A DNA stretch of 62,176 nucleotides, filler included, from Nitrospinae bacterium RIFCSPLOWO2_12_FULL_45_22 (GCA_001803565.1; 4 parts of 4 records of this genome joined end to end with filler, not necessarily neighbours in it), one strand, 5' to 3'; counted from the first letter of the whole stretch, positions 1 through 62,176 are shown. Numbers and translations: made by a program. The notes: generated by a model not told the origin, from the sequence alone.

Positions 1-16
1 AAGGGATCATAAATGG

Positions 17-44
17 TTGACAAAAAGTGGGAATCTGTTATATT
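17..44 (+). promoter_or_regulatory. Putative sigma70 promoter for tRNA-Gly
   Basis: TTGACA (17-22), 16-nt spacer with extended TG, TATATT (39-44), ~20 nt upstream of the tRNA. Confidence 0.55.
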
Positions 45-64
45 TTTTTCAATGTAACTCTTGA

Positions 65-140
65 GCGGGCATAGCTCAGCTGGTAGAGTACGAGCTTCCC
101 AAGCTTGGGGTCACGGGTTCGATCCCCGTTGCCCGCTCCA
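65..140 (+). tRNA. tRNA-Gly(CCC)
   Basis: GCGGGCA/TGCCCGC acceptor stem, D-arm AGCTCAGCTGGTAGAG, anticodon arm CGAGC-TTCCCAA-GCTTG, T-loop GGTTCGATCCC, encoded CCA; 76 nt. Confidence 0.95.
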
Positions 141-213
141 AAACTACTAATTAAAGGAGGGCATTTCGCCTTTTTTCCTTTTTGGGCCAAGCTGAAGAAG
201 GGCAGGATTTTTT

Positions 214-495
214 ATGCGCCTCCCGAAAGAGATGGTTGATTATCTTGCCAAGGCACTGGCAGAGCGACTGACTAAGGAAGGATTTATTGCCATCAAAGGG
301 CCTCAAGACGAAGTAGAAGGTAGGATTAAGCATGTAATTATGGAAGATTTATTAGTGGAAGACCGGCTGAATGAAGAGGTAAAAGAGCTCCTCAGAGAAT
401 ATGCCAGCGAGATTGATAAAAGAGAAGTGGATTATTCACGGATGTTTAACTTGATAAAGAGTAAACTGGTTAAGGAACGGGGCCTTATCCTATAG
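214..495 (+). CDS. DUF507 family protein
   Basis: 93 aa, MRL..., EDRLNEEV..LL, and terminal K.KL.KERGLIL pattern typical of DUF507. Confidence 0.8.
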   Translation: MRLPKEMVDYLAKALAERLTKEGFIAIKGPQDEVEGRIKHVIMEDLLVEDRLNEEVKELLREYASEIDKREVDYSRMFNLIKSKLVKERGLIL

Positions 496-676
496 GCCTC
501 GATAGTATAGTAGTTTTTCCCAAAAGAGGTGGTTTTTCCCTTTCCTTAAAGATATCTTCTTAGAAAGTAAGAATCTTCCATTAATTCTTCCGCCGACTGT
601 TGTTAATAACTTCGCCTGCTAGTATTTGATCTTTCAGATAATCCTAAATCTATAGAGCGCTAAAAATAAAGACGAG

Positions 677-2752
677 GTGAGAGGATTGCTCAGGAATAAT
701 GAGATAATTTCCCTGGTTCAAGAATTTCAGGATAAACAGGGTTTTAAAGAACTTCATTGGGAAGGCTCCTTTGAAGATTATCTAGAGATAATAAAAAAGA
801 AGCCTCGCCTAGCCCGCTCAGCTTTTCAAAGGGTCTATGATATGATCCTTTCTTATGGGACAGAAGTATATACAGTAAACAAGGAGCAGATAATTAAGTA
901 TCGCTTTTTTGATGACCCTATATCTGGTTGTCAGGATGCTGTATATGGGCTGGAAAGGCCCATTATGAAGATGGTAAACTTCTTCAAAGCTGCTGCCCAG
1001 CGCTATGGCGCTGAGAGACGGGTCTTATTACTGCACGGTCCGGTTGGCAGCGCCAAAAGCACTATAGTACGCCTATTAAAAAAGGGGCTGGAACGATACT
1101 CGCTGACCGATGAAGGTGCTATCTATTCCTTCCGCTGGAGGCATGGAGAGAAGTCTGATATGGTAACTTATGCTGAATGCCCCATGCGCGAAGAACCCCT
1201 TCATCTAATACCTACCGCATGGCGTGGAAAGCTCCTGGATGGGCTAAATGAAGGGTTTTCTGAGGAGCAGAAAATATATATAGAAGGAGAACCGTGCCCT
1301 TTTTGCCGCCATACTTATCGGGAATTGCTAAAGAAACATAAAGGTGACTGGGTAGAACTGGTCTCTAATGAAGTAAGGGTATATCGCTTTGTCCTATCAG
1401 AGAAAGACCGGATCGGTATTGGTACGTTTCAACCCAAGGATGAAAAGAACCAGGACTCTACCGAACTGACCGGCGATATAAACTACCGCAAGATTGCCGA
1501 GTATGGGTCTGATTCTGATCCCCGGGCCTTTAATTTTGATGGAGAATTTAATATTGCTAACCGAGGATTAGTGGAGTTTATTGAGATACTGAAGCTGGAC
1601 GTAGCCTTCTTATATGACTTGCTAGGAGCTACCCAGGAGCATAAGATTAAGCCCAAGAAGTTTGCCCAGACCGATATTGACGAGGTCATTATCGGCCACA
1701 CCAACGAGCCGGAATACCGCCGTCTCCAGAGCAACGAGTATATGGAGGCATTACGGGACCGGACTATAAAGATTGATTTCCCTTATGTGACCAAACTCTC
1801 TGATGAGATAAAGATCTATGGGAGGGATTTCAATCCCACAAAGATCAGAGGCCGCCATATTGCCCCTCATACTATTGAGATGGCCTCTATGTGGGCAGTG
1901 GCAACCCGCTTAGAGCTTCCTAAAGACAGCAAGATTACCATCCTGCAGAAACTAAGGCTATATGATGGCAAGAGTCTCTCCGGCTATACTGAGGATAATA
2001 TACGGGATATGCAGAAAGAGGCCGTCAGGGAGGGGATGGATGGGATCTCTCCTAGATATATCCAGGATAAGATATCCAATGCCCTGGTATCCATGGAACA
2101 TGACAAATGTATCAACCCCTTCATGGTATTGAATGAGCTGGGGAACGGTCTGCAACACCACTCTTTAATCACTGCTGAGGAAAAGCGAAAACACTACCGG
2201 GAGCTATTGGCGGTAGTAATGGCAGAATATGAGGATATCACCAAAACGGAGGTTCAGAAGGCTATATCGGCCGATGAAGAATCACTGAAGAAACTCTGCA
2301 CTAACTATCTTGAGAATGTTAAAGCCTATACCCAGAGGACGAAGGTAAAAAATAAATATACCGGGCAGGATGAACCGCCGGATGAAAGGCTCATGCGGGC
2401 TATAGAAGAAAAGATTGATATCCCCGAGACCCGCAAAGACGACTTCCGCCGTGAGGTAATGAACTATATCGGCGCCCTGGCCCTGAATGGTAAGACCTTT
2501 AGTTATAATACTAATGAGCGATTACAAAAGGCCTTTGAGCTGAAGCTATTTGAAGACCAGAAGGATACCATCAAACTGACTACCCTGGTCACCGGGGTAG
2601 TGGATAAGGATACCCAGGAGAAGATTGATGTAGTGAAGGCACGGTTGATAAGGGATTACGCCTATTGCGAAGTCTGCGCTACCGATGTGTTGAATTATGT
2701 AGCATCTATTTTTGCCCGCGGAGATATAAAAGGCGTTTGGACCAAGAAATAA
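677..2752 (+). CDS. prkA: PrkA/YeaG family AAA+ serine protein kinase
   Basis: [13 protein letters not shown] Walker [53 protein letters not shown] motifs. Confidence 0.9.
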
Positions 2753-2831
2753 AATGCAAAGCTTAAAGCGAAGAGCGCAAGACTAAAGGATTATTCATCA
2801 GCTTTACACTTTGCACTTTTAGCTTCCTACT

Positions 2832-3413
2832 TCAGTCTATGATAAGGTCTAGGTTTTGCCAGAAGGAGCGAAAGTAATCTATTCCTGAGGCCACCGATAG
2901 AAAGAGGGATAGATAGAGGATACCTTGACCTAAACCGATAAAAACGGGCGGATAATATAGAATCAGGAGGATCAAAGCCACTACCTGGCAAAGCATCTTA
3001 TACTTTCCCCAGTTGCTAGCCGCTATAATTACTCCCTTTGCCGCGGCAATACCTCGCAGGCCCGTCACAGCAAACTCGCGTCCAATAAGGATTACTGCAA
3101 TCCAGGGTGATACCCTTCCCAGGGCTACCAATGGTATTAGGGTGGCAGTAATAAGGAGTTTGTCAGCAATAGGGTCCAGCAGTTTCCCTAAGGTAGTTAT
3201 CTGGTGATTAGCCCTGGCCAGGTGCCCATCCAGCCAATCGGTAAAAGCCGCTGCCGCGAAGATCAAGGCCGCTATGAAGGAGCCACTGGTTGATGGTGAT
3301 ATTAAAAAGACCAGCATGACAGGTACCAGGAATATCCTGCACAAGGTTATCCTATTAGGGAGGTTAAGCTGGATAAAGAGGTCAAATTTTTTGGTTAAAT
3401 TATTGGCGAACAT
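2832..3413 (-). CDS. pgsA: CDP-diacylglycerol--glycerol-3-phosphate 3-phosphatidyltransferase (start uncertain)
   Basis: NLPNRITLCR, TDWLDGHLAR, GKLLDPIADKLL, REFAVTGLR, GKYKM motifs. Confidence 0.9.
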   Translation of the reverse strand: MFANNLTKKFDLFIQLNLPNRITLCRIFLVPVMLVFLISPSTSGSFIAALIFAAAAFTDWLDGHLARANHQITTLGKLLDPIADKLLITATLIPLVALGRVSPWIAVILIGREFAVTGLRGIAAAKGVIIAASNWGKYKMLCQVVALILLILYYPPVFIGLGQGILYLSLFLSVASGIDYFRSFWQNLDLIID

Positions 3414-4200
3414 TGGTAAATAAGACCACACCGTTGGGAGAGACATAGCGAAATATCTTATTGGCTTTCTTTGTTCTATTGTGATTGGCCACCTGACCAC
3501 TGTGGAGAGTACGAGGATTTTGGTAATAATAGAATACTCTATTGATATAATCTATGGTTTCAGGAAAGGGTGGCACCCCATTATATCGCTCTACCTGACC
3601 TTTGCCAGCATTATAAGCCGCTAAAACCCGCTCCAGATTATAATCATACTTGCTTAGAAGGTAGTCTAAATGCTGCACTCCCCCCTGGATATTTTCCCAG
3701 AGATTAAAAGGGTTCTCTACTCCGTATTGTTTGGCGGTTTCAGGCATTAATTGCATCAGGCCCATAGCTCCTTTAGGCGAAATAGCCTGGGGATTAAAAT
3801 TAGATTCCGTTTTTATCACCGCTTTTACCAGGTTAGAATTTACGCCATATCTTCTGGCTGCTAGCTCTACTGCTTTTGTGATCTCATCTTTCTCTTTCAC
3901 GGAAGCCTTTCGCCTTCGGCCCTTATAGCCTTCGGGAACCTCTTCCCATGCCTGATATCCCTCGGTCCCAGGAACATTGCTGAGATGGATAATTCCGCTA
4001 GAACTCACATATTTAAACATCTTAGCTACAGCCAGGCTATTGAGGCAGAGAATGGATACTAATGGGAGCAAAAAAATAAGCGCCAGGCTACTTAAGTTTA
4101 GCCAGATATTCTTCTGCCTCTTTCCGCAAGGCACTTCTAGGATATTGGCCGATAAAATCCTTAAATACCTTGACTGCTTTATCAAAGCTCTCTTCTTCAT
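3400..4200 (-). CDS. Lytic transglycosylase (SLT domain) with DUF4124-like segments; true start likely downstream of 4200
   Basis: AVIKTESNFNPQAISPKGAMGLMQLMPETA, LAAYNAG, VPPFPETIDY. Confidence 0.85.
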   Translation of the reverse strand: MKKRALIKQSRYLRILSANILEVPCGKRQKNIWLNLSSLALIFLLPLVSILCLNSLAVAKMFKYVSSSGIIHLSNVPGTEGYQAWEEVPEGYKGRRRKASVKEKDEITKAVELAARRYGVNSNLVKAVIKTESNFNPQAISPKGAMGLMQLMPETAKQYGVENPFNLWENIQGGVQHLDYLLSKYDYNLERVLAAYNAGKGQVERYNGVPPFPETIDYINRVFYYYQNPRTLHSGQVANHNRTKKANKIFRYVSPNGVVLFTNVRQ

Positions 4201-4837
4201 AGTAAGATTTACCTTTATAAAACAGGGCTTTATCCCGAAAACTTATATGAGGATAGTATGTTAGTATGGTATCAAATCTTTGAATAGCTGAAATATAAGC
4301 CCCTTTCTTAAAATAATATAACCCCACAGTAAGCTCATGGGCGGCAAGTTTATTCTTACAGAACAGGGTCTTGCTCAGGGCTTCCTGGGTATAACGACTG
4401 CGGGGATAGCTCAGTAGCAACCTCTCAAAGTCTGCTATTGCCTCCTGAGTATAGCCCTGATCCCGATCATCTGGCCGTAGCCGGGTAAAATTACTCATAC
4501 CTGCTTTGAACAAAACCGCATCGGCCTCAGGGTCGGTAGGATAAAGCTCAACATATTTTAAATAATGAAAGTGTGCAAGATCATACTCGGCATTCTTATA
4601 CTCCGATTCTGCCAGGTTAATGAGGGCTTTTTTCCTGAGGTCACTATCCGGGTATTCATTCAGTAGTTTTTGGAAGGCTTCCTGGGCCTCTTTATAATCT
4701 CCCCGCTCATAGACCTTAGTGCCAAAGATATAATAATCCTGCGCCGTCTCTTTTATATCTTTTTTGGAGATGGAACAACCTGTCTCTATAGTCATGACTA
4801 AGAGCAAAAAAGATATAAAAAATACCCTATATCTCAT
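4088..4837 (-). CDS. bamD: Outer membrane protein assembly factor BamD (lipoprotein, TPR)
   Basis: Lipobox TGC, TPR helices, DRDQ..T..AI..F..L...YP.S.Y, LAAHELTVGLYY. Confidence 0.85.
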   Translation of the reverse strand: MRYRVFFISFLLLVMTIETGCSISKKDIKETAQDYYIFGTKVYERGDYKEAQEAFQKLLNEYPDSDLRKKALINLAESEYKNAEYDLAHFHYLKYVELYPTDPEADAVLFKAGMSNFTRLRPDDRDQGYTQEAIADFERLLLSYPRSRYTQEALSKTLFCKNKLAAHELTVGLYYFKKGAYISAIQRFDTILTYYPHISFRDKALFYKGKSYYEEESFDKAVKVFKDFIGQYPRSALRKEAEEYLAKLK

Positions 4838-4968
4838 ACTACTCCCCCCTTTACTCTTTGTAGCTATTTAGCCGCCAAGGACGCTAAATCCCACGAAGAA
4901 GTAAAGCTAAAGTAACCATTTAACCAAATAAAGTCTTATAAATATTCTAATTTTGGCCTAAACGGTTA

Positions 4969-5358
4969 CTAATCTTTTTGTAATACCGCCGGGCTTTCTA
5001 GCTTTACTAAGAATTCTATGCTCTCTACCTCATCGGCAGAAAGTTCTAATTCAGCTTTTTTTAGATCCAGAAAGAACCTCTCTTCTTTGTCTATAATCCT
5101 ATCATTAATAATAAAGGTAGAATAAAACTGCTGGTACTCCAGTTGGCGGGTTTTATAGTCTTTATAAATCCGAATCCTCTTTTCTGTCTCCCCTTTGCCT
5201 GGTATCTTAGCTTTTCCTTTTTCTTTGCCTTTATGCTTATGCTCCCCTGGGGTAGGTATGGGTATATCACCCCACGGTGGTGTTTGAGCCAAGCTGCGAG
5301 GGAGTTCCAGCCAGCTAAGAATAAAGATAATTAATATGAGAAATACTATCTTTTTCAT
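4969..5358 (-). CDS. Hypothetical secreted protein
   Basis: 129-aa ORF with N-terminal signal peptide; no family recognised. Confidence 0.55.
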   Translation of the reverse strand: MKKIVFLILIIFILSWLELPRSLAQTPPWGDIPIPTPGEHKHKGKEKGKAKIPGKGETEKRIRIYKDYKTRQLEYQQFYSTFIINDRIIDKEERFFLDLKKAELELSADEVESIEFLVKLESPAVLQKD

Positions 5359-5510
5359 GGCACTTTAGTATAATCTTTTCGCCAAAAAACATCAAGCCCC
5401 ATTAATAATGAATAATAAGTGTGGCCAGCCATCGGATAGAAATTGTTCTGGACAATTTACCGCTGATCAGATAACATGAGCTATCGCTCACTATGCTTTT
5501 GGAGGTATTA

Positions 5511-6890
5511 ATGCGGGTCTTGCTGCTCAATCCCCCAAATCATTCTTCTTTGACCGCCCGGGTAGGGTGGCAGTTCCCACCATTGGGCTTGCTTTATATT
5601 GCGGCTGTGCTGCGGCAGGCGGGTTTTGAACCAAAAATTATTGACCTCTCTATTCATGATGGCGCTGAGGCCATAGACTTTTCTCCTTATGGAGCCGTTG
5701 GTATATCCTCTGATACTCCCAGGTTTAACCTGGCCTTAGGGTTAGCCAGGCAGGCCCATGCGGCTGGGAAAATGGTCTTTATGGGTGGATTACATCCTAC
5801 CTTTGAGGATACCGAGGCCCTGGAGTCAGGTTGTGTCCACTATGTAGTCAGGGGAGAGGGTGAACTAACGGCCCTAGAACTTCTGGAGTACTTCCGCAAG
5901 AAAAGATATACCTTAAGGCCAGAAGATATCCTGGGGCTATCCTGGAAAGATGAGAAAGGAGAATTGAGACGAAGCCCTGATCGCCCTTTTATTGAAGCCC
6001 TGGATACCCTCCCATTACCAGCCAGGGACTTGATCCCTCTCGGCGCTTACCCAAAGAAGATGGGGAGGAGAAAGGTAACTTCTATCATCTCCAGCCGGGG
6101 CTGCCCTAACCAATGCTCTTTCTGTTCTTGCAATGTCATGGCTGGTGTCCGGTGGCGCACGCGTTCCGTAGAGGCTATCCTGGAAGAGATAGCCCTACTG
6201 GATAGGGATTATGGGATAAAGGCTGTAGGTTTTGCCGATGACAACTTCACCCTGGATGCATCCCGGGTCTGGACTTTTACGGAGCAGATATTAAAGCGGC
6301 AGATGGATGTCCATTGGTTTTGTTCTGCTACCCCAGAGAAATTAGCCCGGAATGAAGAGCTGGTGAAGCAAATGGCCCGGGCAGGTTGTAAATATATGTA
6401 TTTAGGGCTAGAAAGCGGTACTGAACACCAATTGAAAGGTTATCATAAGAAGACCACCGTAGAGGCCGGGGCGCAGGCCATAAAACTCCTTAAAAAATAC
6501 CATATCAAGGCCATCGCTAGCTTTGTCATTGGTGGTATTGAGGAAACCTATGATGATATAATGAAGACCCTAAAATATGCCCTTCGCCTCAACCCACCCA
6601 CAGTCCAGTTTTGCCTCTTGACCCCTTACCCCGGTACAAAAATATATAAAGAGTATCAAGATCGGATTGTGAGTAAAGACTGGCACAAATATGATATCAT
6701 GCACGCTGTATTACGGACCACGCATTTCTCGCCCGAGGAATTGCAAAATATCTTGAAAAGAATGTATATCCGGTTTTATTTCAGGCCAAGACGTATCCCT
6801 ACTTTATTAAAAAACCTTATCCGGGGAACCTTGATCCCCAGAGGGACCAATAAGGTTAAGGTCACAATTACATCGGCTGAGCCGCTATAG
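5511..6890 (+). CDS. Cobalamin-binding radical SAM protein (class B methyltransferase-like)
   Basis: PPLGLLYIAA, GGLHPT, VVRGEGE, SRGCPNQCSFC (CxxxCxxC), GLESG, LTPYPGT; GGAGG SD before ATG 5511. Confidence 0.9.
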   Translation: MRVLLLNPPNHSSLTARVGWQFPPLGLLYIAAVLRQAGFEPKIIDLSIHDGAEAIDFSPYGAVGISSDTPRFNLALGLARQAHAAGKMVFMGGLHPTFEDTEALESGCVHYVVRGEGELTALELLEYFRKKRYTLRPEDILGLSWKDEKGELRRSPDRPFIEALDTLPLPARDLIPLGAYPKKMGRRKVTSIISSRGCPNQCSFCSCNVMAGVRWRTRSVEAILEEIALLDRDYGIKAVGFADDNFTLDASRVWTFTEQILKRQMDVHWFCSATPEKLARNEELVKQMARAGCKYMYLGLESGTEHQLKGYHKKTTVEAGAQAIKLLKKYHIKAIASFVIGGIEETYDDIMKTLKYALRLNPPTVQFCLLTPYPGTKIYKEYQDRIVSKDWHKYDIMHAVLRTTHFSPEELQNILKRMYIRFYFRPRRIPTLLKNLIRGTLIPRGTNKVKVTITSAEPL

Positions 6891-7002
6891 TAAACGACAA
6901 AACAAAATTGTCATTTCGACCGTAGGGAGAAATCTTCAAGATTCCTCGCTTCGCTCGGAATGACAGCTTACAAATGTGAACTTATTTAATACGTTCACTA
7001 TA
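6885..7002. repeat. MITE/REP-like palindromic element
   Basis: Outer IR CTATAGTAAACG / CGTTCACTATAG; inner TGTCATTTCGA...TCGGAATGACA hairpin. Confidence 0.6.
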
Positions 7003-7039
7003 GATTAGCAGCAAAAAGCGAAGAGGAGGGCAGGCGGTC

Positions 7040-8736
7040 ATGTTTACTAAGGAATTATTAACCGAATGTCAGAAATTAGAAGAAGCGTGGCAGGCAGAGT
7101 GCCAGCGGCTTTATAGTGAGAAGGGATACCTGGGCGCTACGGGCGCTGGCATCCCGGTGAAAGCCGTTTATACCCCGGCAGATATCCAAAACCTGGACTA
7201 TAAAGATATCAGTATGCCCGGCCTTTTCCCTTACACCCGCGGCATCCACCCATTAATGTATCAATATGCCCAATGGGCTACCCAACAAGGCTTAGGCTAT
7301 GGCTTGCCAGAAAATACCCGTGCCCGATACGACCTGCTAAGAAAAGAGGGTATGGAGGGCTATATCCCCCAGTATTTCATTGTCAATGATGCCGTGGTGC
7401 AGCATGGATATGACCCAGACCACCCGGCTGGTAAAGGCCAAGTCGGTAGATGCGGCACATCCTGGTCTAATATTAAGGATTATGAAATCCTTTTCCATGA
7501 CTTACCCCTGGATAAAACTGGCGTAGTTTTAGGTACCTTTGATACCTCGGCTCCTGCCCTGGCTATGTATATTGTCTGCGCAGAAAAGATGGGCTACCCT
7601 ACCCAAAAACTTCGGGGTCATACTATCAATTGTGCCTATCGGCAGACCGCTATGGATTTGCCCTCTTTCGTCCCGGAAAATGCCTTTAAGGTAGTAGCAG
7701 AAGTGATAAAATATTNNNNNNNAAATATTGTTCCAGGAATATCCCCCGCTGGGCACCTATCTCTTTCCAGGGGTTTATTTACCACACAGCGGGTGCTGAT
7801 GCGGTGCGGGAGGTGGCATTCGCCTTGGCCCCAGCTATTGCTGTGACAGAGACTTGTATGGAACTGGGCCTACACCCGGATGAGTTTGTGTCCCGCTATG
7901 GCTTTCATTTTGCTGCGGATGACGATTTTTTTGAATCTATAGCCAAGATTCGGGCCTTCAGACGGATATGGGCAAAGATAGCTAAGGAGAGGTTTGGTTG
8001 TAAGAGCCCTAAATCCCTCCAGCCTATCCTACAGATAGAGACCTCTACTACCTCACTGACAGCCCAGCAGCCCATGAACAATATTATCCGGGCTGCGTTG
8101 CAGACCCTGGCAGCGGTACTCTCGAGCCCAAATTCTATCTGGACAACCCATTATGATGAAGCCCTCTCTATTCCAACAGAAGAATCAGCGGTCCTGTGTG
8201 TCCGGACGCAACAGATCATTTATCATGAGACCAAAGTAGCTAATGTAGTAGACCCACTGGGCGGCTCATACTATGTAGAATGGCTCACGCATAAACTGGA
8301 AGAAGAAATCACTAAACTCTTGAGTAAGATTGATGAAATGGGTTTTTTCCAGTGCTGGCGTACCGGATGGTTCAGGAAAGAGACAGAAAAATCTGCTTAT
8401 GAGTGGCGAAAGGGATTAGAAAAAGGAGATAATATAAAAGTAGGGCTTAATAAGTACGTTACTGAAGGGGAGGCTAAAGTGCCTATATTCCGGGTTGATC
8501 CGCAGGTAGAAGAGATAGCTATTGAGCGGGTAAAGAGATTTCGGGCTGAGCGCAATAGTGACGTTACTCAAGCCAGCTTAAGAGAGCTAAAAGGGGTTGC
8601 CCGGCAAGTTAATCAGGACTGGCCCCAGGGGGGAGACTTAATGCCGGCTGTGCTGAATGCCGTGCGGGCGGAGGCTACCTTACAAGAGATAATGGATGTG
8701 CTCAAAGGAGAATTTGGCTGGGGCTTTGTCTACTGA
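7040..8736 (+). CDS. Acyl-CoA mutase large (substrate-binding) subunit, methylmalonyl-CoA mutase family, divergent; one gene split by an assembly gap
   Basis: PGLFPYTRG, FFESIAKIRAFRRIWA, LTAQQPMNNIIR, YDEALSIPT, RTQQII, DPLGGSYYVE; the 7-N gap at 7716-7722 is flanked by duplicated AAATATT, and collapsing it restores the frame (IKYCSRNIPRWAPISF). Confidence 0.85.
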
Positions 8737-8741
8737 TTCAA

Positions 8742-8799
8742 AAAGCGATCAGCGAAATTGTTGTTGCTGAAAGCTGACGGCTGATTGCTGAACGCTTAC
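8742..8799. repeat. Short degenerate copy of the GTAAGCGTTCAG heptamer-repeat element
   Basis: GCTGAAA-GCTGACG-GCTGATT-GCTGAAC-GCTTAC, same family as 20468-20616 and 23197-23342. Confidence 0.6.
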
Positions 8800-8818
8800 A
8801 TTTTGGGGGAGTAAAAAA

Positions 8819-9214
8819 ATGGCTACCGGAAAAAAGATCAGGGTACTATTAACAAAATCGGCTATGGATGCCCATGATCGGGGTGTAAGGACCGTCGCGA
8901 GGACCCTACGGGATGCGGGTATGGAGGTCATATTTACTCGCTTTGAATTGCCAGAAGATATTGTTAAGCCTGCCCAGGAAGAAGATGTAGATATAATTGG
9001 AATAAGCTCTTCTAATAGTGCCCATAACTACTTTGCCTCTGAGGTCAGGGAACTATTAAGGCAAAGAGATATGGGCCATATCCAGGTAATTTTAGGGGGA
9101 ATAATACCAGAAGAGGACATCCCGGCACTGAAGGGGTTAGGTATCAAGGGGGTCTTCGGCCCCGGTACGCCTACCAGCCAGATCGTAGATTTTATCCGCT
9201 CGCAATTCACCTGA
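8819..9214 (+). CDS. Acyl-CoA mutase small, cobalamin-binding subunit
   Basis: DAHDRG (DxHxxG), LRDAGMEVI, QEEDVDIIGISS, GGIIP, FGPGT. Confidence 0.9.
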   Translation: MATGKKIRVLLTKSAMDAHDRGVRTVARTLRDAGMEVIFTRFELPEDIVKPAQEEDVDIIGISSSNSAHNYFASEVRELLRQRDMGHIQVILGGIIPEEDIPALKGLGIKGVFGPGTPTSQIVDFIRSQFT

Positions 9215-9215
9215 T

Positions 9216-9314
9216 GTTATTACGTTATTGGGTTATTAGGTTATTATAGATGACCCATAACTCCCTCGCCTAATCACCCAATAACGTAATAACCTAATAA
9301 CGTAATAACCCAAT
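9216..9314. repeat. Palindromic 8-mer tandem repeat between convergent genes
   Basis: GTTATT(AC/GG/AG) units on the left, complementary AATAAC units on the right. Confidence 0.6.
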
Positions 9315-10084
9315 CAGGGTTGCCAGCCACCGCTAACGACAATATTAGCCCCGGTAATATTGCTGGCCTTATCGGAACACAGAAAAGATACGAGAGCAGA
9401 AATATCTTGAGGAGTGCCTAAGGCAGAAGCCGGTATCCTTTTTATCCATTCTGCCCTGTCTGGTTCAGAAAGATCGTCCTTATCAATTATCCCCGGAGAG
9501 ATCACATTAACCGTGATACCATTTTGGGCCTCGGCCTGGGCCAGGGATTTAGACAGGATAAGGACCCCCGTTTTAGCAATGGCATAAGGGACTATCCGAT
9601 GCCGTGCCTTGAGGTAGTGCGCACCACTAAAGGCGATATTTATTATCCTGCCCCAGTGTAGCTGGCGCATGTATTTTAAAGCGGAATGACAGCAATAAAA
9701 GCAGCTATGGAGATTGGTAGCCAGGATATATTGCCAATCTTCAACAGAAACTTGCGCTAACTCGGCATCCAGGAAAGGGCCAACATTATTGACCAGGATA
9801 TCTATCCGGCCAAAGGTCTCTCCAGCATCTTTTATTAACCTGGCCGCTCCTTCGGCTGTGGAGACATCGGCCTGGAGGGCAATGGCCTGACCGCCTTGCT
9901 GGTCAATATCTGCCACTACCGATAATGCTGCCTCTTTGCTAGTCAGATAATTTATAACCAGGCTGGCCCCTTCCTCAGCAAGCTCCCAGGCGATGGCACG
10001 ACCTATTCCCCGGGCACTGCCGGTCACCAGAGCCACTTTACCCTTTAGAAACATAACAAAAATCCCGTATAACAGCTTGCTCAA
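9314..10084 (-). CDS. Short-chain dehydrogenase/reductase (FabG-like)
   Basis: TGSARGIG, ILVNNVG, YAIAK (YxxxK), VNVISPG. Confidence 0.9.
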   Translation of the reverse strand: MSKLLYGIFVMFLKGKVALVTGSARGIGRAIAWELAEEGASLVINYLTSKEAALSVVADIDQQGGQAIALQADVSTAEGAARLIKDAGETFGRIDILVNNVGPFLDAELAQVSVEDWQYILATNLHSCFYCCHSALKYMRQLHWGRIINIAFSGAHYLKARHRIVPYAIAKTGVLILSKSLAQAEAQNGITVNVISPGIIDKDDLSEPDRAEWIKRIPASALGTPQDISALVSFLCSDKASNITGANIVVSGGWQP

Positions 10085-10105
10085 ATAATTTATCCCAGAA
10101 ATTTT

Positions 10106-10174
10106 TGTAGTGGTCGAGCTTGCTCGACATCTCTGCCGTCAACTGAGCTAGGCAGAGCAAGCTCTGCCACTACA
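10106..10174. repeat. GTAG-type REP doublet
   Basis: TGTAGTGGTCGAGCTTGCTCGAC ... GGCAGAGCAAGCTCTGCCACTACA inverted pair; related fragment at ~49727. Confidence 0.55.
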
Positions 10175-10202
10175 GGAGAAAAAAGACGGCCCCCATTTTT
10201 CC

Positions 10203-10973
10203 TCAGGCCCGTTTATTCCTCTCAAAGATTATTTGTAGGCCTTTTAGGGTCAGGAATGGGTCAACATCTTTTATGGTTTCAGAAATAGGGGCAATGAGGC
10301 CGGCTAAGCCACCGGTAGCGCCAACAGAGGCCTCTTCGCCTAGCTCTTTTTTAATCCGGTTGACTATGCCATCTACCAGGCTAACATAACCATAGATAAC
10401 GCCTGACTGGATGCTATGGACGGTATTCTTCCCAATAACGCTCCGGGGTTTAATCAGATCAACCCGGGGTAGTTTAGCCGCCTCATGGAAAAGGGCCTCG
10501 GTAGAGATAGTTATCCCCGGTGCGATAACCCCGCCCAAGTAATCCCCTTTTCTAGATATCACATCAAAGGTAGTAGCCGTACCAAAATCTACTATTATGG
10601 TGGGACCACCATATTTTTCGTAAGCGGCTACGGCATTAACAATCCGGTCAGCCCCTACCTCCCTGGGGTTATCTACCAGAAGCTGGATGCCGGTCTTTAT
10701 CCCTGGCCCAATAATCATGGGTGTGATACCCAGATAGCGCTCAAACATCTCCATCATTACTGGCAGCAGAGGAGGTACTACACAGGCCATAATAATATCG
10801 GTAATGTCCTGAAGATTGATCTGGCTCAAGCTAAAAAGGTAACGGATCAATAAGCCGTATTCATCAGCGGTCTGATTTTTTCTGGTAGCGATCCGCCAGT
10901 CATTGACTAACTGCCTACCTTCAAAGATCCCCAGGACAATATTTGTATTACCTATATCAGTTGCTAAAAGCAT
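10203..10973 (-). CDS. coaX: Type III pantothenate kinase
   Basis: DIGNTN, EVGADRIVN, VDFGTATTFD, GGVIAPG, ATGG motifs. Confidence 0.95.
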   Translation of the reverse strand: MLLATDIGNTNIVLGIFEGRQLVNDWRIATRKNQTADEYGLLIRYLFSLSQINLQDITDIIMACVVPPLLPVMMEMFERYLGITPMIIGPGIKTGIQLLVDNPREVGADRIVNAVAAYEKYGGPTIIVDFGTATTFDVISRKGDYLGGVIAPGITISTEALFHEAAKLPRVDLIKPRSVIGKNTVHSIQSGVIYGYVSLVDGIVNRIKKELGEEASVGATGGLAGLIAPISETIKDVDPFLTLKGLQIIFERNKRA

Positions 10974-10983
10974 ATTCCGATCC

Positions 10984-11176
10984 TGACACTGTCACATTTA
11001 CCGAGGGGAACCCGACTAAATAAATCCTAAGCACTAAATCCGAAATAATGTCAAAGTTCAAAATCCAAAGCCCAAAACCATTTGCCATTAGGATTTTATC
11101 ATTAGGATTTTGGTCATTTGAATTTGTTTAGGATTTAGAATTTCGCATTTAGAATTTATCTAATTTAACAGTGTCA
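10984..11176. repeat. MITE-like element with heptamer palindromic core
   Basis: Terminal IR TGACACTGT/ACAGTGTCA; internal AAATCCT/AAATCCG-type 7-mers and their complements. Confidence 0.5.
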
Positions 11177-11190
11177 CAAACTTTTGCCCT

Positions 11191-12033
11191 TTAGGTTTTT
11201 TCTACCAACATATGGATATCAACCGCGGGGGCAGAATGGGTCAGCCTACCGAGGGAGATGAAATTTATGCCTGTCTGGGCTACAGCCCGGATATTATCCG
11301 CATTTATGGCACCAGAAGCCTCTACCCATGCCCGGCCAGCAATATATTTTACTGCCTCAGTCATTTCCTGGCCGCTCATATTATCCAGCATAATTACTTC
11401 AGCACTGGCTTCTATGGCCTCCTTTACCTGCGCCAAATCCCTCACTTCAACCTCTATTTTCATCAGAGGAGGGATATTTTGCCGGGCTATTCGGATAGCT
11501 TCTCTCACTCCCCCAACCAGGGCTAAGTGATTATTCTTGATTAATACGCCCTGACTAAGATTAAAGCGGTGGTTCTTGCCTCCACCCACTGTAACCGCAT
11601 ATTTTTCTAATTGCCGCCAGCCCGGCGTAGTCTTACGGGTATCCAGTATCTCTACCTTGTATCCCTGAACCTGCCGCACATATTCGGCAGTAAGGGTAGC
11701 TATGCCTGAGAGCCGTTGTAGGAAATTGAGGGCTAACCGCTCTCCGGTCAGGATAGGCCGGGCCTTACCCTGGATCGCGGCTATCCTATCGCCCCTTTTT
11801 AACCTACTACTATCTTTACTAAGGGCCCTGAAGGACAAAGAGGGGTCTAGGCGGTGGAATACGGCTTGAGCCACCTCTAGACCCGCTAATACCAGCTCTG
11901 ATTTGGCAATAATAGTCCCTTTAGCCATTAACCCCGAGGGGATCAAACTATCCGTAGTAATATCCCCTGAGCCAATATCTTCTATTAAAGATATTTCCAG
12001 GAGTTTAAGGGTATGGGATGTGAGAAGGGACAT
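11191..12033 (-). CDS. nadC: Quinolinate phosphoribosyltransferase
   Basis: GERLALNFLQRLSGIAT, DTRKTTPG, EKYAV, NHR, IEVEV, MLDNM, EASG. Confidence 0.95.
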   Translation of the reverse strand: MSLLTSHTLKLLEISLIEDIGSGDITTDSLIPSGLMAKGTIIAKSELVLAGLEVAQAVFHRLDPSLSFRALSKDSSRLKRGDRIAAIQGKARPILTGERLALNFLQRLSGIATLTAEYVRQVQGYKVEILDTRKTTPGWRQLEKYAVTVGGGKNHRFNLSQGVLIKNNHLALVGGVREAIRIARQNIPPLMKIEVEVRDLAQVKEAIEASAEVIMLDNMSGQEMTEAVKYIAGRAWVEASGAINADNIRAVAQTGINFISLGRLTHSAPAVDIHMLVEKT

Positions 12034-12037
12034 GTTT

Positions 12038-14695
12038 TTAGGACATCTTCTCCAATGACTTTCTTAAATTTTCTGCCTTTTCTCTGAGGGCTTGCTCCTT
12101 CTGGATATTCTTCTCCAGGATAGCCCTTGGTACCTTCGCCCTAAAAGATTCATTGGATAGTTTTGCTTCAACAAGCCTTAGCTCCTCTTCTATCTTTGCT
12201 AATTCGCGGCTCAATCTCTTCCCTTCACTCTGCCAGTCTATAGTGGTAGGGGGTAAGACAAATATCTCGGTCTTATATACCAGGGCCGATACGGCCTTTT
12301 TAGCCGTACTATCCCAGGCACCAATCTTTAACTTTTCTACCGAAGCCAGGAGTACAATATGGTGCTGATGTCTCTCTATTATGGCTAATTCCCCTGGTTC
12401 CTTAGGATCAAGCACTACCTCGATCTTACACCCTGGCGGGATATTTAACTCACCCCGGATATTCCTGATAGCACCAATGACCTCCATCAGAAAGCTCATC
12501 TCTTCTTCTATCTGGGGGGCGATCCAGGCTTCCTGGGTTTTTGGGAAAGGGGCTACCATTATGCCCTCGCCAGCAACGGATAGTTGCTGCCAAAGCTCCT
12601 CGGTAATAAAAGGCATGAAGGGATGGAGCAGGCGCAGGCTCTTATCCAGGACGAAGGCCATTACTTGCTGGGCTACCAGCTTAGATGGGGTGGACTGCCT
12701 GAGCCGGGGCTTTATCAGCTCCAGATACCAGTCGCACAATTCATGCCAGAAGAATTGATAGATGTTGCTGGCGGCTTCATTGAACTTATATTCTTCCAGG
12801 GCTATATTTACCTGGCCAATAACTCTATTTAGCCGGCTGATAATCCAGCGGTCTTCGGTTTCCATATGGTGCTGGTCTGCGAGCTTCAGTTCTTCAATTT
12901 GGCCACACAAATCCGTAAGGTTCATTAAGGCGAAGCGGAGGGCATTCCATACCTTATTAGCAAAGTTCCTATAGCCCTGGATGCGCTCCTCTGAGAGGAA
13001 GATATCCCGCCCTTGGACGGCAAAAGCTGCCAGGGTAAACCGGAAGGCATCTGCACCGTAGCGCTCAATCATCACTAACGGATCAATGACATTACCCCGG
13101 CTCTTGCTCATCTTCTTCCCTTCTGCATCCCTGACCAGGGCATGGATATACACTTCTCTAAAAGGCACCTCTCCCATAAACTTTAAGCCCATCATGATCA
13201 TGCGGGCAACCCAGAAGAACAGGATATCAAACCCTGTGACTAAGACCGAGGTAGGGTAAAAGACCTCCAGGTCACGGGTTTTGTCGGGCCAGCCCAGGGT
13301 CGAGAAAGGCCATAAGGCCGAGCTGAACCAGGTATCCAACACATCGGTCTCTTGCGATAGGTTGGGGCTGCCACATTGCTGGCAGGCCCGCGGCTCTTCC
13401 CGGTCTACCGTGATCGCCTCACAAGCCTGACAATGCCAGGCCGGGATACGGTGTCCCCACCAAATCTGACGCGATATGCACCAATCCCGGATATTATGCA
13501 TCCATTCAAAATAGGTCTTTTCCCAGGAAGTTGGTATGATCCTCACCCGGCCTTCGTTAACGGCCTGGATAGCTGGTTTTGCCAGCGGTTCCATCCGGAC
13601 AAACCATTGACGCGATAGATTAGGCTCTACAATAGTCTTGCAGCGATAGCAATGCCCTACACTATGGCTATAGTCTTCCTTTTTCTCCAGGTAGCAAGCC
13701 TGTTCCAGGTCTCCCAGTAAGGCCTTGCGGCATTGAAACCGGTCCATACCAGCATATTTGCCGGCCTCAGCCGTCATCCGACCATCTTCGCCAATGACCT
13801 TTATCTGCGCTAACTGATGCCGCAAACCCATCAAGAAATCGTTAGGATCATGGGCGGGCGTAACTTTTAATACACCGGTGCCAAAGGCAATATCTACATA
13901 TTCATCGGCAATCAATGGTATCTTTCGGTTGAGGATAGGGAGATAGAGTTCCTTACCCAGATAAGGAATATAACGACTGTCATTAGGATTCACGGCTACT
14001 GCGGTATCGCCCAGGATGGTCTCGGGCCGCGTAGTAGCCACGGTCAGATAACCATCGCCTTCTACTAAGAAATACCGGACATAGTAGAGATGACCTTTTA
14101 TCTCCTCATGCTCTACTTCCAGGTCAGAGAGGGCGGTCTGGCACCGGGGACACCAGTTGATGATATAGTTATCTCGATAGATGAGGCCCTCCTGGTATAA
14201 CCGGACAAATACCTCTTTAACGGCCCGGGAGAGCCCCTCATCCATAGTGAATCGCTCCCGCTGCCAGTCACAAGAGCTGCCTAGTTTTTTCAACTGCTCG
14301 ATAATGGCACGGCCTGACTCTTCCCGCCATTGCCACACCCGTTGAATAAACCTCTCCCGGCCATACTGGTATCTATTGCTACCTTCTTTAAGGAGCTGCT
14401 GCTCGATTACATTTTGAGTGGCTATGCCAGCATGGTCTGTCCCCGGGAGCCACAGGGCATTATAACCTTGCATCCGCTTCCAGCGCACCAGAATATCCTG
14501 TAAGGTATTGTTGAGGGCATGGCCCATATGGAGCGAGCCAGTGATATTAGGGGGGGGGATAACTATGGTAAAGGGTTCAGCCGGGGCATCTGTCCGGGCA
14601 TGGAAATAGCCCTTTTCCAGCCAGTAACGGTACCACTTTTCTTCAGTGATAGCCGGGTCATAAGTCTTAGCTAATTGGGCTTTATCTGTTCTCAT
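12038..14695 (-). CDS. valS: Valine--tRNA ligase
   Basis: PPPNITGSLHMGHA (HIGH), DWCISRQIWWGHRIP, KMSKS, C-terminal coiled coil. Confidence 0.97.
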   Translation of the reverse strand: MRTDKAQLAKTYDPAITEEKWYRYWLEKGYFHARTDAPAEPFTIVIPPPNITGSLHMGHALNNTLQDILVRWKRMQGYNALWLPGTDHAGIATQNVIEQQLLKEGSNRYQYGRERFIQRVWQWREESGRAIIEQLKKLGSSCDWQRERFTMDEGLSRAVKEVFVRLYQEGLIYRDNYIINWCPRCQTALSDLEVEHEEIKGHLYYVRYFLVEGDGYLTVATTRPETILGDTAVAVNPNDSRYIPYLGKELYLPILNRKIPLIADEYVDIAFGTGVLKVTPAHDPNDFLMGLRHQLAQIKVIGEDGRMTAEAGKYAGMDRFQCRKALLGDLEQACYLEKKEDYSHSVGHCYRCKTIVEPNLSRQWFVRMEPLAKPAIQAVNEGRVRIIPTSWEKTYFEWMHNIRDWCISRQIWWGHRIPAWHCQACEAITVDREEPRACQQCGSPNLSQETDVLDTWFSSALWPFSTLGWPDKTRDLEVFYPTSVLVTGFDILFFWVARMIMMGLKFMGEVPFREVYIHALVRDAEGKKMSKSRGNVIDPLVMIERYGADAFRFTLAAFAVQGRDIFLSEERIQGYRNFANKVWNALRFALMNLTDLCGQIEELKLADQHHMETEDRWIISRLNRVIGQVNIALEEYKFNEAASNIYQFFWHELCDWYLELIKPRLRQSTPSKLVAQQVMAFVLDKSLRLLHPFMPFITEELWQQLSVAGEGIMVAPFPKTQEAWIAPQIEEEMSFLMEVIGAIRNIRGELNIPPGCKIEVVLDPKEPGELAIIERHQHHIVLLASVEKLKIGAWDSTAKKAVSALVYKTEIFVLPPTTIDWQSEGKRLSRELAKIEEELRLVEAKLSNESFRAKVPRAILEKNIQKEQALREKAENLRKSLEKMS

Positions 14696-14729
14696 ATTTC
14701 AATTTGGCAGCACAAAGACCCACGGGGTG

Positions 14730-15350
14730 TTAAGCCAGTAGCTCCTTTTCTCGCCCCCTGGGTACTACGGCGCCGCCGGAGACAACCATTTTTATCCCAT
14801 CTTCAACACTCATAGACAGGGGGATAAGCTCCTGGCGCGGAACGATAATGAGCCTGCCAGAAGTAGGGTTCGGGGTCACGGGGATAAAGACATTTGCTAA
14901 GGTCTCGCTGGTATGTTCCTGGGCCTCCCAATAATTATCACAGGTAATAAAGCCCAGGGAATAGATGCCCTTACGGGGGTATTCTACCAGCACTACCTGG
15001 CGGAAGCTATTCCGGTCTGTAACGGTAACAGTCTCCAGGAATTGCTTGGCAATCTGATATATATTCCGTACCAGAGGGATCTGGTTGAGCAACTGTTCTC
15101 CTAATCTAACCAATTTCTTTCCGATAAAATTAGTTGCTACTAACCCTACTAGAAAAACAGCCACTATAGTAATAGTCACCCCTAAACCCGGGATATTATA
15201 CCCTAATAAGGTCTTAAATAATGGGGAAAATAAACGGTCCAATCGGGTAAAGAGAAAAGAGAGGAGGAAGATAGGGATCGATACCGGTATGATCACCAAT
15301 AATCCTGCCAGAAAGATATTCCTCAGCTTATGTCTTATCCTTTTCAGCAT
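14730..15350 (-). CDS. DUF502 family membrane protein
   Basis: FLAGLLVIIP, IPLVRNIY, VLVEYPRKG, VFIPVTPNPTSG, VVSGG. Confidence 0.85.
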   Translation of the reverse strand: MLKRIRHKLRNIFLAGLLVIIPVSIPIFLLSFLFTRLDRLFSPLFKTLLGYNIPGLGVTITIVAVFLVGLVATNFIGKKLVRLGEQLLNQIPLVRNIYQIAKQFLETVTVTDRNSFRQVVLVEYPRKGIYSLGFITCDNYWEAQEHTSETLANVFIPVTPNPTSGRLIIVPRQELIPLSMSVEDGIKMVVSGGAVVPRGREKELLA

Positions 15351-15372
15351 ATGCAATATTCTTGTAACTATT

Positions 15373-15505
15373 CCACAGCAGAGCACGCAGAGATATCTAT
15401 ATCGTAAGGGATGAGGAGTTAGCAGTAAGTAGTTAACTCCTCCCGGCTCACTGCTTACTCCTCACAACCCAGATATATTTGCGCTCTCTGCGTGCGTTGT
15501 GGTGA
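15373..15505. repeat. Nested palindromic intergenic repeat
   Basis: Outer CCACAGCAGAGCACGCAGAGA / TCTCTGCGTGCGTTGTGG; inner GAGGAGTTAGCAGTAAG / CACTGCTTACTCCTC. Confidence 0.55.
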
Positions 15506-15512
15506 GCAGTTA

Positions 15513-16421
15513 TTATTTCTTTTTCCTGGTTCTTTTTGCTGGCCACAAGAGCAGTATTGGGCTGGCAATGTATATAGTGGAATAGGTTCCGCTAATAACC
15601 CCTATTATTAGAGCAAAGGCAAAGTCATGAATGACCTCTCCGCCAAGAAAAAATAAAGCCAGGACTGTTATGAAGACAGTAAAAGAGGTCAGGATGGTAC
15701 GACTCAGGGTCTCATTGACACTGATATTTATAAGCGTAGCTAACTCGGTGTTTTTGCTCAATTTCTTGAGGTTCTCCCGCACCCGATCAAATAATACTAT
15801 GGTATCATTAATAGAATAGCCAATTATAGTCAGCAGGGCCGCTACTACCGGGAGGGTAATCTCTTTGTTAGCTAAAGAGAAAAATGCTACCGTTACCCAA
15901 ACATCATGGATCAAGGCCAAGATCCCACCGGACGCCCAAAGCCACCCAAACCTATAAGTCACATAGCCATACATTGCCGCAAAGGATAAGACAAGGGCGA
16001 TGATAGCCTCTTTTTGTAGCTCTTTACTTACCTGGGGGCCTACGGTCTCGGTGCGTCTCTCCTCCCAGTTGTTCTGTGGGAAAGATTTATGGATAGCCTG
16101 TATAAGGCGGTTTTTTAGCTCCTCAGGGGCCTCGGAAGACTGGGGCGCCCGGATCAAGACCTCGTGTCCATCGCCAAATTCTTGAATCTGGGCCTTTGCC
16201 CAGCCAATCTTACTCAGACTATCGCGCAACTGGTTCAGGGGTACAACCTTATCCGACCTTAACTGCACCAGGAGTCCACCACTGAAGTCTACTCCATAAT
16301 TGGGACCACCTTTCAGGATCATAGAGATAGTCCCTGCCAGGATAACCAACCCTGAGAGGGCAAGACAATAGTATAGCTTTCCTACAAAATCTATCTTAGT
16401 ACCCGGCTTTATCCATTCCAT
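15513..16421 (-). CDS. secF: Protein translocase subunit SecF
   Basis: GVDFSGG, VGPQVSKEL, ALIHDV, IIGYSINDTIVLFDRVREN, ETLSRTILTS, GTYSTIYIA. Confidence 0.93.
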   Translation of the reverse strand: MEWIKPGTKIDFVGKLYYCLALSGLVILAGTISMILKGGPNYGVDFSGGLLVQLRSDKVVPLNQLRDSLSKIGWAKAQIQEFGDGHEVLIRAPQSSEAPEELKNRLIQAIHKSFPQNNWEERRTETVGPQVSKELQKEAIIALVLSFAAMYGYVTYRFGWLWASGGILALIHDVWVTVAFFSLANKEITLPVVAALLTIIGYSINDTIVLFDRVRENLKKLSKNTELATLINISVNETLSRTILTSFTVFITVLALFFLGGEVIHDFAFALIIGVISGTYSTIYIASPILLLWPAKRTRKKK

Positions 16422-17164
16422 ATTATCTTCTCCCTTCCAAAAATCCGCACCAACCACACACTTATCTCATAAAGAACTACTAAAGGCCCGGCCAACAGCA
16501 GCATATTATAGGCATCCGGCGTGGGGGTCAGGATAGCGGCTGCAATAGTGAGCAGCATTATAGCATAGCGACGATTCCGGGATAGAAAATGGTGATTAAC
16601 TATCCCAACCCTGCCCAGAAGTACTAGCACTAACGGGAGCTGAAAAGTTATACCGAATGCCATGATCATTACCAGACAAAAAGAAAAATATCTATCTGCT
16701 GATATTAAAGGTCTTATGTGCTCCCCACCATAACCAAGTAGAAACTGTAGCCCAGCGGGTAATACTACCAAAAAGCATAGTGCAGAACCTAAAAAAAAGA
16801 GGGTGGCAGCAATCAGGATTATACCTATGAAATATTTCTTATAAAACGTATAGGTAGGATTGCTATGGAAAAAAGTACCGCCTATGGCCAAGATCTCAGC
16901 AAAAATAAAAGGCATCGCCAGAAAAATGGCGGTAAAAAAAGAGATTCTCAGCCTTACCCAAAAGGCCTCAGTAACAGAAAATACTGCTAAAGCACCCCTC
17001 ACGGGCTTGTCCAGTAGATTCATTACCGGCCCACTAAAAGGGTATGCCGCAACGCTCAAAATAACTAATCCGGCAAAGACCCGTATGAATCTCCACCGAA
17101 CCTCCTCCAGCCTCTCCTGTACCCCTTGCCAATCTAAGACCCTGCCTTGATCTTGCAAAACCAT
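16409..17164 (-). CDS. tatC: Twin-arginine translocase subunit TatC
   Basis: LEEVRWR, TEAFWVRL, FGITFQLP, RRYAI, AAILTPTPD, LYEISV. Confidence 0.85.
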   Translation of the reverse strand: MVLQDQGRVLDWQGVQERLEEVRWRFIRVFAGLVILSVAAYPFSGPVMNLLDKPVRGALAVFSVTEAFWVRLRISFFTAIFLAMPFIFAEILAIGGTFFHSNPTYTFYKKYFIGIILIAATLFFLGSALCFLVVLPAGLQFLLGYGGEHIRPLISADRYFSFCLVMIMAFGITFQLPLVLVLLGRVGIVNHHFLSRNRRYAIMLLTIAAAILTPTPDAYNMLLLAGPLVVLYEISVWLVRIFGREKIIWNG

Positions 17165-17239
17165 TCTCTTGTTATATTTTAACCATTCCGGGCCATCAAA
17201 TAAACCTCAAAAGGGCCTTAATTTGATAATATCGGATTT

Positions 17240-17326
17240 GTTTTTTTTGACAGGATTTACAGGATAAAACAGGATAAATACAAAAGACAAAAAAAATTTG
17301 TAAATCCTGCTAATCCTGTCTAAAAA
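17240..17326. repeat. Palindromic 9-mer repeat (ACAGGATTT type)
   Basis: GACAGGATTT-ACAGGATAAA-ACAGGAT ... ATCCTGCTA-ATCCTGTC. Confidence 0.55.
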
Positions 17327-17495
17327 GTCCTGCCGAAGAATGAAGATAGCCACAACTGCGTTAATTTAGTTATTTTATTCTATTTGTCCTCTTAGGGGAA
17401 GGAGAAAAATCGGCTTTAAAGGTTGTTCAAATTAAACCGCTGGGATTAGGGCTCTTATTTTGACTGGGGTAAGTAGTATGTTGGAATACAGGGTT

Positions 17496-18296
17496 CTAAC
17501 AGATAATTATGCCGCCATACCCTACTACTTGTTGATAGTCACCAGTGATGTCTCCTGAAGTCATATATTTCACCAGATCGGCTTTTGCTGCCCCCATTTG
17601 GAGGGTAGCCTGCAAAGCAATTACCGCAGGGATAAAACCACACATAGATATGTTATTGCTAATAATAGTTTGATACAATCCTGTGGGGTCTAAGGTCAGA
17701 ATCCGGTCAATGGCCAGCCGGTCTCGAGCTTCAGCAATTTTCTGCGGTTCATAGTGGGTAAAGTCGCTGCTGGCCACGATAACTACCGATTGGTCACAGG
17801 CCTTTATCGCCCTGGCAATGGCAGTGCCAATCTCCAGACAAATAGATAAATCTAGTTGCTGCAAAACTGCCGGTACTATATCAAAATCGCTGGTAAGATA
17901 CTGGATAAATGGGAGTTGTAGCTCTAAAGAATGTTCTTGCGCATGGGCATACTGATCTTCCTGTAGATATTCAGTACTGGCCATCATGGCTTTAGCTAAG
18001 GTAGAGTTAATCTTTATCGGCCCATTAGGCATCTCCCACTCTCCTGACGCTATTAGTGCGGCAGGGCTACCGATTCCTTTATGATTCGGCCCCAGAATAA
18101 TGAAGGTACGTGGTAGTTGAATACAGGAATAAACTGCCCCAGCTACTGCCCCGGAATATTTGATACCCGCATGGGGCGAGACGATAGCCAAAACCTTTTT
18201 CTTCGGAGCCATTAAATCTATATATGGTTTAAGTTCCTTCTTTAGCCTCTCGCCATCCTTTTCATAAAAATAACCTGCTACCGCTGGTTTGCGCAT
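17496..18296 (-). CDS. amrB: AmmeMemoRadiSam system protein B (MEMO1 family)
   Basis: RKPAVAGYFY, PHAGIKYSG, GPNH, EHSLELQLPF, ASSDFTHY, SMCG, VVGY. Confidence 0.88.
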   Translation of the reverse strand: MRKPAVAGYFYEKDGERLKKELKPYIDLMAPKKKVLAIVSPHAGIKYSGAVAGAVYSCIQLPRTFIILGPNHKGIGSPAALIASGEWEMPNGPIKINSTLAKAMMASTEYLQEDQYAHAQEHSLELQLPFIQYLTSDFDIVPAVLQQLDLSICLEIGTAIARAIKACDQSVVIVASSDFTHYEPQKIAEARDRLAIDRILTLDPTGLYQTIISNNISMCGFIPAVIALQATLQMGAAKADLVKYMTSGDITGDYQQVVGYGGIIIC

Positions 18297-18466
18297 GGAG
18301 TATAAGCACCTCCCTTAAATACGCCCCCACTCCTCTGCCGCCTGGCTTTCTCTAGCTTAATTATTGGGGGTTAAGGGGCGGGGCAAAAAAGCAAAAATTA
18401 TCCTGCTCCCAAAAATACTACCACCTTACAATAGCTTTGTCAAAAATGCCACATCCTCAGGGAATC

Positions 18467-19537
18467 CTAGCCCTCACCTTCTTTAATAAGCCGGATAAGT
18501 TCGTCAGGCAAAGAGGATCGTGCTATAGCCTCCTCGTAGTCAATACACCCATCCAGGTAGAGTTTCTGTAAAGACTGATTCAAGGTTTGGGAGCCATATT
18601 TGGCCCGTTCCATGAGCATCATAGAATAGATATTATGAATTTTACCTTCCCGGATAAGGTTCTGAATAGCAGGGCTGGGGATCAAAATCTCCAGGGCCAG
18701 AACCCTTCCCAGGACATCCTTTCTGGGGAGCAAGAGTTGAGACAGGATAGCTATGAGGGTAAGAGAGAGCTGCCCGAGGACTTGCTTCTGCTGAGAAGCC
18801 GGGAAATAATCAAGAATACGATGGATAGTCTGGGCACTATTATTAGTATGGAGGGTAGCGATGGATAAGTGGCCGGTTTCGGAAATGCTCAGGGCAGTCT
18901 CAATAGTCTCCTGATCCCGCATCTCCCCTATAAAAACTACATCCGGGTCCTGCCTCAAGACATATTTTATAGCCTCTCTGAAAGATTCTGTATCAGAATA
19001 TACCTCTCTCTGGCTTACCAGGCACCTCTTATGAGGATGAAGATATTCTATCGGGTCTTCGATGGTGACAATATGTCCTTGCAGCTCGGAATTGATCCGG
19101 TCTATCATAGCCGCTACCGTAGTAGATTTTCCACTACCACTAGGACCGGTTACCAAGATCAATCCTTTAGGTTTTTTGACAAAATCTTCCAATATCAGCG
19201 GGAGCCCCAGATCTTCGAATGAAGGGATTTTGAAAGGAACAGTCCTTATGGCGGCACTGATGCTGCCCCGTTGGGAGAATATGTTGGCCCGGAACCTACT
19301 CAATCCCTTTATGCCAAAGGAGATATCCAACTCGTTTCTCTCCCGGAACTTCTGTCTCTGCGTTTCCGTCAAAAGTGAGAAACATAACTCCTTAGCCTCA
19401 CCAGGGGCTAGCGGGGGTAGGTCTAAGGGTTTCAATTTGCCATCTACCCGGATCCGAGGTGAAGAATTTGCCGATATATGAAGATCAGAGGCCCCTCTCT
19501 TCACCATCTCTTCCAACAAGCGGTCAATTTTCATCAT
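18467..19537 (-). CDS. pilT: Type IV pilus retraction ATPase PilT family
   Basis: GASDLH, VTGPSGSGKSTT, TIEDPIE, LRQDPDV, GEMRD, ETGHL..TLH, AIQNLIRE. Confidence 0.9.
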   Translation of the reverse strand: MMKIDRLLEEMVKRGASDLHISANSSPRIRVDGKLKPLDLPPLAPGEAKELCFSLLTETQRQKFRERNELDISFGIKGLSRFRANIFSQRGSISAAIRTVPFKIPSFEDLGLPLILEDFVKKPKGLILVTGPSGSGKSTTVAAMIDRINSELQGHIVTIEDPIEYLHPHKRCLVSQREVYSDTESFREAIKYVLRQDPDVVFIGEMRDQETIETALSISETGHLSIATLHTNNSAQTIHRILDYFPASQQKQVLGQLSLTLIAILSQLLLPRKDVLGRVLALEILIPSPAIQNLIREGKIHNIYSMMLMERAKYGSQTLNQSLQKLYLDGCIDYEEAIARSSLPDELIRLIKEGEG

Positions 19538-19700
19538 CTCTCCACCTCTGGATAATCAGAAAATAATGTCCTCACAAAACCCAGTTAAAATGAATGCTGA
19601 TGGTGGTTAAGCTGACTAGGCGCTTCATTGCAGCACCCCCGGGATAAACGTAACAGTTCACCTATTTTGTAAATGTTTAGCCGACTAAAGTCTTCTAAAA

Positions 19701-19874
19701 ATAAGCCGCAAAAATGCGCAAAAGGAACAAAAAACAATATGAACCACAAAGCCACAAAGAACACTAAGAAAAAGAAGGGTAGCATCTCGAGGATGGTCAA
19801 TTGAATTCTTTGTGTCCTTGGTGTCTTTGTGGTTATAAACTTAACCAGAATTTTCTTGTGCCTTTTTGTGGCTA
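19701..19874. repeat. Nested 9-mer palindromic repeats
   Basis: AGCCGCAAAAATGCGCAAAAG / CTTGTGCCTTTTTGTGGCT enclosing AACCACAAAGCCACAAAGAACAC / GTGTCCTTGGTGTCTTTGTGGTT. Confidence 0.55.
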
Positions 19875-19989
19875 AACTATTACCCTATTTTTTATTGTAC
19901 TTAATCTTTTAAATAATGTATATAATAAGATAGAACACAGAGGGTTAACTGTCCATTGGTCTGGGCAAAGATTAAGAAAGGAGGTAATC

Positions 19990-20457
19990 ATGTCTCTCTC
20001 AAGAGTAAGGTTTTTTGGTCTAGTAGGCATTATTATTTTATCAACTATTATTCAGTCTCCCGCCCAGGAGAAGAAAGAAAATCGTTATGGTATAACAGGT
20101 AAAGATTTGGAGAATAGGGTGGTAACCATAACTACCTTTGAGGGATTAGAGCCGGCAGAGGTCTCTTCCAGCAAAGGAACAACCGTCATCTGGGTTAACC
20201 ATAGCGTGAATGATATGCGTATTGTATTTAAAGAGGGCGATCAGGTAACGGTTTCTTGTATTAACCCGGTAAACTTTTCTCTGCAGAAGGATGGTGCCTT
20301 TCAGTCAGATCTCATCCCCCACGGTGGTACGGCCAGTATCTGCTTTGTGGAGGGAGGTGAGTATAAATATCAGCTCCTTAAGGTAGCCGGGCCAGAGAGC
20401 CGGGACCCTTCTAAGCTAGGTAATTTTAAGCAAAAGGGGACAATAAAAATCCAATAA
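19990..20457 (+). CDS. Secreted cupredoxin-fold-like hypothetical protein
   Basis: Signal peptide; P..V....GTTVIWVN, GEYKY and GTIKIQ cupredoxin-like strands; canonical type 1 Cu ligands not evident. Confidence 0.55.
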   Translation: MSLSRVRFFGLVGIIILSTIIQSPAQEKKENRYGITGKDLENRVVTITTFEGLEPAEVSSSKGTTVIWVNHSVNDMRIVFKEGDQVTVSCINPVNFSLQKDGAFQSDLIPHGGTASICFVEGGEYKYQLLKVAGPESRDPSKLGNFKQKGTIKIQ

Positions 20458-20467
20458 TGGTAACATT

Positions 20468-20616
20468 TAAGCGTTCAGGTATCAGCCGTCAGCTTTCAGC
20501 AAAGGTTTGGTGAGTAGTTAATTGGTGAATGGTTAATTAGTAATACTCACCACTCACCAAGTGACCCATTAACCAGTAAAATGCTGACTGCTGATGGCTG
20601 AGTACTGAATGCTTAC
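20468..20616. repeat. Heptamer-repeat MITE-like element overlapping the stop codon of 20613..21896
   Basis: TAAGCGTTCAG...CTGAATGCTTAC termini, TCAGC heptamers, internal TGGTGA/TCACCA repeats. Confidence 0.6.
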
Positions 20617-21896
20617 ATTTGCTGTGCCTCGAGCATGGTAAAGTAGTCATGGATCCTGGCCTTCATCTGGGAGGCTGGAACAATCATAGGATTACCGGCG
20701 TCCATATCCAGGATTAAGCTGGGGATGCCGGTATATCGCTTGACCTCTTCAATCACTACCCTGTTGCGGCCACAGCCGTGCTTACAGCCAAAATGGGCAA
20801 AATATATACAAGAATCGCACCGGGATTCTCTGGCCTTTTTCCCTATCTCCTGGGCAACCCAGTGATAGGGCATGATAGCGGTCTTTACCGCCAGGTTGGA
20901 ACAAAAGGTCTTTCGGGCCAGGCACAAAAAGGGATCGCTGGTATCCATTACCGGCTCCAGGGGATAACTATTGGCCAAATCAACCGTTACTACTGCACCA
21001 TATTCCTGCTCCATCCAGTCAAAGAGCTTCATATACCAGAATGGAGGAGCGCCATTAGTGACTATTCGATGTTTTTCAACTGGTACCACGCCCTCGCTGC
21101 GGTCGGCCTTAGCTTTAGTTTCTTCATAGAGGGCCTTCATAAATAGAGTTGTCTTCGGTAATCCTTCACTGGCCATGCGGGGGCCAAAAAAGGAGAAGGC
21201 ATCCCGGGCCCCTAAAGGAGATGGCACCCGGTCCCTCAGGTCCATTAGCTTCATAGAATATTCGTGACATTCAGCGGAATTCCTTAGCAATTCCCGGAGC
21301 CTATCCAGGTCCATCTTCTTACCGGTTTGCTCTTCCAGGAACCGGACCATATCTTGCAGCTCGCGCTTGAAGTGCTCTATGGCTTCATCATCGAACCGAT
21401 AGGGGAAATTGCAATAAAATATAGGAGTATTATACATATCAGCCATGACGTCGAACATGGCTGATTGAGAGTCGCAGGGTTGTGGCCCGGCACAGACGAT
21501 AAAATCTGGCCGCCCCACTAAGCCCGTTTGGGCTGCCCCTATCGTCGCAAGATGGGGCGAGCAAGATTCTTTATCAAAGCCATAAGCCTCGCCTAAATCA
21601 AAGTACTCATAACCACGGCCTGAGGCCAGAAGCTGGATAATATACTGTTCTACCACAAAGGGGACAATATCCATGGCCAGGACTATCTCCGGTGGGAACA
21701 ATAAGCCAACCCAGGCTAGCTTCTTGCCTTGCTCCCGGGCGTAATAAATCCTCTCAAAGTATTCTTTCATTATCTCATAAAGGATCTCCTTGCTCTTAGG
21801 AATCTTAGGGTTTTGACGGGCGCTATTGATCCTCTGCTCAAACCCTTCAATCATACCCTCGATAGAATCTCTTTGCAAAAGGGCAGTTGTATCCAT
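20613..21896 (-). CDS. 2-hydroxyacyl-CoA dehydratase family subunit (HgdA/FldB-like)
   Basis: ESCS, QPCDS, FLEEQTGKKMDLDRL, HFGCKH Fe-S cysteines. Confidence 0.8.
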   Translation of the reverse strand: MDTTALLQRDSIEGMIEGFEQRINSARQNPKIPKSKEILYEIMKEYFERIYYAREQGKKLAWVGLLFPPEIVLAMDIVPFVVEQYIIQLLASGRGYEYFDLGEAYGFDKESCSPHLATIGAAQTGLVGRPDFIVCAGPQPCDSQSAMFDVMADMYNTPIFYCNFPYRFDDEAIEHFKRELQDMVRFLEEQTGKKMDLDRLRELLRNSAECHEYSMKLMDLRDRVPSPLGARDAFSFFGPRMASEGLPKTTLFMKALYEETKAKADRSEGVVPVEKHRIVTNGAPPFWYMKLFDWMEQEYGAVVTVDLANSYPLEPVMDTSDPFLCLARKTFCSNLAVKTAIMPYHWVAQEIGKKARESRCDSCIYFAHFGCKHGCGRNRVVIEEVKRYTGIPSLILDMDAGNPMIVPASQMKARIHDYFTMLEAQQM

Positions 21897-23009
21897 TTAT
21901 CTCTCCTCCTCAATCTGTTCAAAGAAGGCCTGGACCCGGGTCCTCAATTGTCCGGCCCCACCGCTCATATATTCCCTCTGTAAGCTTAAAACCGGGATGC
22001 CTATTTCGCTGAATCCTTTCTTGATAATAGGAAAGGCACCACCATAAGGCCCACAAAACTTTATATTCTCATGGATCAAACCCTCTACCCGGTACTCTTT
22101 GGCTAATCCCTGTAAGTGATCAACCCGTATCTTTTGGGGGCGCATCCGGGCACAGGGTGTCCGGGTAAGATAGCGATTAGCTAATGCCTCTATAGGGTCT
22201 CCTTCTTCGGCCACCAGGTCCCAGAAATAACGGGTGCCATTACATAGATCATCCATTACCACTATGCTCCCTAGCTCTTCTATAGACCGGATATATTCAG
22301 GATCGTCCAGCTCACTGCCGGTGATCATTAGCCTGATCCGACCATTCTGTGAGCCTTTCCTGGCCTTGATCTCCTTAAGATAGACCTCTAGCATGGTGTT
22401 ATATTCATGCTTGGGTATCACTAAGCCGGCCAAAACGACATCCATTATCTCTGCACCGCTAATAGGCGGACAGTCTTGCTTGCGTAATTCATATAGCTTC
22501 CTGAGTAAGTATCTAGTCTTGTTATAGACAGCAATGGCATCCTTTAACCCAGTGTCCGTTATTTTTGTGCCGAAGAATTCCTCTACCGTTCTTTTTAAAA
22601 GGATCAACTCCTTGGTAAAAAAATCGAGGGTAGACTCACTCTGTTTGCAGGGAACCCCAATTATATGTTTAAAAGGGGTAGGCAAAAAGGCGCTCCAGAC
22701 ATCATAGAGCCGCCTCATGTGGTCACAGGCATTGATCCCCACATATCCATCCAAAAAACCGTAATTATGTCTAAATGCCTCTTCTAAACAGTTCCGGACA
22801 AAGGAGCAGATATTAGAATACATATAGGCATCTGCAATAGGTGTTTCTTCTGCCCGGCCCAGGATTCTGATAGGCAATAGACCTGCCGCATATAATATCT
22901 CTTCTGGTACGTAAGTACAAGTCCAGCCTACTATCTTCTGCCCCTCTTCTTTCCTCTTCCTTAACAATTCATATCTATTGTTAAATAGCTTTCTAAATTC
23001 TTCTTGCAT
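21897..23009 (-). CDS. 2-hydroxyacyl-CoA dehydratase / benzoyl-CoA reductase family subunit (HgdB/BcrC-like)
   Basis: YVPEEILYAAG, NICSF, NACDHMRR, DDLCNGTR, KFCGP, GQLRTRVQAF. Confidence 0.85.
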   Translation of the reverse strand: MQEEFRKLFNNRYELLRKRKEEGQKIVGWTCTYVPEEILYAAGLLPIRILGRAEETPIADAYMYSNICSFVRNCLEEAFRHNYGFLDGYVGINACDHMRRLYDVWSAFLPTPFKHIIGVPCKQSESTLDFFTKELILLKRTVEEFFGTKITDTGLKDAIAVYNKTRYLLRKLYELRKQDCPPISGAEIMDVVLAGLVIPKHEYNTMLEVYLKEIKARKGSQNGRIRLMITGSELDDPEYIRSIEELGSIVVMDDLCNGTRYFWDLVAEEGDPIEALANRYLTRTPCARMRPQKIRVDHLQGLAKEYRVEGLIHENIKFCGPYGGAFPIIKKGFSEIGIPVLSLQREYMSGGAGQLRTRVQAFFEQIEEER

Positions 23010-23196
23010 GATAAAATCCTCCGTTACTTTACTAAGCTTGAAGCACTACGCTAAAAAGGTCCTTTGCCAGAGCCATCTCTACACGATTCCACAAAGAACA
23101 AGGCAATACTCCGTATTATAATTAATATCCACCCCTTTTCAAGCGAAAAATTTCCTGTTTCCTGAACAGTACCTAAAAATTTCTACAACCAGGTAG

Positions 23197-23342
23197 GTAA
23201 GCGTTCAGCCGTCAGCTATCAGTGGTCAGCAAAACAAACCAACCAACGGGTTATGAACAAGTCCCGGTCTTAGGAGCGGAAGGCTGGTTTTAGTATCTCC
23301 TTGTTTTTACTGAAAGCTGACGGCTGATAGCTGAACGCTTAC
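23197..23342. mobile_element. MITE, 146 bp, with 8-bp target duplication
   Basis: Terminal IR GTAAGCGTTCAGC/GCTGAACGCTTAC; direct repeat CCAGGTAG at 23189-23196 and 23343-23350. Confidence 0.75.
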
Positions 23343-23563
23343 CCAGGTAGTATCCTTTTCAAAATTTCACCGCTTTCCTATCTTCTAAAACCATCCACCA
23401 TACAACAATTTTCAGAAGCAACTCCAGCCAATTTTCCTTGGCATGGAGTAGGGATGAGGAATAAAGTAATGTCGTTATCTTTCTGGTTAGTCAATATCAA
23501 ATATTACTGGAGTTTCCCCAAAATTTTATCCTTACTTTAGATAATTGTAGGTTCAGAGAGGTT

Positions 23564-23663
23564 NNNNNNNNNNNNNNNNNNNNNNNNNNNNNNNNNNNNN
23601 NNNNNNNTTAATTAATTAANNNNNNNNNNNNNNNNNNNNNNNNNNNNNNNNNNNNNNNNNNNN
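23564..23663. other. Artificial contig linker
   Basis: 44N-TTAATTAATTAA-44N (stops in all frames). Confidence 0.95.
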
Positions 23664-25155
23664 GCTTGAAAAGATGGAAGCCCGGCTAAGCCAAGGACGC
23701 GCAAGTGAGCTATTCCCCTTCGTATGATCCCAAGCACAACCATGGCCTTAACCAGGATGAAAGGGAATCTTATTTTCATATTTATGAGCCCCTTAGATGT
23801 GAGAATTTTCAGGACTGGCCTCGGCACTTTGAATAAGTTAAAAAGAAGGATGAGCACATTCAGGTATGAAGGGGAGAACAGGTAAAAATCCTTATGATAA
23901 ACTTCTTTTATCTCATTGCTCAGTATTCCCTCCCCTTTTGCGCGTTCATATAATTTGGTGCCCGGATAAAGGGTTAAAGAGAAGGGATTTATCCCGAAGG
24001 GACGAGGAAGCAGGGATAGCAACTCTATCGTTTGAAGAAGGTCTTCGTCACTCTCCCACGGGTTATCAAGGATAATATCATAGGTTGGGAAGATCATCTC
24101 TTTTCTAAATTCATTAATTATCCTTGCCGACTTGATAATGGCTTCATTGGGGATGTTGCGGCCATATTCCACTTTGGTCCTTGTGCTCCCTGTCTGTATC
24201 CCCATCCTTACAAGTTTTAAGCCGGAAGCGACAAGGCATGCTAATTTCTTTCTGGTAACATAAATGGGTATTATTCCAGTTACTGTAAAGGGAATGTCGA
24301 TCTCGAGGCGATACCGCTCGCAAAACTCTTCTACAAGTTCTTCAGACATTGATAAAAAATCGTCATCTTCAAACCTCACCATCCTTATATAGGGCATCTC
24401 CTGCTTGATTCTCAATAATTCACNNNNNNNNNNTTGATTCTCAATAATTCACCTATAATGTTACCGATGCTTCTCATCCTTACTTTAAAACTTGTTTGTG
24501 TCATACTTTTATAAAAATCGTTACAGCAGTAGGTACATCGGAACCTGCATCCCCTCGATGACATAATCAGGTATGTGGTGGATTGATGTTTTTTTAATAA
24601 CTTTGGGTCCACCTCCATTATGCCTTTAGCCTCATAAATATAGTGGCCATCAATATCGTAATCCAAAAATGGAAGCGAGTCCAGGTCCTCTATAAGTGGC
24701 CTTGGCGGATTAACTCTGATCCCATCACCTGCTCTAAATCCAATGTTTCTGACATCTTCCCATGGGGCTCCTTTTTCTATTCTTGATGACAATTCGCTCA
24801 GGGCTTCTTCCCCTTCACCCACACAGATAATATCCGCATATTTGAGGCATTCATCCGGTCTAACAGTTGGGTGAACACCTCCCCAGAGTACTGGCATATT
24901 AGAATGTTCATGGAGATAATCAGTAATGGTCCTTGCCCTCATCAGCCAATTGGTCATCACAGAAATTCCCACCAGGCCCGAGCCTCTGGCAATGGCAGCA
25001 ATGCTATCAAGAACTTTCACTGTTAGGGGGGAGCGTGGGTCGGGGGAAAAAATTAGATAAACTTCATGCCCATTTCTTTTTAAATAAGATGATAATGCCC
25101 TGATGGAAAAAGAATGAAAAGTCCCGGGAGATATAAGCGTTATCTTCATGTTCAC
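23664..25155 (-). CDS. Cobalamin-binding radical SAM protein in the EPS operon (3' end cut by linker; split at 24424-24433 is an assembly artefact)
   Basis: WGGVHPT, VGEGE, SRGCRFRCTYC, FEDDDF, GIQTGS, LYPGT; N gap flanked by duplicated TTGATTCTCAATAATTCAC. Confidence 0.85.
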
Positions 25156-26906
25156 TTCCCAGGAATAAATATAGAAGCTATATTCTTTATTATCAGATTT
25201 ATTATCAGCAGTATAGTTTTTCCGATAATTTTCAAATCGAGCATAAGGGACCTGTTTTTCACATAGTCTGGATCAGCCTGTAGCCACGCATGAAAGGACC
25301 TATTTATTCGTCCATACATCTGCCACAGGCCTGTAATTCCGGGTTTAACCTTTAACCTGATATCTCTCCATCTTGGATTTAAACCCATCTCTTCCATGGG
25401 TAAGGGGCGTGGCCCAACAAGGCTCATATCTCCCCTGAGCACATTAAATAACTGGGGAAGCTCATCTAGACCGGTTTTGTTGATTACCTTCCCAACCTTA
25501 GTGAACCTTGGATCATCTTCGATTTTAAACATTGGACCATCCACTTCATTCATATGCCTAAGGGATAATTTAAGATGCTCGGCATTTTCGACCATAGAGC
25601 GAAACTTATATAATTTGAACTCCCGCCCCCCTTCTCCACATCTGATCTGGGTAAAGAACACAGGGCCCGAGGATTCAATTTTTATGGCAAGCCCTATTAC
25701 CAGAAATAAGGGGAAAAATATAAGAAGTCCCACCCCTGATACGATCTTGTCAATGGCAAGCTTCATGACCGTGTAAAGTCCCGTGAAAATTCTCTTTATG
25801 AGTAAATGCGTTGGGTCAATAGATAAAGTTAGCCCAGAGTTCACGGAATCTAGAGATAATACACCGATCCGCGAACCATTATCCAAATACACTGTATTGT
25901 TTAGGTATGTTCCCGGTGGGACCCGCGTACCTTCTGCCAGAACCGAATTCTCCACTCTAGCTTTTTGTGAAACAACGGAGCCTGGCATAATAAGGCTTGC
26001 AATTACCTCGGCATCAGGAGCAACATAAGATCCATCCCTAATGACAGAAGGGCCAATAATCACGGCCTTATTATCGATGTGGCTATTCGGGCCTATAATT
26101 AACGGCCCCAAAATGAATGCCGAGGAAGATATGGTGGAATTCTCACCGACCCAGACCTTGCTCCTTAGTTCTCTATAAGGTTGGAAATCATCCGGCTTGG
26201 CATTCCGGAGCATCTCCCAGTTTATAGACACATAGTCATTCAGGGTTATAAGCTTTCTGCACGCACCATTTATCTTCCATACCCATATTGAATGACCGCT
26301 CTTTTGAAGGAGGGGGAGCAACTGCTCTTTAATATCAAAGTATCGCCCACCCTCGATATAATCCAGCACAGTCGGTTCAAAGAGATATAATCCATAGCTT
26401 TCGACCTGTCTCCGCCTCTCCTTTGATTTATGGGCACGATAGATATCAAGCATCCTGCCATCTTCGGAAATTATCCAATTTTCTTTTTGCCCAAGCTCTG
26501 TATCATAGTTTATTACTCCAACCGTAGCCATGGCAGACTTTCTCTGATGGAACTCTACCAGACTCTTTAGGTCGAAATTAAGGAGGGTAGAACCCTCGAC
26601 TACCAAGAAGGGTTCTTTGGAGAGATAACTACGAGCATTTTGTAAGGAGCCCGCAGTTCCCATGAGATATGGCGCCCAAAAATAAGAAATCCTAACCCCA
26701 AAGACGGACCCATCCCCCAGATAATCCGCTATAGTCCGCTGTCCCTCATTAAGGCAGAATAATATCTCTTTTATTCCGGACTTTTTCAAGAACTCGATAT
26801 TATGCGCTATAAAAGGTTTCGTTCCAAGAGGGAGCATTATCTTTGGGTAATTTGGTTTGATTGGCAAATCTGTTCCCAAGCCTCCAAAAATTATCACCGC
26901 TTTCAT
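25152..26906 (-). CDS. Fusion of NTP-transferase-like domain, left-handed beta-helix and priming sugar-phosphate transferase
   Basis: N-term MKAVIIFGGLGT..PK.MLP, GTAGSL; hexapeptide repeats; C-term F.LYKFRSM, DDPRFTKVG, LDELPQLFNVLRGDMSLVGPRP, KPGITGLWQ. Confidence 0.85.
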   Translation of the reverse strand: MKAVIIFGGLGTDLPIKPNYPKIMLPLGTKPFIAHNIEFLKKSGIKEILFCLNEGQRTIADYLGDGSVFGVRISYFWAPYLMGTAGSLQNARSYLSKEPFLVVEGSTLLNFDLKSLVEFHQRKSAMATVGVINYDTELGQKENWIISEDGRMLDIYRAHKSKERRRQVESYGLYLFEPTVLDYIEGGRYFDIKEQLLPLLQKSGHSIWVWKINGACRKLITLNDYVSINWEMLRNAKPDDFQPYRELRSKVWVGENSTISSSAFILGPLIIGPNSHIDNKAVIIGPSVIRDGSYVAPDAEVIASLIMPGSVVSQKARVENSVLAEGTRVPPGTYLNNTVYLDNGSRIGVLSLDSVNSGLTLSIDPTHLLIKRIFTGLYTVMKLAIDKIVSGVGLLIFFPLFLVIGLAIKIESSGPVFFTQIRCGEGGREFKLYKFRSMVENAEHLKLSLRHMNEVDGPMFKIEDDPRFTKVGKVINKTGLDELPQLFNVLRGDMSLVGPRPLPMEEMGLNPRWRDIRLKVKPGITGLWQMYGRINRSFHAWLQADPDYVKNRSLMLDLKIIGKTILLIINLIIKNIASIFIPGK

Positions 26907-26922
26907 AGCCCTCTTCCTTTAC

Positions 26923-27645
26923 TCATATTAGCCTTCGATATATGGATTCAGGGATATAGTGTCGCCTCTTATTTATCACCACGCCAACAATGCGTGCTCC
27001 CACTGTTTGTAAACTTTCCTTCGCTTTTAAGGCCACCTCTCTTCTAATCCGTTCAGACTCCACCACCAAGATGACTCCATCCATATACCTGGCTAGACCA
27101 AGGGAATCCGAATACATTAAGATTGACGCTGAATCAATAATCAAAAATTGGTGTTTAGTACGGAGATAGGATAGGTAGTCCAGAATTTTTTTTGTTTCAA
27201 AAATACTCTCCCCGCTTGTAGAAGGGTTGCCGCTTGTAACAACAAAGAGATTTTCCACACCTGTTTTTTTTATGGATGCCCAAGGTTCCACTTCACCGGA
27301 TAACACATCGGCAAGGCCGTCCGCTCTCGGGAGGTCAAAGAATTCATGAACAGAAGGGGATCTCAAATTAGCATCAACTATTACTACCGATTTGTTCAGA
27401 GATAGGGCCAGAATGCGAGCGAGAGAACATGCTATGGTAGAACACCCCTCATACCTTAAAGCGCTGCACATTAGATAGGCCTTCCCTTCACTTTCGGGCA
27501 AATTAAGAATAAGGTTTTTGCTGATCCTTTCCATGGCATCATTTATCCCTTCCGGTAAGCGATGCTTTTTTGTTCGGTTAGTAAAGCCTCTCTCTTTGAT
27601 GAGATTAGATTTGAAAAATACGTTATCTTCCCTCCAAACTTTCAA
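26923..27645 (-). CDS. CpsD/CapB family BY-kinase-like protein with degenerate Walker A
   Basis: SALRYEGCST (Walker A position), VDANLRSP, IIDS, DGVILVV, GVVIN. Confidence 0.8.
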   Translation of the reverse strand: MKVWREDNVFFKSNLIKERGFTNRTKKHRLPEGINDAMERISKNLILNLPESEGKAYLMCSALRYEGCSTIACSLARILALSLNKSVVIVDANLRSPSVHEFFDLPRADGLADVLSGEVEPWASIKKTGVENLFVVTSGNPSTSGESIFETKKILDYLSYLRTKHQFLIIDSASILMYSDSLGLARYMDGVILVVESERIRREVALKAKESLQTVGARIVGVVINKRRHYIPESIYRRLI

Positions 27646-27720
27646 ACATAACCCTTTCTAACTGGATTCCAAAACCCCTTGGTTGGTTTTAATCACGCTC
27701 TTATTACATCAACCTTTTCT

Positions 27721-29244
27721 TCAAACCTCTGGCACCGAGCCGAGTGTAGGCAAACCGAGATATTGACTCACATCCTCACTTTTCTTAATGGTATGGTCCA
27801 TATACTCGAGGGTGTATATCAGGGCGAAAGACCCGAATAACGCTGCCACAACAGCGATATAAAAATATAACTTTTTCATGGGTTTTACGGGATGGATCTT
27901 GAATGAAGCAGGGCTAACAATTCTCAGGTTTATAACCCTCTTGTCTTTAGCGGCCGAGACCCTTTCCTCATCCCTTTTCTTTATGAGGAGTGATAAGGTA
28001 TTTTCTTCTTCCCCAACAGCTTGCTCAAGCTTCTTTATATTATCCCTTTTATGAGGCAACTCCCCAAGCTCCCCACTCAATTCGGCCAGTGTCCCCTCAA
28101 GTGCCTTTTTTTCAGCCTTTAAGGTAGCCAGCGAACTTTCGTGCAGCCGGATCATCCCAAAAACCTCTTCCCTCAATTTCCTCTCAATTTCTCTAATCTC
28201 AAACATATTATCTTGCATCAGCCTATCCTCAGCCGTATATTTTGCGCTGAGGTTAGCACGAACTACTTTCAGCTCCACAAGCTTTGAATAAATCTTATCT
28301 ACCGAACGCATTTGGAGGATATCGAGGGAGGGGATAGCTATTTCTCGGTTGGTTTGCAAGAGTTCTTTCATCTTCATCAACTTTGCTTCCTTGCTCACTA
28401 TATCTTTATTCACTGTGGTGTAAGCCCGGTCGAAGTTGGAATATTTCTCTAAGAGAAGCGCCTCCTGCTTCTCATAAGAAATCATACCCTCTTTTTTTTG
28501 ATAATCGCTAAGCCTTGCCCTGAGCTCATCTAGCTTCTGCCGGGAGAATTCTATTTGTTCATCGAAGAAACTCCTTGCTTTTGGTAGCTGTTCTACCTGA
28601 AGCCTATGAGCTATATAATAGTTGACGAGGTCATCCACAACCGGGAGCGCCTTGTTTGGGTTCGCTGAGTAAAGTTTTAACTCGATAATGTCTGAGTCCC
28701 TTACAGGTTCAACCCTGAGAAACTTCTTATTTTTCAGCAATTCAATCCTGTTCTCCAAATCAAAAAAGGCTATCTCCTCGGGACTCGGCCTGCGAATCAG
28801 GCCGGAAATATAAAGGCGCTCTCTCGAGACTCTCTTAACCTCTGAGTACAACCTCAATGGCATACCGATCACATACTTAACAGCCCTGCGGAAGGCAGAT
28901 GGGTCACGATTCAATATATCCTCCAAGTCAGGATGAACTCTTGCCATCTTCTCAAGCACAGGGTGGCTTTTTATTATCTCGATCTCGGAGTTGATTTCCT
29001 CCTCCCTCTCCTTCAACATTAAACGGCCAGCTTCAGGTGAAATGGAGGCCCTTACTTTCCCTTCTCGCTCTACATAAATTGAAGAGGTTACAAGATATCT
29101 AGGCGTCATTATCGAAAGGGCGGCATAGGCCGCAGCAATGAGTGATAGCCCAAAACCTAAAAGGGTATGCTTTCTTTTAAAAATCACATATAACAAATCC
29201 CTTGTTGAAAGCTGAGCATCCCTAATTTCATTAGCCATTCTCAA
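27721..29244 (-). CDS. Polysaccharide co-polymerase (Wzc-N/GumC family)
   Basis: RDLLYVIFKRK, EIEIIKS, long coiled coil, C-terminal P.KP plus TM, E..D.TIK...DV...LGLP.LGSVP. Confidence 0.85.
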   Translation of the reverse strand: MRMANEIRDAQLSTRDLLYVIFKRKHTLLGFGLSLIAAAYAALSIMTPRYLVTSSIYVEREGKVRASISPEAGRLMLKEREEEINSEIEIIKSHPVLEKMARVHPDLEDILNRDPSAFRRAVKYVIGMPLRLYSEVKRVSRERLYISGLIRRPSPEEIAFFDLENRIELLKNKKFLRVEPVRDSDIIELKLYSANPNKALPVVDDLVNYYIAHRLQVEQLPKARSFFDEQIEFSRQKLDELRARLSDYQKKEGMISYEKQEALLLEKYSNFDRAYTTVNKDIVSKEAKLMKMKELLQTNREIAIPSLDILQMRSVDKIYSKLVELKVVRANLSAKYTAEDRLMQDNMFEIREIERKLREEVFGMIRLHESSLATLKAEKKALEGTLAELSGELGELPHKRDNIKKLEQAVGEEENTLSLLIKKRDEERVSAAKDKRVINLRIVSPASFKIHPVKPMKKLYFYIAVVAALFGSFALIYTLEYMDHTIKKSEDVSQYLGLPTLGSVPEV

Positions 29245-29249
29245 ATCCT

Positions 29250-30254
29250 TTAATCATTATCATTGAGAAGAAAAGAAAACCCCACACCAAGATTTGGCGG
29301 GAGAAATTTATAAATATATTGCTCAACAAAAATGTTCACTTTATTTATGGTAGTTTTGGGCACATATACCACGTCATACGGCTGAAGAGGCACATCTTTG
29401 GTTATATCACCACTCGAGAGGACTTCGCTAAGATCCACCCTCATGGGCAAAGGCTTGCCATCCCTCCCTTTCCGAATTAACAAAACACTTTTCAGCTTGG
29501 CCGAATCCTTGTATCCTCCAGCAAAGCTAACAGCCTGCAATGCTCCAACATACCTGGGCATGGGATATATACCCGGCTTTTCAACCTCGCCGAGAACCAA
29601 TACCTGACGGCTTTCGGCACCAGTTAAAATCACCGTTGTACCAAGGCTAGGGAACCGGCTAGAATATTTACTGGAAATCTCATTATTGAGCTCTTCAACA
29701 GTCAGTCCCGCTGCTTTTATGTCGCCAATCATGGGCAGGTTAAGATACCCATCTGCTCTAATAATAGCCCTTGTTCGCTGCTTTGATTCTTCACTTTCCA
29801 GCGACACAAACATCTCGTCCAGAGGTGTATGAAATCTTGTGACACTCACTGAAATTTCAGGATTTTTGAGGGTGTAGGAATATTTATTCTCAAGATAATT
29901 CGATGCTTCGATAGGGGTAAGACCTAGAAGCACTACTTCCCCTATTCTTTGAAGATATACTTTTCCATCCGGCCTCATCGCTACTTTGCAGTTTATATCA
30001 GGGTGGGAAGACGAAATTACTTCTATCTCATCTTTCACATTCAGGCGGTAGTATGGGTCGCCTTTACTGTAATCTCTAAAATAGAGGACATCAACCACGT
30101 CTCCTATCCCAAGAATATATTTGTTCTTATTCAAGGGAGTAATTAAGCCATTAGTTTCATACGAGGCCTTACCTTTAGACCCCGCACATCCAAAAAACCC
30201 TCCCATAGCCACGCTAAGACATAGAAAAGAAAGGGTAATAAACCTCAGTCCCAT
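29250..30254 (-). CDS. wza: Polysaccharide export lipoprotein (Wza family, duplicated Poly_export domain)
   Basis: Lipobox FGC, Y.LGIGD, RPDGKVYL, DGYLNLPMIGDIKAAGLT, VLGEV..PG, LQPYDVVYVP. Confidence 0.8.
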   Translation of the reverse strand: MGLRFITLSFLCLSVAMGGFFGCAGSKGKASYETNGLITPLNKNKYILGIGDVVDVLYFRDYSKGDPYYRLNVKDEIEVISSSHPDINCKVAMRPDGKVYLQRIGEVVLLGLTPIEASNYLENKYSYTLKNPEISVSVTRFHTPLDEMFVSLESEESKQRTRAIIRADGYLNLPMIGDIKAAGLTVEELNNEISSKYSSRFPSLGTTVILTGAESRQVLVLGEVEKPGIYPMPRYVGALQAVSFAGGYKDSAKLKSVLLIRKGRDGKPLPMRVDLSEVLSSGDITKDVPLQPYDVVYVPKTTINKVNIFVEQYIYKFLPPNLGVGFSFLLNDND

Positions 30255-30672
30255 TTTGTACCCCTTCGTTTATAAAAATCGCATATTTTCTCAGCTTGGG
30301 TAAAAGAATAATAAGTAATTAAACCTACCCTTTTCACCTTGAAACCCCCGGGTGCAAAATTTCCCTCCAGAATCACTTCTCTCCAGGGAAGAATCTTTGG
30401 GATGTTCGGAGTCACTAAAGCCCTCAGAAAGCCTTGGTAGCAGTTGTTGGAGAAAAACGGAAGAGTGAACAGATGATCAAAGACTTTAAACAACATTCAG
30501 GGGTTGAAAATTACCAAATGCGAAATCTTCAAGCCATCCATCGCCATGTGCTTCATCACTTCCGATCTACTTAGTCTCGGTCTCTTAGGGATCTTTCAGT
30601 GACTATGCTAATAAATTATGATTCCAAACCTAGTCATCAGTCTGCTTGAATTCTGGAGCCATTCATAATATT

Positions 30673-30689
30673 AGCAATAAATGTGCCAA
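30673..30689 (-). promoter_or_regulatory. Sigma54 (-24/-12) promoter candidate for the EPS operon
   Basis: Minus strand TTGGCAC-ATTTA-TTGCT, exact match to TGGCAC-N5-TTGC. Confidence 0.7.
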
Positions 30690-30784
30690 CAACATCTTTG
30701 AGAAATAAGTATTGATTTTTCAAGGATTTTTAGCATTAAGGGAAAAGGAGGGGAAGAATATTTCTATGTATTTTTTTTCTCAAT

Positions 30785-30804
30785 ATGGGAAAATATTTTC
30801 CCAT
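30785..30804. promoter_or_regulatory. Perfect 20-bp palindrome, candidate enhancer (bEBP site)
   Basis: ATGGGAAAATATTTTCCCAT, ~100 bp upstream of the sigma54 site. Confidence 0.45.
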
Positions 30805-30953
30805 GTGAATTCTTAATCGTCGAAATTATCCCTTTTTTTACACCCATAATACTGGCGCTAGCATTTTTTAATAGACCCATAAAAATATAGTCCCATGATT
30901 GGCTAAAGAGAACAACAGATTGAGCTGGTTCATTAATTAAATTTAAAAAATTT

Positions 30954-31271
30954 TCAGGGCAATTTGATCAGGTAGTTAGGTTCGGCATATTCTACCTCGG
31001 GTAATTGCTGATATTTATTTATCATGTCTTCGACAGATGTATCCTCTGAGATCTCAATCAGGTAGAGATTTTGTTTAGCAATATATCTTATTACTTTGCT
31101 CCCGAATTTATTATTAATTTTATCAACCTCTTCTTGAGAAATTAGGGGTTTAAATTTCACCAAGAGCTGATCAGGCTCATATTCGCCATTTTTTGCTGGC
31201 ACAATTGACCTATCAGTACAGACAATTACCGATAAGATAAGGCAGGTGGATATTATCGCCCTTAGCACCAT
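30954..31271 (-). CDS. Stand-alone subtilase prodomain-like protein (fervidolysin N-terminal / inhibitor I9-like)
   Basis: Signal peptide, YEPDQLLVKFK ... LPEVEYAEPNY; stop follows immediately, no catalytic domain. Confidence 0.7.
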   Translation of the reverse strand: MVLRAIISTCLILSVIVCTDRSIVPAKNGEYEPDQLLVKFKPLISQEEVDKINNKFGSKVIRYIAKQNLYLIEISEDTSVEDMINKYQQLPEVEYAEPNYLIKLP

Positions 31272-31539
31272 AATGCCTCCACCTCAAACCGGAATACGTT
31301 GCTGCTCCTAGTTTGCTACTTACTTATGATAACCCCAGGATCAAAATTTATCCAGATAATCTTGGTAAGGATTTTATTTTTAGGGGATACTTAAGCATTT
31401 ATATGAAGAACTGATTCTGCCGATAAGATCAGAAATCTTCCCCCTATCCATTCCATTTGCATGAAATGGATTTATTCGGTTAGAAAAATTGTTATATTAT
31501 TACTTGTCTCTCGCTCATTTTATCAAATAATTGATAATT

Positions 31540-32740
31540 CCCTAAAATAGCGATTGCTTTTTAAGCAGAGTTATTTTGAATGTAACTCTCAGGTTCCCTT
31601 TTCCTCAGGACATATAATTTATATCAATTAACCTTAATTACTGCTTTGAAGACCTCCATCGCTATTAGCCGCCCTAAACAGGAGCTATTTTTAGACAAAC
31701 GTATCCTCTGTTACCCAGGGAATCCCAATGGTCATTAGTTAAATATCCCTGGCTATCCAGGTTTATATAGCGCAAAGATGTTCTCGCGAATCTCTCTGAA
31801 TAGAGTATAGCTCCCCCAGCCTCCAGCAATCTTAAGGATAACCCTTCTGCCATGCTTAACCACCCGGGCTGCGGTCTCAAACAGCCTCCAGCGAAAGGTT
31901 GCTACCGTATAATACATCCACTCTGGAGGGCAGCACAAGCGTTTAAAGCCAATCAAGACATTGTAGGCAATACTGGCCAAGCGATACCACACTGCATTGG
32001 CATAACGCCCAGAGGGCACCCGACCACAGGGCAGGGTCTCTAAACCAAAGCCGATCTTGGATTCTTTGATATAATTTTCTGCATTCCCTCGGCCATTGTG
32101 CCACTCCATAACCTCCTCTGGAGCCCATTTCTCCGCTAAATTGGTGGCTACGGCATGATGACGTTCCTTGGGTTTATCCCCCCATAAATTCAACTGTAGC
32201 TCTCTTTCTTTGATCACAATCAGGCGAAAGGCCTCCTTGGTATGCTCCAACCCCCTAAGCCCTTTTGCCCCCTTAGCAGGATCCCCCATCCGGCGCAACC
32301 AGTCCCCCGTGGCCGATACTGAAGGAACCTCATACCTCAAGAGCTTCTTTAATCCCTTATCCCTCTCTAATATCCGCAGATCCTCTATGCGCCTGCCACC
32401 TCCAGGATGCATCAGGATTATAGGTTCGCCATACCCTGCTCCTTGCCTGCCTCGTCCACTACCAGGCCGGGGAAGCTCTTGCTCTAAGTCCCGATGTAAC
32501 CCAAGCCCATGCATGTATTCTGCTATCAAGGCTAATCCCGCCCTGGGTGTTAATACCTCATCTGTCATCTCTAGCTTGAAAGGTAAAACAGTTTGTTGTA
32601 TCATATCTCTCAGTCCTCTTGGGTTTAAGGTTTGTGCTTTCACCTCGTGGGTGAATACTTTCAAGCATTATACTCTCTTGAAATCCTTATTCCAAGAGGG
32701 CTTTTCTGTTTTTTAGCCATTTTTAATCGCTATTTTAGGG
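31540..32740 (-). mobile_element. IS1380 family element, internally deleted
   Basis: Perfect 16-bp IR CCCTAAAATAGCGATT (31540-31555 / 32725-32740); TAATT direct repeat on both flanks. Confidence 0.85.
31753..32664 (-). pseudogene. IS1380 transposase with central in-frame deletion
   Basis: LTPRAGLAL N-terminus and HNGRGNAENYIKESKIGF, ANAVW, AYN, TFRWRLF C-terminus; the central DDE region appears missing (303 aa). Confidence 0.75.
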
Positions 32741-32814
32741 TAATTTATAAAATGGCTAACAAGATATAAAAGTTGTAAATAGATATTTGAAAATTAAGCG
32801 AGAGACAAGTAATT

Positions 32815-33342
32815 AGTATCCTGGAGGAAAATAATCTTCAACCTGAAGAAATTGCGAAGATAGAGGTATTCATTGATCCGCTGGTGACTTTGCCAGCCTG
32901 GGGGGTGAATGAGCTGCAAAGCCATGTAGATGCCCAGTTCTGTGCCCCATATCCCTTTGCGGCTGCCGCTTTCCGGCTGAAGAGCGGTGCTGAATGGCAA
33001 GCCCCGGCTACCCTCAATAATCCCCAAATAATGGAGTTTATGAAGAAGATTTCGGTAGAGGCACATCCAGAATATGGTAAGGCATTAGCTGAAGACCCCA
33101 GGAGCCCCTTGTCTAAAGTTGAGGTAATAGCCCGGGGCCGGAAGTACGTCGAGGAGCGGAATTGGAAAAAAGGGAATCCCTGGCCGGACAAGGCCCGGGT
33201 GAGTGATCAGGAGCTGGCAGCAAAGTTCTGTAATAATACCTCCCCTATATTACCAAAGGAAAAAATTGATCTAGCTATTGAACATCTGCTTAATCTGGAA
33301 AGATTAACCAATATAACAGAATTAATAACCCAACTTGTATGA
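32815..33342 (+). pseudogene. MmgE/PrpD family C-terminal half (5' truncated)
   Basis: I.....L.PEEIAKIEV, DAQFCAPY, KGNP, L.AKF motifs; the frame begins right at the MITE boundary. Confidence 0.7.
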
Positions 33343-33426
33343 CCGGTGTTTTAAACCCCAGATGGACAGAGAGGCACAAAAATCCGTTTCAATGCAAAAT
33401 CAGCAATTAGCATTTCAAAGCAGAAT

Positions 33427-33852
33427 ATGAAGGATGCCCGGAAATTCGGTGTAAATATACAAAAAGAAAAGGCATTACAGGAGAAGATGGAAGAGCTAGG
33501 TGTGCGGGAGCAAGACCTGGTAGAAAAATTTATTCGCTCGAGCGGTCCTGGCGGGCAAAAGACTAACAAAGTAGCTACTTGTGTCTACTTGAAGCATATC
33601 CCTAGCGGTATAGAAGTCAAAGTCCAACGAGAGCGCTCTCAGACCCTGAATCGGTTCCTGGCCAGACGCCTGATAGTAGAGAAGATAGAAAATGAGCTAT
33701 TGGGCAGACTAAGTGCCGAGCAACAACTCCGCGAGAAAATTCGCCGCCAAAAACGTAAACGCTCCAAGCGCGCCAAAGAAAAAATCCTTCAGCAGAAAAA
33801 ATTGCAATCCCATAAAAAACTCCTCCGTACCCCACCCGGCCCGGATGAATAG
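33427..33852 (+). CDS. Peptidyl-tRNA hydrolase / release factor-like protein (RF-1 domain, ArfB-like)
   Basis: FIRSSGPGGQKTNK (GGQ), ERSQTLNR, basic C-terminal tail. Confidence 0.8.
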   Translation: MKDARKFGVNIQKEKALQEKMEELGVREQDLVEKFIRSSGPGGQKTNKVATCVYLKHIPSGIEVKVQRERSQTLNRFLARRLIVEKIENELLGRLSAEQQLREKIRRQKRKRSKRAKEKILQQKKLQSHKKLLRTPPGPDE

Positions 33853-33908
33853 GTTGATAGCCCAGGGATTTCCATTTTTGACCCAGATAAGCACCGATTT
33901 ACCCACGG

Positions 33909-35897
33909 CTATTGCGCAGAATAGGTGACGTAACTGATACTAATATCCCCGACTATTTTAGGAGAACCCGCCTGAACAGAGCCTGGCTCTGCAAGGGCAG
34001 CAAAGGCATAATAGTTGCCAGAAGGGAAACCTGCTAAAGAGGCATTGAAAAGCCGGTAGCTATCATTTATCCCATCATTATTAGTGTCGGCATCGGACTC
34101 CTTTTCTGTAGGGAAGATGAAGCTAGGAGGCAGATTAAGATTACTCACGAGAGGTATAAAAGACCGGGGGCTCGAAGGATCAGCTTCTTTGAGATTAAGG
34201 GAAGGGCCAAGGAAGAAGATGCGCCCATCCGGCAGCCCTATTCCAATAAAGGCATCCACGGCTACAGTGGAACTCTTGCTAGGATTAATGACCCTTACTT
34301 GCAGCCCTAAAGTATCATCCTTAAGATAATTGCTCTTATCAGTTGATATATATACCGCAGCATTGGAAGCCGCATTGATAACCAGATTATCAGGCGAGCT
34401 AGATAGACTCCCGTCATTAACTATCAATTGAATAACATAAATTCCCTCTTTATCGGCAGTAAAGCTAGGGTTGACCACAGTATTATTAGAGAAAGAAGCA
34501 GTGCTGCCTGATGGCCTGGAGATAAAGGACCAACTGTAACTGAGCTTATCTCCATCAGGGTCGCTACTTTTGGAACCATCCAGAGTAACAGAAGAGCCGG
34601 TGGTTACTACCTGATCCGCTCCTGCGTTGGATGTGGGAGAGTTATTAGCGGACTGGGGGTTGTCCTCTCCAATGGCATATAGGTAGCCATCTTCTGAGCC
34701 AACATAGAGGATACCATTAGAATCTATAGCTGGCGCCGCTTCAGATATTTCTCCACCAGCGGTATATGACCACTTAACCGCACCATTAGTTGGGTTTATG
34801 GCGAATACTTTATGAGCCTCCACAGAACCGACATAGATGGTGCCATCCTTGCCGATTATGGGCCAGGTAGGTATACCTTTATCTGCCGTAGGTCCTAAGC
34901 CAGTTGCCAGATCAGCTTTCCATTTAACCGTTCCTGAAGTACCAATGCAATAAAAGATCCCTTGGGAATTACCTATGTAAATAGAACCATCCGGGCTTAG
35001 TGCTGGTCCAATAATACCTGCATCAACCGGAATGGGGGTGCTCTGCGGAGTCAATTTCCATTTCAAGGTAGGTGGGTTAGTACTAGGATTTAGGGCCAAT
35101 AAATCCGGTGATGCGGAAACATAAATGGTACCATCAGGACCAATAGCGGGTGTCCCTAATCTAAGGGCACTACTGCTACTGTACTTCCATTTCAGAGACC
35201 CATCGGATCCATTTATGGCATAAAGGTTTCGATCACCACCACAATGGGCATCACCATTTCCCAGATAGATGGTGTTATCGGGGCCTATACTGGCCGGATA
35301 AGATACGCATGCACCCGGGGTATAATCTCTGGTATTAAACTTCCACTTAAGCGTCCCGTCAGGATTCAAGGCATAAAGATAACCATCCCAGGAGCCTTGA
35401 TAGATAGTACCATCAGATCCAATAGTCGGTCCAAATAAAGTCATACCACCAGTTTTGTAAGTCCATTTCTCATTGCCACTAGTATCATAGGCTACCACGC
35501 CATTGTTGGCAGTAAAATAGATAGTACCGTCAGAAGAAACAACTGACCCCGCTACAGATTTCATATCAAGGCCCTTACTCCATTTTATATTGCCGTTAGG
35601 ATCCAGGGCATAGGCTGCAATTGATGCACCGATGTAGATAGTCCCATCGGCCCCCAAAGAAGGGCTGTGAACCATTTGTCCTTGAGATGAGGGTATAAGC
35701 TGAGTTTTCCATTTTAAGGTATTTTTCTGGGGCCCCAGGTATGGGCTGTAGCCTGTGTGGCGCGCACTACCATCAAACATAGGCCAGGGAGTTTGAGCGG
35801 GCTGAGAAAAAAGCCCTTGATAACCACTCGGCAAAAAGATTAAGCTTATCAAAAAGATTAGAATGAAAAATATTCTCTTTGTCATTATTAATACCAT
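33909..35897 (-). CDS. Secreted PQQ-like beta-propeller + PKD/REJ-like domain + C-terminal AEPGS domain
   Basis: Signal peptide, repeated DGTIY..S.DG.LYA.NP.G..KW, NAGADQ..LDGS.SSDPDGD.LSYSW, C-terminal FAALAEPGSVQAGS. Confidence 0.8.
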   Translation of the reverse strand: MVLIMTKRIFFILIFLISLIFLPSGYQGLFSQPAQTPWPMFDGSARHTGYSPYLGPQKNTLKWKTQLIPSSQGQMVHSPSLGADGTIYIGASIAAYALDPNGNIKWSKGLDMKSVAGSVVSSDGTIYFTANNGVVAYDTSGNEKWTYKTGGMTLFGPTIGSDGTIYQGSWDGYLYALNPDGTLKWKFNTRDYTPGACVSYPASIGPDNTIYLGNGDAHCGGDRNLYAINGSDGSLKWKYSSSSALRLGTPAIGPDGTIYVSASPDLLALNPSTNPPTLKWKLTPQSTPIPVDAGIIGPALSPDGSIYIGNSQGIFYCIGTSGTVKWKADLATGLGPTADKGIPTWPIIGKDGTIYVGSVEAHKVFAINPTNGAVKWSYTAGGEISEAAPAIDSNGILYVGSEDGYLYAIGEDNPQSANNSPTSNAGADQVVTTGSSVTLDGSKSSDPDGDKLSYSWSFISRPSGSTASFSNNTVVNPSFTADKEGIYVIQLIVNDGSLSSSPDNLVINAASNAAVYISTDKSNYLKDDTLGLQVRVINPSKSSTVAVDAFIGIGLPDGRIFFLGPSLNLKEADPSSPRSFIPLVSNLNLPPSFIFPTEKESDADTNNDGINDSYRLFNASLAGFPSGNYYAFAALAEPGSVQAGSPKIVGDISISYVTYSAQ

Positions 35898-35995
35898 GAC
35901 TCCTCCTTCCTCTCGCTAGGGAGAATGGCAATACCTATTAGTAGAACAGGGATTTTGTTTAAAAATTTATAGACAAAAGTCTTTTCCTGATATTA

Positions 35996-36107
35996 ACCAC
36001 AGAGACCACAGAGAGTAGGTACGAATTAATTCGTGACTACAAGCCTGCCTGGCTGGCAGACAGGTAAGTTATCTTAAATGCATTTTCCTCTGTGCCCTCT
36101 GTGGTTT
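35996..36107. repeat. Palindromic 9-mer repeat
   Basis: AACCACAGAGACCACAGAG / CTCTGTGCCCTCTGTGGTT with inner CCTGCC..GGCAG..AGG. Confidence 0.5.
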
Positions 36108-36340
36108 CCTAACCATTTTCTATTGATGCGGGAAAAATTAATGTCCATTAAGGGATTAAAAAAGGCTATAAACAAAACCCCTCTAGAAGTAGACTTATTT
36201 TTTTATTATATAAAACTTGAGGATTCATACCAACTAAAATTTGTGACTGCTTATATACACAAAAACGACGGGTAATCTTTCTTCAGGCCTTGTAGGCCAA
36301 CGGATGGCCCTGTTTATCAAGATTAGTTAGATGAAAGGAA

Positions 36341-36440
36341 NNNNNNNNNNNNNNNNNNNNNNNNNNNNNNNNNNNNNNNNNNNNTTAATTAATTAANNNN
36401 NNNNNNNNNNNNNNNNNNNNNNNNNNNNNNNNNNNNNNNN
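36341..36440. other. Artificial contig linker
   Basis: 44N-TTAATTAATTAA-44N. Confidence 0.95.
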
Positions 36441-36513
36441 TGACCAGATCACGGCTTGGCCGCGCTACGTAATAGCTGACTATAGATGTTTCGAGGTAGA
36501 CTTTCTGTTCCAT
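36441..36513 (-). CDS. PIN-domain (VapC-like) toxin, 5' end only; integron cassette
   Basis: AGGAG SD, then MEQKVYLETSIVSYYVARPSRDLV, cut by the linker; not in the ORF track. Confidence 0.75.
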
Positions 36514-36529
36514 AGCGTCTTATATCTCC

Positions 36530-36589
36530 TGCTAACGACTTTAATCAGGTGCGCTGCTTTTTGGCGTCACCTGAATTAATTTGTTAGGT
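36530..36589 (-). other. attC site
   Basis: Minus strand R'' ACCTAAC ... R' GTTAGCA; internal stem TTAATCAGGTG/CACCTGAATTAA. Confidence 0.85.
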
Positions 36590-37023
36590 GCTTTTATCTG
36601 TCCACCAAAAGTAATATTAAAAGAAAAATATTTACCGAATAAAAATAATAATGAAGCAATTAATCCTAATATCATTAAAAAAATCAGAAAAGGAACTAAT
36701 GGATTCACACTACTTTTTATTCCTGTAACCATGTTTTTTAGCGTTAATAAATCTCCCTCCTTTATATTTCCTACTGAATCTACTTTTACTTTATTTTTCC
36801 AATCAGTAATTGCGCTTCCTTCCTCTTGCCCAAATAAATCTTTGCTTAGAATTCCTTTGATTCTTACTTCCCAAGCTTGATGAGGATTATTGGCAAACTC
36901 TTTTTCATCAATTTGTTTTTTTATTTCCTTCTCAATGCTTCTTAATTGACAATATGCGATAAGCTTTTTAGCAAAAGGTTTGATTTCAAATAGTTCTATG
37001 CATTCTTGAAGTGATTTACACAT
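36541..37023 (-). CDS. Cassette hypothetical protein with one TM helix; reads through its attC
   Basis: AT-rich ORF between attC sites; C-terminus PNKLIQVTPKSSAPD is encoded by the attC. Confidence 0.6.
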   Translation of the reverse strand: MCKSLQECIELFEIKPFAKKLIAYCQLRSIEKEIKKQIDEKEFANNPHQAWEVRIKGILSKDLFGQEEGSAITDWKNKVKVDSVGNIKEGDLLTLKNMVTGIKSSVNPLVPFLIFLMILGLIASLLFLFGKYFSFNITFGGQIKAPNKLIQVTPKSSAPD

Positions 37024-37047
37024 TTTTGGGTTACTTTCTTAAATTTA

Positions 37048-37119
37048 ACCTAACGCTGGAGCTGAGACGCGGGAAACGCCCCAGCGTTTTCCCGTCGATT
37101 CTCCAGCGACTTGTTAGGC
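37048..37119 (-). other. attC site
   Basis: Minus strand GCCTAAC ... GTTAGGT; stem CGCTGGAG..CGGGAAACGC / GCGTTTTCCCG..CTCCAGCG. Confidence 0.9.
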
Positions 37120-37139
37120 CCTTGAACAGGTAATTGTAT

Positions 37140-38159
37140 TTATTTAGACAATGTCTTTGAAAGAGATCTTATTTGTTGGGCTTCATAACTTTCTGGATCA
37201 TTTTCCAGAATCCACCTATGATGCTGAATTGCCAGATCTTCCTCACCTAGCTTCAAATATGTTAAACCAAGATAAAATCTGGCCGTGGTCAGAGATTGAT
37301 CAAGGCTGACTGCTTCAACAAGGTGCTTTTTGGCTTCATTTAGTTCATTAAGATTGAATAATGCCACTCCTAGCGCCATTCTGAATTCCGCATATCCAGG
37401 ATCTAACTGGACAGCTTTACGAAGATCCTTTAGTGCCTTATTATAATCTTCTGAGCTAAGATAAAGAGAACCCCTGTCAAAATAAGTATGAGCATATTTG
37501 GGATCAATAGAGATAGCCCTCTTATATGTTTCCAAAGCTAAATTGATATCTCCTTTTGCAAAATAAAGATTTCCCAGTAAATCTATAGCGGACACATCGT
37601 TAGGACTTTTCTTTAGCGCCTCATTTAAGATGATTTCAGCTTTAACAAAATCCATCATTTCAAGGGATCTAAAGAATTGTGTTCTTAAATCCTCTTCTTG
37701 ATGAATATAGACGACATCTCCTTCTTTTGAAATTTTGTTGTAAGTGAAAGTTATATTCACATTTTTCCCGATCCAATGAACTTGATGGACAGGGTCGACT
37801 TTATCTGAAAATACGTAACCATAAGAATCATAGAGAAATTTGCGAATGATATCTGTATTATTATCATTCTTAAACATAATCATTGCACCAGAGAATTTAT
37901 TCCTTGTAAATATGTAGGCCTTCCTTGTAACATTTGCACCTCCAAATTTCATCGTATCGTATTTCCTAAGACAGACAATCTTATCTCCTTCTTTCTGGTA
38001 AAGAACCATATCTTTTAACTCATGAATGCTGGTCCCCCACTTAATGTCATTAAAGTTGTCAGGTTCATTATAATCCCCAACGTAGGAAAGAGCGTGTTGA
38101 GGGGACAATAGATAGCTCATCATAAATAATAGGACTATACGGCTGTAATATTTTGCCAT
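37140..38159 (-). CDS. Cassette: secreted protein with C-terminal TPR repeats
   Basis: Signal peptide, F.DIKWG N-domain, several TPRs (LGNLY...A...YKRAISIDP). Confidence 0.75.
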   Translation of the reverse strand: MAKYYSRIVLLFMMSYLLSPQHALSYVGDYNEPDNFNDIKWGTSIHELKDMVLYQKEGDKIVCLRKYDTMKFGGANVTRKAYIFTRNKFSGAMIMFKNDNNTDIIRKFLYDSYGYVFSDKVDPVHQVHWIGKNVNITFTYNKISKEGDVVYIHQEEDLRTQFFRSLEMMDFVKAEIILNEALKKSPNDVSAIDLLGNLYFAKGDINLALETYKRAISIDPKYAHTYFDRGSLYLSSEDYNKALKDLRKAVQLDPGYAEFRMALGVALFNLNELNEAKKHLVEAVSLDQSLTTARFYLGLTYLKLGEEDLAIQHHRWILENDPESYEAQQIRSLSKTLSK

Positions 38160-38235
38160 CTTGCGATCCTCACATGTCAGATGAAAATGTCTGGAAATTA
38201 AGAAAGGGAGTCACCATAATCTTTATTTTTTCTGG

Positions 38236-38293
38236 GCCTAACGTCAAGGCTCACCGGTTGCTCTCAGCAATCCGGTGGAGCCGCTTGTTAGCT
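38236..38293 (-). other. attC site
   Basis: Minus strand AGCTAAC ... GTTAGGC; stem GGCTCACCGGTTGCT / AGCAATCCGGTGGAGCC. Confidence 0.9.
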
Positions 38294-38815
38294 TTTGGGA
38301 GCATTCATTATATGAACAGACATAGTTTGTTTACCTTGGAGAAAATTGATAGTGCTTTTACGGATGACATATTGGTCATCTTCCCATTCACCATAACCAT
38401 GGGGGTAATATGATGAATTTTTTATGTGGGCTTTATCAAAAGGGTAACCGAGAGCCTTACCCATTACATGCAAGAGGTCAATCAATAGATCAGCTTTACG
38501 GGGTGCCCATGATTCAAGTGGGTAATTTTTGTCCTGAAGGTGAGCATGATAAAGTTTCCATGCCGAAAGGACATCCTGCTCAAGCGATGTCTTGGGAAGA
38601 AATTCAACATCAATCATGTTTAGACTCTCGACATGCTGAGGAGCCAGAGTGGATGAACGAGTAGACATGAGGTCTTTAAATATTCTTAATTTTCTTTCTC
38701 TGCCCCATCTTCTACGGTCTAAGTATTGAGCAATTTGGACTGATAGAATAGGGCCAAGAAGTATTGCAGAAATTGTGAGGATGTTGGTTAATGTCATAAT
38801 GTCCTCCTTATGCAT
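38288..38815 (-). CDS. Cassette: DUF6680-like protein
   Basis: AILLGPILSVQI, IFKDLMSTR, HVESLNMIDVEF, DLL..MGKALGY.F, YYP.G; stop codon lies in attC R''. Confidence 0.7.
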   Translation of the reverse strand: MHKEDIMTLTNILTISAILLGPILSVQIAQYLDRRRWGRERKLRIFKDLMSTRSSTLAPQHVESLNMIDVEFLPKTSLEQDVLSAWKLYHAHLQDKNYPLESWAPRKADLLIDLLHVMGKALGYPFDKAHIKNSSYYPHGYGEWEDDQYVIRKSTINFLQGKQTMSVHIMNAPKS

Positions 38816-38821
38816 TGTTAA

Positions 38822-38875
38822 AGCTAACGACCCGGCTGACTTGCCCGAAGGGTCAAGTCAAGCCGATGGTTAGGA
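38822..38875 (-). other. attC site (54 bp)
   Basis: Minus strand TCCTAAC ... GTTAGCT; stem CGGCTGACTTGCCC-GAA-GGGTCAAGTCAAGCCG. Confidence 0.85.
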
Positions 38876-39190
38876 GAATAAACATGTTTGAACCTTATGA
38901 CTATTCAAAGATTTTAGATTGTTTTCGCTTACTTTACCATAGAAAATTAAATCCTCCTTCTGAATATACGAGACAATGGATGGATGGTCTTTCGCACGAA
39001 GACATGAAAGAAGTCGCACGTATATATCATAACCTTGTACGGAATGAAGTAGAATTGCATTGTGTGAGGCGAATATTACTCCATCATGTTCTAAGAGAGA
39101 TTCGCTTGAAATTCCAAAAGGCTCTTTCAAAATACCTGAGATGTTTCTATCATGCTGAAGACTGCAAATCAAAACATATTCATTTTTCAT
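38870..39190 (-). CDS. Cassette hypothetical protein (an antiparallel ORF is also present)
   Basis: GGAGG SD, fills the cassette, stop codon in R''. Confidence 0.55.
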   Translation of the reverse strand: MKNEYVLICSLQHDRNISGILKEPFGISSESLLEHDGVIFASHNAILLHSVQGYDIYVRLLSCLRAKDHPSIVSYIQKEDLIFYGKVSENNLKSLNSHKVQTCLFS

Positions 39191-39197
39191 AATTTCC

Positions 39198-39298
39198 TCC
39201 TAACGCTAGAGCTCAGCGGCCCAAAAAGCGCTTACAGGGCTCCAAACAACCGAAAACTTGCGTGCGCTTTTGGGGTCCGCTGAAGTGACTCGTTAGCT
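39198..39298 (-). other. attC site (101 bp)
   Basis: Minus strand AGCTAAC ... GTTAGGA; stem TCAGCGGCCCAAAAAGCGC / GCGCTTTTGGGGTCCGCTGA. Confidence 0.88.
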
Positions 39299-39799
39299 TT
39301 ATTTGACAGGAATCATCTTTTCTATCAGATATTCTGGAACATCCTCCAAATGAACAATTTTAAGGGATTGCTCCTCCGGATTCAATGAAGATGTTTGGGA
39401 TGTAAGTGTTGCGCTCACATCTTCCTCGAGTTTCCACATAGCCCCGGTTGCAGGATCAACAATGAGCCATCCAATCAGGCCACCAAATAATAAGTTGCCA
39501 TAAATATACCAACCATCTACTTTTCGGCTAATAACTGCCGAATGACTATCATAACCAGATTTTTTGAATGTCACATTATAGTCTTTACCTTTAAAATATC
39601 CTCTTTTAGTCTTCAAAGTTACCACTGTTGGAGTTTTTCCTGTGAAAACATGGTTACCTACTTCATCAGTTATAGTGATATCAGCTCCATCTGGTGTACT
39701 GTTTATATTAACAGCATACATTGATTTACTGACAATGGATGCACATCCTGTCAAAATGGCAACCATTAGAACTACAAAATGGTAAATGATCTTTTTCAT
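39299..39799 (-). CDS. Cassette: lipoprotein with PEGA-like domain
   Basis: LTGCASI lipobox, INSTPDGA, GKTP, GNLLFGGLIGWLIVDPATGAMWKL. Confidence 0.75.
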   Translation of the reverse strand: MKKIIYHFVVLMVAILTGCASIVSKSMYAVNINSTPDGADITITDEVGNHVFTGKTPTVVTLKTKRGYFKGKDYNVTFKKSGYDSHSAVISRKVDGWYIYGNLLFGGLIGWLIVDPATGAMWKLEEDVSATLTSQTSSLNPEEQSLKIVHLEDVPEYLIEKMIPVK

Positions 39800-39945
39800 G
39801 GCGTTTCCTCCTTTTTGCATAGTTTATCTGTTTGGAATAAATTTAAATCTGTTAAAAAAATTAAACCTAACATCTCACCCCCTTTCAATTTTATAGTGCA
39901 TAATACCTCTCTCTTGGAACACACCATAGCCAAATTTATTATTTC

Positions 39946-40071
39946 CTATTTATTATCCTTCTTAATTGTTCTGCTAACTTTCCGAGTTGTTTTCCTTTTT
40001 CGCAGAAAGCATTCAATAAAAATGGAAGGGACGAAGCCAAATATTAAAGCAAGCCAAATAATTTTCTTCAT
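39946..40071 (-). CDS. Cassette small protein, 41 aa, hydrophobic then basic
   Basis: GGAGG SD just after R'; MKKIIWLALIFGFVPSIFIECFLRKRKTTRKVSRTIKKDNK. Confidence 0.45.
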   Translation of the reverse strand: MKKIIWLALIFGFVPSIFIECFLRKRKTTRKVSRTIKKDNK

Positions 40072-40081
40072 TTATCCTCCA

Positions 40082-40140
40082 TGCTAACGCTCCGGCTAAC
40101 CCCGCCGCTGTAAGCGGTCGGGTTGAGCCGGTGGTTAGGC
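40082..40140 (-). other. attC site
   Basis: Minus strand GCCTAAC ... GTTAGCA; stem CCGGCTAACCCCGCCGCT / AGCGGTCGGGTTGAGCCGG. Confidence 0.9.
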
Positions 40141-40410
40141 TTTTGGTTGTTCTAAAACATTACCAATACTATGCTCGAACTCTATTCTTGTAAATAAAAT
40201 ATCTTTTCTATCTACAAAGGAGAATATTATGCCTAGTAATTCTGATCTGTTGAAATTTGCGATAAGAATTGACGAAGTAGAAAGTATTTTGTGTGGGAAA
40301 GATTTTGAGAGAGAAGTAAACAAGGCTGATATTTTTGATTTTTTGACCCTGGTGTCATTAACTGCTAAAACAAATATCGGCAAATTGGGATCGCTCAAAT
40401 CAAAATCCAT
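40135..40410 (-). CDS. Cassette hypothetical protein
   Basis: AGGAG SD, stop codon in attC R''. Confidence 0.5.
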   Translation of the reverse strand: MDFDLSDPNLPIFVLAVNDTRVKKSKISALFTSLSKSFPHKILSTSSILIANFNRSELLGIIFSFVDRKDILFTRIEFEHSIGNVLEQPKA

Positions 40411-40510
40411 AACAATCTCCTTTTTGGATAGCTATATCCCTGTAGATGTCTGCGGTAGTACTCCAATGAAAACCGCTTCTCCCGAAGAAGTTGGATTGGT
40501 ACTACCTAAA

Positions 40511-40692
40511 GCATAATGCCGAGTTGAGCGGAATGGCCGGAGCGTCAGACCGGAGGTCTGTAAGCGCAGGACATTTCCGCTCCAACGATTTGTTGGAGGC
40601 GCGCGAATCAGCGCGCGCCGGAAACAAATTGTTGGAGTTTACTCAACTCGGCATTGCAGGCGCGCGCAGCGCGCCTGCAACATATATTAGAC
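40511..40692 (-). other. Cluster of overlapping attC-like hairpins and probable attI junction
   Basis: attC 40511-40598 (CTCCAAC...ATTATGC), attC-like 40580-40637 (CTCCAAC...GTTGGAG) and 40641-40692 (GTCTAAT...GTTGAGT). Confidence 0.6.
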
Positions 40693-40890
40693 AGAAAAAA
40701 TCTATTACAAAACACTTGACCAAAAACATTATTCAATGATATCATACAGTTAGAGCATAAGCACCACCTCCCTTGAAAAAAATAACTAATAATATCAACA
40801 TGTTGTAACGACACTCCTGAGCGTAATATAATAATGCCGTCTAGCATGACACTGTAAGTTTTGAGTTAACTGCTTGATCTGATTAACATT

Positions 40891-42255
40891 ATGAGCGAAG
40901 AAAGCCAAAAACCGACTGAAGCAGCTCAAAAGTTTTGGGATGCTTTTAAGGCCTGTGTCGAGGAGAACAGGGTGCCACCTGATCGTTCGCCCTTTTTTGT
41001 CAAGTGGGCGCAGGCATATGTTGATTTCTTGCCTGGAAAGCGGTTGCGAGATCGATCGCGGGAGGATATTGACGCCTTTCTTGCCGACCTGGGTAAGCGT
41101 CCAGGCATCCCGGACTGGCAGATAAGGCAGGCCGAACATGCCCTGAAGATTCTCTATGAGGCCTTTCTTCATAAATATGCCCCGGCTGGCACGACAAAAC
41201 GGGCAGCAGGGACCGCAAAAAAGAACAGGATCGCGAGCAAGGCTCATAGGGCCAGCATCTTCCGGGATCGGGTTGTTCCCGGCGAGGTTGAGCGGCTTTT
41301 TTCTACCGTGATAGATACTCTGAAGACCGAAATTCGCAGCCGCCATTACTCGATCCGGACAGAAACAACCTATCTTGATTGGGTGCGCCGTTTCATCGCC
41401 TTTCATGGCTACGTGGACCCAAGGGGAATTGATGGGACCGTGGCGGTGAAGGAATATCTTGATTACCTTGCGGTGGAGAGGGAGGTTGCGGCGAGCACCC
41501 AAAACCAGGCCCTCAATGCCTTGGTGTTCTTTTACACTCAGGCCTTGCAGAAGCCCTTTGGAGAAATGGAGACGTTCGTGAGGGCCAAGCGTCCACAACG
41601 ATTGCCCGAGGTGTTGACCAGAAGTGAAGTCGAGGCAGTTCTCGATCAGATGGAAGGGGTGAATTCGCTCATGGCTGGGTTGATGTATGGGGGCGGCCTG
41701 CGGCTCATGGAGTGTGTCCGTCTCAGGGTCAAGGACATTGACTTCGAACGCTTTCAGATCATGGTGCGTGATGGCAAAGGGCAGAAGGACCGGGTAACGA
41801 TGCTGCCGGAACGCTTCGCAGTTGCATTGAAGGAACACCTTATTCGTGTGAAGATCATTTATGAAAAGGATCAGGCCAACGGGGTTCCCGGAGTTTATAT
41901 TTGGCCGGCTCTGGCCCGAAAATATCCAAAGGCGGCCTCTGAATGGATCTGGCAATACGTATTCCCCGCCAAGAGCCTTTCGGTTGATCCTCGAAGCGGT
42001 ACTGTGAGGCGGCACCATATCAATGAAAGCCTGGTGCAAAAGGCCGTAAAAGAGGCGGCTATGCGGGCCGGTATCAGCAAAAGGGTAAGCTGCCATACCT
42101 TGCGTCACTCCTTTGCCACGCACCTGCTTGAGGCGCACTACGACATCCGCACTGTCCAGGAACTGCTAGGGCATGCGGATGTTTCCACTACGATGATTTA
42201 CACCCATGTTCTAAACAGACCAGGCCTCTCAGTAAAAAGTCCCGCAGACTTCTAA
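40891..42255 (+). CDS. intI: Integron integrase with an extra N-terminal SAM-like domain
   Basis: [35 protein letters not shown], integron-specific insert [48 protein letters not shown]; divergent from the attC array. Confidence 0.95.
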
Positions 42256-42368
42256 GACTTTTCACTTTATCCAGCCCGACGGGAAAAAGTAGTCCACACG
42301 TTTTTTCTCGGCACCCTCGTATCTCTTAGGTTGGCTCCATCCAAATCCACATCGCTCGTTCAACTAAG

Positions 42369-42468
42369 GCTTCAAGAAATTCTCCATAGGCAAATCGAAT
42401 TTTTCGAGTCTCGATTTAACCTCTCCAAAAAGGGGAAAGTCAAGGAAATAACTTAGATTTCTTGAAGC
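42369..42468. mobile_element. 100-bp MITE-like element
   Basis: Perfect 12-bp IR GCTTCAAGAAAT / ATTTCTTGAAGC. Confidence 0.5.
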
Positions 42469-42471
42469 ATC

Positions 42472-42640
42472 ACCGAGCGATCCTACGTAGACCGGATCGT
42501 GCAGTTTGTTCGTTTCCACAGCATACGACCGCGTGAGGACCTCTTCCTCGCCGCAGCCGAAATCGAATCGTTCCGGACCGACCTCGCCGTACACGCAAGC
42601 ATCGCTCCCTCCATCCAGAGCCAAGCGATGAATGCGACTT
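42472..42640 (+). pseudogene. intI: Degenerate integron integrase N-terminal fragment
   Basis: SYVDRIVQFVRFH...EIESFRTDLAVHASIAPSIQSQAMNA matches the IntI Y..W...F..FH...FL..LAV...A.STQNQA.NA pattern. Confidence 0.65.
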
Positions 42641-43154
42641 CATATTACAGATGCTTCCCTTTTCTTTCAAGATGCCAGGCAAATACCGCCTTAAAAAGCA
42701 AAACATGGAGGTTCGACTTGTTGTTGCATGCAAACAGATCGCTGAAGAGTTGAGCAAAGCACCCGCGACCTGCCAGACATTCAAGTTTGGAAACTACCGG
42801 CACAAGTCAGGTATCGGTGGCTTCCACCGCATATCCCGATGCCTTCATTGCGTCAGATAGTCGCTCAGTTAAAGTCGGCAATCCGCTTCCTCCGCAGGCA
42901 CGTTGTCGTCCTTGGTGCATAACAAGTTATTCTATAGTTTCTTAATAACTGCGCACCTCAAGGGGTTCCTTCTGGGCTCTATGGATTAACAATTTATTTT
43001 GTCTATCCAGCCCATGATCCCCTGACCTCTTAGATACCCCTTAAATCGTTATAAAATAACAATATCTCATGACAGATTTTTTTGCAACAATATATTTTAA
43101 TCCTCCTTTATAACATATCATTTTTAAGATTATATAGAAATAGGAGAATCCTAC

Positions 43155-43494
43155 ATGCTGGCTATCCCTTCCACATTACAGGCACAATTTGAAGAATATT
43201 TACGAAATAAGGCGATTCCAAACAGCCACTCTTCAAACAAAACGGGTAAACGGGGCTTCCTGGAAAGCGGAATACTCCCTGCTGGCGGATGAAATCCATG
43301 TGCGGCATTATTCTTCCAAAACTCTCAAGACATATAGAGGATGGGTGCAAAAATTTCAGACTTTTACGCGCAGCAAGACCCCGGAACTGCTCTTATCGAA
43401 TGATGTTAAAGAGTTTTTAACATTCTTGGCTGTGAAACGAAAGGTAGCATCCACCATCACGGCGGGTACTGGCACGGAGAACGAATTTCGATGA
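43155..43494 (+). pseudogene. intI: Truncated, frameshifted long-form integron integrase
   Basis: AGGAG SD + MLAIPSTLQAQFEEYLRNK, then in another frame EIHVRHYSSKTLKTYRGWV...VKEFLTFLAVKRKVAST. Confidence 0.7.
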
Positions 43495-43528
43495 CCGAGT
43501 CTGGAGCGACTTCTAGAGAGCTTTTTTA

Positions 43529-43628
43529 NNNNNNNNNNNNNNNNNNNNNNNNNNNNNNNNNNNNNNNNNNNNTTAATTAATTAANNNNNNNNNNNNNNNN
43601 NNNNNNNNNNNNNNNNNNNNNNNNNNNN
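43529..43628. other. Artificial contig linker
   Basis: 44N-TTAATTAATTAA-44N. Confidence 0.95.
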
Positions 43629-43630
43629 TT

Positions 43631-43771
43631 AAGGGCAAATGCGGTAATTGTGAGAATAATAATGTCTGCTTTGGTTGCCGGGGTAATGCCTTTTTTTATG
43701 GAGGGGACCTGCAAGGTCCAGACCCAAAATGCTGGCTCAATCCGGATGCTAAAGAATCCTATTGTTACTAA
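43631..43771 (+). CDS. 3' end of a radical SAM/SPASM protein
   Basis: KGKCGNCENNNVCFGCRGNAFFYGGDLQGPDPKCW SPASM cysteine pattern; not in the ORF track. Confidence 0.75.
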   Translation, partial: KGKCGNCENNNVCFGCRGNAFFYGGDLQGPDPKCWLNPDAKESYCY

Positions 43772-44685
43772 CCCAAGTTGCGTTTAACAAAAAGCTTTAT
43801 TCAATGTAAAACCAAATACGAACAAAATAACCTTAAGTAAGAAACCATCAAAAGTAACAGCATGAATCTTCTTGGGGAAAAAATTAGAAATTTCAGAAAA
43901 TATTGTCTCTATCCTCTTGCGAATATACTTTTTATACCACCGTATGGGAGGTTCATCCCAACGTTTGGAATTCTTCTTCCTCATTGGAGAGAGCTTGATT
44001 TTATCCATCTCCATAAGGTCATCTTCAATAGTGTAATCGGTGTAGACGGCATCTGCATATATTTCACTTCCCTCAGGAAGGTAGAAGGGTAACTCATATA
44101 GAGCCTTTGAATCGTGTGTGGCACCAGCAAAGAAGGTAATCTCAACAGGAATTCTATCAGAAGTAGCAAGGATATGGACTCGAACACCATAGAAATATCG
44201 TCTCTTGGAAGGTATATATCCTCTGTATTCTTCAGATTTGACGATGCGAGAGCGCTTTATGCGGATATTGTCACAAACAGGAACAGGAAAAGAATCCAAT
44301 ACATACTCCATAGAGATATTGGCTTGTTTGAAAACAATACCAAGCTGGTGGAAGATGCTTACAATGAGATCAGAGAGGGCATGGATTCTCCTGCAAAGAC
44401 GGGATTTTTCAAGCATATCGGGGATGAGACCAGTCTCATGCAGAACTACTCTGGCTCTCTCTATATTGCCTGCAAACACAATGGCAGATATCAATGCTGT
44501 TGTGATAACTTCCGAATCTGTCATCTTTTGTCTTCTTGATGTTTAATTGCTTTGAGAATATCATCAACTATAGTATAAATTATAATTGTTTTTTCTATCA
44601 TTTGTTCCTCCTATGATTAACTGTTTATAGTTTTCCATAGGAAGAACTATTTTATATTTAATTTATATTAATTAGCAACTTGGGT
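43771..44685 (-). mobile_element. IS982 family element
   Basis: Terminal IR ACCCAAGTTGC / GCAACTTGGGT; ~915 bp; no target duplication evident. Confidence 0.85.
43784..44601 (-). pseudogene. IS982 transposase, frameshifted near codon 26
   Basis: MIEKTIIIYTIVDDILK...HQEDKR* overlaps MTDSEVITTA in the -1 frame; LDSFPVPVC, YFYGVRVH, YAD, RKRIETIFS motifs. Confidence 0.75.
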
Positions 44686-44688
44686 TAG

Positions 44689-47600
44689 GAATATATAGAT
44701 GCCCCTTATCAGTCCCTTTTTGCTGAATCCTTATGGCAGGAGATAGTAGCCAATTCGGATATTGTCGCGGGCGGGGTAATGATGGCGTATAGTGATGAGT
44801 GGTGGAAGGGGAAGCATTCGGAGAAAGGGGGAGGTTGTCCCGATGCTGATCCTGCCTTTCATAGCCTCTGCGGGCATCCAGATGCATCACAGCCTGATAG
44901 ATATGCAAATGAGGAGTGGCGGGGTATCATGCGGTCCACCGATAATGGTCCTTACCCGGATATTATGGAGCCCAGGGCTATCTATTATGCCCTCCAGTCT
45001 CTCTGGACATCACCGCCTTTGCAGGAATCCCAATCTGACTTGTCATCCAGACCTTCTCAGAAAGCCATTGCTACCTGCCCATCAACCATTAGCTTCGGCG
45101 AGACAATCCAGTGTTCAATCGATGCCGCTGGTGAGGGAGATACCTACAGCTTCTCTGGTAGTACTGGTGATGTGGTAGTGGTGAGGATGCAGACGACATC
45201 AGGGGGTCTGGATCCCCAGATCAAGCTATACGACTCGGGTGGAAGTAAGCTCTATTCGGCATGGGGAAGCTACTATGCAGCGATAACAAACTGCACCCTA
45301 CCTGGTAGTGGTACTTATACCATTGTAGCAGATGATTACGGTGGTACTGATAGCGGAAATTATGAGTTAAGCTTGTCATATGTTGGGTTTCAGGTAAACT
45401 CGATTACGCCGAATAAAGGGGGGAATACTGGTGTTGTTACTACAACCATCACGGGGGCTAAGTTCGAATCAGGTGCCTCTGTCAAGCTAACCAGGGAAGG
45501 CAATCCTGATATTAATGCAGTAGAAGTAAATGTCACAGACTCATCCCATATAACTGCCAGCTTTGATCTGACCGGCAAGGCCTCCGGCACTTATGATGTC
45601 GTAGTCACCAATCCTGATGGCAAGTCAGCTACCTTACCCAAGGCATTTACCATCGAAGAAGGCGGCGAGGCGAAGCTGTGGGTAGATATCGTGGGAAGAG
45701 ATAGAGTAAGGGTGGGAAGGACCGAAGCATTCATTGTTCAATATGGAAACTCTGGTAATATTAATGCTGATTACCCATATTTGGTTATTGCACTACCAAT
45801 GGAGATTAAATATGAAATTTTGGGCAACTTCGCTTCGCTTCCTCCTGATAGTAGCTCTTCTAATTATACAACCACTGATCCAGAGGTATATCATTTGACC
45901 GTTTTGGGGGTTCCGGAGTTACCACCAGGCTCTACTCGCTCTATAAAACTGGAAGTTAATGCTCCTAAAATTGGAGAATGGAAAATAAATGCTTATATTA
46001 CGACGGATAGAAGTGTAATTTACTCTTCTGTGCTTTCTTTTGCAAAATCTGCTTTTGAAGAATTATTTATGGAATCAACAAATGCTAATTCCCAAAGTAC
46101 TCAAACAACCCTTTTTCAGAACGGACTTCTGGGAGATTGACCTGGCATGCGGCAAAGTCTTTAGGAGATGGTGATTTCATAGAAATAATGCCTGACAGTT
46201 CCGATTCTGATCCAGACATAAACATAAAAAACTTGAAGGATAATCCGTATCCTGGTTGGACATATTGGGGAGCCTATCGTTTACCCCGAACTCTTAGCAA
46301 AGAAGAATTGCAAAGGCGAGTTGATAATCTCCGTAAAAGGTATGGCATAGATCCGGGAGATCCTAACAACATAAGTAAATACACCAGCATATGGTGTACA
46401 TATAAGTTTGAAAAGGATAAAGCGCTATCCACTTATTGTTGGGGATTGGTCTTTCTACTTAATTTTGACATAATTTATAGGGATAAAAAATGGGTAAGTG
46501 AAGCTGAACTCTATTAGCAGGAACCATGAGTGTTTTAAGAAATTTGGTAGTGGTATGGAAAAAGTTTTTTCTAGTGTTGCAGCTATCGACCCTAATGATA
46601 AGGAAAGCCTTGTTGGTTTCGACTTTGCAGGTACGCCTCAAGGTCAGCTGAAACATTTTGTAAGTAATGGTCAGTCGATAGGCTATATGGTCTTTTTTGA
46701 AAACCTCGAGACCGCCACTGCTGCAGCACAGGAAGTGCTCATCACTGACCAACTTGATCTTAACCTCGATTGGTCAACCTTCTCATTTGGTGATATGCAG
46801 ATTGGTGAAAAGATAATTAACGTGCCGGAGGGGGACAATAACTTTCAGAGCACGGTTGATCTGAGGCCGGATATCTCTGCACTTGTTGAGGTTAATTGCA
46901 ACCTAAAGTTAGCAACCGGAGCATTTGAATGTCTTTTCCGGGGCAAAGATCCTGATACTGGAGAACTGGCTGACTTCCTTCCACCAAATACAGATGCTGT
47001 TGACCCACGAGGAAGAGGCTGGATTTCATTCAGTATAATGCCAAAAACCGGCCTCCCGACCGGGACAGTTATTAAGAATAAGGCAACAATAGATTTTGAA
47101 GTCGGCATACCACCGGACCCCATGGATACACCAGAGGTCTTCAATACCATTGATTCAGATACACCAACAAGCGGTGTTTTACCCCTATCATCTGCGTATA
47201 CTACCACTGATTTCAAGGTTAGCTGGTCTGGAAGCGATGGAGAATCAGGCAGTGGATTAAGGGATTATACCATTTATGTATCCGATAATGGCGGCGATTA
47301 CACTCCCTGGCTTACTAATACCACGGCTACCTCGGCGGAATTTATCGGTCAATTCGGACATACTTACCGATTCTACAGCATAGCCAGGGATAATGTCGGT
47401 AACGAAGAGGACCCACCCCAGCAGCCTGATACCCAGGTGAGCATTAATGCCTCTGATAAGCTCATTGCGGTCTACACCAACAGATCCTCTTATACCACTG
47501 GAGACAATTTGAAGCTATTGGTCAGCCTCAATAATCCGGGTAAGGCCATTGTAGCCGATGCCTTCCTGGGCTTTATGTTACCAGATGGGAGCCTCTACTT

Positions 47601-47856
47601 TTTCGATAGCTCTCTTTCCAACCTGATCCCAGCACAAACTAATTATCCGAGAACCTTTACTGCTGCCCGCACCTCTCTGGACATCCCGGGGAGCTTCAGT
47701 TTACCACCAACCGAGGTCTTCTCGGTACGGCTTCCAGAACTGGCAGAAGGTGACTACATTGCCTTTGCGGCCCTAGCAGAGCCAGGCTCGGTGCAGGCAG
47801 GTTCACCCAGAATAATCGGAGAAGTTAGCCTGGCCTATATCACATTTAGTAAGTAA
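44689..47856 (+). pseudogene. Large multidomain secreted protein, 5' truncated and split into three ORFs: GH-A TIM-barrel tail, PPC domain, IPT/TIG, variable domain, DPND domain, Fn3-like, AEPGS domain
   Basis: GG.MMAYSDEWWK..NEEW.GI..PRAIYYAL; DPQIKLYD..LPGSGTYTI; ITPNKGGNTG; AIDPNDK..FEN..TAAAQEV.ITDQLD; VSWSGSD..YRFYSIARDNVGNEE; ORFs 44779-46140, 46137-46517, 46498-47856. Confidence 0.7.
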
Positions 47857-48169
47857 ATTCGCGGTAGGATTATTAAAGCGGTCTCTATTTCTTTGGGCTG
47901 GGGCTTGTTGGTTTTTAGTGAAAATTCAGCACAAAGGACAAATGCTTCAATGGGTGGTAAAGGCTATTAGGTTAGTGCCTTGTTCTTAACGAGCAATAAC
48001 CCAATTAACTAATGAAAGGGGGGAAAAATGGTTAAGAAATTTTTAATTTTCAACTTTAAGAGTGGCCGTCCCGGCAGATACAGAATGATTGAGGTTGATA
48101 GCCAAAGGCTTCGACCTTCTCAAGCACTCGTAACGTTATCTGCTCAGCGCGGGCAAAAAGGAGGAGGTT

Positions 48170-49435
48170 ATGGCGCGGAAAATCTTTTTTATTCTTTTAT
48201 TTGCTCTTCTGGTCCTAATCCCCCAGAGGGGATATGTGGAGTCATCTTTACCAGAAATAAAGATTTTTACAAATGGTCCCAGCTTCCGTTCCGGGGATAC
48301 CCTGTCCCTTGCTGTGAGTCTGAGGAATCCCGGGGCGGAAATGGCAGTGGATGTCTACCTGGGTTTTATCTTACCCAATGGAGCCATCTACTTCTTCGAT
48401 GAAACCCTCAAGAATCTAGTGCCAGGTGATATTAGGGATCATGCTACCTTTACTGCGGTTGGGAATGATGTTACTCTCCCCTCAGGATTCGATTTGCAAC
48501 TTCCGGGGTTCTTCTCACTCAAATTACCCATCATTCCTGATGGCACTTATGCTGTTTTTGCTTTCCTAGCTGAACCCGGTTCTGCCCAATCAGGATCTAT
48601 TCAGGTTATCGGAGGGGTCAGCCTGGTATCTTTTAGCTATACCTCGGCACAGGGCGCAATTGAGATTATAAATGAATATCCTATCGGTACAATCTCAAAT
48701 AGGCGACCAACCATTTCTGCAACTGTTAGATCTAGTTACAACTCTGAGATTGACCTCTCTACTATCCGAATGACTCTGGATGGCTCCCTTGTTTCTCATA
48801 ATGTAAGCGGAGCCGGTTCAAATGTACAGTTATCCTATACCCCAAGTTATGACTTAGCTGAGGGAGAGCACAGGGTATCTGTAAACGCTAAAGATGTGAA
48901 TGGTGTAGCAGCTAAGGAGAAGGCCTGGCGGTTTGAAATATCTGTAGCTAATCCAGAATGTGTGAATATTTCTGGACTATGGAATTGGTCTGAAACCGTG
49001 ACTGTGACATGTACAGCCGAAGGAGAGAGCGAGACGGAAACTATAAGCGGTTCAGGGGTAATAAATATTAATCAAAAAGGTTGCAATGTGAATTGGACAG
49101 CTTCTTCCTTTAATGTTGATAGAACTGGAACAATTCAGGGTAATAACATTCAGGTATCAGGCCAATTTGTCATCCCGCTCGAGGAAGACGTTAATATTAC
49201 GCAGAATATCTTTACTGCAAAAGGTAATATTAGCGGAAATCAGTTCAATCTGAATGGTTCAGGAATAGCAACAGGCACATATGAGGATATAAGTTTTTCC
49301 TGCACAGGGACTTCTACTGCTGTATTTACCCGGGCAAATACTTCATCATTGTCTAGCGAAAAGGAGGTTATCAGGGAACCTTCGTTACTATTTTTTAATA
49401 ATGCGATAAAAATAGTTACAACTGTGGCCCCTTAA
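48170..49435 (+). CDS. Secreted protein: N-terminal AEPGS domain, Ig-like domain, beta-rich C-domain
   Basis: GGAGG SD, signal peptide, FLAEPGSAQSGS, RPTISAT..IDLSTIRMTLDG..LAEGEHRVSV. Confidence 0.75.
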   Translation: MARKIFFILLFALLVLIPQRGYVESSLPEIKIFTNGPSFRSGDTLSLAVSLRNPGAEMAVDVYLGFILPNGAIYFFDETLKNLVPGDIRDHATFTAVGNDVTLPSGFDLQLPGFFSLKLPIIPDGTYAVFAFLAEPGSAQSGSIQVIGGVSLVSFSYTSAQGAIEIINEYPIGTISNRRPTISATVRSSYNSEIDLSTIRMTLDGSLVSHNVSGAGSNVQLSYTPSYDLAEGEHRVSVNAKDVNGVAAKEKAWRFEISVANPECVNISGLWNWSETVTVTCTAEGESETETISGSGVININQKGCNVNWTASSFNVDRTGTIQGNNIQVSGQFVIPLEEDVNITQNIFTAKGNISGNQFNLNGSGIATGTYEDISFSCTGTSTAVFTRANTSSLSSEKEVIREPSLLFFNNAIKIVTTVAP

Positions 49436-49927
49436 AATAATAAGTTATGTTTTCAGGAGCTAGAATTGGTCCAAAGCTAAAGCCCTTGCCAATGCTTTTA
49501 GGCCCCCGTCATAGTAACGGCAAAGTTGGGTTGAATATAGGTAGAAGGGGACCCAGGATATACTGAGAGAAAATGATTGGGTATAAGGAAATTGTGGAGA
49601 TGGATGAGAAAGAGGGCAAAAGGGAGATATATTTTAGAGAAAAGGCAATAGAAGTCCCGTATCCCCGGCTGATAGGGGGTAGGTTTTTACTTAAGATCCT
49701 TTTACATTGGGTAAAAAGCTAGATTTTTGTAGTGGTCACATCTAAGCGACAATTAAAATAAAAAGGGGCTAAAACCTTAGAAAGAAAAGGTCTTTCTATT
49801 GGTTAAAAAATGGTATATTATCGTATTTTAATAGTTACCACCTAAGGTTTTGGACTATTTTCCCTTAACTATTGGTGAGGCATTACAATTTCTATGAAAT
49901 AGTTATGACAATAATTTCGCATTACCC

Positions 49928-50572
49928 ATGGTCCAACTATCACTAACTATATTGAAAAGACTATTGCTGAACATCTTTTCGGTCATACTTATCACGGGCA
50001 TAGGTCCATTCCTGTCTTTTAGTTATATTACTCACGGTGCCCAACCTATATCAGATAAGATCCTTGTAGACAATTTTGAAAAACCGGGAAAACACAATTC
50101 TCTGGGGCATGATTTCGGCGCATTTTCTGACCAAAAAAACCTTGGTCACTGCTATTTATTTTTCAGCCAAGATAAGCAAAAAGAGTCATTGAATGAAAGC
50201 AAATACTCATTGTATATTCAATGGGATACTGCTAAAGAAGGTTCATATGGGGGCTATTGGAGTGATCTCAGACATCTTAATTTGGAATCTTTTAATTATC
50301 TATCTTTTTATGTTAAGGGTGTAAAAGGTGGCGAAAAGTTTAAGGTTGGTTTAAGAGGAAAGGTAGACGCAACTTATGAAACAAAAATACTTATTAATGA
50401 AGCATTAAAGGAAGGTGTCACAGTTGAATGGCAGAGAGCAACAATCCCTTTAAAATGGTTTAAGGCCATACAAAACTGGGGAGATGTAAATATGCTTTCT
50501 ATCAATTTCGAATATACTTTTGGTAGTGGAAGTGGTGCAATTTTAATTGACGATATCGTTTTTGAGAAATGA
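49928..50572 (+). CDS. Exported CBM11/CIA30-like carbohydrate-binding-domain protein
   Basis: LVDNFE, SYGGYW, LSFYVKG..GGE.F.VGL, WQRATIPLKWF, G.ILIDDIVFE. Confidence 0.7.
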   Translation: MVQLSLTILKRLLLNIFSVILITGIGPFLSFSYITHGAQPISDKILVDNFEKPGKHNSLGHDFGAFSDQKNLGHCYLFFSQDKQKESLNESKYSLYIQWDTAKEGSYGGYWSDLRHLNLESFNYLSFYVKGVKGGEKFKVGLRGKVDATYETKILINEALKEGVTVEWQRATIPLKWFKAIQNWGDVNMLSINFEYTFGSGSGAILIDDIVFEK

Positions 50573-50613
50573 ATCAATAACTTCCTCAACAAAATATATT
50601 CCCTTGTATTTTC

Positions 50614-52353
50614 TTGTATGTAATGGAGCAGGAAATTAGAAAAAATAATTTCATGTATGCTGGCATTATCTTTAGCTGGCTAATCTGTCTTGGGCATTTT
50701 AATCCCAAACTTTTCTCTGTCTTAGGCGGTTCTGAATCTCTAACTACCAAATCGGTTTATATCATTTTCATATTCTTTCTCAATTTCTTCTGGCTCTATG
50801 GAATTTTTCATCTCTTCTTTCTCCTTCCCAAGATTCTTTCATTTTCAAAAAAATACCCCGTAGCTGAGAATCCGGTTCATTCACCAAGCGTCGCCATCCT
50901 CTATACAACAAGAAACGATTTTCAGGAAAAGGCGGCATTGTCCTGCATTAACCAATCCTATTCCAATTTTCATGTTTATATATTAGATGACAGTACAGAT
51001 GATACCTATAAAGCAATTATCGACCAGTTTCATTATTCTCATCTTGCACAAACCACTATTATCAGGCGACGAGATCGGAGTGGCTTTAAAGCAGGGAACC
51101 TAAATAATGCCCTTCGGCACCATGCCATCCGGTATGAATACTTTGCTGTTATCGATGCCGATGAGGTTATCCCCTCGGATTTTTTGGAGAAACTCGTGCC
51201 TTATTTTAACCTTGAAAAAAACATTGCCTTTGTTCAGGCCCATCATGAGCAAAATCCTCATCAACCATCAAAATTCGCCCAGGATTTGGCACTGGGTATC
51301 AATTTTCACTGGGATGTCTATCAGCCGCCCAGAAATGACTATGGGTTTGTCATTTTTTACGGCCATGGAGCCCTAATTCGGCGTGATGTATGGGAAAAGG
51401 TTGGTGGATTTCCTGAAATTGTTTCGGAAGATTTAGCCTTTGCAACCCGGATAAGACAATTCGGCTATCGAGGGTACTTTGTCCGGGAAGTGACCTGCTA
51501 TGAAGATTTTCCTGAGACCTATCAGCAATTCAGAAAGCGGCATGAGAAGTGGGTCAAGGGGGCATGCGAATACCTGCATCATGAATTTCTGCCTTTTCTC
51601 CTATCAAAGCGTGTAACGTTGCCAGAGAAGCTAGACGTATTATTCTCCTCCTTCAGCCTGTTTATTCCAGCCGTCTTCCTGATTTATATTTTTATCGCCA
51701 ATGCGGTTCTTCCCATACTATTAGCAGAAAAACACACTCTTTCCATTAGTCTTTTTGGGCATAGTATCGAGTTGATGCCAGCCTATTTTATGGAACCGAG
51801 GTTTAAGAATTTATGGACCCTCGACTTTTACCTGATCACACTTATAGGCATGTTCTCACCTATCTTTTGCTATTTCGGGAAAATTTTTTCTCACCCCCAA
51901 AAGATTATCAAACTTCTATTCAAATCTGCTGTCCCATATATTTCTCTTATCCTTGTTTCTACCTGTGGTATTTTAACCTATCTTCTTACAAGAAAGGCTG
52001 TATTCCTTACCACTGGAGACAAAACAGCAAGTGGTTCCCTACTGTTACAAAATGGGAGGAGCGGCTTCTGGGAGAGTTTAAATTCAAACCATTCACTGGT
52101 TTTTCATCTAGAATGGGCATTGGGCTTGCTCCTAACCTATTTTTCGTTGATGACCATGAACTTCGCCCTTTTAACTGTCGCTTCCTGTCTGATTTTAAGT
52201 CCCCTCGTTGCTCATTATGGTTGGGAAAATAGAGCTATATCTTTTTTTATATCATTACCACTCCTTTTTGTCCTATTAGCTTTTGGGAGTATGGGCATCG
52301 GTTTTTTAGGAATTCAGGGGCTTTCGTTGTTTTTTCTTGCTTTGCATTTTTAG
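50614..52353 (+). CDS. Processive membrane GT2 glycosyltransferase (cellulose/beta-glucan synthase-like)
   Basis: LDDS, GFKAGNLNNAL, VIDADE, VQA, GHGALIRR, GGF..VSEDL, RHEKW at the QxxRW position; N- and C-terminal TMs. Confidence 0.85.
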   Translation: MYVMEQEIRKNNFMYAGIIFSWLICLGHFNPKLFSVLGGSESLTTKSVYIIFIFFLNFFWLYGIFHLFFLLPKILSFSKKYPVAENPVHSPSVAILYTTRNDFQEKAALSCINQSYSNFHVYILDDSTDDTYKAIIDQFHYSHLAQTTIIRRRDRSGFKAGNLNNALRHHAIRYEYFAVIDADEVIPSDFLEKLVPYFNLEKNIAFVQAHHEQNPHQPSKFAQDLALGINFHWDVYQPPRNDYGFVIFYGHGALIRRDVWEKVGGFPEIVSEDLAFATRIRQFGYRGYFVREVTCYEDFPETYQQFRKRHEKWVKGACEYLHHEFLPFLLSKRVTLPEKLDVLFSSFSLFIPAVFLIYIFIANAVLPILLAEKHTLSISLFGHSIELMPAYFMEPRFKNLWTLDFYLITLIGMFSPIFCYFGKIFSHPQKIIKLLFKSAVPYISLILVSTCGILTYLLTRKAVFLTTGDKTASGSLLLQNGRSGFWESLNSNHSLVFHLEWALGLLLTYFSLMTMNFALLTVASCLILSPLVAHYGWENRAISFFISLPLLFVLLAFGSMGIGFLGIQGLSLFFLALHF

Positions 52354-52365
52354 GGGGAATTACCA

Positions 52366-55300
52366 ATGAAAAGAAAAATTTTTATTGTAGCCATGAGTAT
52401 TTTTCTGATATTGCTTCCAGTATACGGATATGCCCTTATGGGTGATGCTGATGGCAATGGAACGGTAAATCTGGATGATGCACAGACTATTGCCCGATAT
52501 CTCGTAAACCAGATCTCTGCTATTCCTAACCCAACTGATGCTGATGCCACGCAAGATGGCAAGATAGACATGGAAGATGCCTTTGCCATCGCCCAAAAGG
52601 TTACGGGCCACACCCGGTTTGTGGTGGTTGCCCCTCGCTATGGACGTTCTGATAAGCTACAGATCGGGGATACGATTCGCATTGAAGTTTTTGAGAAATT
52701 TTTTCCTTTCAATATTACCGGTGGCACAGTCCGTATTCGTTCCGCGAATTCGGACTACGATTCTGGCGATCAACCATTGACCTTTGAGCGGAATGGCCGT
52801 TCGCTATACTATCATTGGGATACAGGTGGTCTAACAGCCGCATCAGACTATGAAATCACCGTAACCCTAAGCGACAGCGCTGGCCGTGCACTTTCTAGCA
52901 GCGAACCATCGGCCAGATCAACACAGGACGCACCTCTACGCTCCAGCGCAATTCCTTTCATCCAAGTCTGGCTAAGGCTAACCAACCGAGTTTTCGAACC
53001 ACCCTTTGTTGCGGCATCTGTAGATGCCTATGCCCCTGCGGCAGGGATTCCGCTGGAGTTCCGGCGGGTGGTACCGCATGACTCTGCGCACTATCCGTAC
53101 CTGGGCCCGTTGGGCAGGGGGTGGGTCCACAAGTACGATATCAGCCTGGAGGAGTATACGGATGGGCGCACCGCGTTCCACGGCCCCGAGGGGTTCAACC
53201 GTTTCTTTCAAAGCAATCCGGATGGTACCTATACGGCCTCACCGGGGGATTATGGCCTTCTGACTCGCGATCCTGATGGAACGTTTCAACTCAAAGAGAA
53301 AAACGGATTTATGTATCGTTTCCGTTCAGATTTGCGCCTCGATTACGAAGAAGACTTGAACGGTAACCGCATCAGCGCGATTTACGATGGTTCGAACCGG
53401 CTTGTGGAGATCCGTCACTCCTCCGGGCAATCCTTCTTCCTGGAATACAATGCCTCCGGGCGAATCACACGGCTCACCGACCATGCCGGTCGGGTAACGA
53501 CCTACGAATATGATGCCACGAACATCATGCTGAAAAAAGTTACTGACCCTGCCGGAGGCGCAACCAACTATGCATACAGCGTTGGACAGAGCGATATCAT
53601 GAACTACCGGTTGTTGTCGGTGGCCTTTCCCGACGGCGCCCACGTTCATTATGAATACGACTCCAATGCCCGTCTGATCCGCCAGACCGGCACCTGGGGC
53701 GCTAACCCCGTTACTTATAGCTACACTATAGGCGGTAATTTGCAGGGTACATACACGCGAATTACCGATGCCCTGGGCGGGTCACCGACCATCTATGTGA
53801 ACGACAGAGTACAACCCACCCTGGTGAAGGCCCCGGATGGGGCTCAGACCTCGAACCAATACGATGCATCAGCAAATCTCATCAAAATAACTGATCCATT
53901 GGCTCACGCTACGCAATTCGCCTATGATGAATTCGGCAATGTAGTTCGGGTCACCAATCCTTTGGGTAAAACCGTTCAATTCGGTTATGACCTTCGATTC
54001 AACAAACCTTCCTGGATAACCAGCCCGCTGGGTAACACCACCTCGCTCGCTTATGATTCCAAAGGGAATCTGATCACCATGACCTATCCCGATTCAACCC
54101 AGGAAACCTACGCCTACGATCCCCAGGGGAACCTGATCTCCGTACAAGAGGGTGCTGGCAAGCTAACCCAATATTCCTACAATAGCCAGGGCCAGATGAC
54201 ATCTTTCCAGAACGCCCTCGCCAATATCACGCAGTTCTCCTACAACCCAGCCGGAGATCTCGATAGCGTGACCGATGCCAAAGGGCATGTAATCTCCCAC
54301 GGGCGCGACGTATTGGGGCGATTGATACGGCGTACCTACCCGGACGGCCCACAGGAAGATTACGAATATGATGCCGCGGGTAAGGTAACCGGATTTACTA
54401 ATCGGCGGGGCGAAAGGATCTCGTTTTCCTATGATGCCACCGGACGGATGGAATGGAAAAGATATCCCTCCGGAAAGAAACTGCACTTCCTATACGATTC
54501 CGCTGGATATCTTGCAAGAGTGGAAGAGGTGGGGGGGGAAGCGACGACTCTCGATACAGCTTATGAACGTGACGCTACGCACCGCATAACCAAAGTGAAG
54601 GTACCGGGAAAAGTTACACCAGAGTCTTATGACGTATCCTATACCTACGACGCCGCAGGGAATCAGAAATTTATGGCCTACCCGGACGGTTATGCCTTGA
54701 ACTATGAGTATGACGCAGCAAACCGACTTAAAAGGATTTATGATGCGGGCAATAATACCATCGTGACTTATGACTATGATGCTGCAGGCCGCCGGACAAA
54801 GAGAACCCTTGGTAATGGGACCTATACAACATACGATTACGACACTCTGGACCGGCTAACAACGCTGGCCAATTACGCGCCGGGTGGAACAATCCAATCC
54901 CGGTTCACTTACACATATAATGCAGCAGGCATCCGCACCTCCATGACCACCCTCGAAGGGGCACACACCTATACCTACGACGATACCTATCAACTGACTG
55001 GCGTCAGGTATCCCGACGGCAGGGCGGTTAACTATGCCTTTGATGAAGTTGGTAACCGGACCAGCGTGGCAGACAATGGCGTGGTAACTGACTATACGAC
55101 CAACGAACTGGACCAGTATACGCAGGTTGGCACGGAGACATATGGGTACGATACAAACGGGAACCTCAAGACCAGAACTTCAGGAAGCAACGTAACTTCG
55201 TATGGATGGGATGAGGATGATCGCCTCGTAAGGGTTGATCGCGGCGGAGTTCATATCGATTATCGATACGATTATCAGGGTCGTCTTGTATCCAAGACAA

Positions 55301-58300
55301 TCGGAGGTCAGGAGACGCGTTATATTTGGGATGGGGTTGATCTGATTGCAGAAATGAATTCCACAGGTCAGGTGATCAAACGTTACATATACGGAGCAAC
55401 AATTAATGAGATTATTCTTGTGTCGGCAAATGGCACGAACTACTGGGCACAGCAAGATGGATTAGGAAGCGTTGTCGGTGTGTCTAATGATACGGGCGTT
55501 TTAACTGCATCAAACTCATATGATGTCTATGGCAATGTCCGAAGCGGTAACATTGCTTCTGTTCCTCAGCATTTTGCCGGAATGCGGTGGGATGAGGATG
55601 CGGGGTTATATTATGTTAGGGCGAGATGGTATGAGAAAAGTCTTGGTAGATTTATATCGATAGATCCAATAAAAGATATCAATTATAGTCTGAATCCTTA
55701 TTCCTATGTCGGCAATCAACCTTTGTCATTAAGAGATCCTTTAGGTCTATGGTGGGGAGGAGAAGTGTTAGATTGGATTGGTGATAATTGGGGGCTTAAC
55801 TGGTTTGGGGAACACAGAAGCGGCGGGAAAATAACTCCAAAAGGGGGTATAGGAGATTGGAATGTACTCCCATCAAATTGGGTTGACTGGCATGCAAAAT
55901 GGCATGATTTGAGTCGTTACAACGCTGAACATGGGACAGGATTTTGGGGCTCACGTTGGGGGGGGACTGGCCGTCTTATGGATGAGATGGGCGCTGATGC
56001 AACGGTAATCGCTGGAATTCTTAGTGAAGCATTGCTTCGTTCAATCTTTGGAGTTTTTTTTGATGCATTTGATCCACGATTGTATGGACCTTATTTGGGA
56101 GGTATGTGCCCTACTTTTGTTCAAAGCGGCAATGCTCACGAAGAAAAGTCTTACAACTCAAATGATACATTAATAGCAAGGATAAAGGTTCCTTGGCCTG
56201 ATTCTCTCCTCCGCTCCGATATCCCCATTTATGGAATTGCATCTGGCAAAAACTTCTCTCGTTACCGCGTAGAATATGGGAAAGGATCAAATCCTACTGA
56301 GTGGCATCTCATTGCAGAATCTGATAAACCGCAGGAAAGTGCCCCTGACTTCAAAGACATCTCATGGATGCAGGGTGACCTTAACTTAAAGGGGAATCTT
56401 GCGACGTGGAATACAGGGTTGAAGAACTGGATTCACCTGCCTTGGCATGCACCTGAAGACGAAACAGACTTTAACGGGGTCTACACTATTCGTCTGACCG
56501 TATTCGGGAAAGACAGCACGAAGGTTGAGGATAGAGTAACCGGAGAGGTAGGACGTGCAATTGCCCAGGCTCTTACTGGCATTGCTATCAGTCCTGACAA
56601 AAAAGTCGTAATGCGTTTTCCTGAGCAGGCATTGACGCATCCTTTCCGAGTTTACACAATACTTCCTTTCTCGGAGATTGGTGAAGAAACACCCACTTTA
56701 TGCAAGGGTTGTGAAATTATCGGTCATGTGTACAGAGTTCGTGAACCTGGTGACAGGTTTATCAAGGATGTTTCTCTTGAGTTTAGTGTTAATGCGGGAG
56801 AAATAAAGAAACGGAAGGCTGAAAACATCGGCATCGGGCGTTATGATACCGAGAAAAATAAATGGGTCTTGCTTGAAACAGTATATGACAGTAAGTCATC
56901 TGTATTCAAGACTAACCTTCAAGAATTACCCTCACCTAAAGCTATCTATGCATTGATACACCATCAAACTGAGAAATTGTCCCATAAAGCCTTAGCTCCA
57001 AAAGAGCAGATTGCGACTTTGAAACCTGTCCGTCCCGGGGTTCTTCTGGAAAACAACTTTGAAAATGATCTCGGAACTTTCAAAAACCGTGACCGCCTGG
57101 TTGGCGCTGTTCTTTCACGTGATAATGCAGCAACTCCTGACGGCTCTTACTGCCTGAAAATTACCAATGAAAACCATAGCGGCAACTTCTCCTCTTCCGT
57201 AATTGATCGACCCTTTGATGTTCGTGAGTACGGAACCATGACCTTTGATTATCGCATCGGTCCCGAGGTAAAGATAGATTTCTTCCTTAAGGTGAATGGG
57301 CGCTGGTACGATTTGCAATTTACGGGAAAGCCAGTTGATTTTAAGAACCGCGATGTCAATATTGCCAATCTGGGTGCCATTCAAGGCATTATTGCCGATG
57401 ATAAATGGCATACCGTAAGCGTTGATTTGCGCTACCTCCTGCACCAACAGACCCGCTATACCCGGATTGATGAGATTATCATGGCCAATTGGGACGTGGG
57501 GGGCTATATGAAGTTGGAGTTTGCCAATAATCCGCGCAGTGCGACATATTATATCGATAACTTTAAACTCACTGGTCCTGGTAAGGTAGCTAACGATCCA
57601 CCTCTCTTGCTGGTGGATGATTTCAATGAAGCTAAAAGCAGGAATAGGCTCGGAGGGGTATCCGGAACCTACTTCACCCCTGGCTCCAACTTTTTCGATG
57701 CCTCCTTGAGTGACGGTTCGACCTCCCCTATACGACCGGTTGCACCGAGGGATAATAAAAGTAGAGCACTGCTCTTAAATTTTGACACCACAAGGCCTGA
57801 TTCATACGGGGGCTATTGGACTTCAATCGCCAGGAATGACTTATCAACTTACTCGACGCTTGCCTTCCGCATGCGCTCAGATGGAGAAATTCCTAACCTA
57901 ACTGTCGGCATTCGCAACAGCCATGGCATCGAAGGTAAAACCTCTATCCGACCCTATGTTTCGACGCCCGGCACTGATGGCTGGAGAGAAGTTCAGATAC
58001 CCCTCACTGGGCTAAGAGGTCTATCTGATTTTTCATCGCCCGAGGTCCTGTTTTTTTCCGTGACACATAAAGATAGGAGTAGCAAGGGTAGGCTATGGAT
58101 TGATGACCTGCGATTCGAAAGCAAGCCCTATCCCCAGGTAGCCGATTTTGAAGCACCCTTTGACTGGACACTGCTTGGCGCTAATTACACAACGTGGCAG
58201 ACCGGGGCTGCTACTGTCTCATCCGGTAGTCTGAAAGATATTACGCAAGAGAAAAATCAGGAAAATACCGTCTTGCGTATTTCTTATGGGGGGACGATTG

Positions 58301-58638
58301 GGCTCGATTATGGGTTAAATGGTGGGTTCTCCTATGCTTCCTGGCGGGCCGGTTTGAACGGTATGGATGCCAGGCAGTTCAATTATCTGATTATGCGTAT
58401 ACGTGGAGAACGGGGAGGTGAGACACCTAATATATACCTTAGTGATTCGGTTAAACGTATCTCTCTTCGAGCGAAGGAAATGCCAATAATTAACCGGGAA
58501 TGGCAGACCATTAAACTGCCTCTGGCGCATTATGTCAAGCAGGGTATTGATATGAGCCATCTTGAATCGCTGGAAATTGTCTTTGAGTGGGCCGAGCAAT
58601 CCGGCACTATCTATGTGGATGATATAAGATTTGAGTGA
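52366..58638 (+). CDS. 2090-aa secreted RHS/YD protein with N-terminal dockerin and C-terminal CBM-like modules
   Basis: Signal peptide; GDADGNGTVNLDDA...DATQDGKIDMEDA dockerin; many YD repeats; RHS core GLYYVRARWY..GRFISIDP..PLSLRDPLG; three C-terminal (E/D)xFE/N...(I/V)D(N/D) jelly-roll modules. Confidence 0.88.
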   Translation: MKRKIFIVAMSIFLILLPVYGYALMGDADGNGTVNLDDAQTIARYLVNQISAIPNPTDADATQDGKIDMEDAFAIAQKVTGHTRFVVVAPRYGRSDKLQIGDTIRIEVFEKFFPFNITGGTVRIRSANSDYDSGDQPLTFERNGRSLYYHWDTGGLTAASDYEITVTLSDSAGRALSSSEPSARSTQDAPLRSSAIPFIQVWLRLTNRVFEPPFVAASVDAYAPAAGIPLEFRRVVPHDSAHYPYLGPLGRGWVHKYDISLEEYTDGRTAFHGPEGFNRFFQSNPDGTYTASPGDYGLLTRDPDGTFQLKEKNGFMYRFRSDLRLDYEEDLNGNRISAIYDGSNRLVEIRHSSGQSFFLEYNASGRITRLTDHAGRVTTYEYDATNIMLKKVTDPAGGATNYAYSVGQSDIMNYRLLSVAFPDGAHVHYEYDSNARLIRQTGTWGANPVTYSYTIGGNLQGTYTRITDALGGSPTIYVNDRVQPTLVKAPDGAQTSNQYDASANLIKITDPLAHATQFAYDEFGNVVRVTNPLGKTVQFGYDLRFNKPSWITSPLGNTTSLAYDSKGNLITMTYPDSTQETYAYDPQGNLISVQEGAGKLTQYSYNSQGQMTSFQNALANITQFSYNPAGDLDSVTDAKGHVISHGRDVLGRLIRRTYPDGPQEDYEYDAAGKVTGFTNRRGERISFSYDATGRMEWKRYPSGKKLHFLYDSAGYLARVEEVGGEATTLDTAYERDATHRITKVKVPGKVTPESYDVSYTYDAAGNQKFMAYPDGYALNYEYDAANRLKRIYDAGNNTIVTYDYDAAGRRTKRTLGNGTYTTYDYDTLDRLTTLANYAPGGTIQSRFTYTYNAAGIRTSMTTLEGAHTYTYDDTYQLTGVRYPDGRAVNYAFDEVGNRTSVADNGVVTDYTTNELDQYTQVGTETYGYDTNGNLKTRTSGSNVTSYGWDEDDRLVRVDRGGVHIDYRYDYQGRLVSKTIGGQETRYIWDGVDLIAEMNSTGQVIKRYIYGATINEIILVSANGTNYWAQQDGLGSVVGVSNDTGVLTASNSYDVYGNVRSGNIASVPQHFAGMRWDEDAGLYYVRARWYEKSLGRFISIDPIKDINYSLNPYSYVGNQPLSLRDPLGLWWGGEVLDWIGDNWGLNWFGEHRSGGKITPKGGIGDWNVLPSNWVDWHAKWHDLSRYNAEHGTGFWGSRWGGTGRLMDEMGADATVIAGILSEALLRSIFGVFFDAFDPRLYGPYLGGMCPTFVQSGNAHEEKSYNSNDTLIARIKVPWPDSLLRSDIPIYGIASGKNFSRYRVEYGKGSNPTEWHLIAESDKPQESAPDFKDISWMQGDLNLKGNLATWNTGLKNWIHLPWHAPEDETDFNGVYTIRLTVFGKDSTKVEDRVTGEVGRAIAQALTGIAISPDKKVVMRFPEQALTHPFRVYTILPFSEIGEETPTLCKGCEIIGHVYRVREPGDRFIKDVSLEFSVNAGEIKKRKAENIGIGRYDTEKNKWVLLETVYDSKSSVFKTNLQELPSPKAIYALIHHQTEKLSHKALAPKEQIATLKPVRPGVLLENNFENDLGTFKNRDRLVGAVLSRDNAATPDGSYCLKITNENHSGNFSSSVIDRPFDVREYGTMTFDYRIGPEVKIDFFLKVNGRWYDLQFTGKPVDFKNRDVNIANLGAIQGIIADDKWHTVSVDLRYLLHQQTRYTRIDEIIMANWDVGGYMKLEFANNPRSATYYIDNFKLTGPGKVANDPPLLLVDDFNEAKSRNRLGGVSGTYFTPGSNFFDASLSDGSTSPIRPVAPRDNKSRALLLNFDTTRPDSYGGYWTSIARNDLSTYSTLAFRMRSDGEIPNLTVGIRNSHGIEGKTSIRPYVSTPGTDGWREVQIPLTGLRGLSDFSSPEVLFFSVTHKDRSSKGRLWIDDLRFESKPYPQVADFEAPFDWTLLGANYTTWQTGAATVSSGSLKDITQEKNQENTVLRISYGGTIGLDYGLNGGFSYASWRAGLNGMDARQFNYLIMRIRGERGGETPNIYLSDSVKRISLRAKEMPIINREWQTIKLPLAHYVKQGIDMSHLESLEIVFEWAEQSGTIYVDDIRFE

Positions 58639-58704
58639 TACCAAGAATAAGGAACCTAATGAGCTTCTTTCAAGTCTTTCGAAGAACTAAATCATTTAAG
58701 GAGT

Positions 58705-59637
58705 ATGACCATGCAAAAATTCCAGTGCATTATATCCATAGCTGTAATGATATTACTTGTTATCCCTATTTCTTTCATCAGTGGAAGGGTGGAAGCCGGT
58801 TCTTCATGGATGGCCATAAGCAGCCCTGTGCCAACTCCTCAGAGTGGTGGGGTTTTTGAAACAAAGCTGAAGTTTTTTACCTGGGATGCGGTGATAGGTT
58901 CTTATTTTATCTCGGTACATTACGACCCAGCGATTCTACAGATTATTCAAGTAACTACGCCAGACCAATCACCATTTTATGGCAATACCTTTGCCGATAA
59001 AAATTCTTTTACAACTGGTACAACTGACATCAGCGCTTTTCAAACGGGTACTACATCCGAGCAAGCCAATCCCGAGATCTTTGCGACGATCCAATGGAAA
59101 GCCCTGGGTAACACTGGGACATCTGCTACTATTGAACTTGAGCCAAAAAGCATAGTTGATTCTTTTTGGCGACCGATTGAGACTAATAGCGCAAGGACTA
59201 CTTTTGTGATAGGTGATACTCCCAGCTATGTGCCTACCATTATTATCATTGGCAACGCGAATAAATATTCTCCAGAAGACACCCTGGTCCTTTCGGTTAT
59301 TATTGATAACCCCGCTCCTTATACCCAGGTGGTGGATGTCTTTCTGGGTATCATAATCCCAAATGGCTCAGCCTATTTCTTTGACTCTTCTCTCACCAAC
59401 CTGATACCATCCAGTTTGGATGATCCTGGGACCTTTACGCCAGTAAGAAATTCCCTGAAACTTGATCCGGGATACAATCTTCCCGCCACTGCTTTCTTTT
59501 CTGTGACATTACCTACAGGCTTACCGGAGGGTATTTATAAAGCCTTTGCTGCCTTTGCCGAACCTGGCTCGGTCCAGGCCGGTTCCACCAGGATTGTAGG
59601 AGACATTAGTATTATTTCGTTTTACTATTCCCCATAG
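58705..59637 (+). CDS. Secreted cohesin-like domain + C-terminal AEPGS domain
   Basis: Signal peptide; G.F....IGSY.ISVHYDPAILQI..V...FATIQWKA.G cohesin pattern; FAAFAEPGSVQAGS. Confidence 0.7.
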   Translation: MTMQKFQCIISIAVMILLVIPISFISGRVEAGSSWMAISSPVPTPQSGGVFETKLKFFTWDAVIGSYFISVHYDPAILQIIQVTTPDQSPFYGNTFADKNSFTTGTTDISAFQTGTTSEQANPEIFATIQWKALGNTGTSATIELEPKSIVDSFWRPIETNSARTTFVIGDTPSYVPTIIIIGNANKYSPEDTLVLSVIIDNPAPYTQVVDVFLGIIIPNGSAYFFDSSLTNLIPSSLDDPGTFTPVRNSLKLDPGYNLPATAFFSVTLPTGLPEGIYKAFAAFAEPGSVQAGSTRIVGDISIISFYYSP

Positions 59638-59732
59638 TGGGAGTTTAAAAAAGCCTGGAGGAATTATTAAAGTCCGGGAATGCATCGAGCAGTTTTCGAG
59701 CTACGAGGGAAAAGAATATACCGGAGGCAACC

Positions 59733-61608
59733 ATGACGGCATTAAAATATCAACCGAAGGGGCTGCAAAAAAAGAGTTTGATGCATCTCAGTTTAATTGG
59801 GGGATGGGTTTGTATTGTAGTCTGGTTCAATCCCCGTTTCTTGCTGTTATTTTCCGAAGCATACTCTATACCGGCAAAGATGTCTTTAATCCTAATGATT
59901 ATTTGCCTCAATATATTCTGGCTCTTTGGAACTTATTTCATCATGCTGTTTGTTTTTGCCTTATTTTCCAAAAGGCGACTATCTCCACCTCCCTTGAAAC
60001 CAACGGAACAGCCAAAGGTCGCTATTCTTTATATGACCAGAAATGATTTTCAGTATGAGGCGGCTCTTTCCTGCCTAAATCAAAAGTACCAAAATTATCA
60101 GCTCTTCATTCTGGATGATAGCACAGAACCGGACAGGATGGAGGAAATAGATAAATTTAAAGAAAAGTTCCCGGAAAAAGTGACTGTGATCCGAAGAAAA
60201 GATCGGAAAGGATTTAAAGCCGGTAGTATAAATAATGCCTTGAGAAATTATGTCCATGATTTCCCTTTTTTCGCCATTATAGACTCTGACGGGGTTATCC
60301 CAGAAGATTTTTTAGCGAGGATGATACCTTATTTTGGATTGGATGAGAGCATCGCTTTTGTCCAGGGAAGCCACCGACCCAAACCATTCCAAAAGTCCAA
60401 ATTTGCATCTGATTTGATTCTCGGGATCATTCCCCTCTGGACAGTCTACTTTTATCCCAGAAACGATTATGGATTTCTTATATTTCTAGGGCATGGAGGC
60501 ATAATAAGACGGGATGTTTGGGAGATAATAGGGGGATTTCCTGAGCTCGTCTCTGAGGATCTAGCCTTTTCTACCAAAGTCGCAGAGTTTGGATATCGGG
60601 GCTATTTTGTTAGCGATGTTATAAGTTATGAGGATTTTCCGGAATCTTACCCGCAGCTTAGGAAGCAACAAGAAAAATATGTGAAGGGAGGTTGTGAATT
60701 CCTTCATAGGAGTTTTTCTTCGTTTTTGCGATCAAAAAAGGTAACCTGGTTTGAGAAGCTGGATGTGTTCCTCTCTTGCTCCACCCTTTTTCTCCCCGCC
60801 TTTTACCTCTTTTTTCTTTTGATATTTTGTTTATTCTGCATATCCGCTTCACTCTCGTAAAGGTCTTCTACCCACAGGATTTAGTGTATGAATATTTCTA
60901 GAAACACCGTATGTAGATACAAGGGGAGTCAACAGGATATGCATATTGTTTATTACTACCCCATTTCTTTGCTGAAGTAAAGCCTATCACTTTTCCTTAG
61001 GCTCTCAGATCAAAATTGCTTCTGCCTACTTCCTAAACAAACGTTTTTACTCTATCTGGAGTTGGGATTTTTATCTGGTAACTCTTTTGATGATGTTTGC
61101 CCCTGTGCTTGGCTGCTTCCACCTTATATTATCCCATCCGATAAAGGTAATTCGGCTCCTTTTCCTATCCACGGTTCCGTATCTTTCCCTGATGGTGGTA
61201 TGCGTTACGGGGGTCTTGAGCTATATTTTAACGGGAAAGGCTGCATTCTTAGTTACGGGTGAAAAGGGCGGAGGGGATACTTTTTATAATTACGCTGAGG
61301 GTAGTGGAGGAAAAACGTCTTGGTTAGAGAGGTTAAATTTTGAACATGGCTCAGTCCGGATCACTGAGCTGATTTTGGGAGTATTTCTTACTTATATATG
61401 CCTCAGAACCTTTAACTTAGCGCTTTTGGCATTTTCTCTATCTTTGGTACTCGGTTATTTTCTCTTTATTTGTGAATGGGAAAATAAAATACTTACCCCT
61501 TTAGTATATCTCCCTTTTTTGTTGATCGTTTTCGGGATAGGATTGTTGGGCTTTAACCTCATGGGGGCCCAGGGGATATTTTTATTATTCTTTCCTATTC
61601 ATTTCTGA
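59733..61608 (+). pseudogene. Second GT2 glycan synthase paralog, disrupted by a MITE and a frameshift
   Basis: Same motifs as 50614..52353 (GFKAGSINNAL, IDSDG, VSEDL); homology continues in 60997-61608. Confidence 0.8.
60836..60945. mobile_element. 110-bp MITE with 9-bp target duplication
   Basis: IR TGCATATCC / GGATATGCA; direct repeat TTGTTTATT at 60827-60835 and 60946-60954. Confidence 0.75.
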
Positions 61609-62007
61609 GTATTTTATCCCTCTCTCAAAGCGTTAACCCCAAACGGGCAATATGTGCCAAATTGTAATGTATAAGCCTTTGTGGATAAAATTAAAAAAAT
61701 CGATTTTGCAGATATCAACAGGGGGCAATAATTATAGTACAATCGTTGCCCATTGGTAATGTGGAGGATTTGGTATGAAGGAGGAAAAGGGTATAAAAAG
61801 AAGCCCAATATTTTAAGTCAAAGTGTTAATTGGGAAATGAAGGATGCCTTTTTTTTGACCTAATATAAGTTACAATACCTTAATAATCTGATAGGTTGTT
61901 TGGATTGTCGTTAGTGGGATGCGAAAGAAGTTTTTATGGAGTGGCAAAGCTTGCTATGCAGAATTTTTTCAGTGGTAATTAATTATCTGATTGATGGGGG
62001 TTAGAAA

Positions 62008-62176
62008 ATGGATAGCAGGTATTTTACGGTGGAGCATGAGGCATTTCGCAAGACAGTACGGGATTTTGTTGAGAAAGAGCTGGTACCCCATATAGACGAA
62101 TGGGAGGAAAAAGAAGAGATGCCCCGGGAGATATTCCCCCGTATGGGACAGTTAGGCTTTTTCGGTTTGCGCTTCC
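62008..62176 (+). CDS. Acyl-CoA dehydrogenase, 5' part (runs off the window)
   Basis: MDSRYFTVEHEAFRKTVRDFVEKELVPHIDEWEE...MGQLGFFG. Confidence 0.8.
   Translation, partial: MDSRYFTVEHEAFRKTVRDFVEKELVPHIDEWEEKEEMPREIFPRMGQLGFFGLRF

Follow-up and report, generated by a model that had tools for sequence, protein, structure and literature searches.

A recurrent gene module of a GT2 glycan synthase, a dockerin-bearing RHS protein and a cohesin protein in a Nitrospinae bacterium and other phyla: a candidate envelope system

Why would an RHS protein carry a dockerin at one end and carbohydrate-binding-like modules at the other, and be encoded between a glycan synthase and a cohesin protein? The question arises from DNA of Nitrospinae bacterium RIFCSPLOWO2_12_FULL_45_22 (GCA_001803565.1), a metagenome bin of 321 contigs that is 85% complete. 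The window, that is, the whole stretch of DNA analysed, measures 62,176 nucleotides including filler and consists of four contigs of this metagenome-assembled genome (MAG) joined by runs of N. An earlier note, made from the sequence alone, had proposed that the cohesin anchors the RHS protein while its carbohydrate-binding modules (CBMs) hold the glycan made next door. We followed this proposal up computationally.

Results

Organization of the locus

The locus is confined to a single contig (C305, window 43629-62176), at whose start a transposase gene is found. All five elements described in the earlier note were located on the + strand, with intergenic gaps of 41, 12, 66 and 95 nt in order (Table 1), and its account of co-oriented, closely spaced genes on one contig therefore stands; the fifth element, a second GT2 and paralog of the first, is broken and not an intact gene. 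Its N-terminal part, the first of the two open reading frames, is 51% identical to the first GT2 over 348 aa, and homology resumes from about position 61000 with 41% identity over 206 aa (both by tblastn). The two parts lie in different frames, about 190 nt from each other, with stops in all frames between them. Contigs from four other runs cover the stretch at at least 99% identity, with the exception of one X2 contig in the 95-99% band, and the break is crossed without difference by a contig from run X5 (60600-61061).

Table 1. Features of the locus, in window coordinates
Feature	Position	Strand	Basis or remarks
Stand-alone CBM-like protein, 214 aa, exported or membrane-anchored	49928..50572	+	Pfam CBM30 31.5 bits
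GT2 membrane glycan synthase (predicted), intact copy, 579 aa	50614..52353	+	Pfam Glyco_trans_2_3 79.7 bits
Dockerin-RHS-CBM protein, exported, 2090 aa	52366..58638	+	Sec signal, Dockerin_1, DUF6531, RHS_repeat, Rhs_assc_core, CBM30
Type I dockerin, residues 26-78, two Ca-binding loops	52441..52599	+	Dockerin_1 26.8 bits
RHS plug (DUF6531), YD-repeat shell and Rhs-associated core, residues 215-1128	53008..55749	+	Ends in DPLGL
Hypervariable segment, residues 1129-1244, Trp/Gly-rich, hydrophobic stretch	55750..56097	+	Low identity to relatives
Conserved all-beta C-terminal array, residues 1245-2090	56098..58635	+	CBM-like modules ~1555-1740, 1748-1918, 1925-2090
Exported cohesin protein, 310 aa	58705..59637	+	Signal peptide, cohesin, lineage-specific C-terminal domain
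Cohesin part, residues 28-175	58786-59229	+	Pfam Cohesin at residues 46-142, 25.4 bits
Lineage-specific C-terminal domain of cohesin protein, residues 176-310	59230-59634	+	'AEPGS' end, ~135 aa
Second GT2, paralog of first, broken	59733..61608	+	ORFs 59733-60860 and 61087-61608

The synthase and the stand-alone CBM-like protein

The profile searches that had been suggested matched dockerin, cohesin, RHS, GT2 and CBM30, with CIA30 only below its cut-off (23.2 bits, cut-off 24). Scores of the intact GT2 with the NCBIfam models CelA (75.7 bits), MdoH (58.1) and PgaC (57) fall far under the equivalog cut-offs, that of CelA being 699.1 bits. Among solved structures the BcsA cellulose synthases come closest to it (E about 1e-12), and PilZ is absent among its Pfam matches. 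We rejected a BcsA-type cellulose synthase on the CelA score and the lack of PilZ; by its sequence, the protein is a predicted glycan synthase whose product is not assignable to the CelA, PgaC or MdoH equivalogs.

The stand-alone CBM-like protein has a hydrophobic N-terminus and scores above the Pfam cut-off for CBM30 (27 bits). The homology that the earlier note had seen between it and the C-terminal modules of the RHS protein was recovered by BLASTP at residues 1748-1918 (E 8e-12) and 1892-2090 (E 5e-9). Of the 59 related loci described below, just 5 (L013, L030, L031, L041 and L047) have a stand-alone homolog of it ahead of the GT2.

The RHS protein: dockerin and shell

Full-length relatives of the RHS protein, of about 1900-2250 aa, fall into at least 70 clusters. 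Its dockerin, with the duplicated Ca-binding loops reported before, scores above the curated cut-off of Dockerin_1 (PF00404, 22.9 bits), and both loops are invariant or nearly so among 38 family members, with G26, D27, D38, D60, D64 and D71 strictly kept. A family profile of this domain matches solved cellulosomal dockerins with E 8.7e-7 and weaker.

The region that follows matches RHS_repeat (237.5 bits), DUF6531 (28.8 bits) and, at residues 1052-1128, Rhs_assc_core (TIGR03696, 71.1 bits against a cut-off of 32.5), and shows the core motifs RARWY at 1085, SIDP at 1098 and DPLGL at 1124. The catalytic-motif residues are retained in at least 90% of the 38 relatives. The shell profile matches solved Rhs and teneurin-like shells, and for two solved teneurin-like proteins the family profile gives E 1e-80 (9pt5) and 2e-68 (9ifo). 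Judged by these matches, the 2090-aa protein is an RHS/YD-repeat shell protein with predicted protease Asp and Arg residues.

A hypervariable segment before a conserved tail

The sole hypervariable stretch of the family, 56-173 aa long among relatives, follows the DPxGL motif. Compared with 72 relatives, the segment has a median identity of 17%; the 100 aa before it reach 41% and the 300 aa after it 56%. Near relatives bear unrelated segments, and distinct segment types reappear in different proteins; many are hydrophobic or glycine-zipper-like, and many are of low complexity, rich in Gly or Pro. In our model the segment has a pLDDT of about 22-33.

When the C-terminal region was queried (residues 1125-2090), most of the 83 relatives found were 35-69% identical over 87-100% of it. 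The AlphaFold2 model of the C-terminal array (pTM 0.71) is all-beta and resembles CBM11 in Foldseek searches (TM 0.69, rmsd 3.5 A), which also returned tandem CBM22, SGBP-B, reelin repeats and Cry/Vip3 C-terminal domains and found no enzyme or toxin fold in the modelled tail. Pfam CBM30 is matched at 38.5 bits (cut-off 27). On these weak Pfam scores and the predicted fold, the tail modules are CBM11/CBM30-like, putative glycan binders. One account of teneurin-like shells gives their cavity as about 44,000 cubic angstroms and says that this limits cargo size (PMC13018210). Given this volume, the tail of ~960 aa cannot sit inside the shell, and the CBM-like domains, too large to fit, would lie outside it.

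With some 845 conserved residues at its C-terminus, the RHS protein does not fit the pattern of a polymorphic toxin, and we rejected the classical form with a variable C-terminus, variation being internal only. A T6SS-delivered Rhs effector was also rejected: the N-terminus consists of a Sec signal and a dockerin, and Pfam found no PAAR. Pfam named no toxin domain on the RHS protein or in the precomputed Pfam lists of its relatives. No immunity-like gene was seen at the locus, where the RHS gene is flanked by gaps of 12 and 66 nt. In related loci, the gene downstream of it encodes the exported cohesin protein or the GT2, with no further recurrent small neighbour save an open reading frame of ~230 aa in one dockerin-less clade.

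The cohesin protein

The cohesin protein scores above the curated cut-off of Pfam Cohesin (PF00963, 24.1 bits), which 24 of 54 subfamily members match at E <= 0.001. The cohesin part has 140 representative relatives, mostly placed directly after a signal peptide. Its model is confident (pLDDT 90.8), and solved cohesins are its best single-domain fold matches (TM 0.70-0.78, rmsd 2.9-3.6 A), the best of all being cellulosomal cohesins, in agreement with the cohesin fold, a nine-stranded jelly roll, that had been proposed for this gene. The 'AEPGS' domain noted before is present too, and can now be described as a domain of ~135 aa that forms the very C-terminus of about 20 open frames in this MAG. 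Syntenic cohesin proteins end instead in three SLH repeats (L032 and L038) or in a T9SS Por_Secre_tail (L040), both known surface anchors, and others have TSP3, PKD or TIG modules; CTERM-type sorting domains occur on some family members.

Conservation across phyla

We compared 59 related loci, 16 from genomes and 43 from metagenomes, which span more than 10 phyla. The labels of the genome loci include Thermodesulfobacteriota, Verrucomicrobiota, Planctomycetota, Pseudomonadota, Nitrospirota, Acidobacteriota, Armatimonadota and Bacillota, and some module loci are labelled Clostridia and Christensenellaceae. A GT2 homolog is present in 51 loci; in each of the other eight a contig end truncates one or both flanks, and all loci whose two flanks each reach 3 kb or more have the GT2 (21/21). 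The pairing of RHS and GT2 is the most constant feature of the module. Of the 59 loci, 29 have a cohesin gene from the subfamily of the one described here, directly after the RHS gene in 12 and after the GT2 in 17, at odds with the idea that it occupies the usual position of an immunity gene.

Dockerin and cohesin status was judged in 34 loci: 23 have both, nine have neither, two have the dockerin only and none has the cohesin only. On the tail tree each of the two switches state just four times, and of four independent pairs 2-3 change in the same direction and none in the opposite one (sign test p 0.25-0.5), a co-occurrence that we regard as suggestive. At L024 the dockerin is present and no cohesin gene was found within 10 kb, and L027 gives just a weak cohesin match. 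A whole clade without dockerin and cohesin (L017, L048, L055, L057, L058, L060 and L063) retains the GT2, from which it follows that the RHS-GT2 pairing can do without the cohesin tether. The earlier note had named a missing cohesin fold or a lack of conserved synteny as fatal to its proposal; as the fold is confirmed and the synteny extends across phyla, the proposal stands on both points. Because it recurs in so many phyla, the gene set looks like a surface or matrix-building module and not like a toxin. In two Bacillota-labelled loci a GGDEF-EAL-PAS protein comes next.

Discussion

To the reading that a cohesin-anchored RHS/CBM protein holds glycan made by the cell's own synthase we give an even chance. 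The locus would then be a conserved, horizontally spread envelope module with three core genes, for the GT2, the RHS protein and the cohesin protein. The GT2 synthase would polymerise a glycan and move the polymer across the inner membrane. The Sec-exported RHS protein would consist of the dockerin, a closed RHS/YD shell, the short hypervariable segment at the usual cargo site of RHS proteins, and then the string of beta-sandwich, CBM-like modules. With the cohesin fixed in the envelope by the C-terminal module of its protein, the RHS protein would be docked onto it through Ca-dependent binding of the dockerin, and the CBM array would grip the polymer from the neighbouring synthase, so that a self-made glycan layer or matrix would be tied to the cell, or cells to each other. 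The binding of the pair, the binding of glycan, the identity of the glycan and the location in the envelope are what we infer here. Against this reading, the intact autoproteolysis motifs and the hypervariable segment of the shell have no part in it. A bolder and rather doubtful version would be a mobile matrix-building hub, made of the RHS shell, a cohesin-dockerin plug, its own synthase and an external CBM array, in which the segment, enclosed by the shell, serves as a strain-specific latch or recognition element. If true, RHS/YD shells would have a second, non-toxin career in bacteria, a counterpart of teneurin-type adhesion, and the hypervariable segment, with the autoprotease intact, would decide when the CBM tail is released or which partners aggregate.

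The location of the complex is where a different role has to be weighed. The MAG encodes BamA and LpxC, hence its host is diderm, and in a diderm a Sec signal by itself brings a protein to the periplasm only. No surface route was identified in the MAG at 85% completeness, where we found no T9SS PorV and, for PorU, a tail match only. BcsB, the partner of the cellulose synthase BcsA, has carbohydrate-binding domains, and the RHS-CBM protein might likewise be a periplasmic co-polymerase or guide of glycan synthesis and export, with cohesin and dockerin just assembling or positioning the complex where they are present. The constancy of the GT2-RHS pairing (51/59 and 21/21 loci), its survival in the clade without dockerin and cohesin, the diderm host with only Sec signals visible and the BcsA synthases as nearest solved GT2 relatives all favour such a role. 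We nevertheless consider it fairly unlikely, because Pfam, NCBIfam and Foldseek gave no likeness to BcsB, BcsC, PgaA or PgaB, the SLH and T9SS endings of cohesin partners suggest the cell surface and not the periplasm, and loci labelled Clostridia and Christensenellaceae come without a diderm-type periplasm.

The hypervariable segment, for its part, could be an encapsulated payload of a polymorphic toxin or kin-recognition system, released by the aspartyl protease and delivered after the CBMs and the dockerin have docked the shell on a target or on the surface of the producer. It lies at the exact toxin site of RHS proteins between conserved flanks (17% against 41% and 56% identity), unrelated segments in close relatives and recurring types fit an exchange of cassettes, numerous segments are hydrophobic or glycine-zipper-like, and the catalytic-motif residues are retained. 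This is in our view improbable: no small immunity-like gene follows the RHS gene at the locus, the only recurrent neighbours are the GT2, the cohesin gene and the ~230-aa frame of the dockerin-less clade, the Pfam results hold no toxin domain for the protein or its relatives, and Gly- or Pro-rich low-complexity segments suit a fast-evolving linker. We know of no precedent for a mid-chain payload before 845 conserved residues. That the genes are unrelated neighbours or an assembly artefact is extremely improbable; a fragmented, incomplete bin, one broken gene of five and a transposase gene at the contig start would fit it, but it is already refuted by the synteny counts, with the set found again at 59 further loci, which come from many assemblies and phyla, and contigs of four other runs agree with the assembly as described above.

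The tethering reading has a close parallel in the anchoring scaffoldins of cellulosomes, such as the cohesin-plus-SLH proteins of Clostridium thermocellum. In both cases one protein joins a signal peptide and a cohesin to an end that anchors it, or here would anchor it, at the surface, and the RHS protein bears a dockerin that is type I-like and has two Ca loops, as cellulosomal partners do. Here, however, an RHS shell with CBM-like modules takes the place of a glycoside hydrolase as cargo, a single cohesin stands instead of an array, and the pairing is predicted from sequence. The module goes with a glycan synthase and not with breakdown, and occurs in environmental lineages that are diderm and non-cellulolytic. 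The multi-pass GT2 beside an exported protein with carbohydrate-binding-like modules recalls the BcsA-BcsB cellulose and PgaCD PNAG systems, whereas the locus lacks the PilZ, BcsB, BcsC and PgaA/B of synthase-dependent exopolysaccharide systems. WapA of Bacillus subtilis is a wall-associated RHS toxin with wall-binding repeats, a polymorphic tRNase C-terminus and an immunity gene. Like it, our protein is a Sec-exported RHS protein with an N-terminal binding module, which in WapA tethers to the producer's envelope, but a dockerin and a CBM-like tail take the place of wall-binding repeats, tRNase toxin and immunity gene. In metazoan teneurins the shell is used for adhesion and domains lie outside it. 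Bacterial teneurin-like proteins resemble ours in having a YD shell that is Sec- or surface-exposed and includes the RHS aspartyl-protease motif, but their shell is described as fully enclosing a variable toxin at the C-terminus, with a cognate immunity gene downstream (PMC13018210), whereas the tail here is conserved, CBM-like and ~845 aa long and is followed by a cohesin gene and a GT2; dockerin, cohesin, CBM and glycosyltransferase do not occur in the main text of that paper.

The earlier note recognised no described system in this architecture, which has to be qualified. Dockerin and Rhs modules on one secreted polypeptide have been published for ScaO/ScaP, unconventional cellulosomal scaffoldins from Acetivibrio cellulolyticus and Clostridium alkalicellulosi (PMC3413522, PMC6780208), and cohesin and dockerin are listed among RHS-type PT-TG architectures (PMC13483458). 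In these accounts ScaO/ScaP differ from our protein in having also a peptidase, a galactose oxidase and cohesins of their own, and are described without a GT2 partner, a CBM tail or a separate single-cohesin anchor gene. The dockerin-plus-Rhs combination is thus not unprecedented, while the three-gene module of GT2, dockerin-RHS and cohesin looks undescribed, no paper describing it having been found. As to other cohesins of the MAG, a protein on contig C186 has two stronger ones; the subfamily cohesin profile matches only the gene of the present locus and not these two, and the C186 protein could be the real partner of the dockerin.

Organization of the gene set

The four contigs of the metagenome-assembled genome (MAG) that make up the window (C300, C303, C304 and C305) are joined by runs of N, so gene neighbourhoods are unreadable across the joins. 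The whole dockerin-RHS/cohesin/GT2 gene set is confined to the last contig, C305 (window 43629-62176), where five genes lie in the same orientation with intergenic gaps of 41, 12, 66 and 95 nt. An earlier note, made by a model from the sequence, had described these five co-oriented genes, and its description stands with a correction to the second GT2 (membrane glycan synthase family), which is broken. The N-terminal 348 residues of this paralog are 51% identical to the first GT2 and the C-terminal 206 residues 41%; the two parts are in different frames, separated by about 190 nt with stops in every frame. A contig from a different sequencing run (X5, 60600-61061) crosses the break without difference. 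The intervening stretch, considered as a possible repeat or mobile element, has a sequence that is unique within the MAG. A contig of run X4 stops at 60806, in run X3 a contig departs at 60829 with a loose end leading into unlike sequence, and another form may exist here in the population. A promoter and terminator scan of 49300-62176 gave 26 versus 26.6 and 10 versus 13.4 in shuffled sequence, that is, no excess, and revealed no operon boundary.

Coordinates of the features discussed (window positions unless a contig or locus is named; residues are those of the 2090-aa protein)
Feature	Position	Residues or length	Description
CBM-like gene	49928-50572 (+)	214 aa	hydrophobic N-terminus; weak CBM30 match, 31.5 bits, cut-off 27
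First GT2	50614-52353 (+)	579 aa	membrane segments flank catalytic domain on both sides
RHS gene	52366-58638 (+)	2090 aa	signal, dockerin, RHS shell, CBM-like tail
Type I dockerin		26-78	26.8 bits, cut-off 22.9
YD repeats			237.5 bits
Rhs-associated core		1052-1128	71.1 bits, cut-off 32.5
Core motifs		1085; 1098; 1124	RARWY; SIDP; terminal DPLGL
Hypervariable segment	55750-56097	1129-1244	between DPxGL and conserved GGxCPTF motif
Cohesin gene	58705-59637 (+)	310 aa	signal peptide; cohesin match, 25.4 bits, cut-off 24.1
Second GT2	59733-61608 (+)		broken paralog of first GT2
Break in second GT2	60806-61000
Copies of ~135-aa domain	59230-59634; 46498-47856; 48170-49435		second C-terminal; third an N-terminal copy
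DDE transposase gene	43784-44524 (-)		start of C305
N runs	7716-7722; 23564-23663; 24424-24433; 36341-36440; 43529-43628
~230-aa ORF	L057 11577-12320; L059 4832-5515; L063 10969-11640; L066 2494-3177		between RHS gene and GT2
GGDEF-EAL-PAS protein	L027 14322-17783; L028 14713-18210		after the module
TrwC relaxase; integrase	L024 2997-5762; 16043-17260		on either side of the module
Double-cohesin protein	C186 7518-11669 (L011)	1383 aa
Second RHS-repeat region	C111 4983-7388; 8625-10781

An RHS protein with a conserved C-terminal tail

The 2090-aa protein carries, in this order, a Sec-type signal, a dockerin, an Ig-like stretch, a DUF6531 plug, YD repeats and an Rhs-associated core. The calcium-loop residues of the dockerin are invariant among 38 aligned family members. 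The motifs RARWY, SIDP and DPLGL of the core supply the arginine and two aspartates of the RHS autoprotease described, in the excerpted text of PMC13018210, for a bacterial teneurin-like protein (TLP). About 960 residues follow the core. In a structure prediction from a 25-row alignment (mean pLDDT 76.3, pTM 0.71) the first 125 of them are disordered and the rest form an all-beta array. With this model Foldseek retrieved jelly-roll or Ig-like strings, namely reelin repeats, the C-terminal halves of Cry and Vip3, SGBP-B and tandem CBM22, and, as a single-domain match, a CBM11 with a bound fragment of mixed-linkage beta-glucan (TM 0.69, rmsd 3.5 A); no enzyme or toxin fold was among the Foldseek results. 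Two modules of the tail are homologous to the 214-aa protein (BLASTP E 8e-12 and 5e-9), confirming a relationship that the earlier note had read from the sequence.

Searches with the N-terminal 300 and the C-terminal 966 residues converge on the same proteins of about 1900-2250 aa, forming 70 and 83 clusters, respectively, at E <= 0.001; where the sources name them, it is only as 'RHS repeat-associated'. In most of the 83 clusters the tail is 35-69% identical across 87-100% of the queried residues 1125-2090. Judged by sequence, this conserved C-terminus is the opposite of a polymorphic toxin, which is variable at its C-terminus, and the toxin-immunity framing of the earlier note finds no backing in a protein whose tail is conserved and in which only an internal segment varies.

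Conservation of the neighbourhood

The family counts 70 or more full-length clusters, and 59 of its loci come with gene context; it spans more than 10 phyla and soil, sediment, groundwater and gut bacteria. A tail-profile search of species-representative genomes gave 16 loci, with record titles that include Desulfobacterium, Verrucomicrobiota, Sedimentisphaerales, Pseudomonadota, Opitutales, Nitrospirota, Bryobacterales, Armatimonadetes, Acidobacteriaceae, Thermodesulfobacteriota, Clostridia, Christensenellaceae and one Bathyarchaeia bin; 43 additional loci, besides C305 itself, came from metagenome contigs. The 59 loci were scanned with dockerin, cohesin-subfamily and GT2 profiles built in this analysis. 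GT2 is present in 51 of the 59, each of the other eight being truncated by a contig end on one side or both, and in 21/21 loci whose flanks extend 3 kb or more in both directions. A cohesin gene of the subfamily occurs in 29/59; the grouping first noticed on C305 recurs elsewhere. This gene lies directly after the RHS gene in 12 loci and after the GT2 in 17, and there is therefore no fixed 'immunity' slot of the kind that the earlier note had assigned to it. The stand-alone CBM-like gene is found in only five of the 59 loci, and all-against-all clustering of the neighbours across the loci showed no widely recurrent gene besides those named.

To relate dockerin and cohesin, we judged the 34 loci in which the 5' end of the RHS gene (or a non-RHS N-terminus) is present and a cohesin was found or at least 3 kb of downstream sequence is available; in the other 25 of the 59 the contigs end too soon. 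Both traits are present in 23 loci and both absent in nine (seven RHS forms and two with a non-RHS N-terminus), two loci have a dockerin and no cohesin (L024, and L027 with a weak cohesin match only), and none has a cohesin and no dockerin; these counts contain several near-duplicates, and related loci do not count as independent. On the tail tree each trait changes four times, and of four independent pairs two to three go in the same direction and none in the opposite one (sign test p 0.25-0.5, significance being unreachable with so few events). The co-occurrence is thus suggestive, consistent in direction and statistically not decisive.

A hidden cohesin after the GT2 of L024 or between RHS gene and GT2 in L057 was rejected (hhalign probability 1% and 0.2%). 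In part of the clade that has neither dockerin nor cohesin, a conserved ORF of about 230 aa, matching no Pfam family and showing no likeness to cohesins by hhalign, lies between the RHS gene and the GT2, and may be an alternative partner. Behind the module of both Bacillota-labelled loci lies the gene of a large GGDEF-EAL-PAS protein, a hint that cyclic-di-GMP may regulate it, as it does other synthase-dependent polysaccharide systems.

The cohesin protein and its anchors

An exhaustive search with residues 28-175 of the cohesin protein gave 140 representative relatives, nearly all of which carry this domain right behind a signal peptide, followed by diverse C-terminal parts. Pfam Cohesin matches 24 of 54 aligned members of the subfamily. 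The AlphaFold2 model of the domain has a pLDDT of 90.8 and its top single-domain matches are solved cohesins (TM 0.70-0.78), so that a cohesin fold is supported by modelling and the identity first suggested for this gene is retained. Complex prediction with the dockerin (cohesin residues 28-175, 54 rows; residues 22-85 of the RHS protein, 38 rows) scored 0.18, the mark being 0.32, which weighs neither for nor against the pairing. Among the genomes of 40 relatives, where the MAG is nearly without close relatives, the cohesin protein gave one weak match, in the C-terminal domain only.

That domain (residues 176-310) is a second beta-sandwich of about 135 aa, for which no Pfam or NCBIfam family was found and Atlas gave unnamed clusters only, along with exported Acidobacteriota and Methylomirabilota enzymes that end in a similar way. 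It terminates about 20 open frames of the MAG, for exported proteins of 190-1420 residues, at the extreme C-terminus, two of these genes being just upstream on C305; it fits the pattern of a lineage-specific sorting or anchoring domain. Elsewhere, syntenic cohesin proteins end in three SLH repeats (L032 and L038), a T9SS C-terminal sorting domain (L040), TSP3 repeats, PKD, TIG or a beta-propeller, and wider family members carry CTERM-type sorting domains. The arrangement resembles an anchoring scaffoldin, a constant cohesin with a host-specific anchor, here across lineages, and in this MAG the local domain common to about 20 proteins takes the putative anchor position. The MAG encodes BamA and LpxC; in its 85% complete sequence a search for T9SS did not find PorV and gave a tail match only for PorU.

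The subfamily cohesin profile matches a single gene of the MAG, that of C305. A protein on another contig, C186, combines a NosD-like beta-helix, Ig domains, a cohesin-dockerin-cohesin series and the same C-terminal domain. Its cohesins have a higher Pfam score (72.6 bits) and belong to another subfamily, and it is a possible alternative partner of the dockerin.

A possible tether for a self-made glycan

The one variable part of the RHS protein follows the core directly. It is 56-173 residues long among relatives (a few rows in which the motif was mispicked gave lengths above 230), and its median identity to the 2090-aa protein over 72 relatives is 17%; the flanking stretches reach 41% (100 residues on the N-terminal side) and 56% (300 on the C-terminal side). 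The segments of close relatives are unrelated to one another, the same segment types reappear across different proteins, and many are Gly-rich or Gly-zipper-like, Pro-rich or hydrophobic. The cavity of the TLP shell, about 44,000 cubic angstroms, is said in the excerpted text of PMC13018210 to restrict cargo size. Given such a limit, the shell could enclose the hypervariable segment alone, and the CBM array must be external to it. Metazoan teneurins have domains outside the shell in a similar arrangement.

From the observed domains, folds, conserved gene set, co-occurrence, anchors and conserved tail, we give about an even chance to an envelope module made up of the GT2 glycan, a cohesin anchor and the dockerin-RHS-CBM protein holding the glycan. 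The GT2 would make the glycan and export it, the cohesin protein would be fixed in the envelope, and the dockerin would plug the RHS protein into the cohesin, its external CBM array holding the glycan, with the outcome that a glycan layer is tied to the cell, or cells are tied together. Here cohesin-dockerin binding, glycan specificity and location are what we infer. The tethering proposed in the earlier note gains comparative support, while the toxin-immunity part of it is left without any.

A chance neighbourhood of unrelated genes is excluded by the synteny. The pairing of RHS protein and GT2 outlasts the loss of dockerin and cohesin, as would be expected if the RHS-CBM protein were a periplasmic helper of the synthase itself, which we think improbable. 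Slightly less probable still is that the hypervariable segment is the true payload or a recognition cassette; this is favoured by its place behind the core, its exchange in the manner of a cassette and a protease motif that is intact, but no immunity-like gene or toxin domain accompanies it and many segments are of low complexity. Neither the envelope module nor these rivals account for the need for a closed shell.

Relation to known systems

An RHS protein is habitually taken for the carrier of a toxin, and a cohesin-dockerin pair for a device of cellulose degradation. The present family fits neither habit: its RHS shell is coupled with a glycan synthase and, for the majority of members, with a cohesin anchor as well. 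If the envelope module is real, bacteria would have in it a new means of binding cells to a polysaccharide of their own making or to one another. Genes that carry no annotation beyond 'RHS repeat-associated core domain-containing protein' would then have a function, and a YD shell serving adhesion would become accessible to study in bacteria, with a bearing on teneurin origins; the cohesin-dockerin pair has a size suited to testing binding directly.

Dockerins and Rhs repeats occur together in the unconventional scaffoldins ScaO/ScaP of A. cellulolyticus and C. alkalicellulosi (excerpts of PMC3413522 and PMC6780208), cohesin and dockerin are among the domains associated with RHS-type PT-TG architectures (PMC13483458, in part), and PMC10553843 (in part) discusses cohesin-dockerin adhesins of a non-cellulosomal kind in syntrophic sulfate reducers. 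Bacterial teneurin-like proteins are, in the excerpts of PMC13018210, toxin carriers with immunity genes, in contrast to the present family with its conserved tail and no immunity-like gene. The passages and abstracts consulted do not describe a conserved gene set in which a GT2 synthase, a dockerin-RHS-CBM protein and a single-cohesin anchor come together. Display by cohesin and dockerin, YD-shell proteins and synthase-dependent glycan systems are each known; what is new is their widespread combination.

Horizontal spread

The tail tree is at odds with taxonomy, the nearest relatives of the C305 tail being from Nitrospirota- and Desulfobacterium-labelled bins, and in the Acidobacteriaceae-labelled locus L024, whose RHS gene is split, a TrwC relaxase and a phage-type integrase flank the module. 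It thus appears to spread by horizontal movement. A DDE transposase gene at the start of C305 fits such spread. The Bathyarchaeia-labelled record (L025), a bin with an archaeal label, holds one dockerin-less family member, which may stem from contamination of the bin or from transfer. The MAG has a second RHS-repeat region on contig C111, 31% identical to that of C305, near a frame ending in the same C-terminal domain as the cohesin protein.
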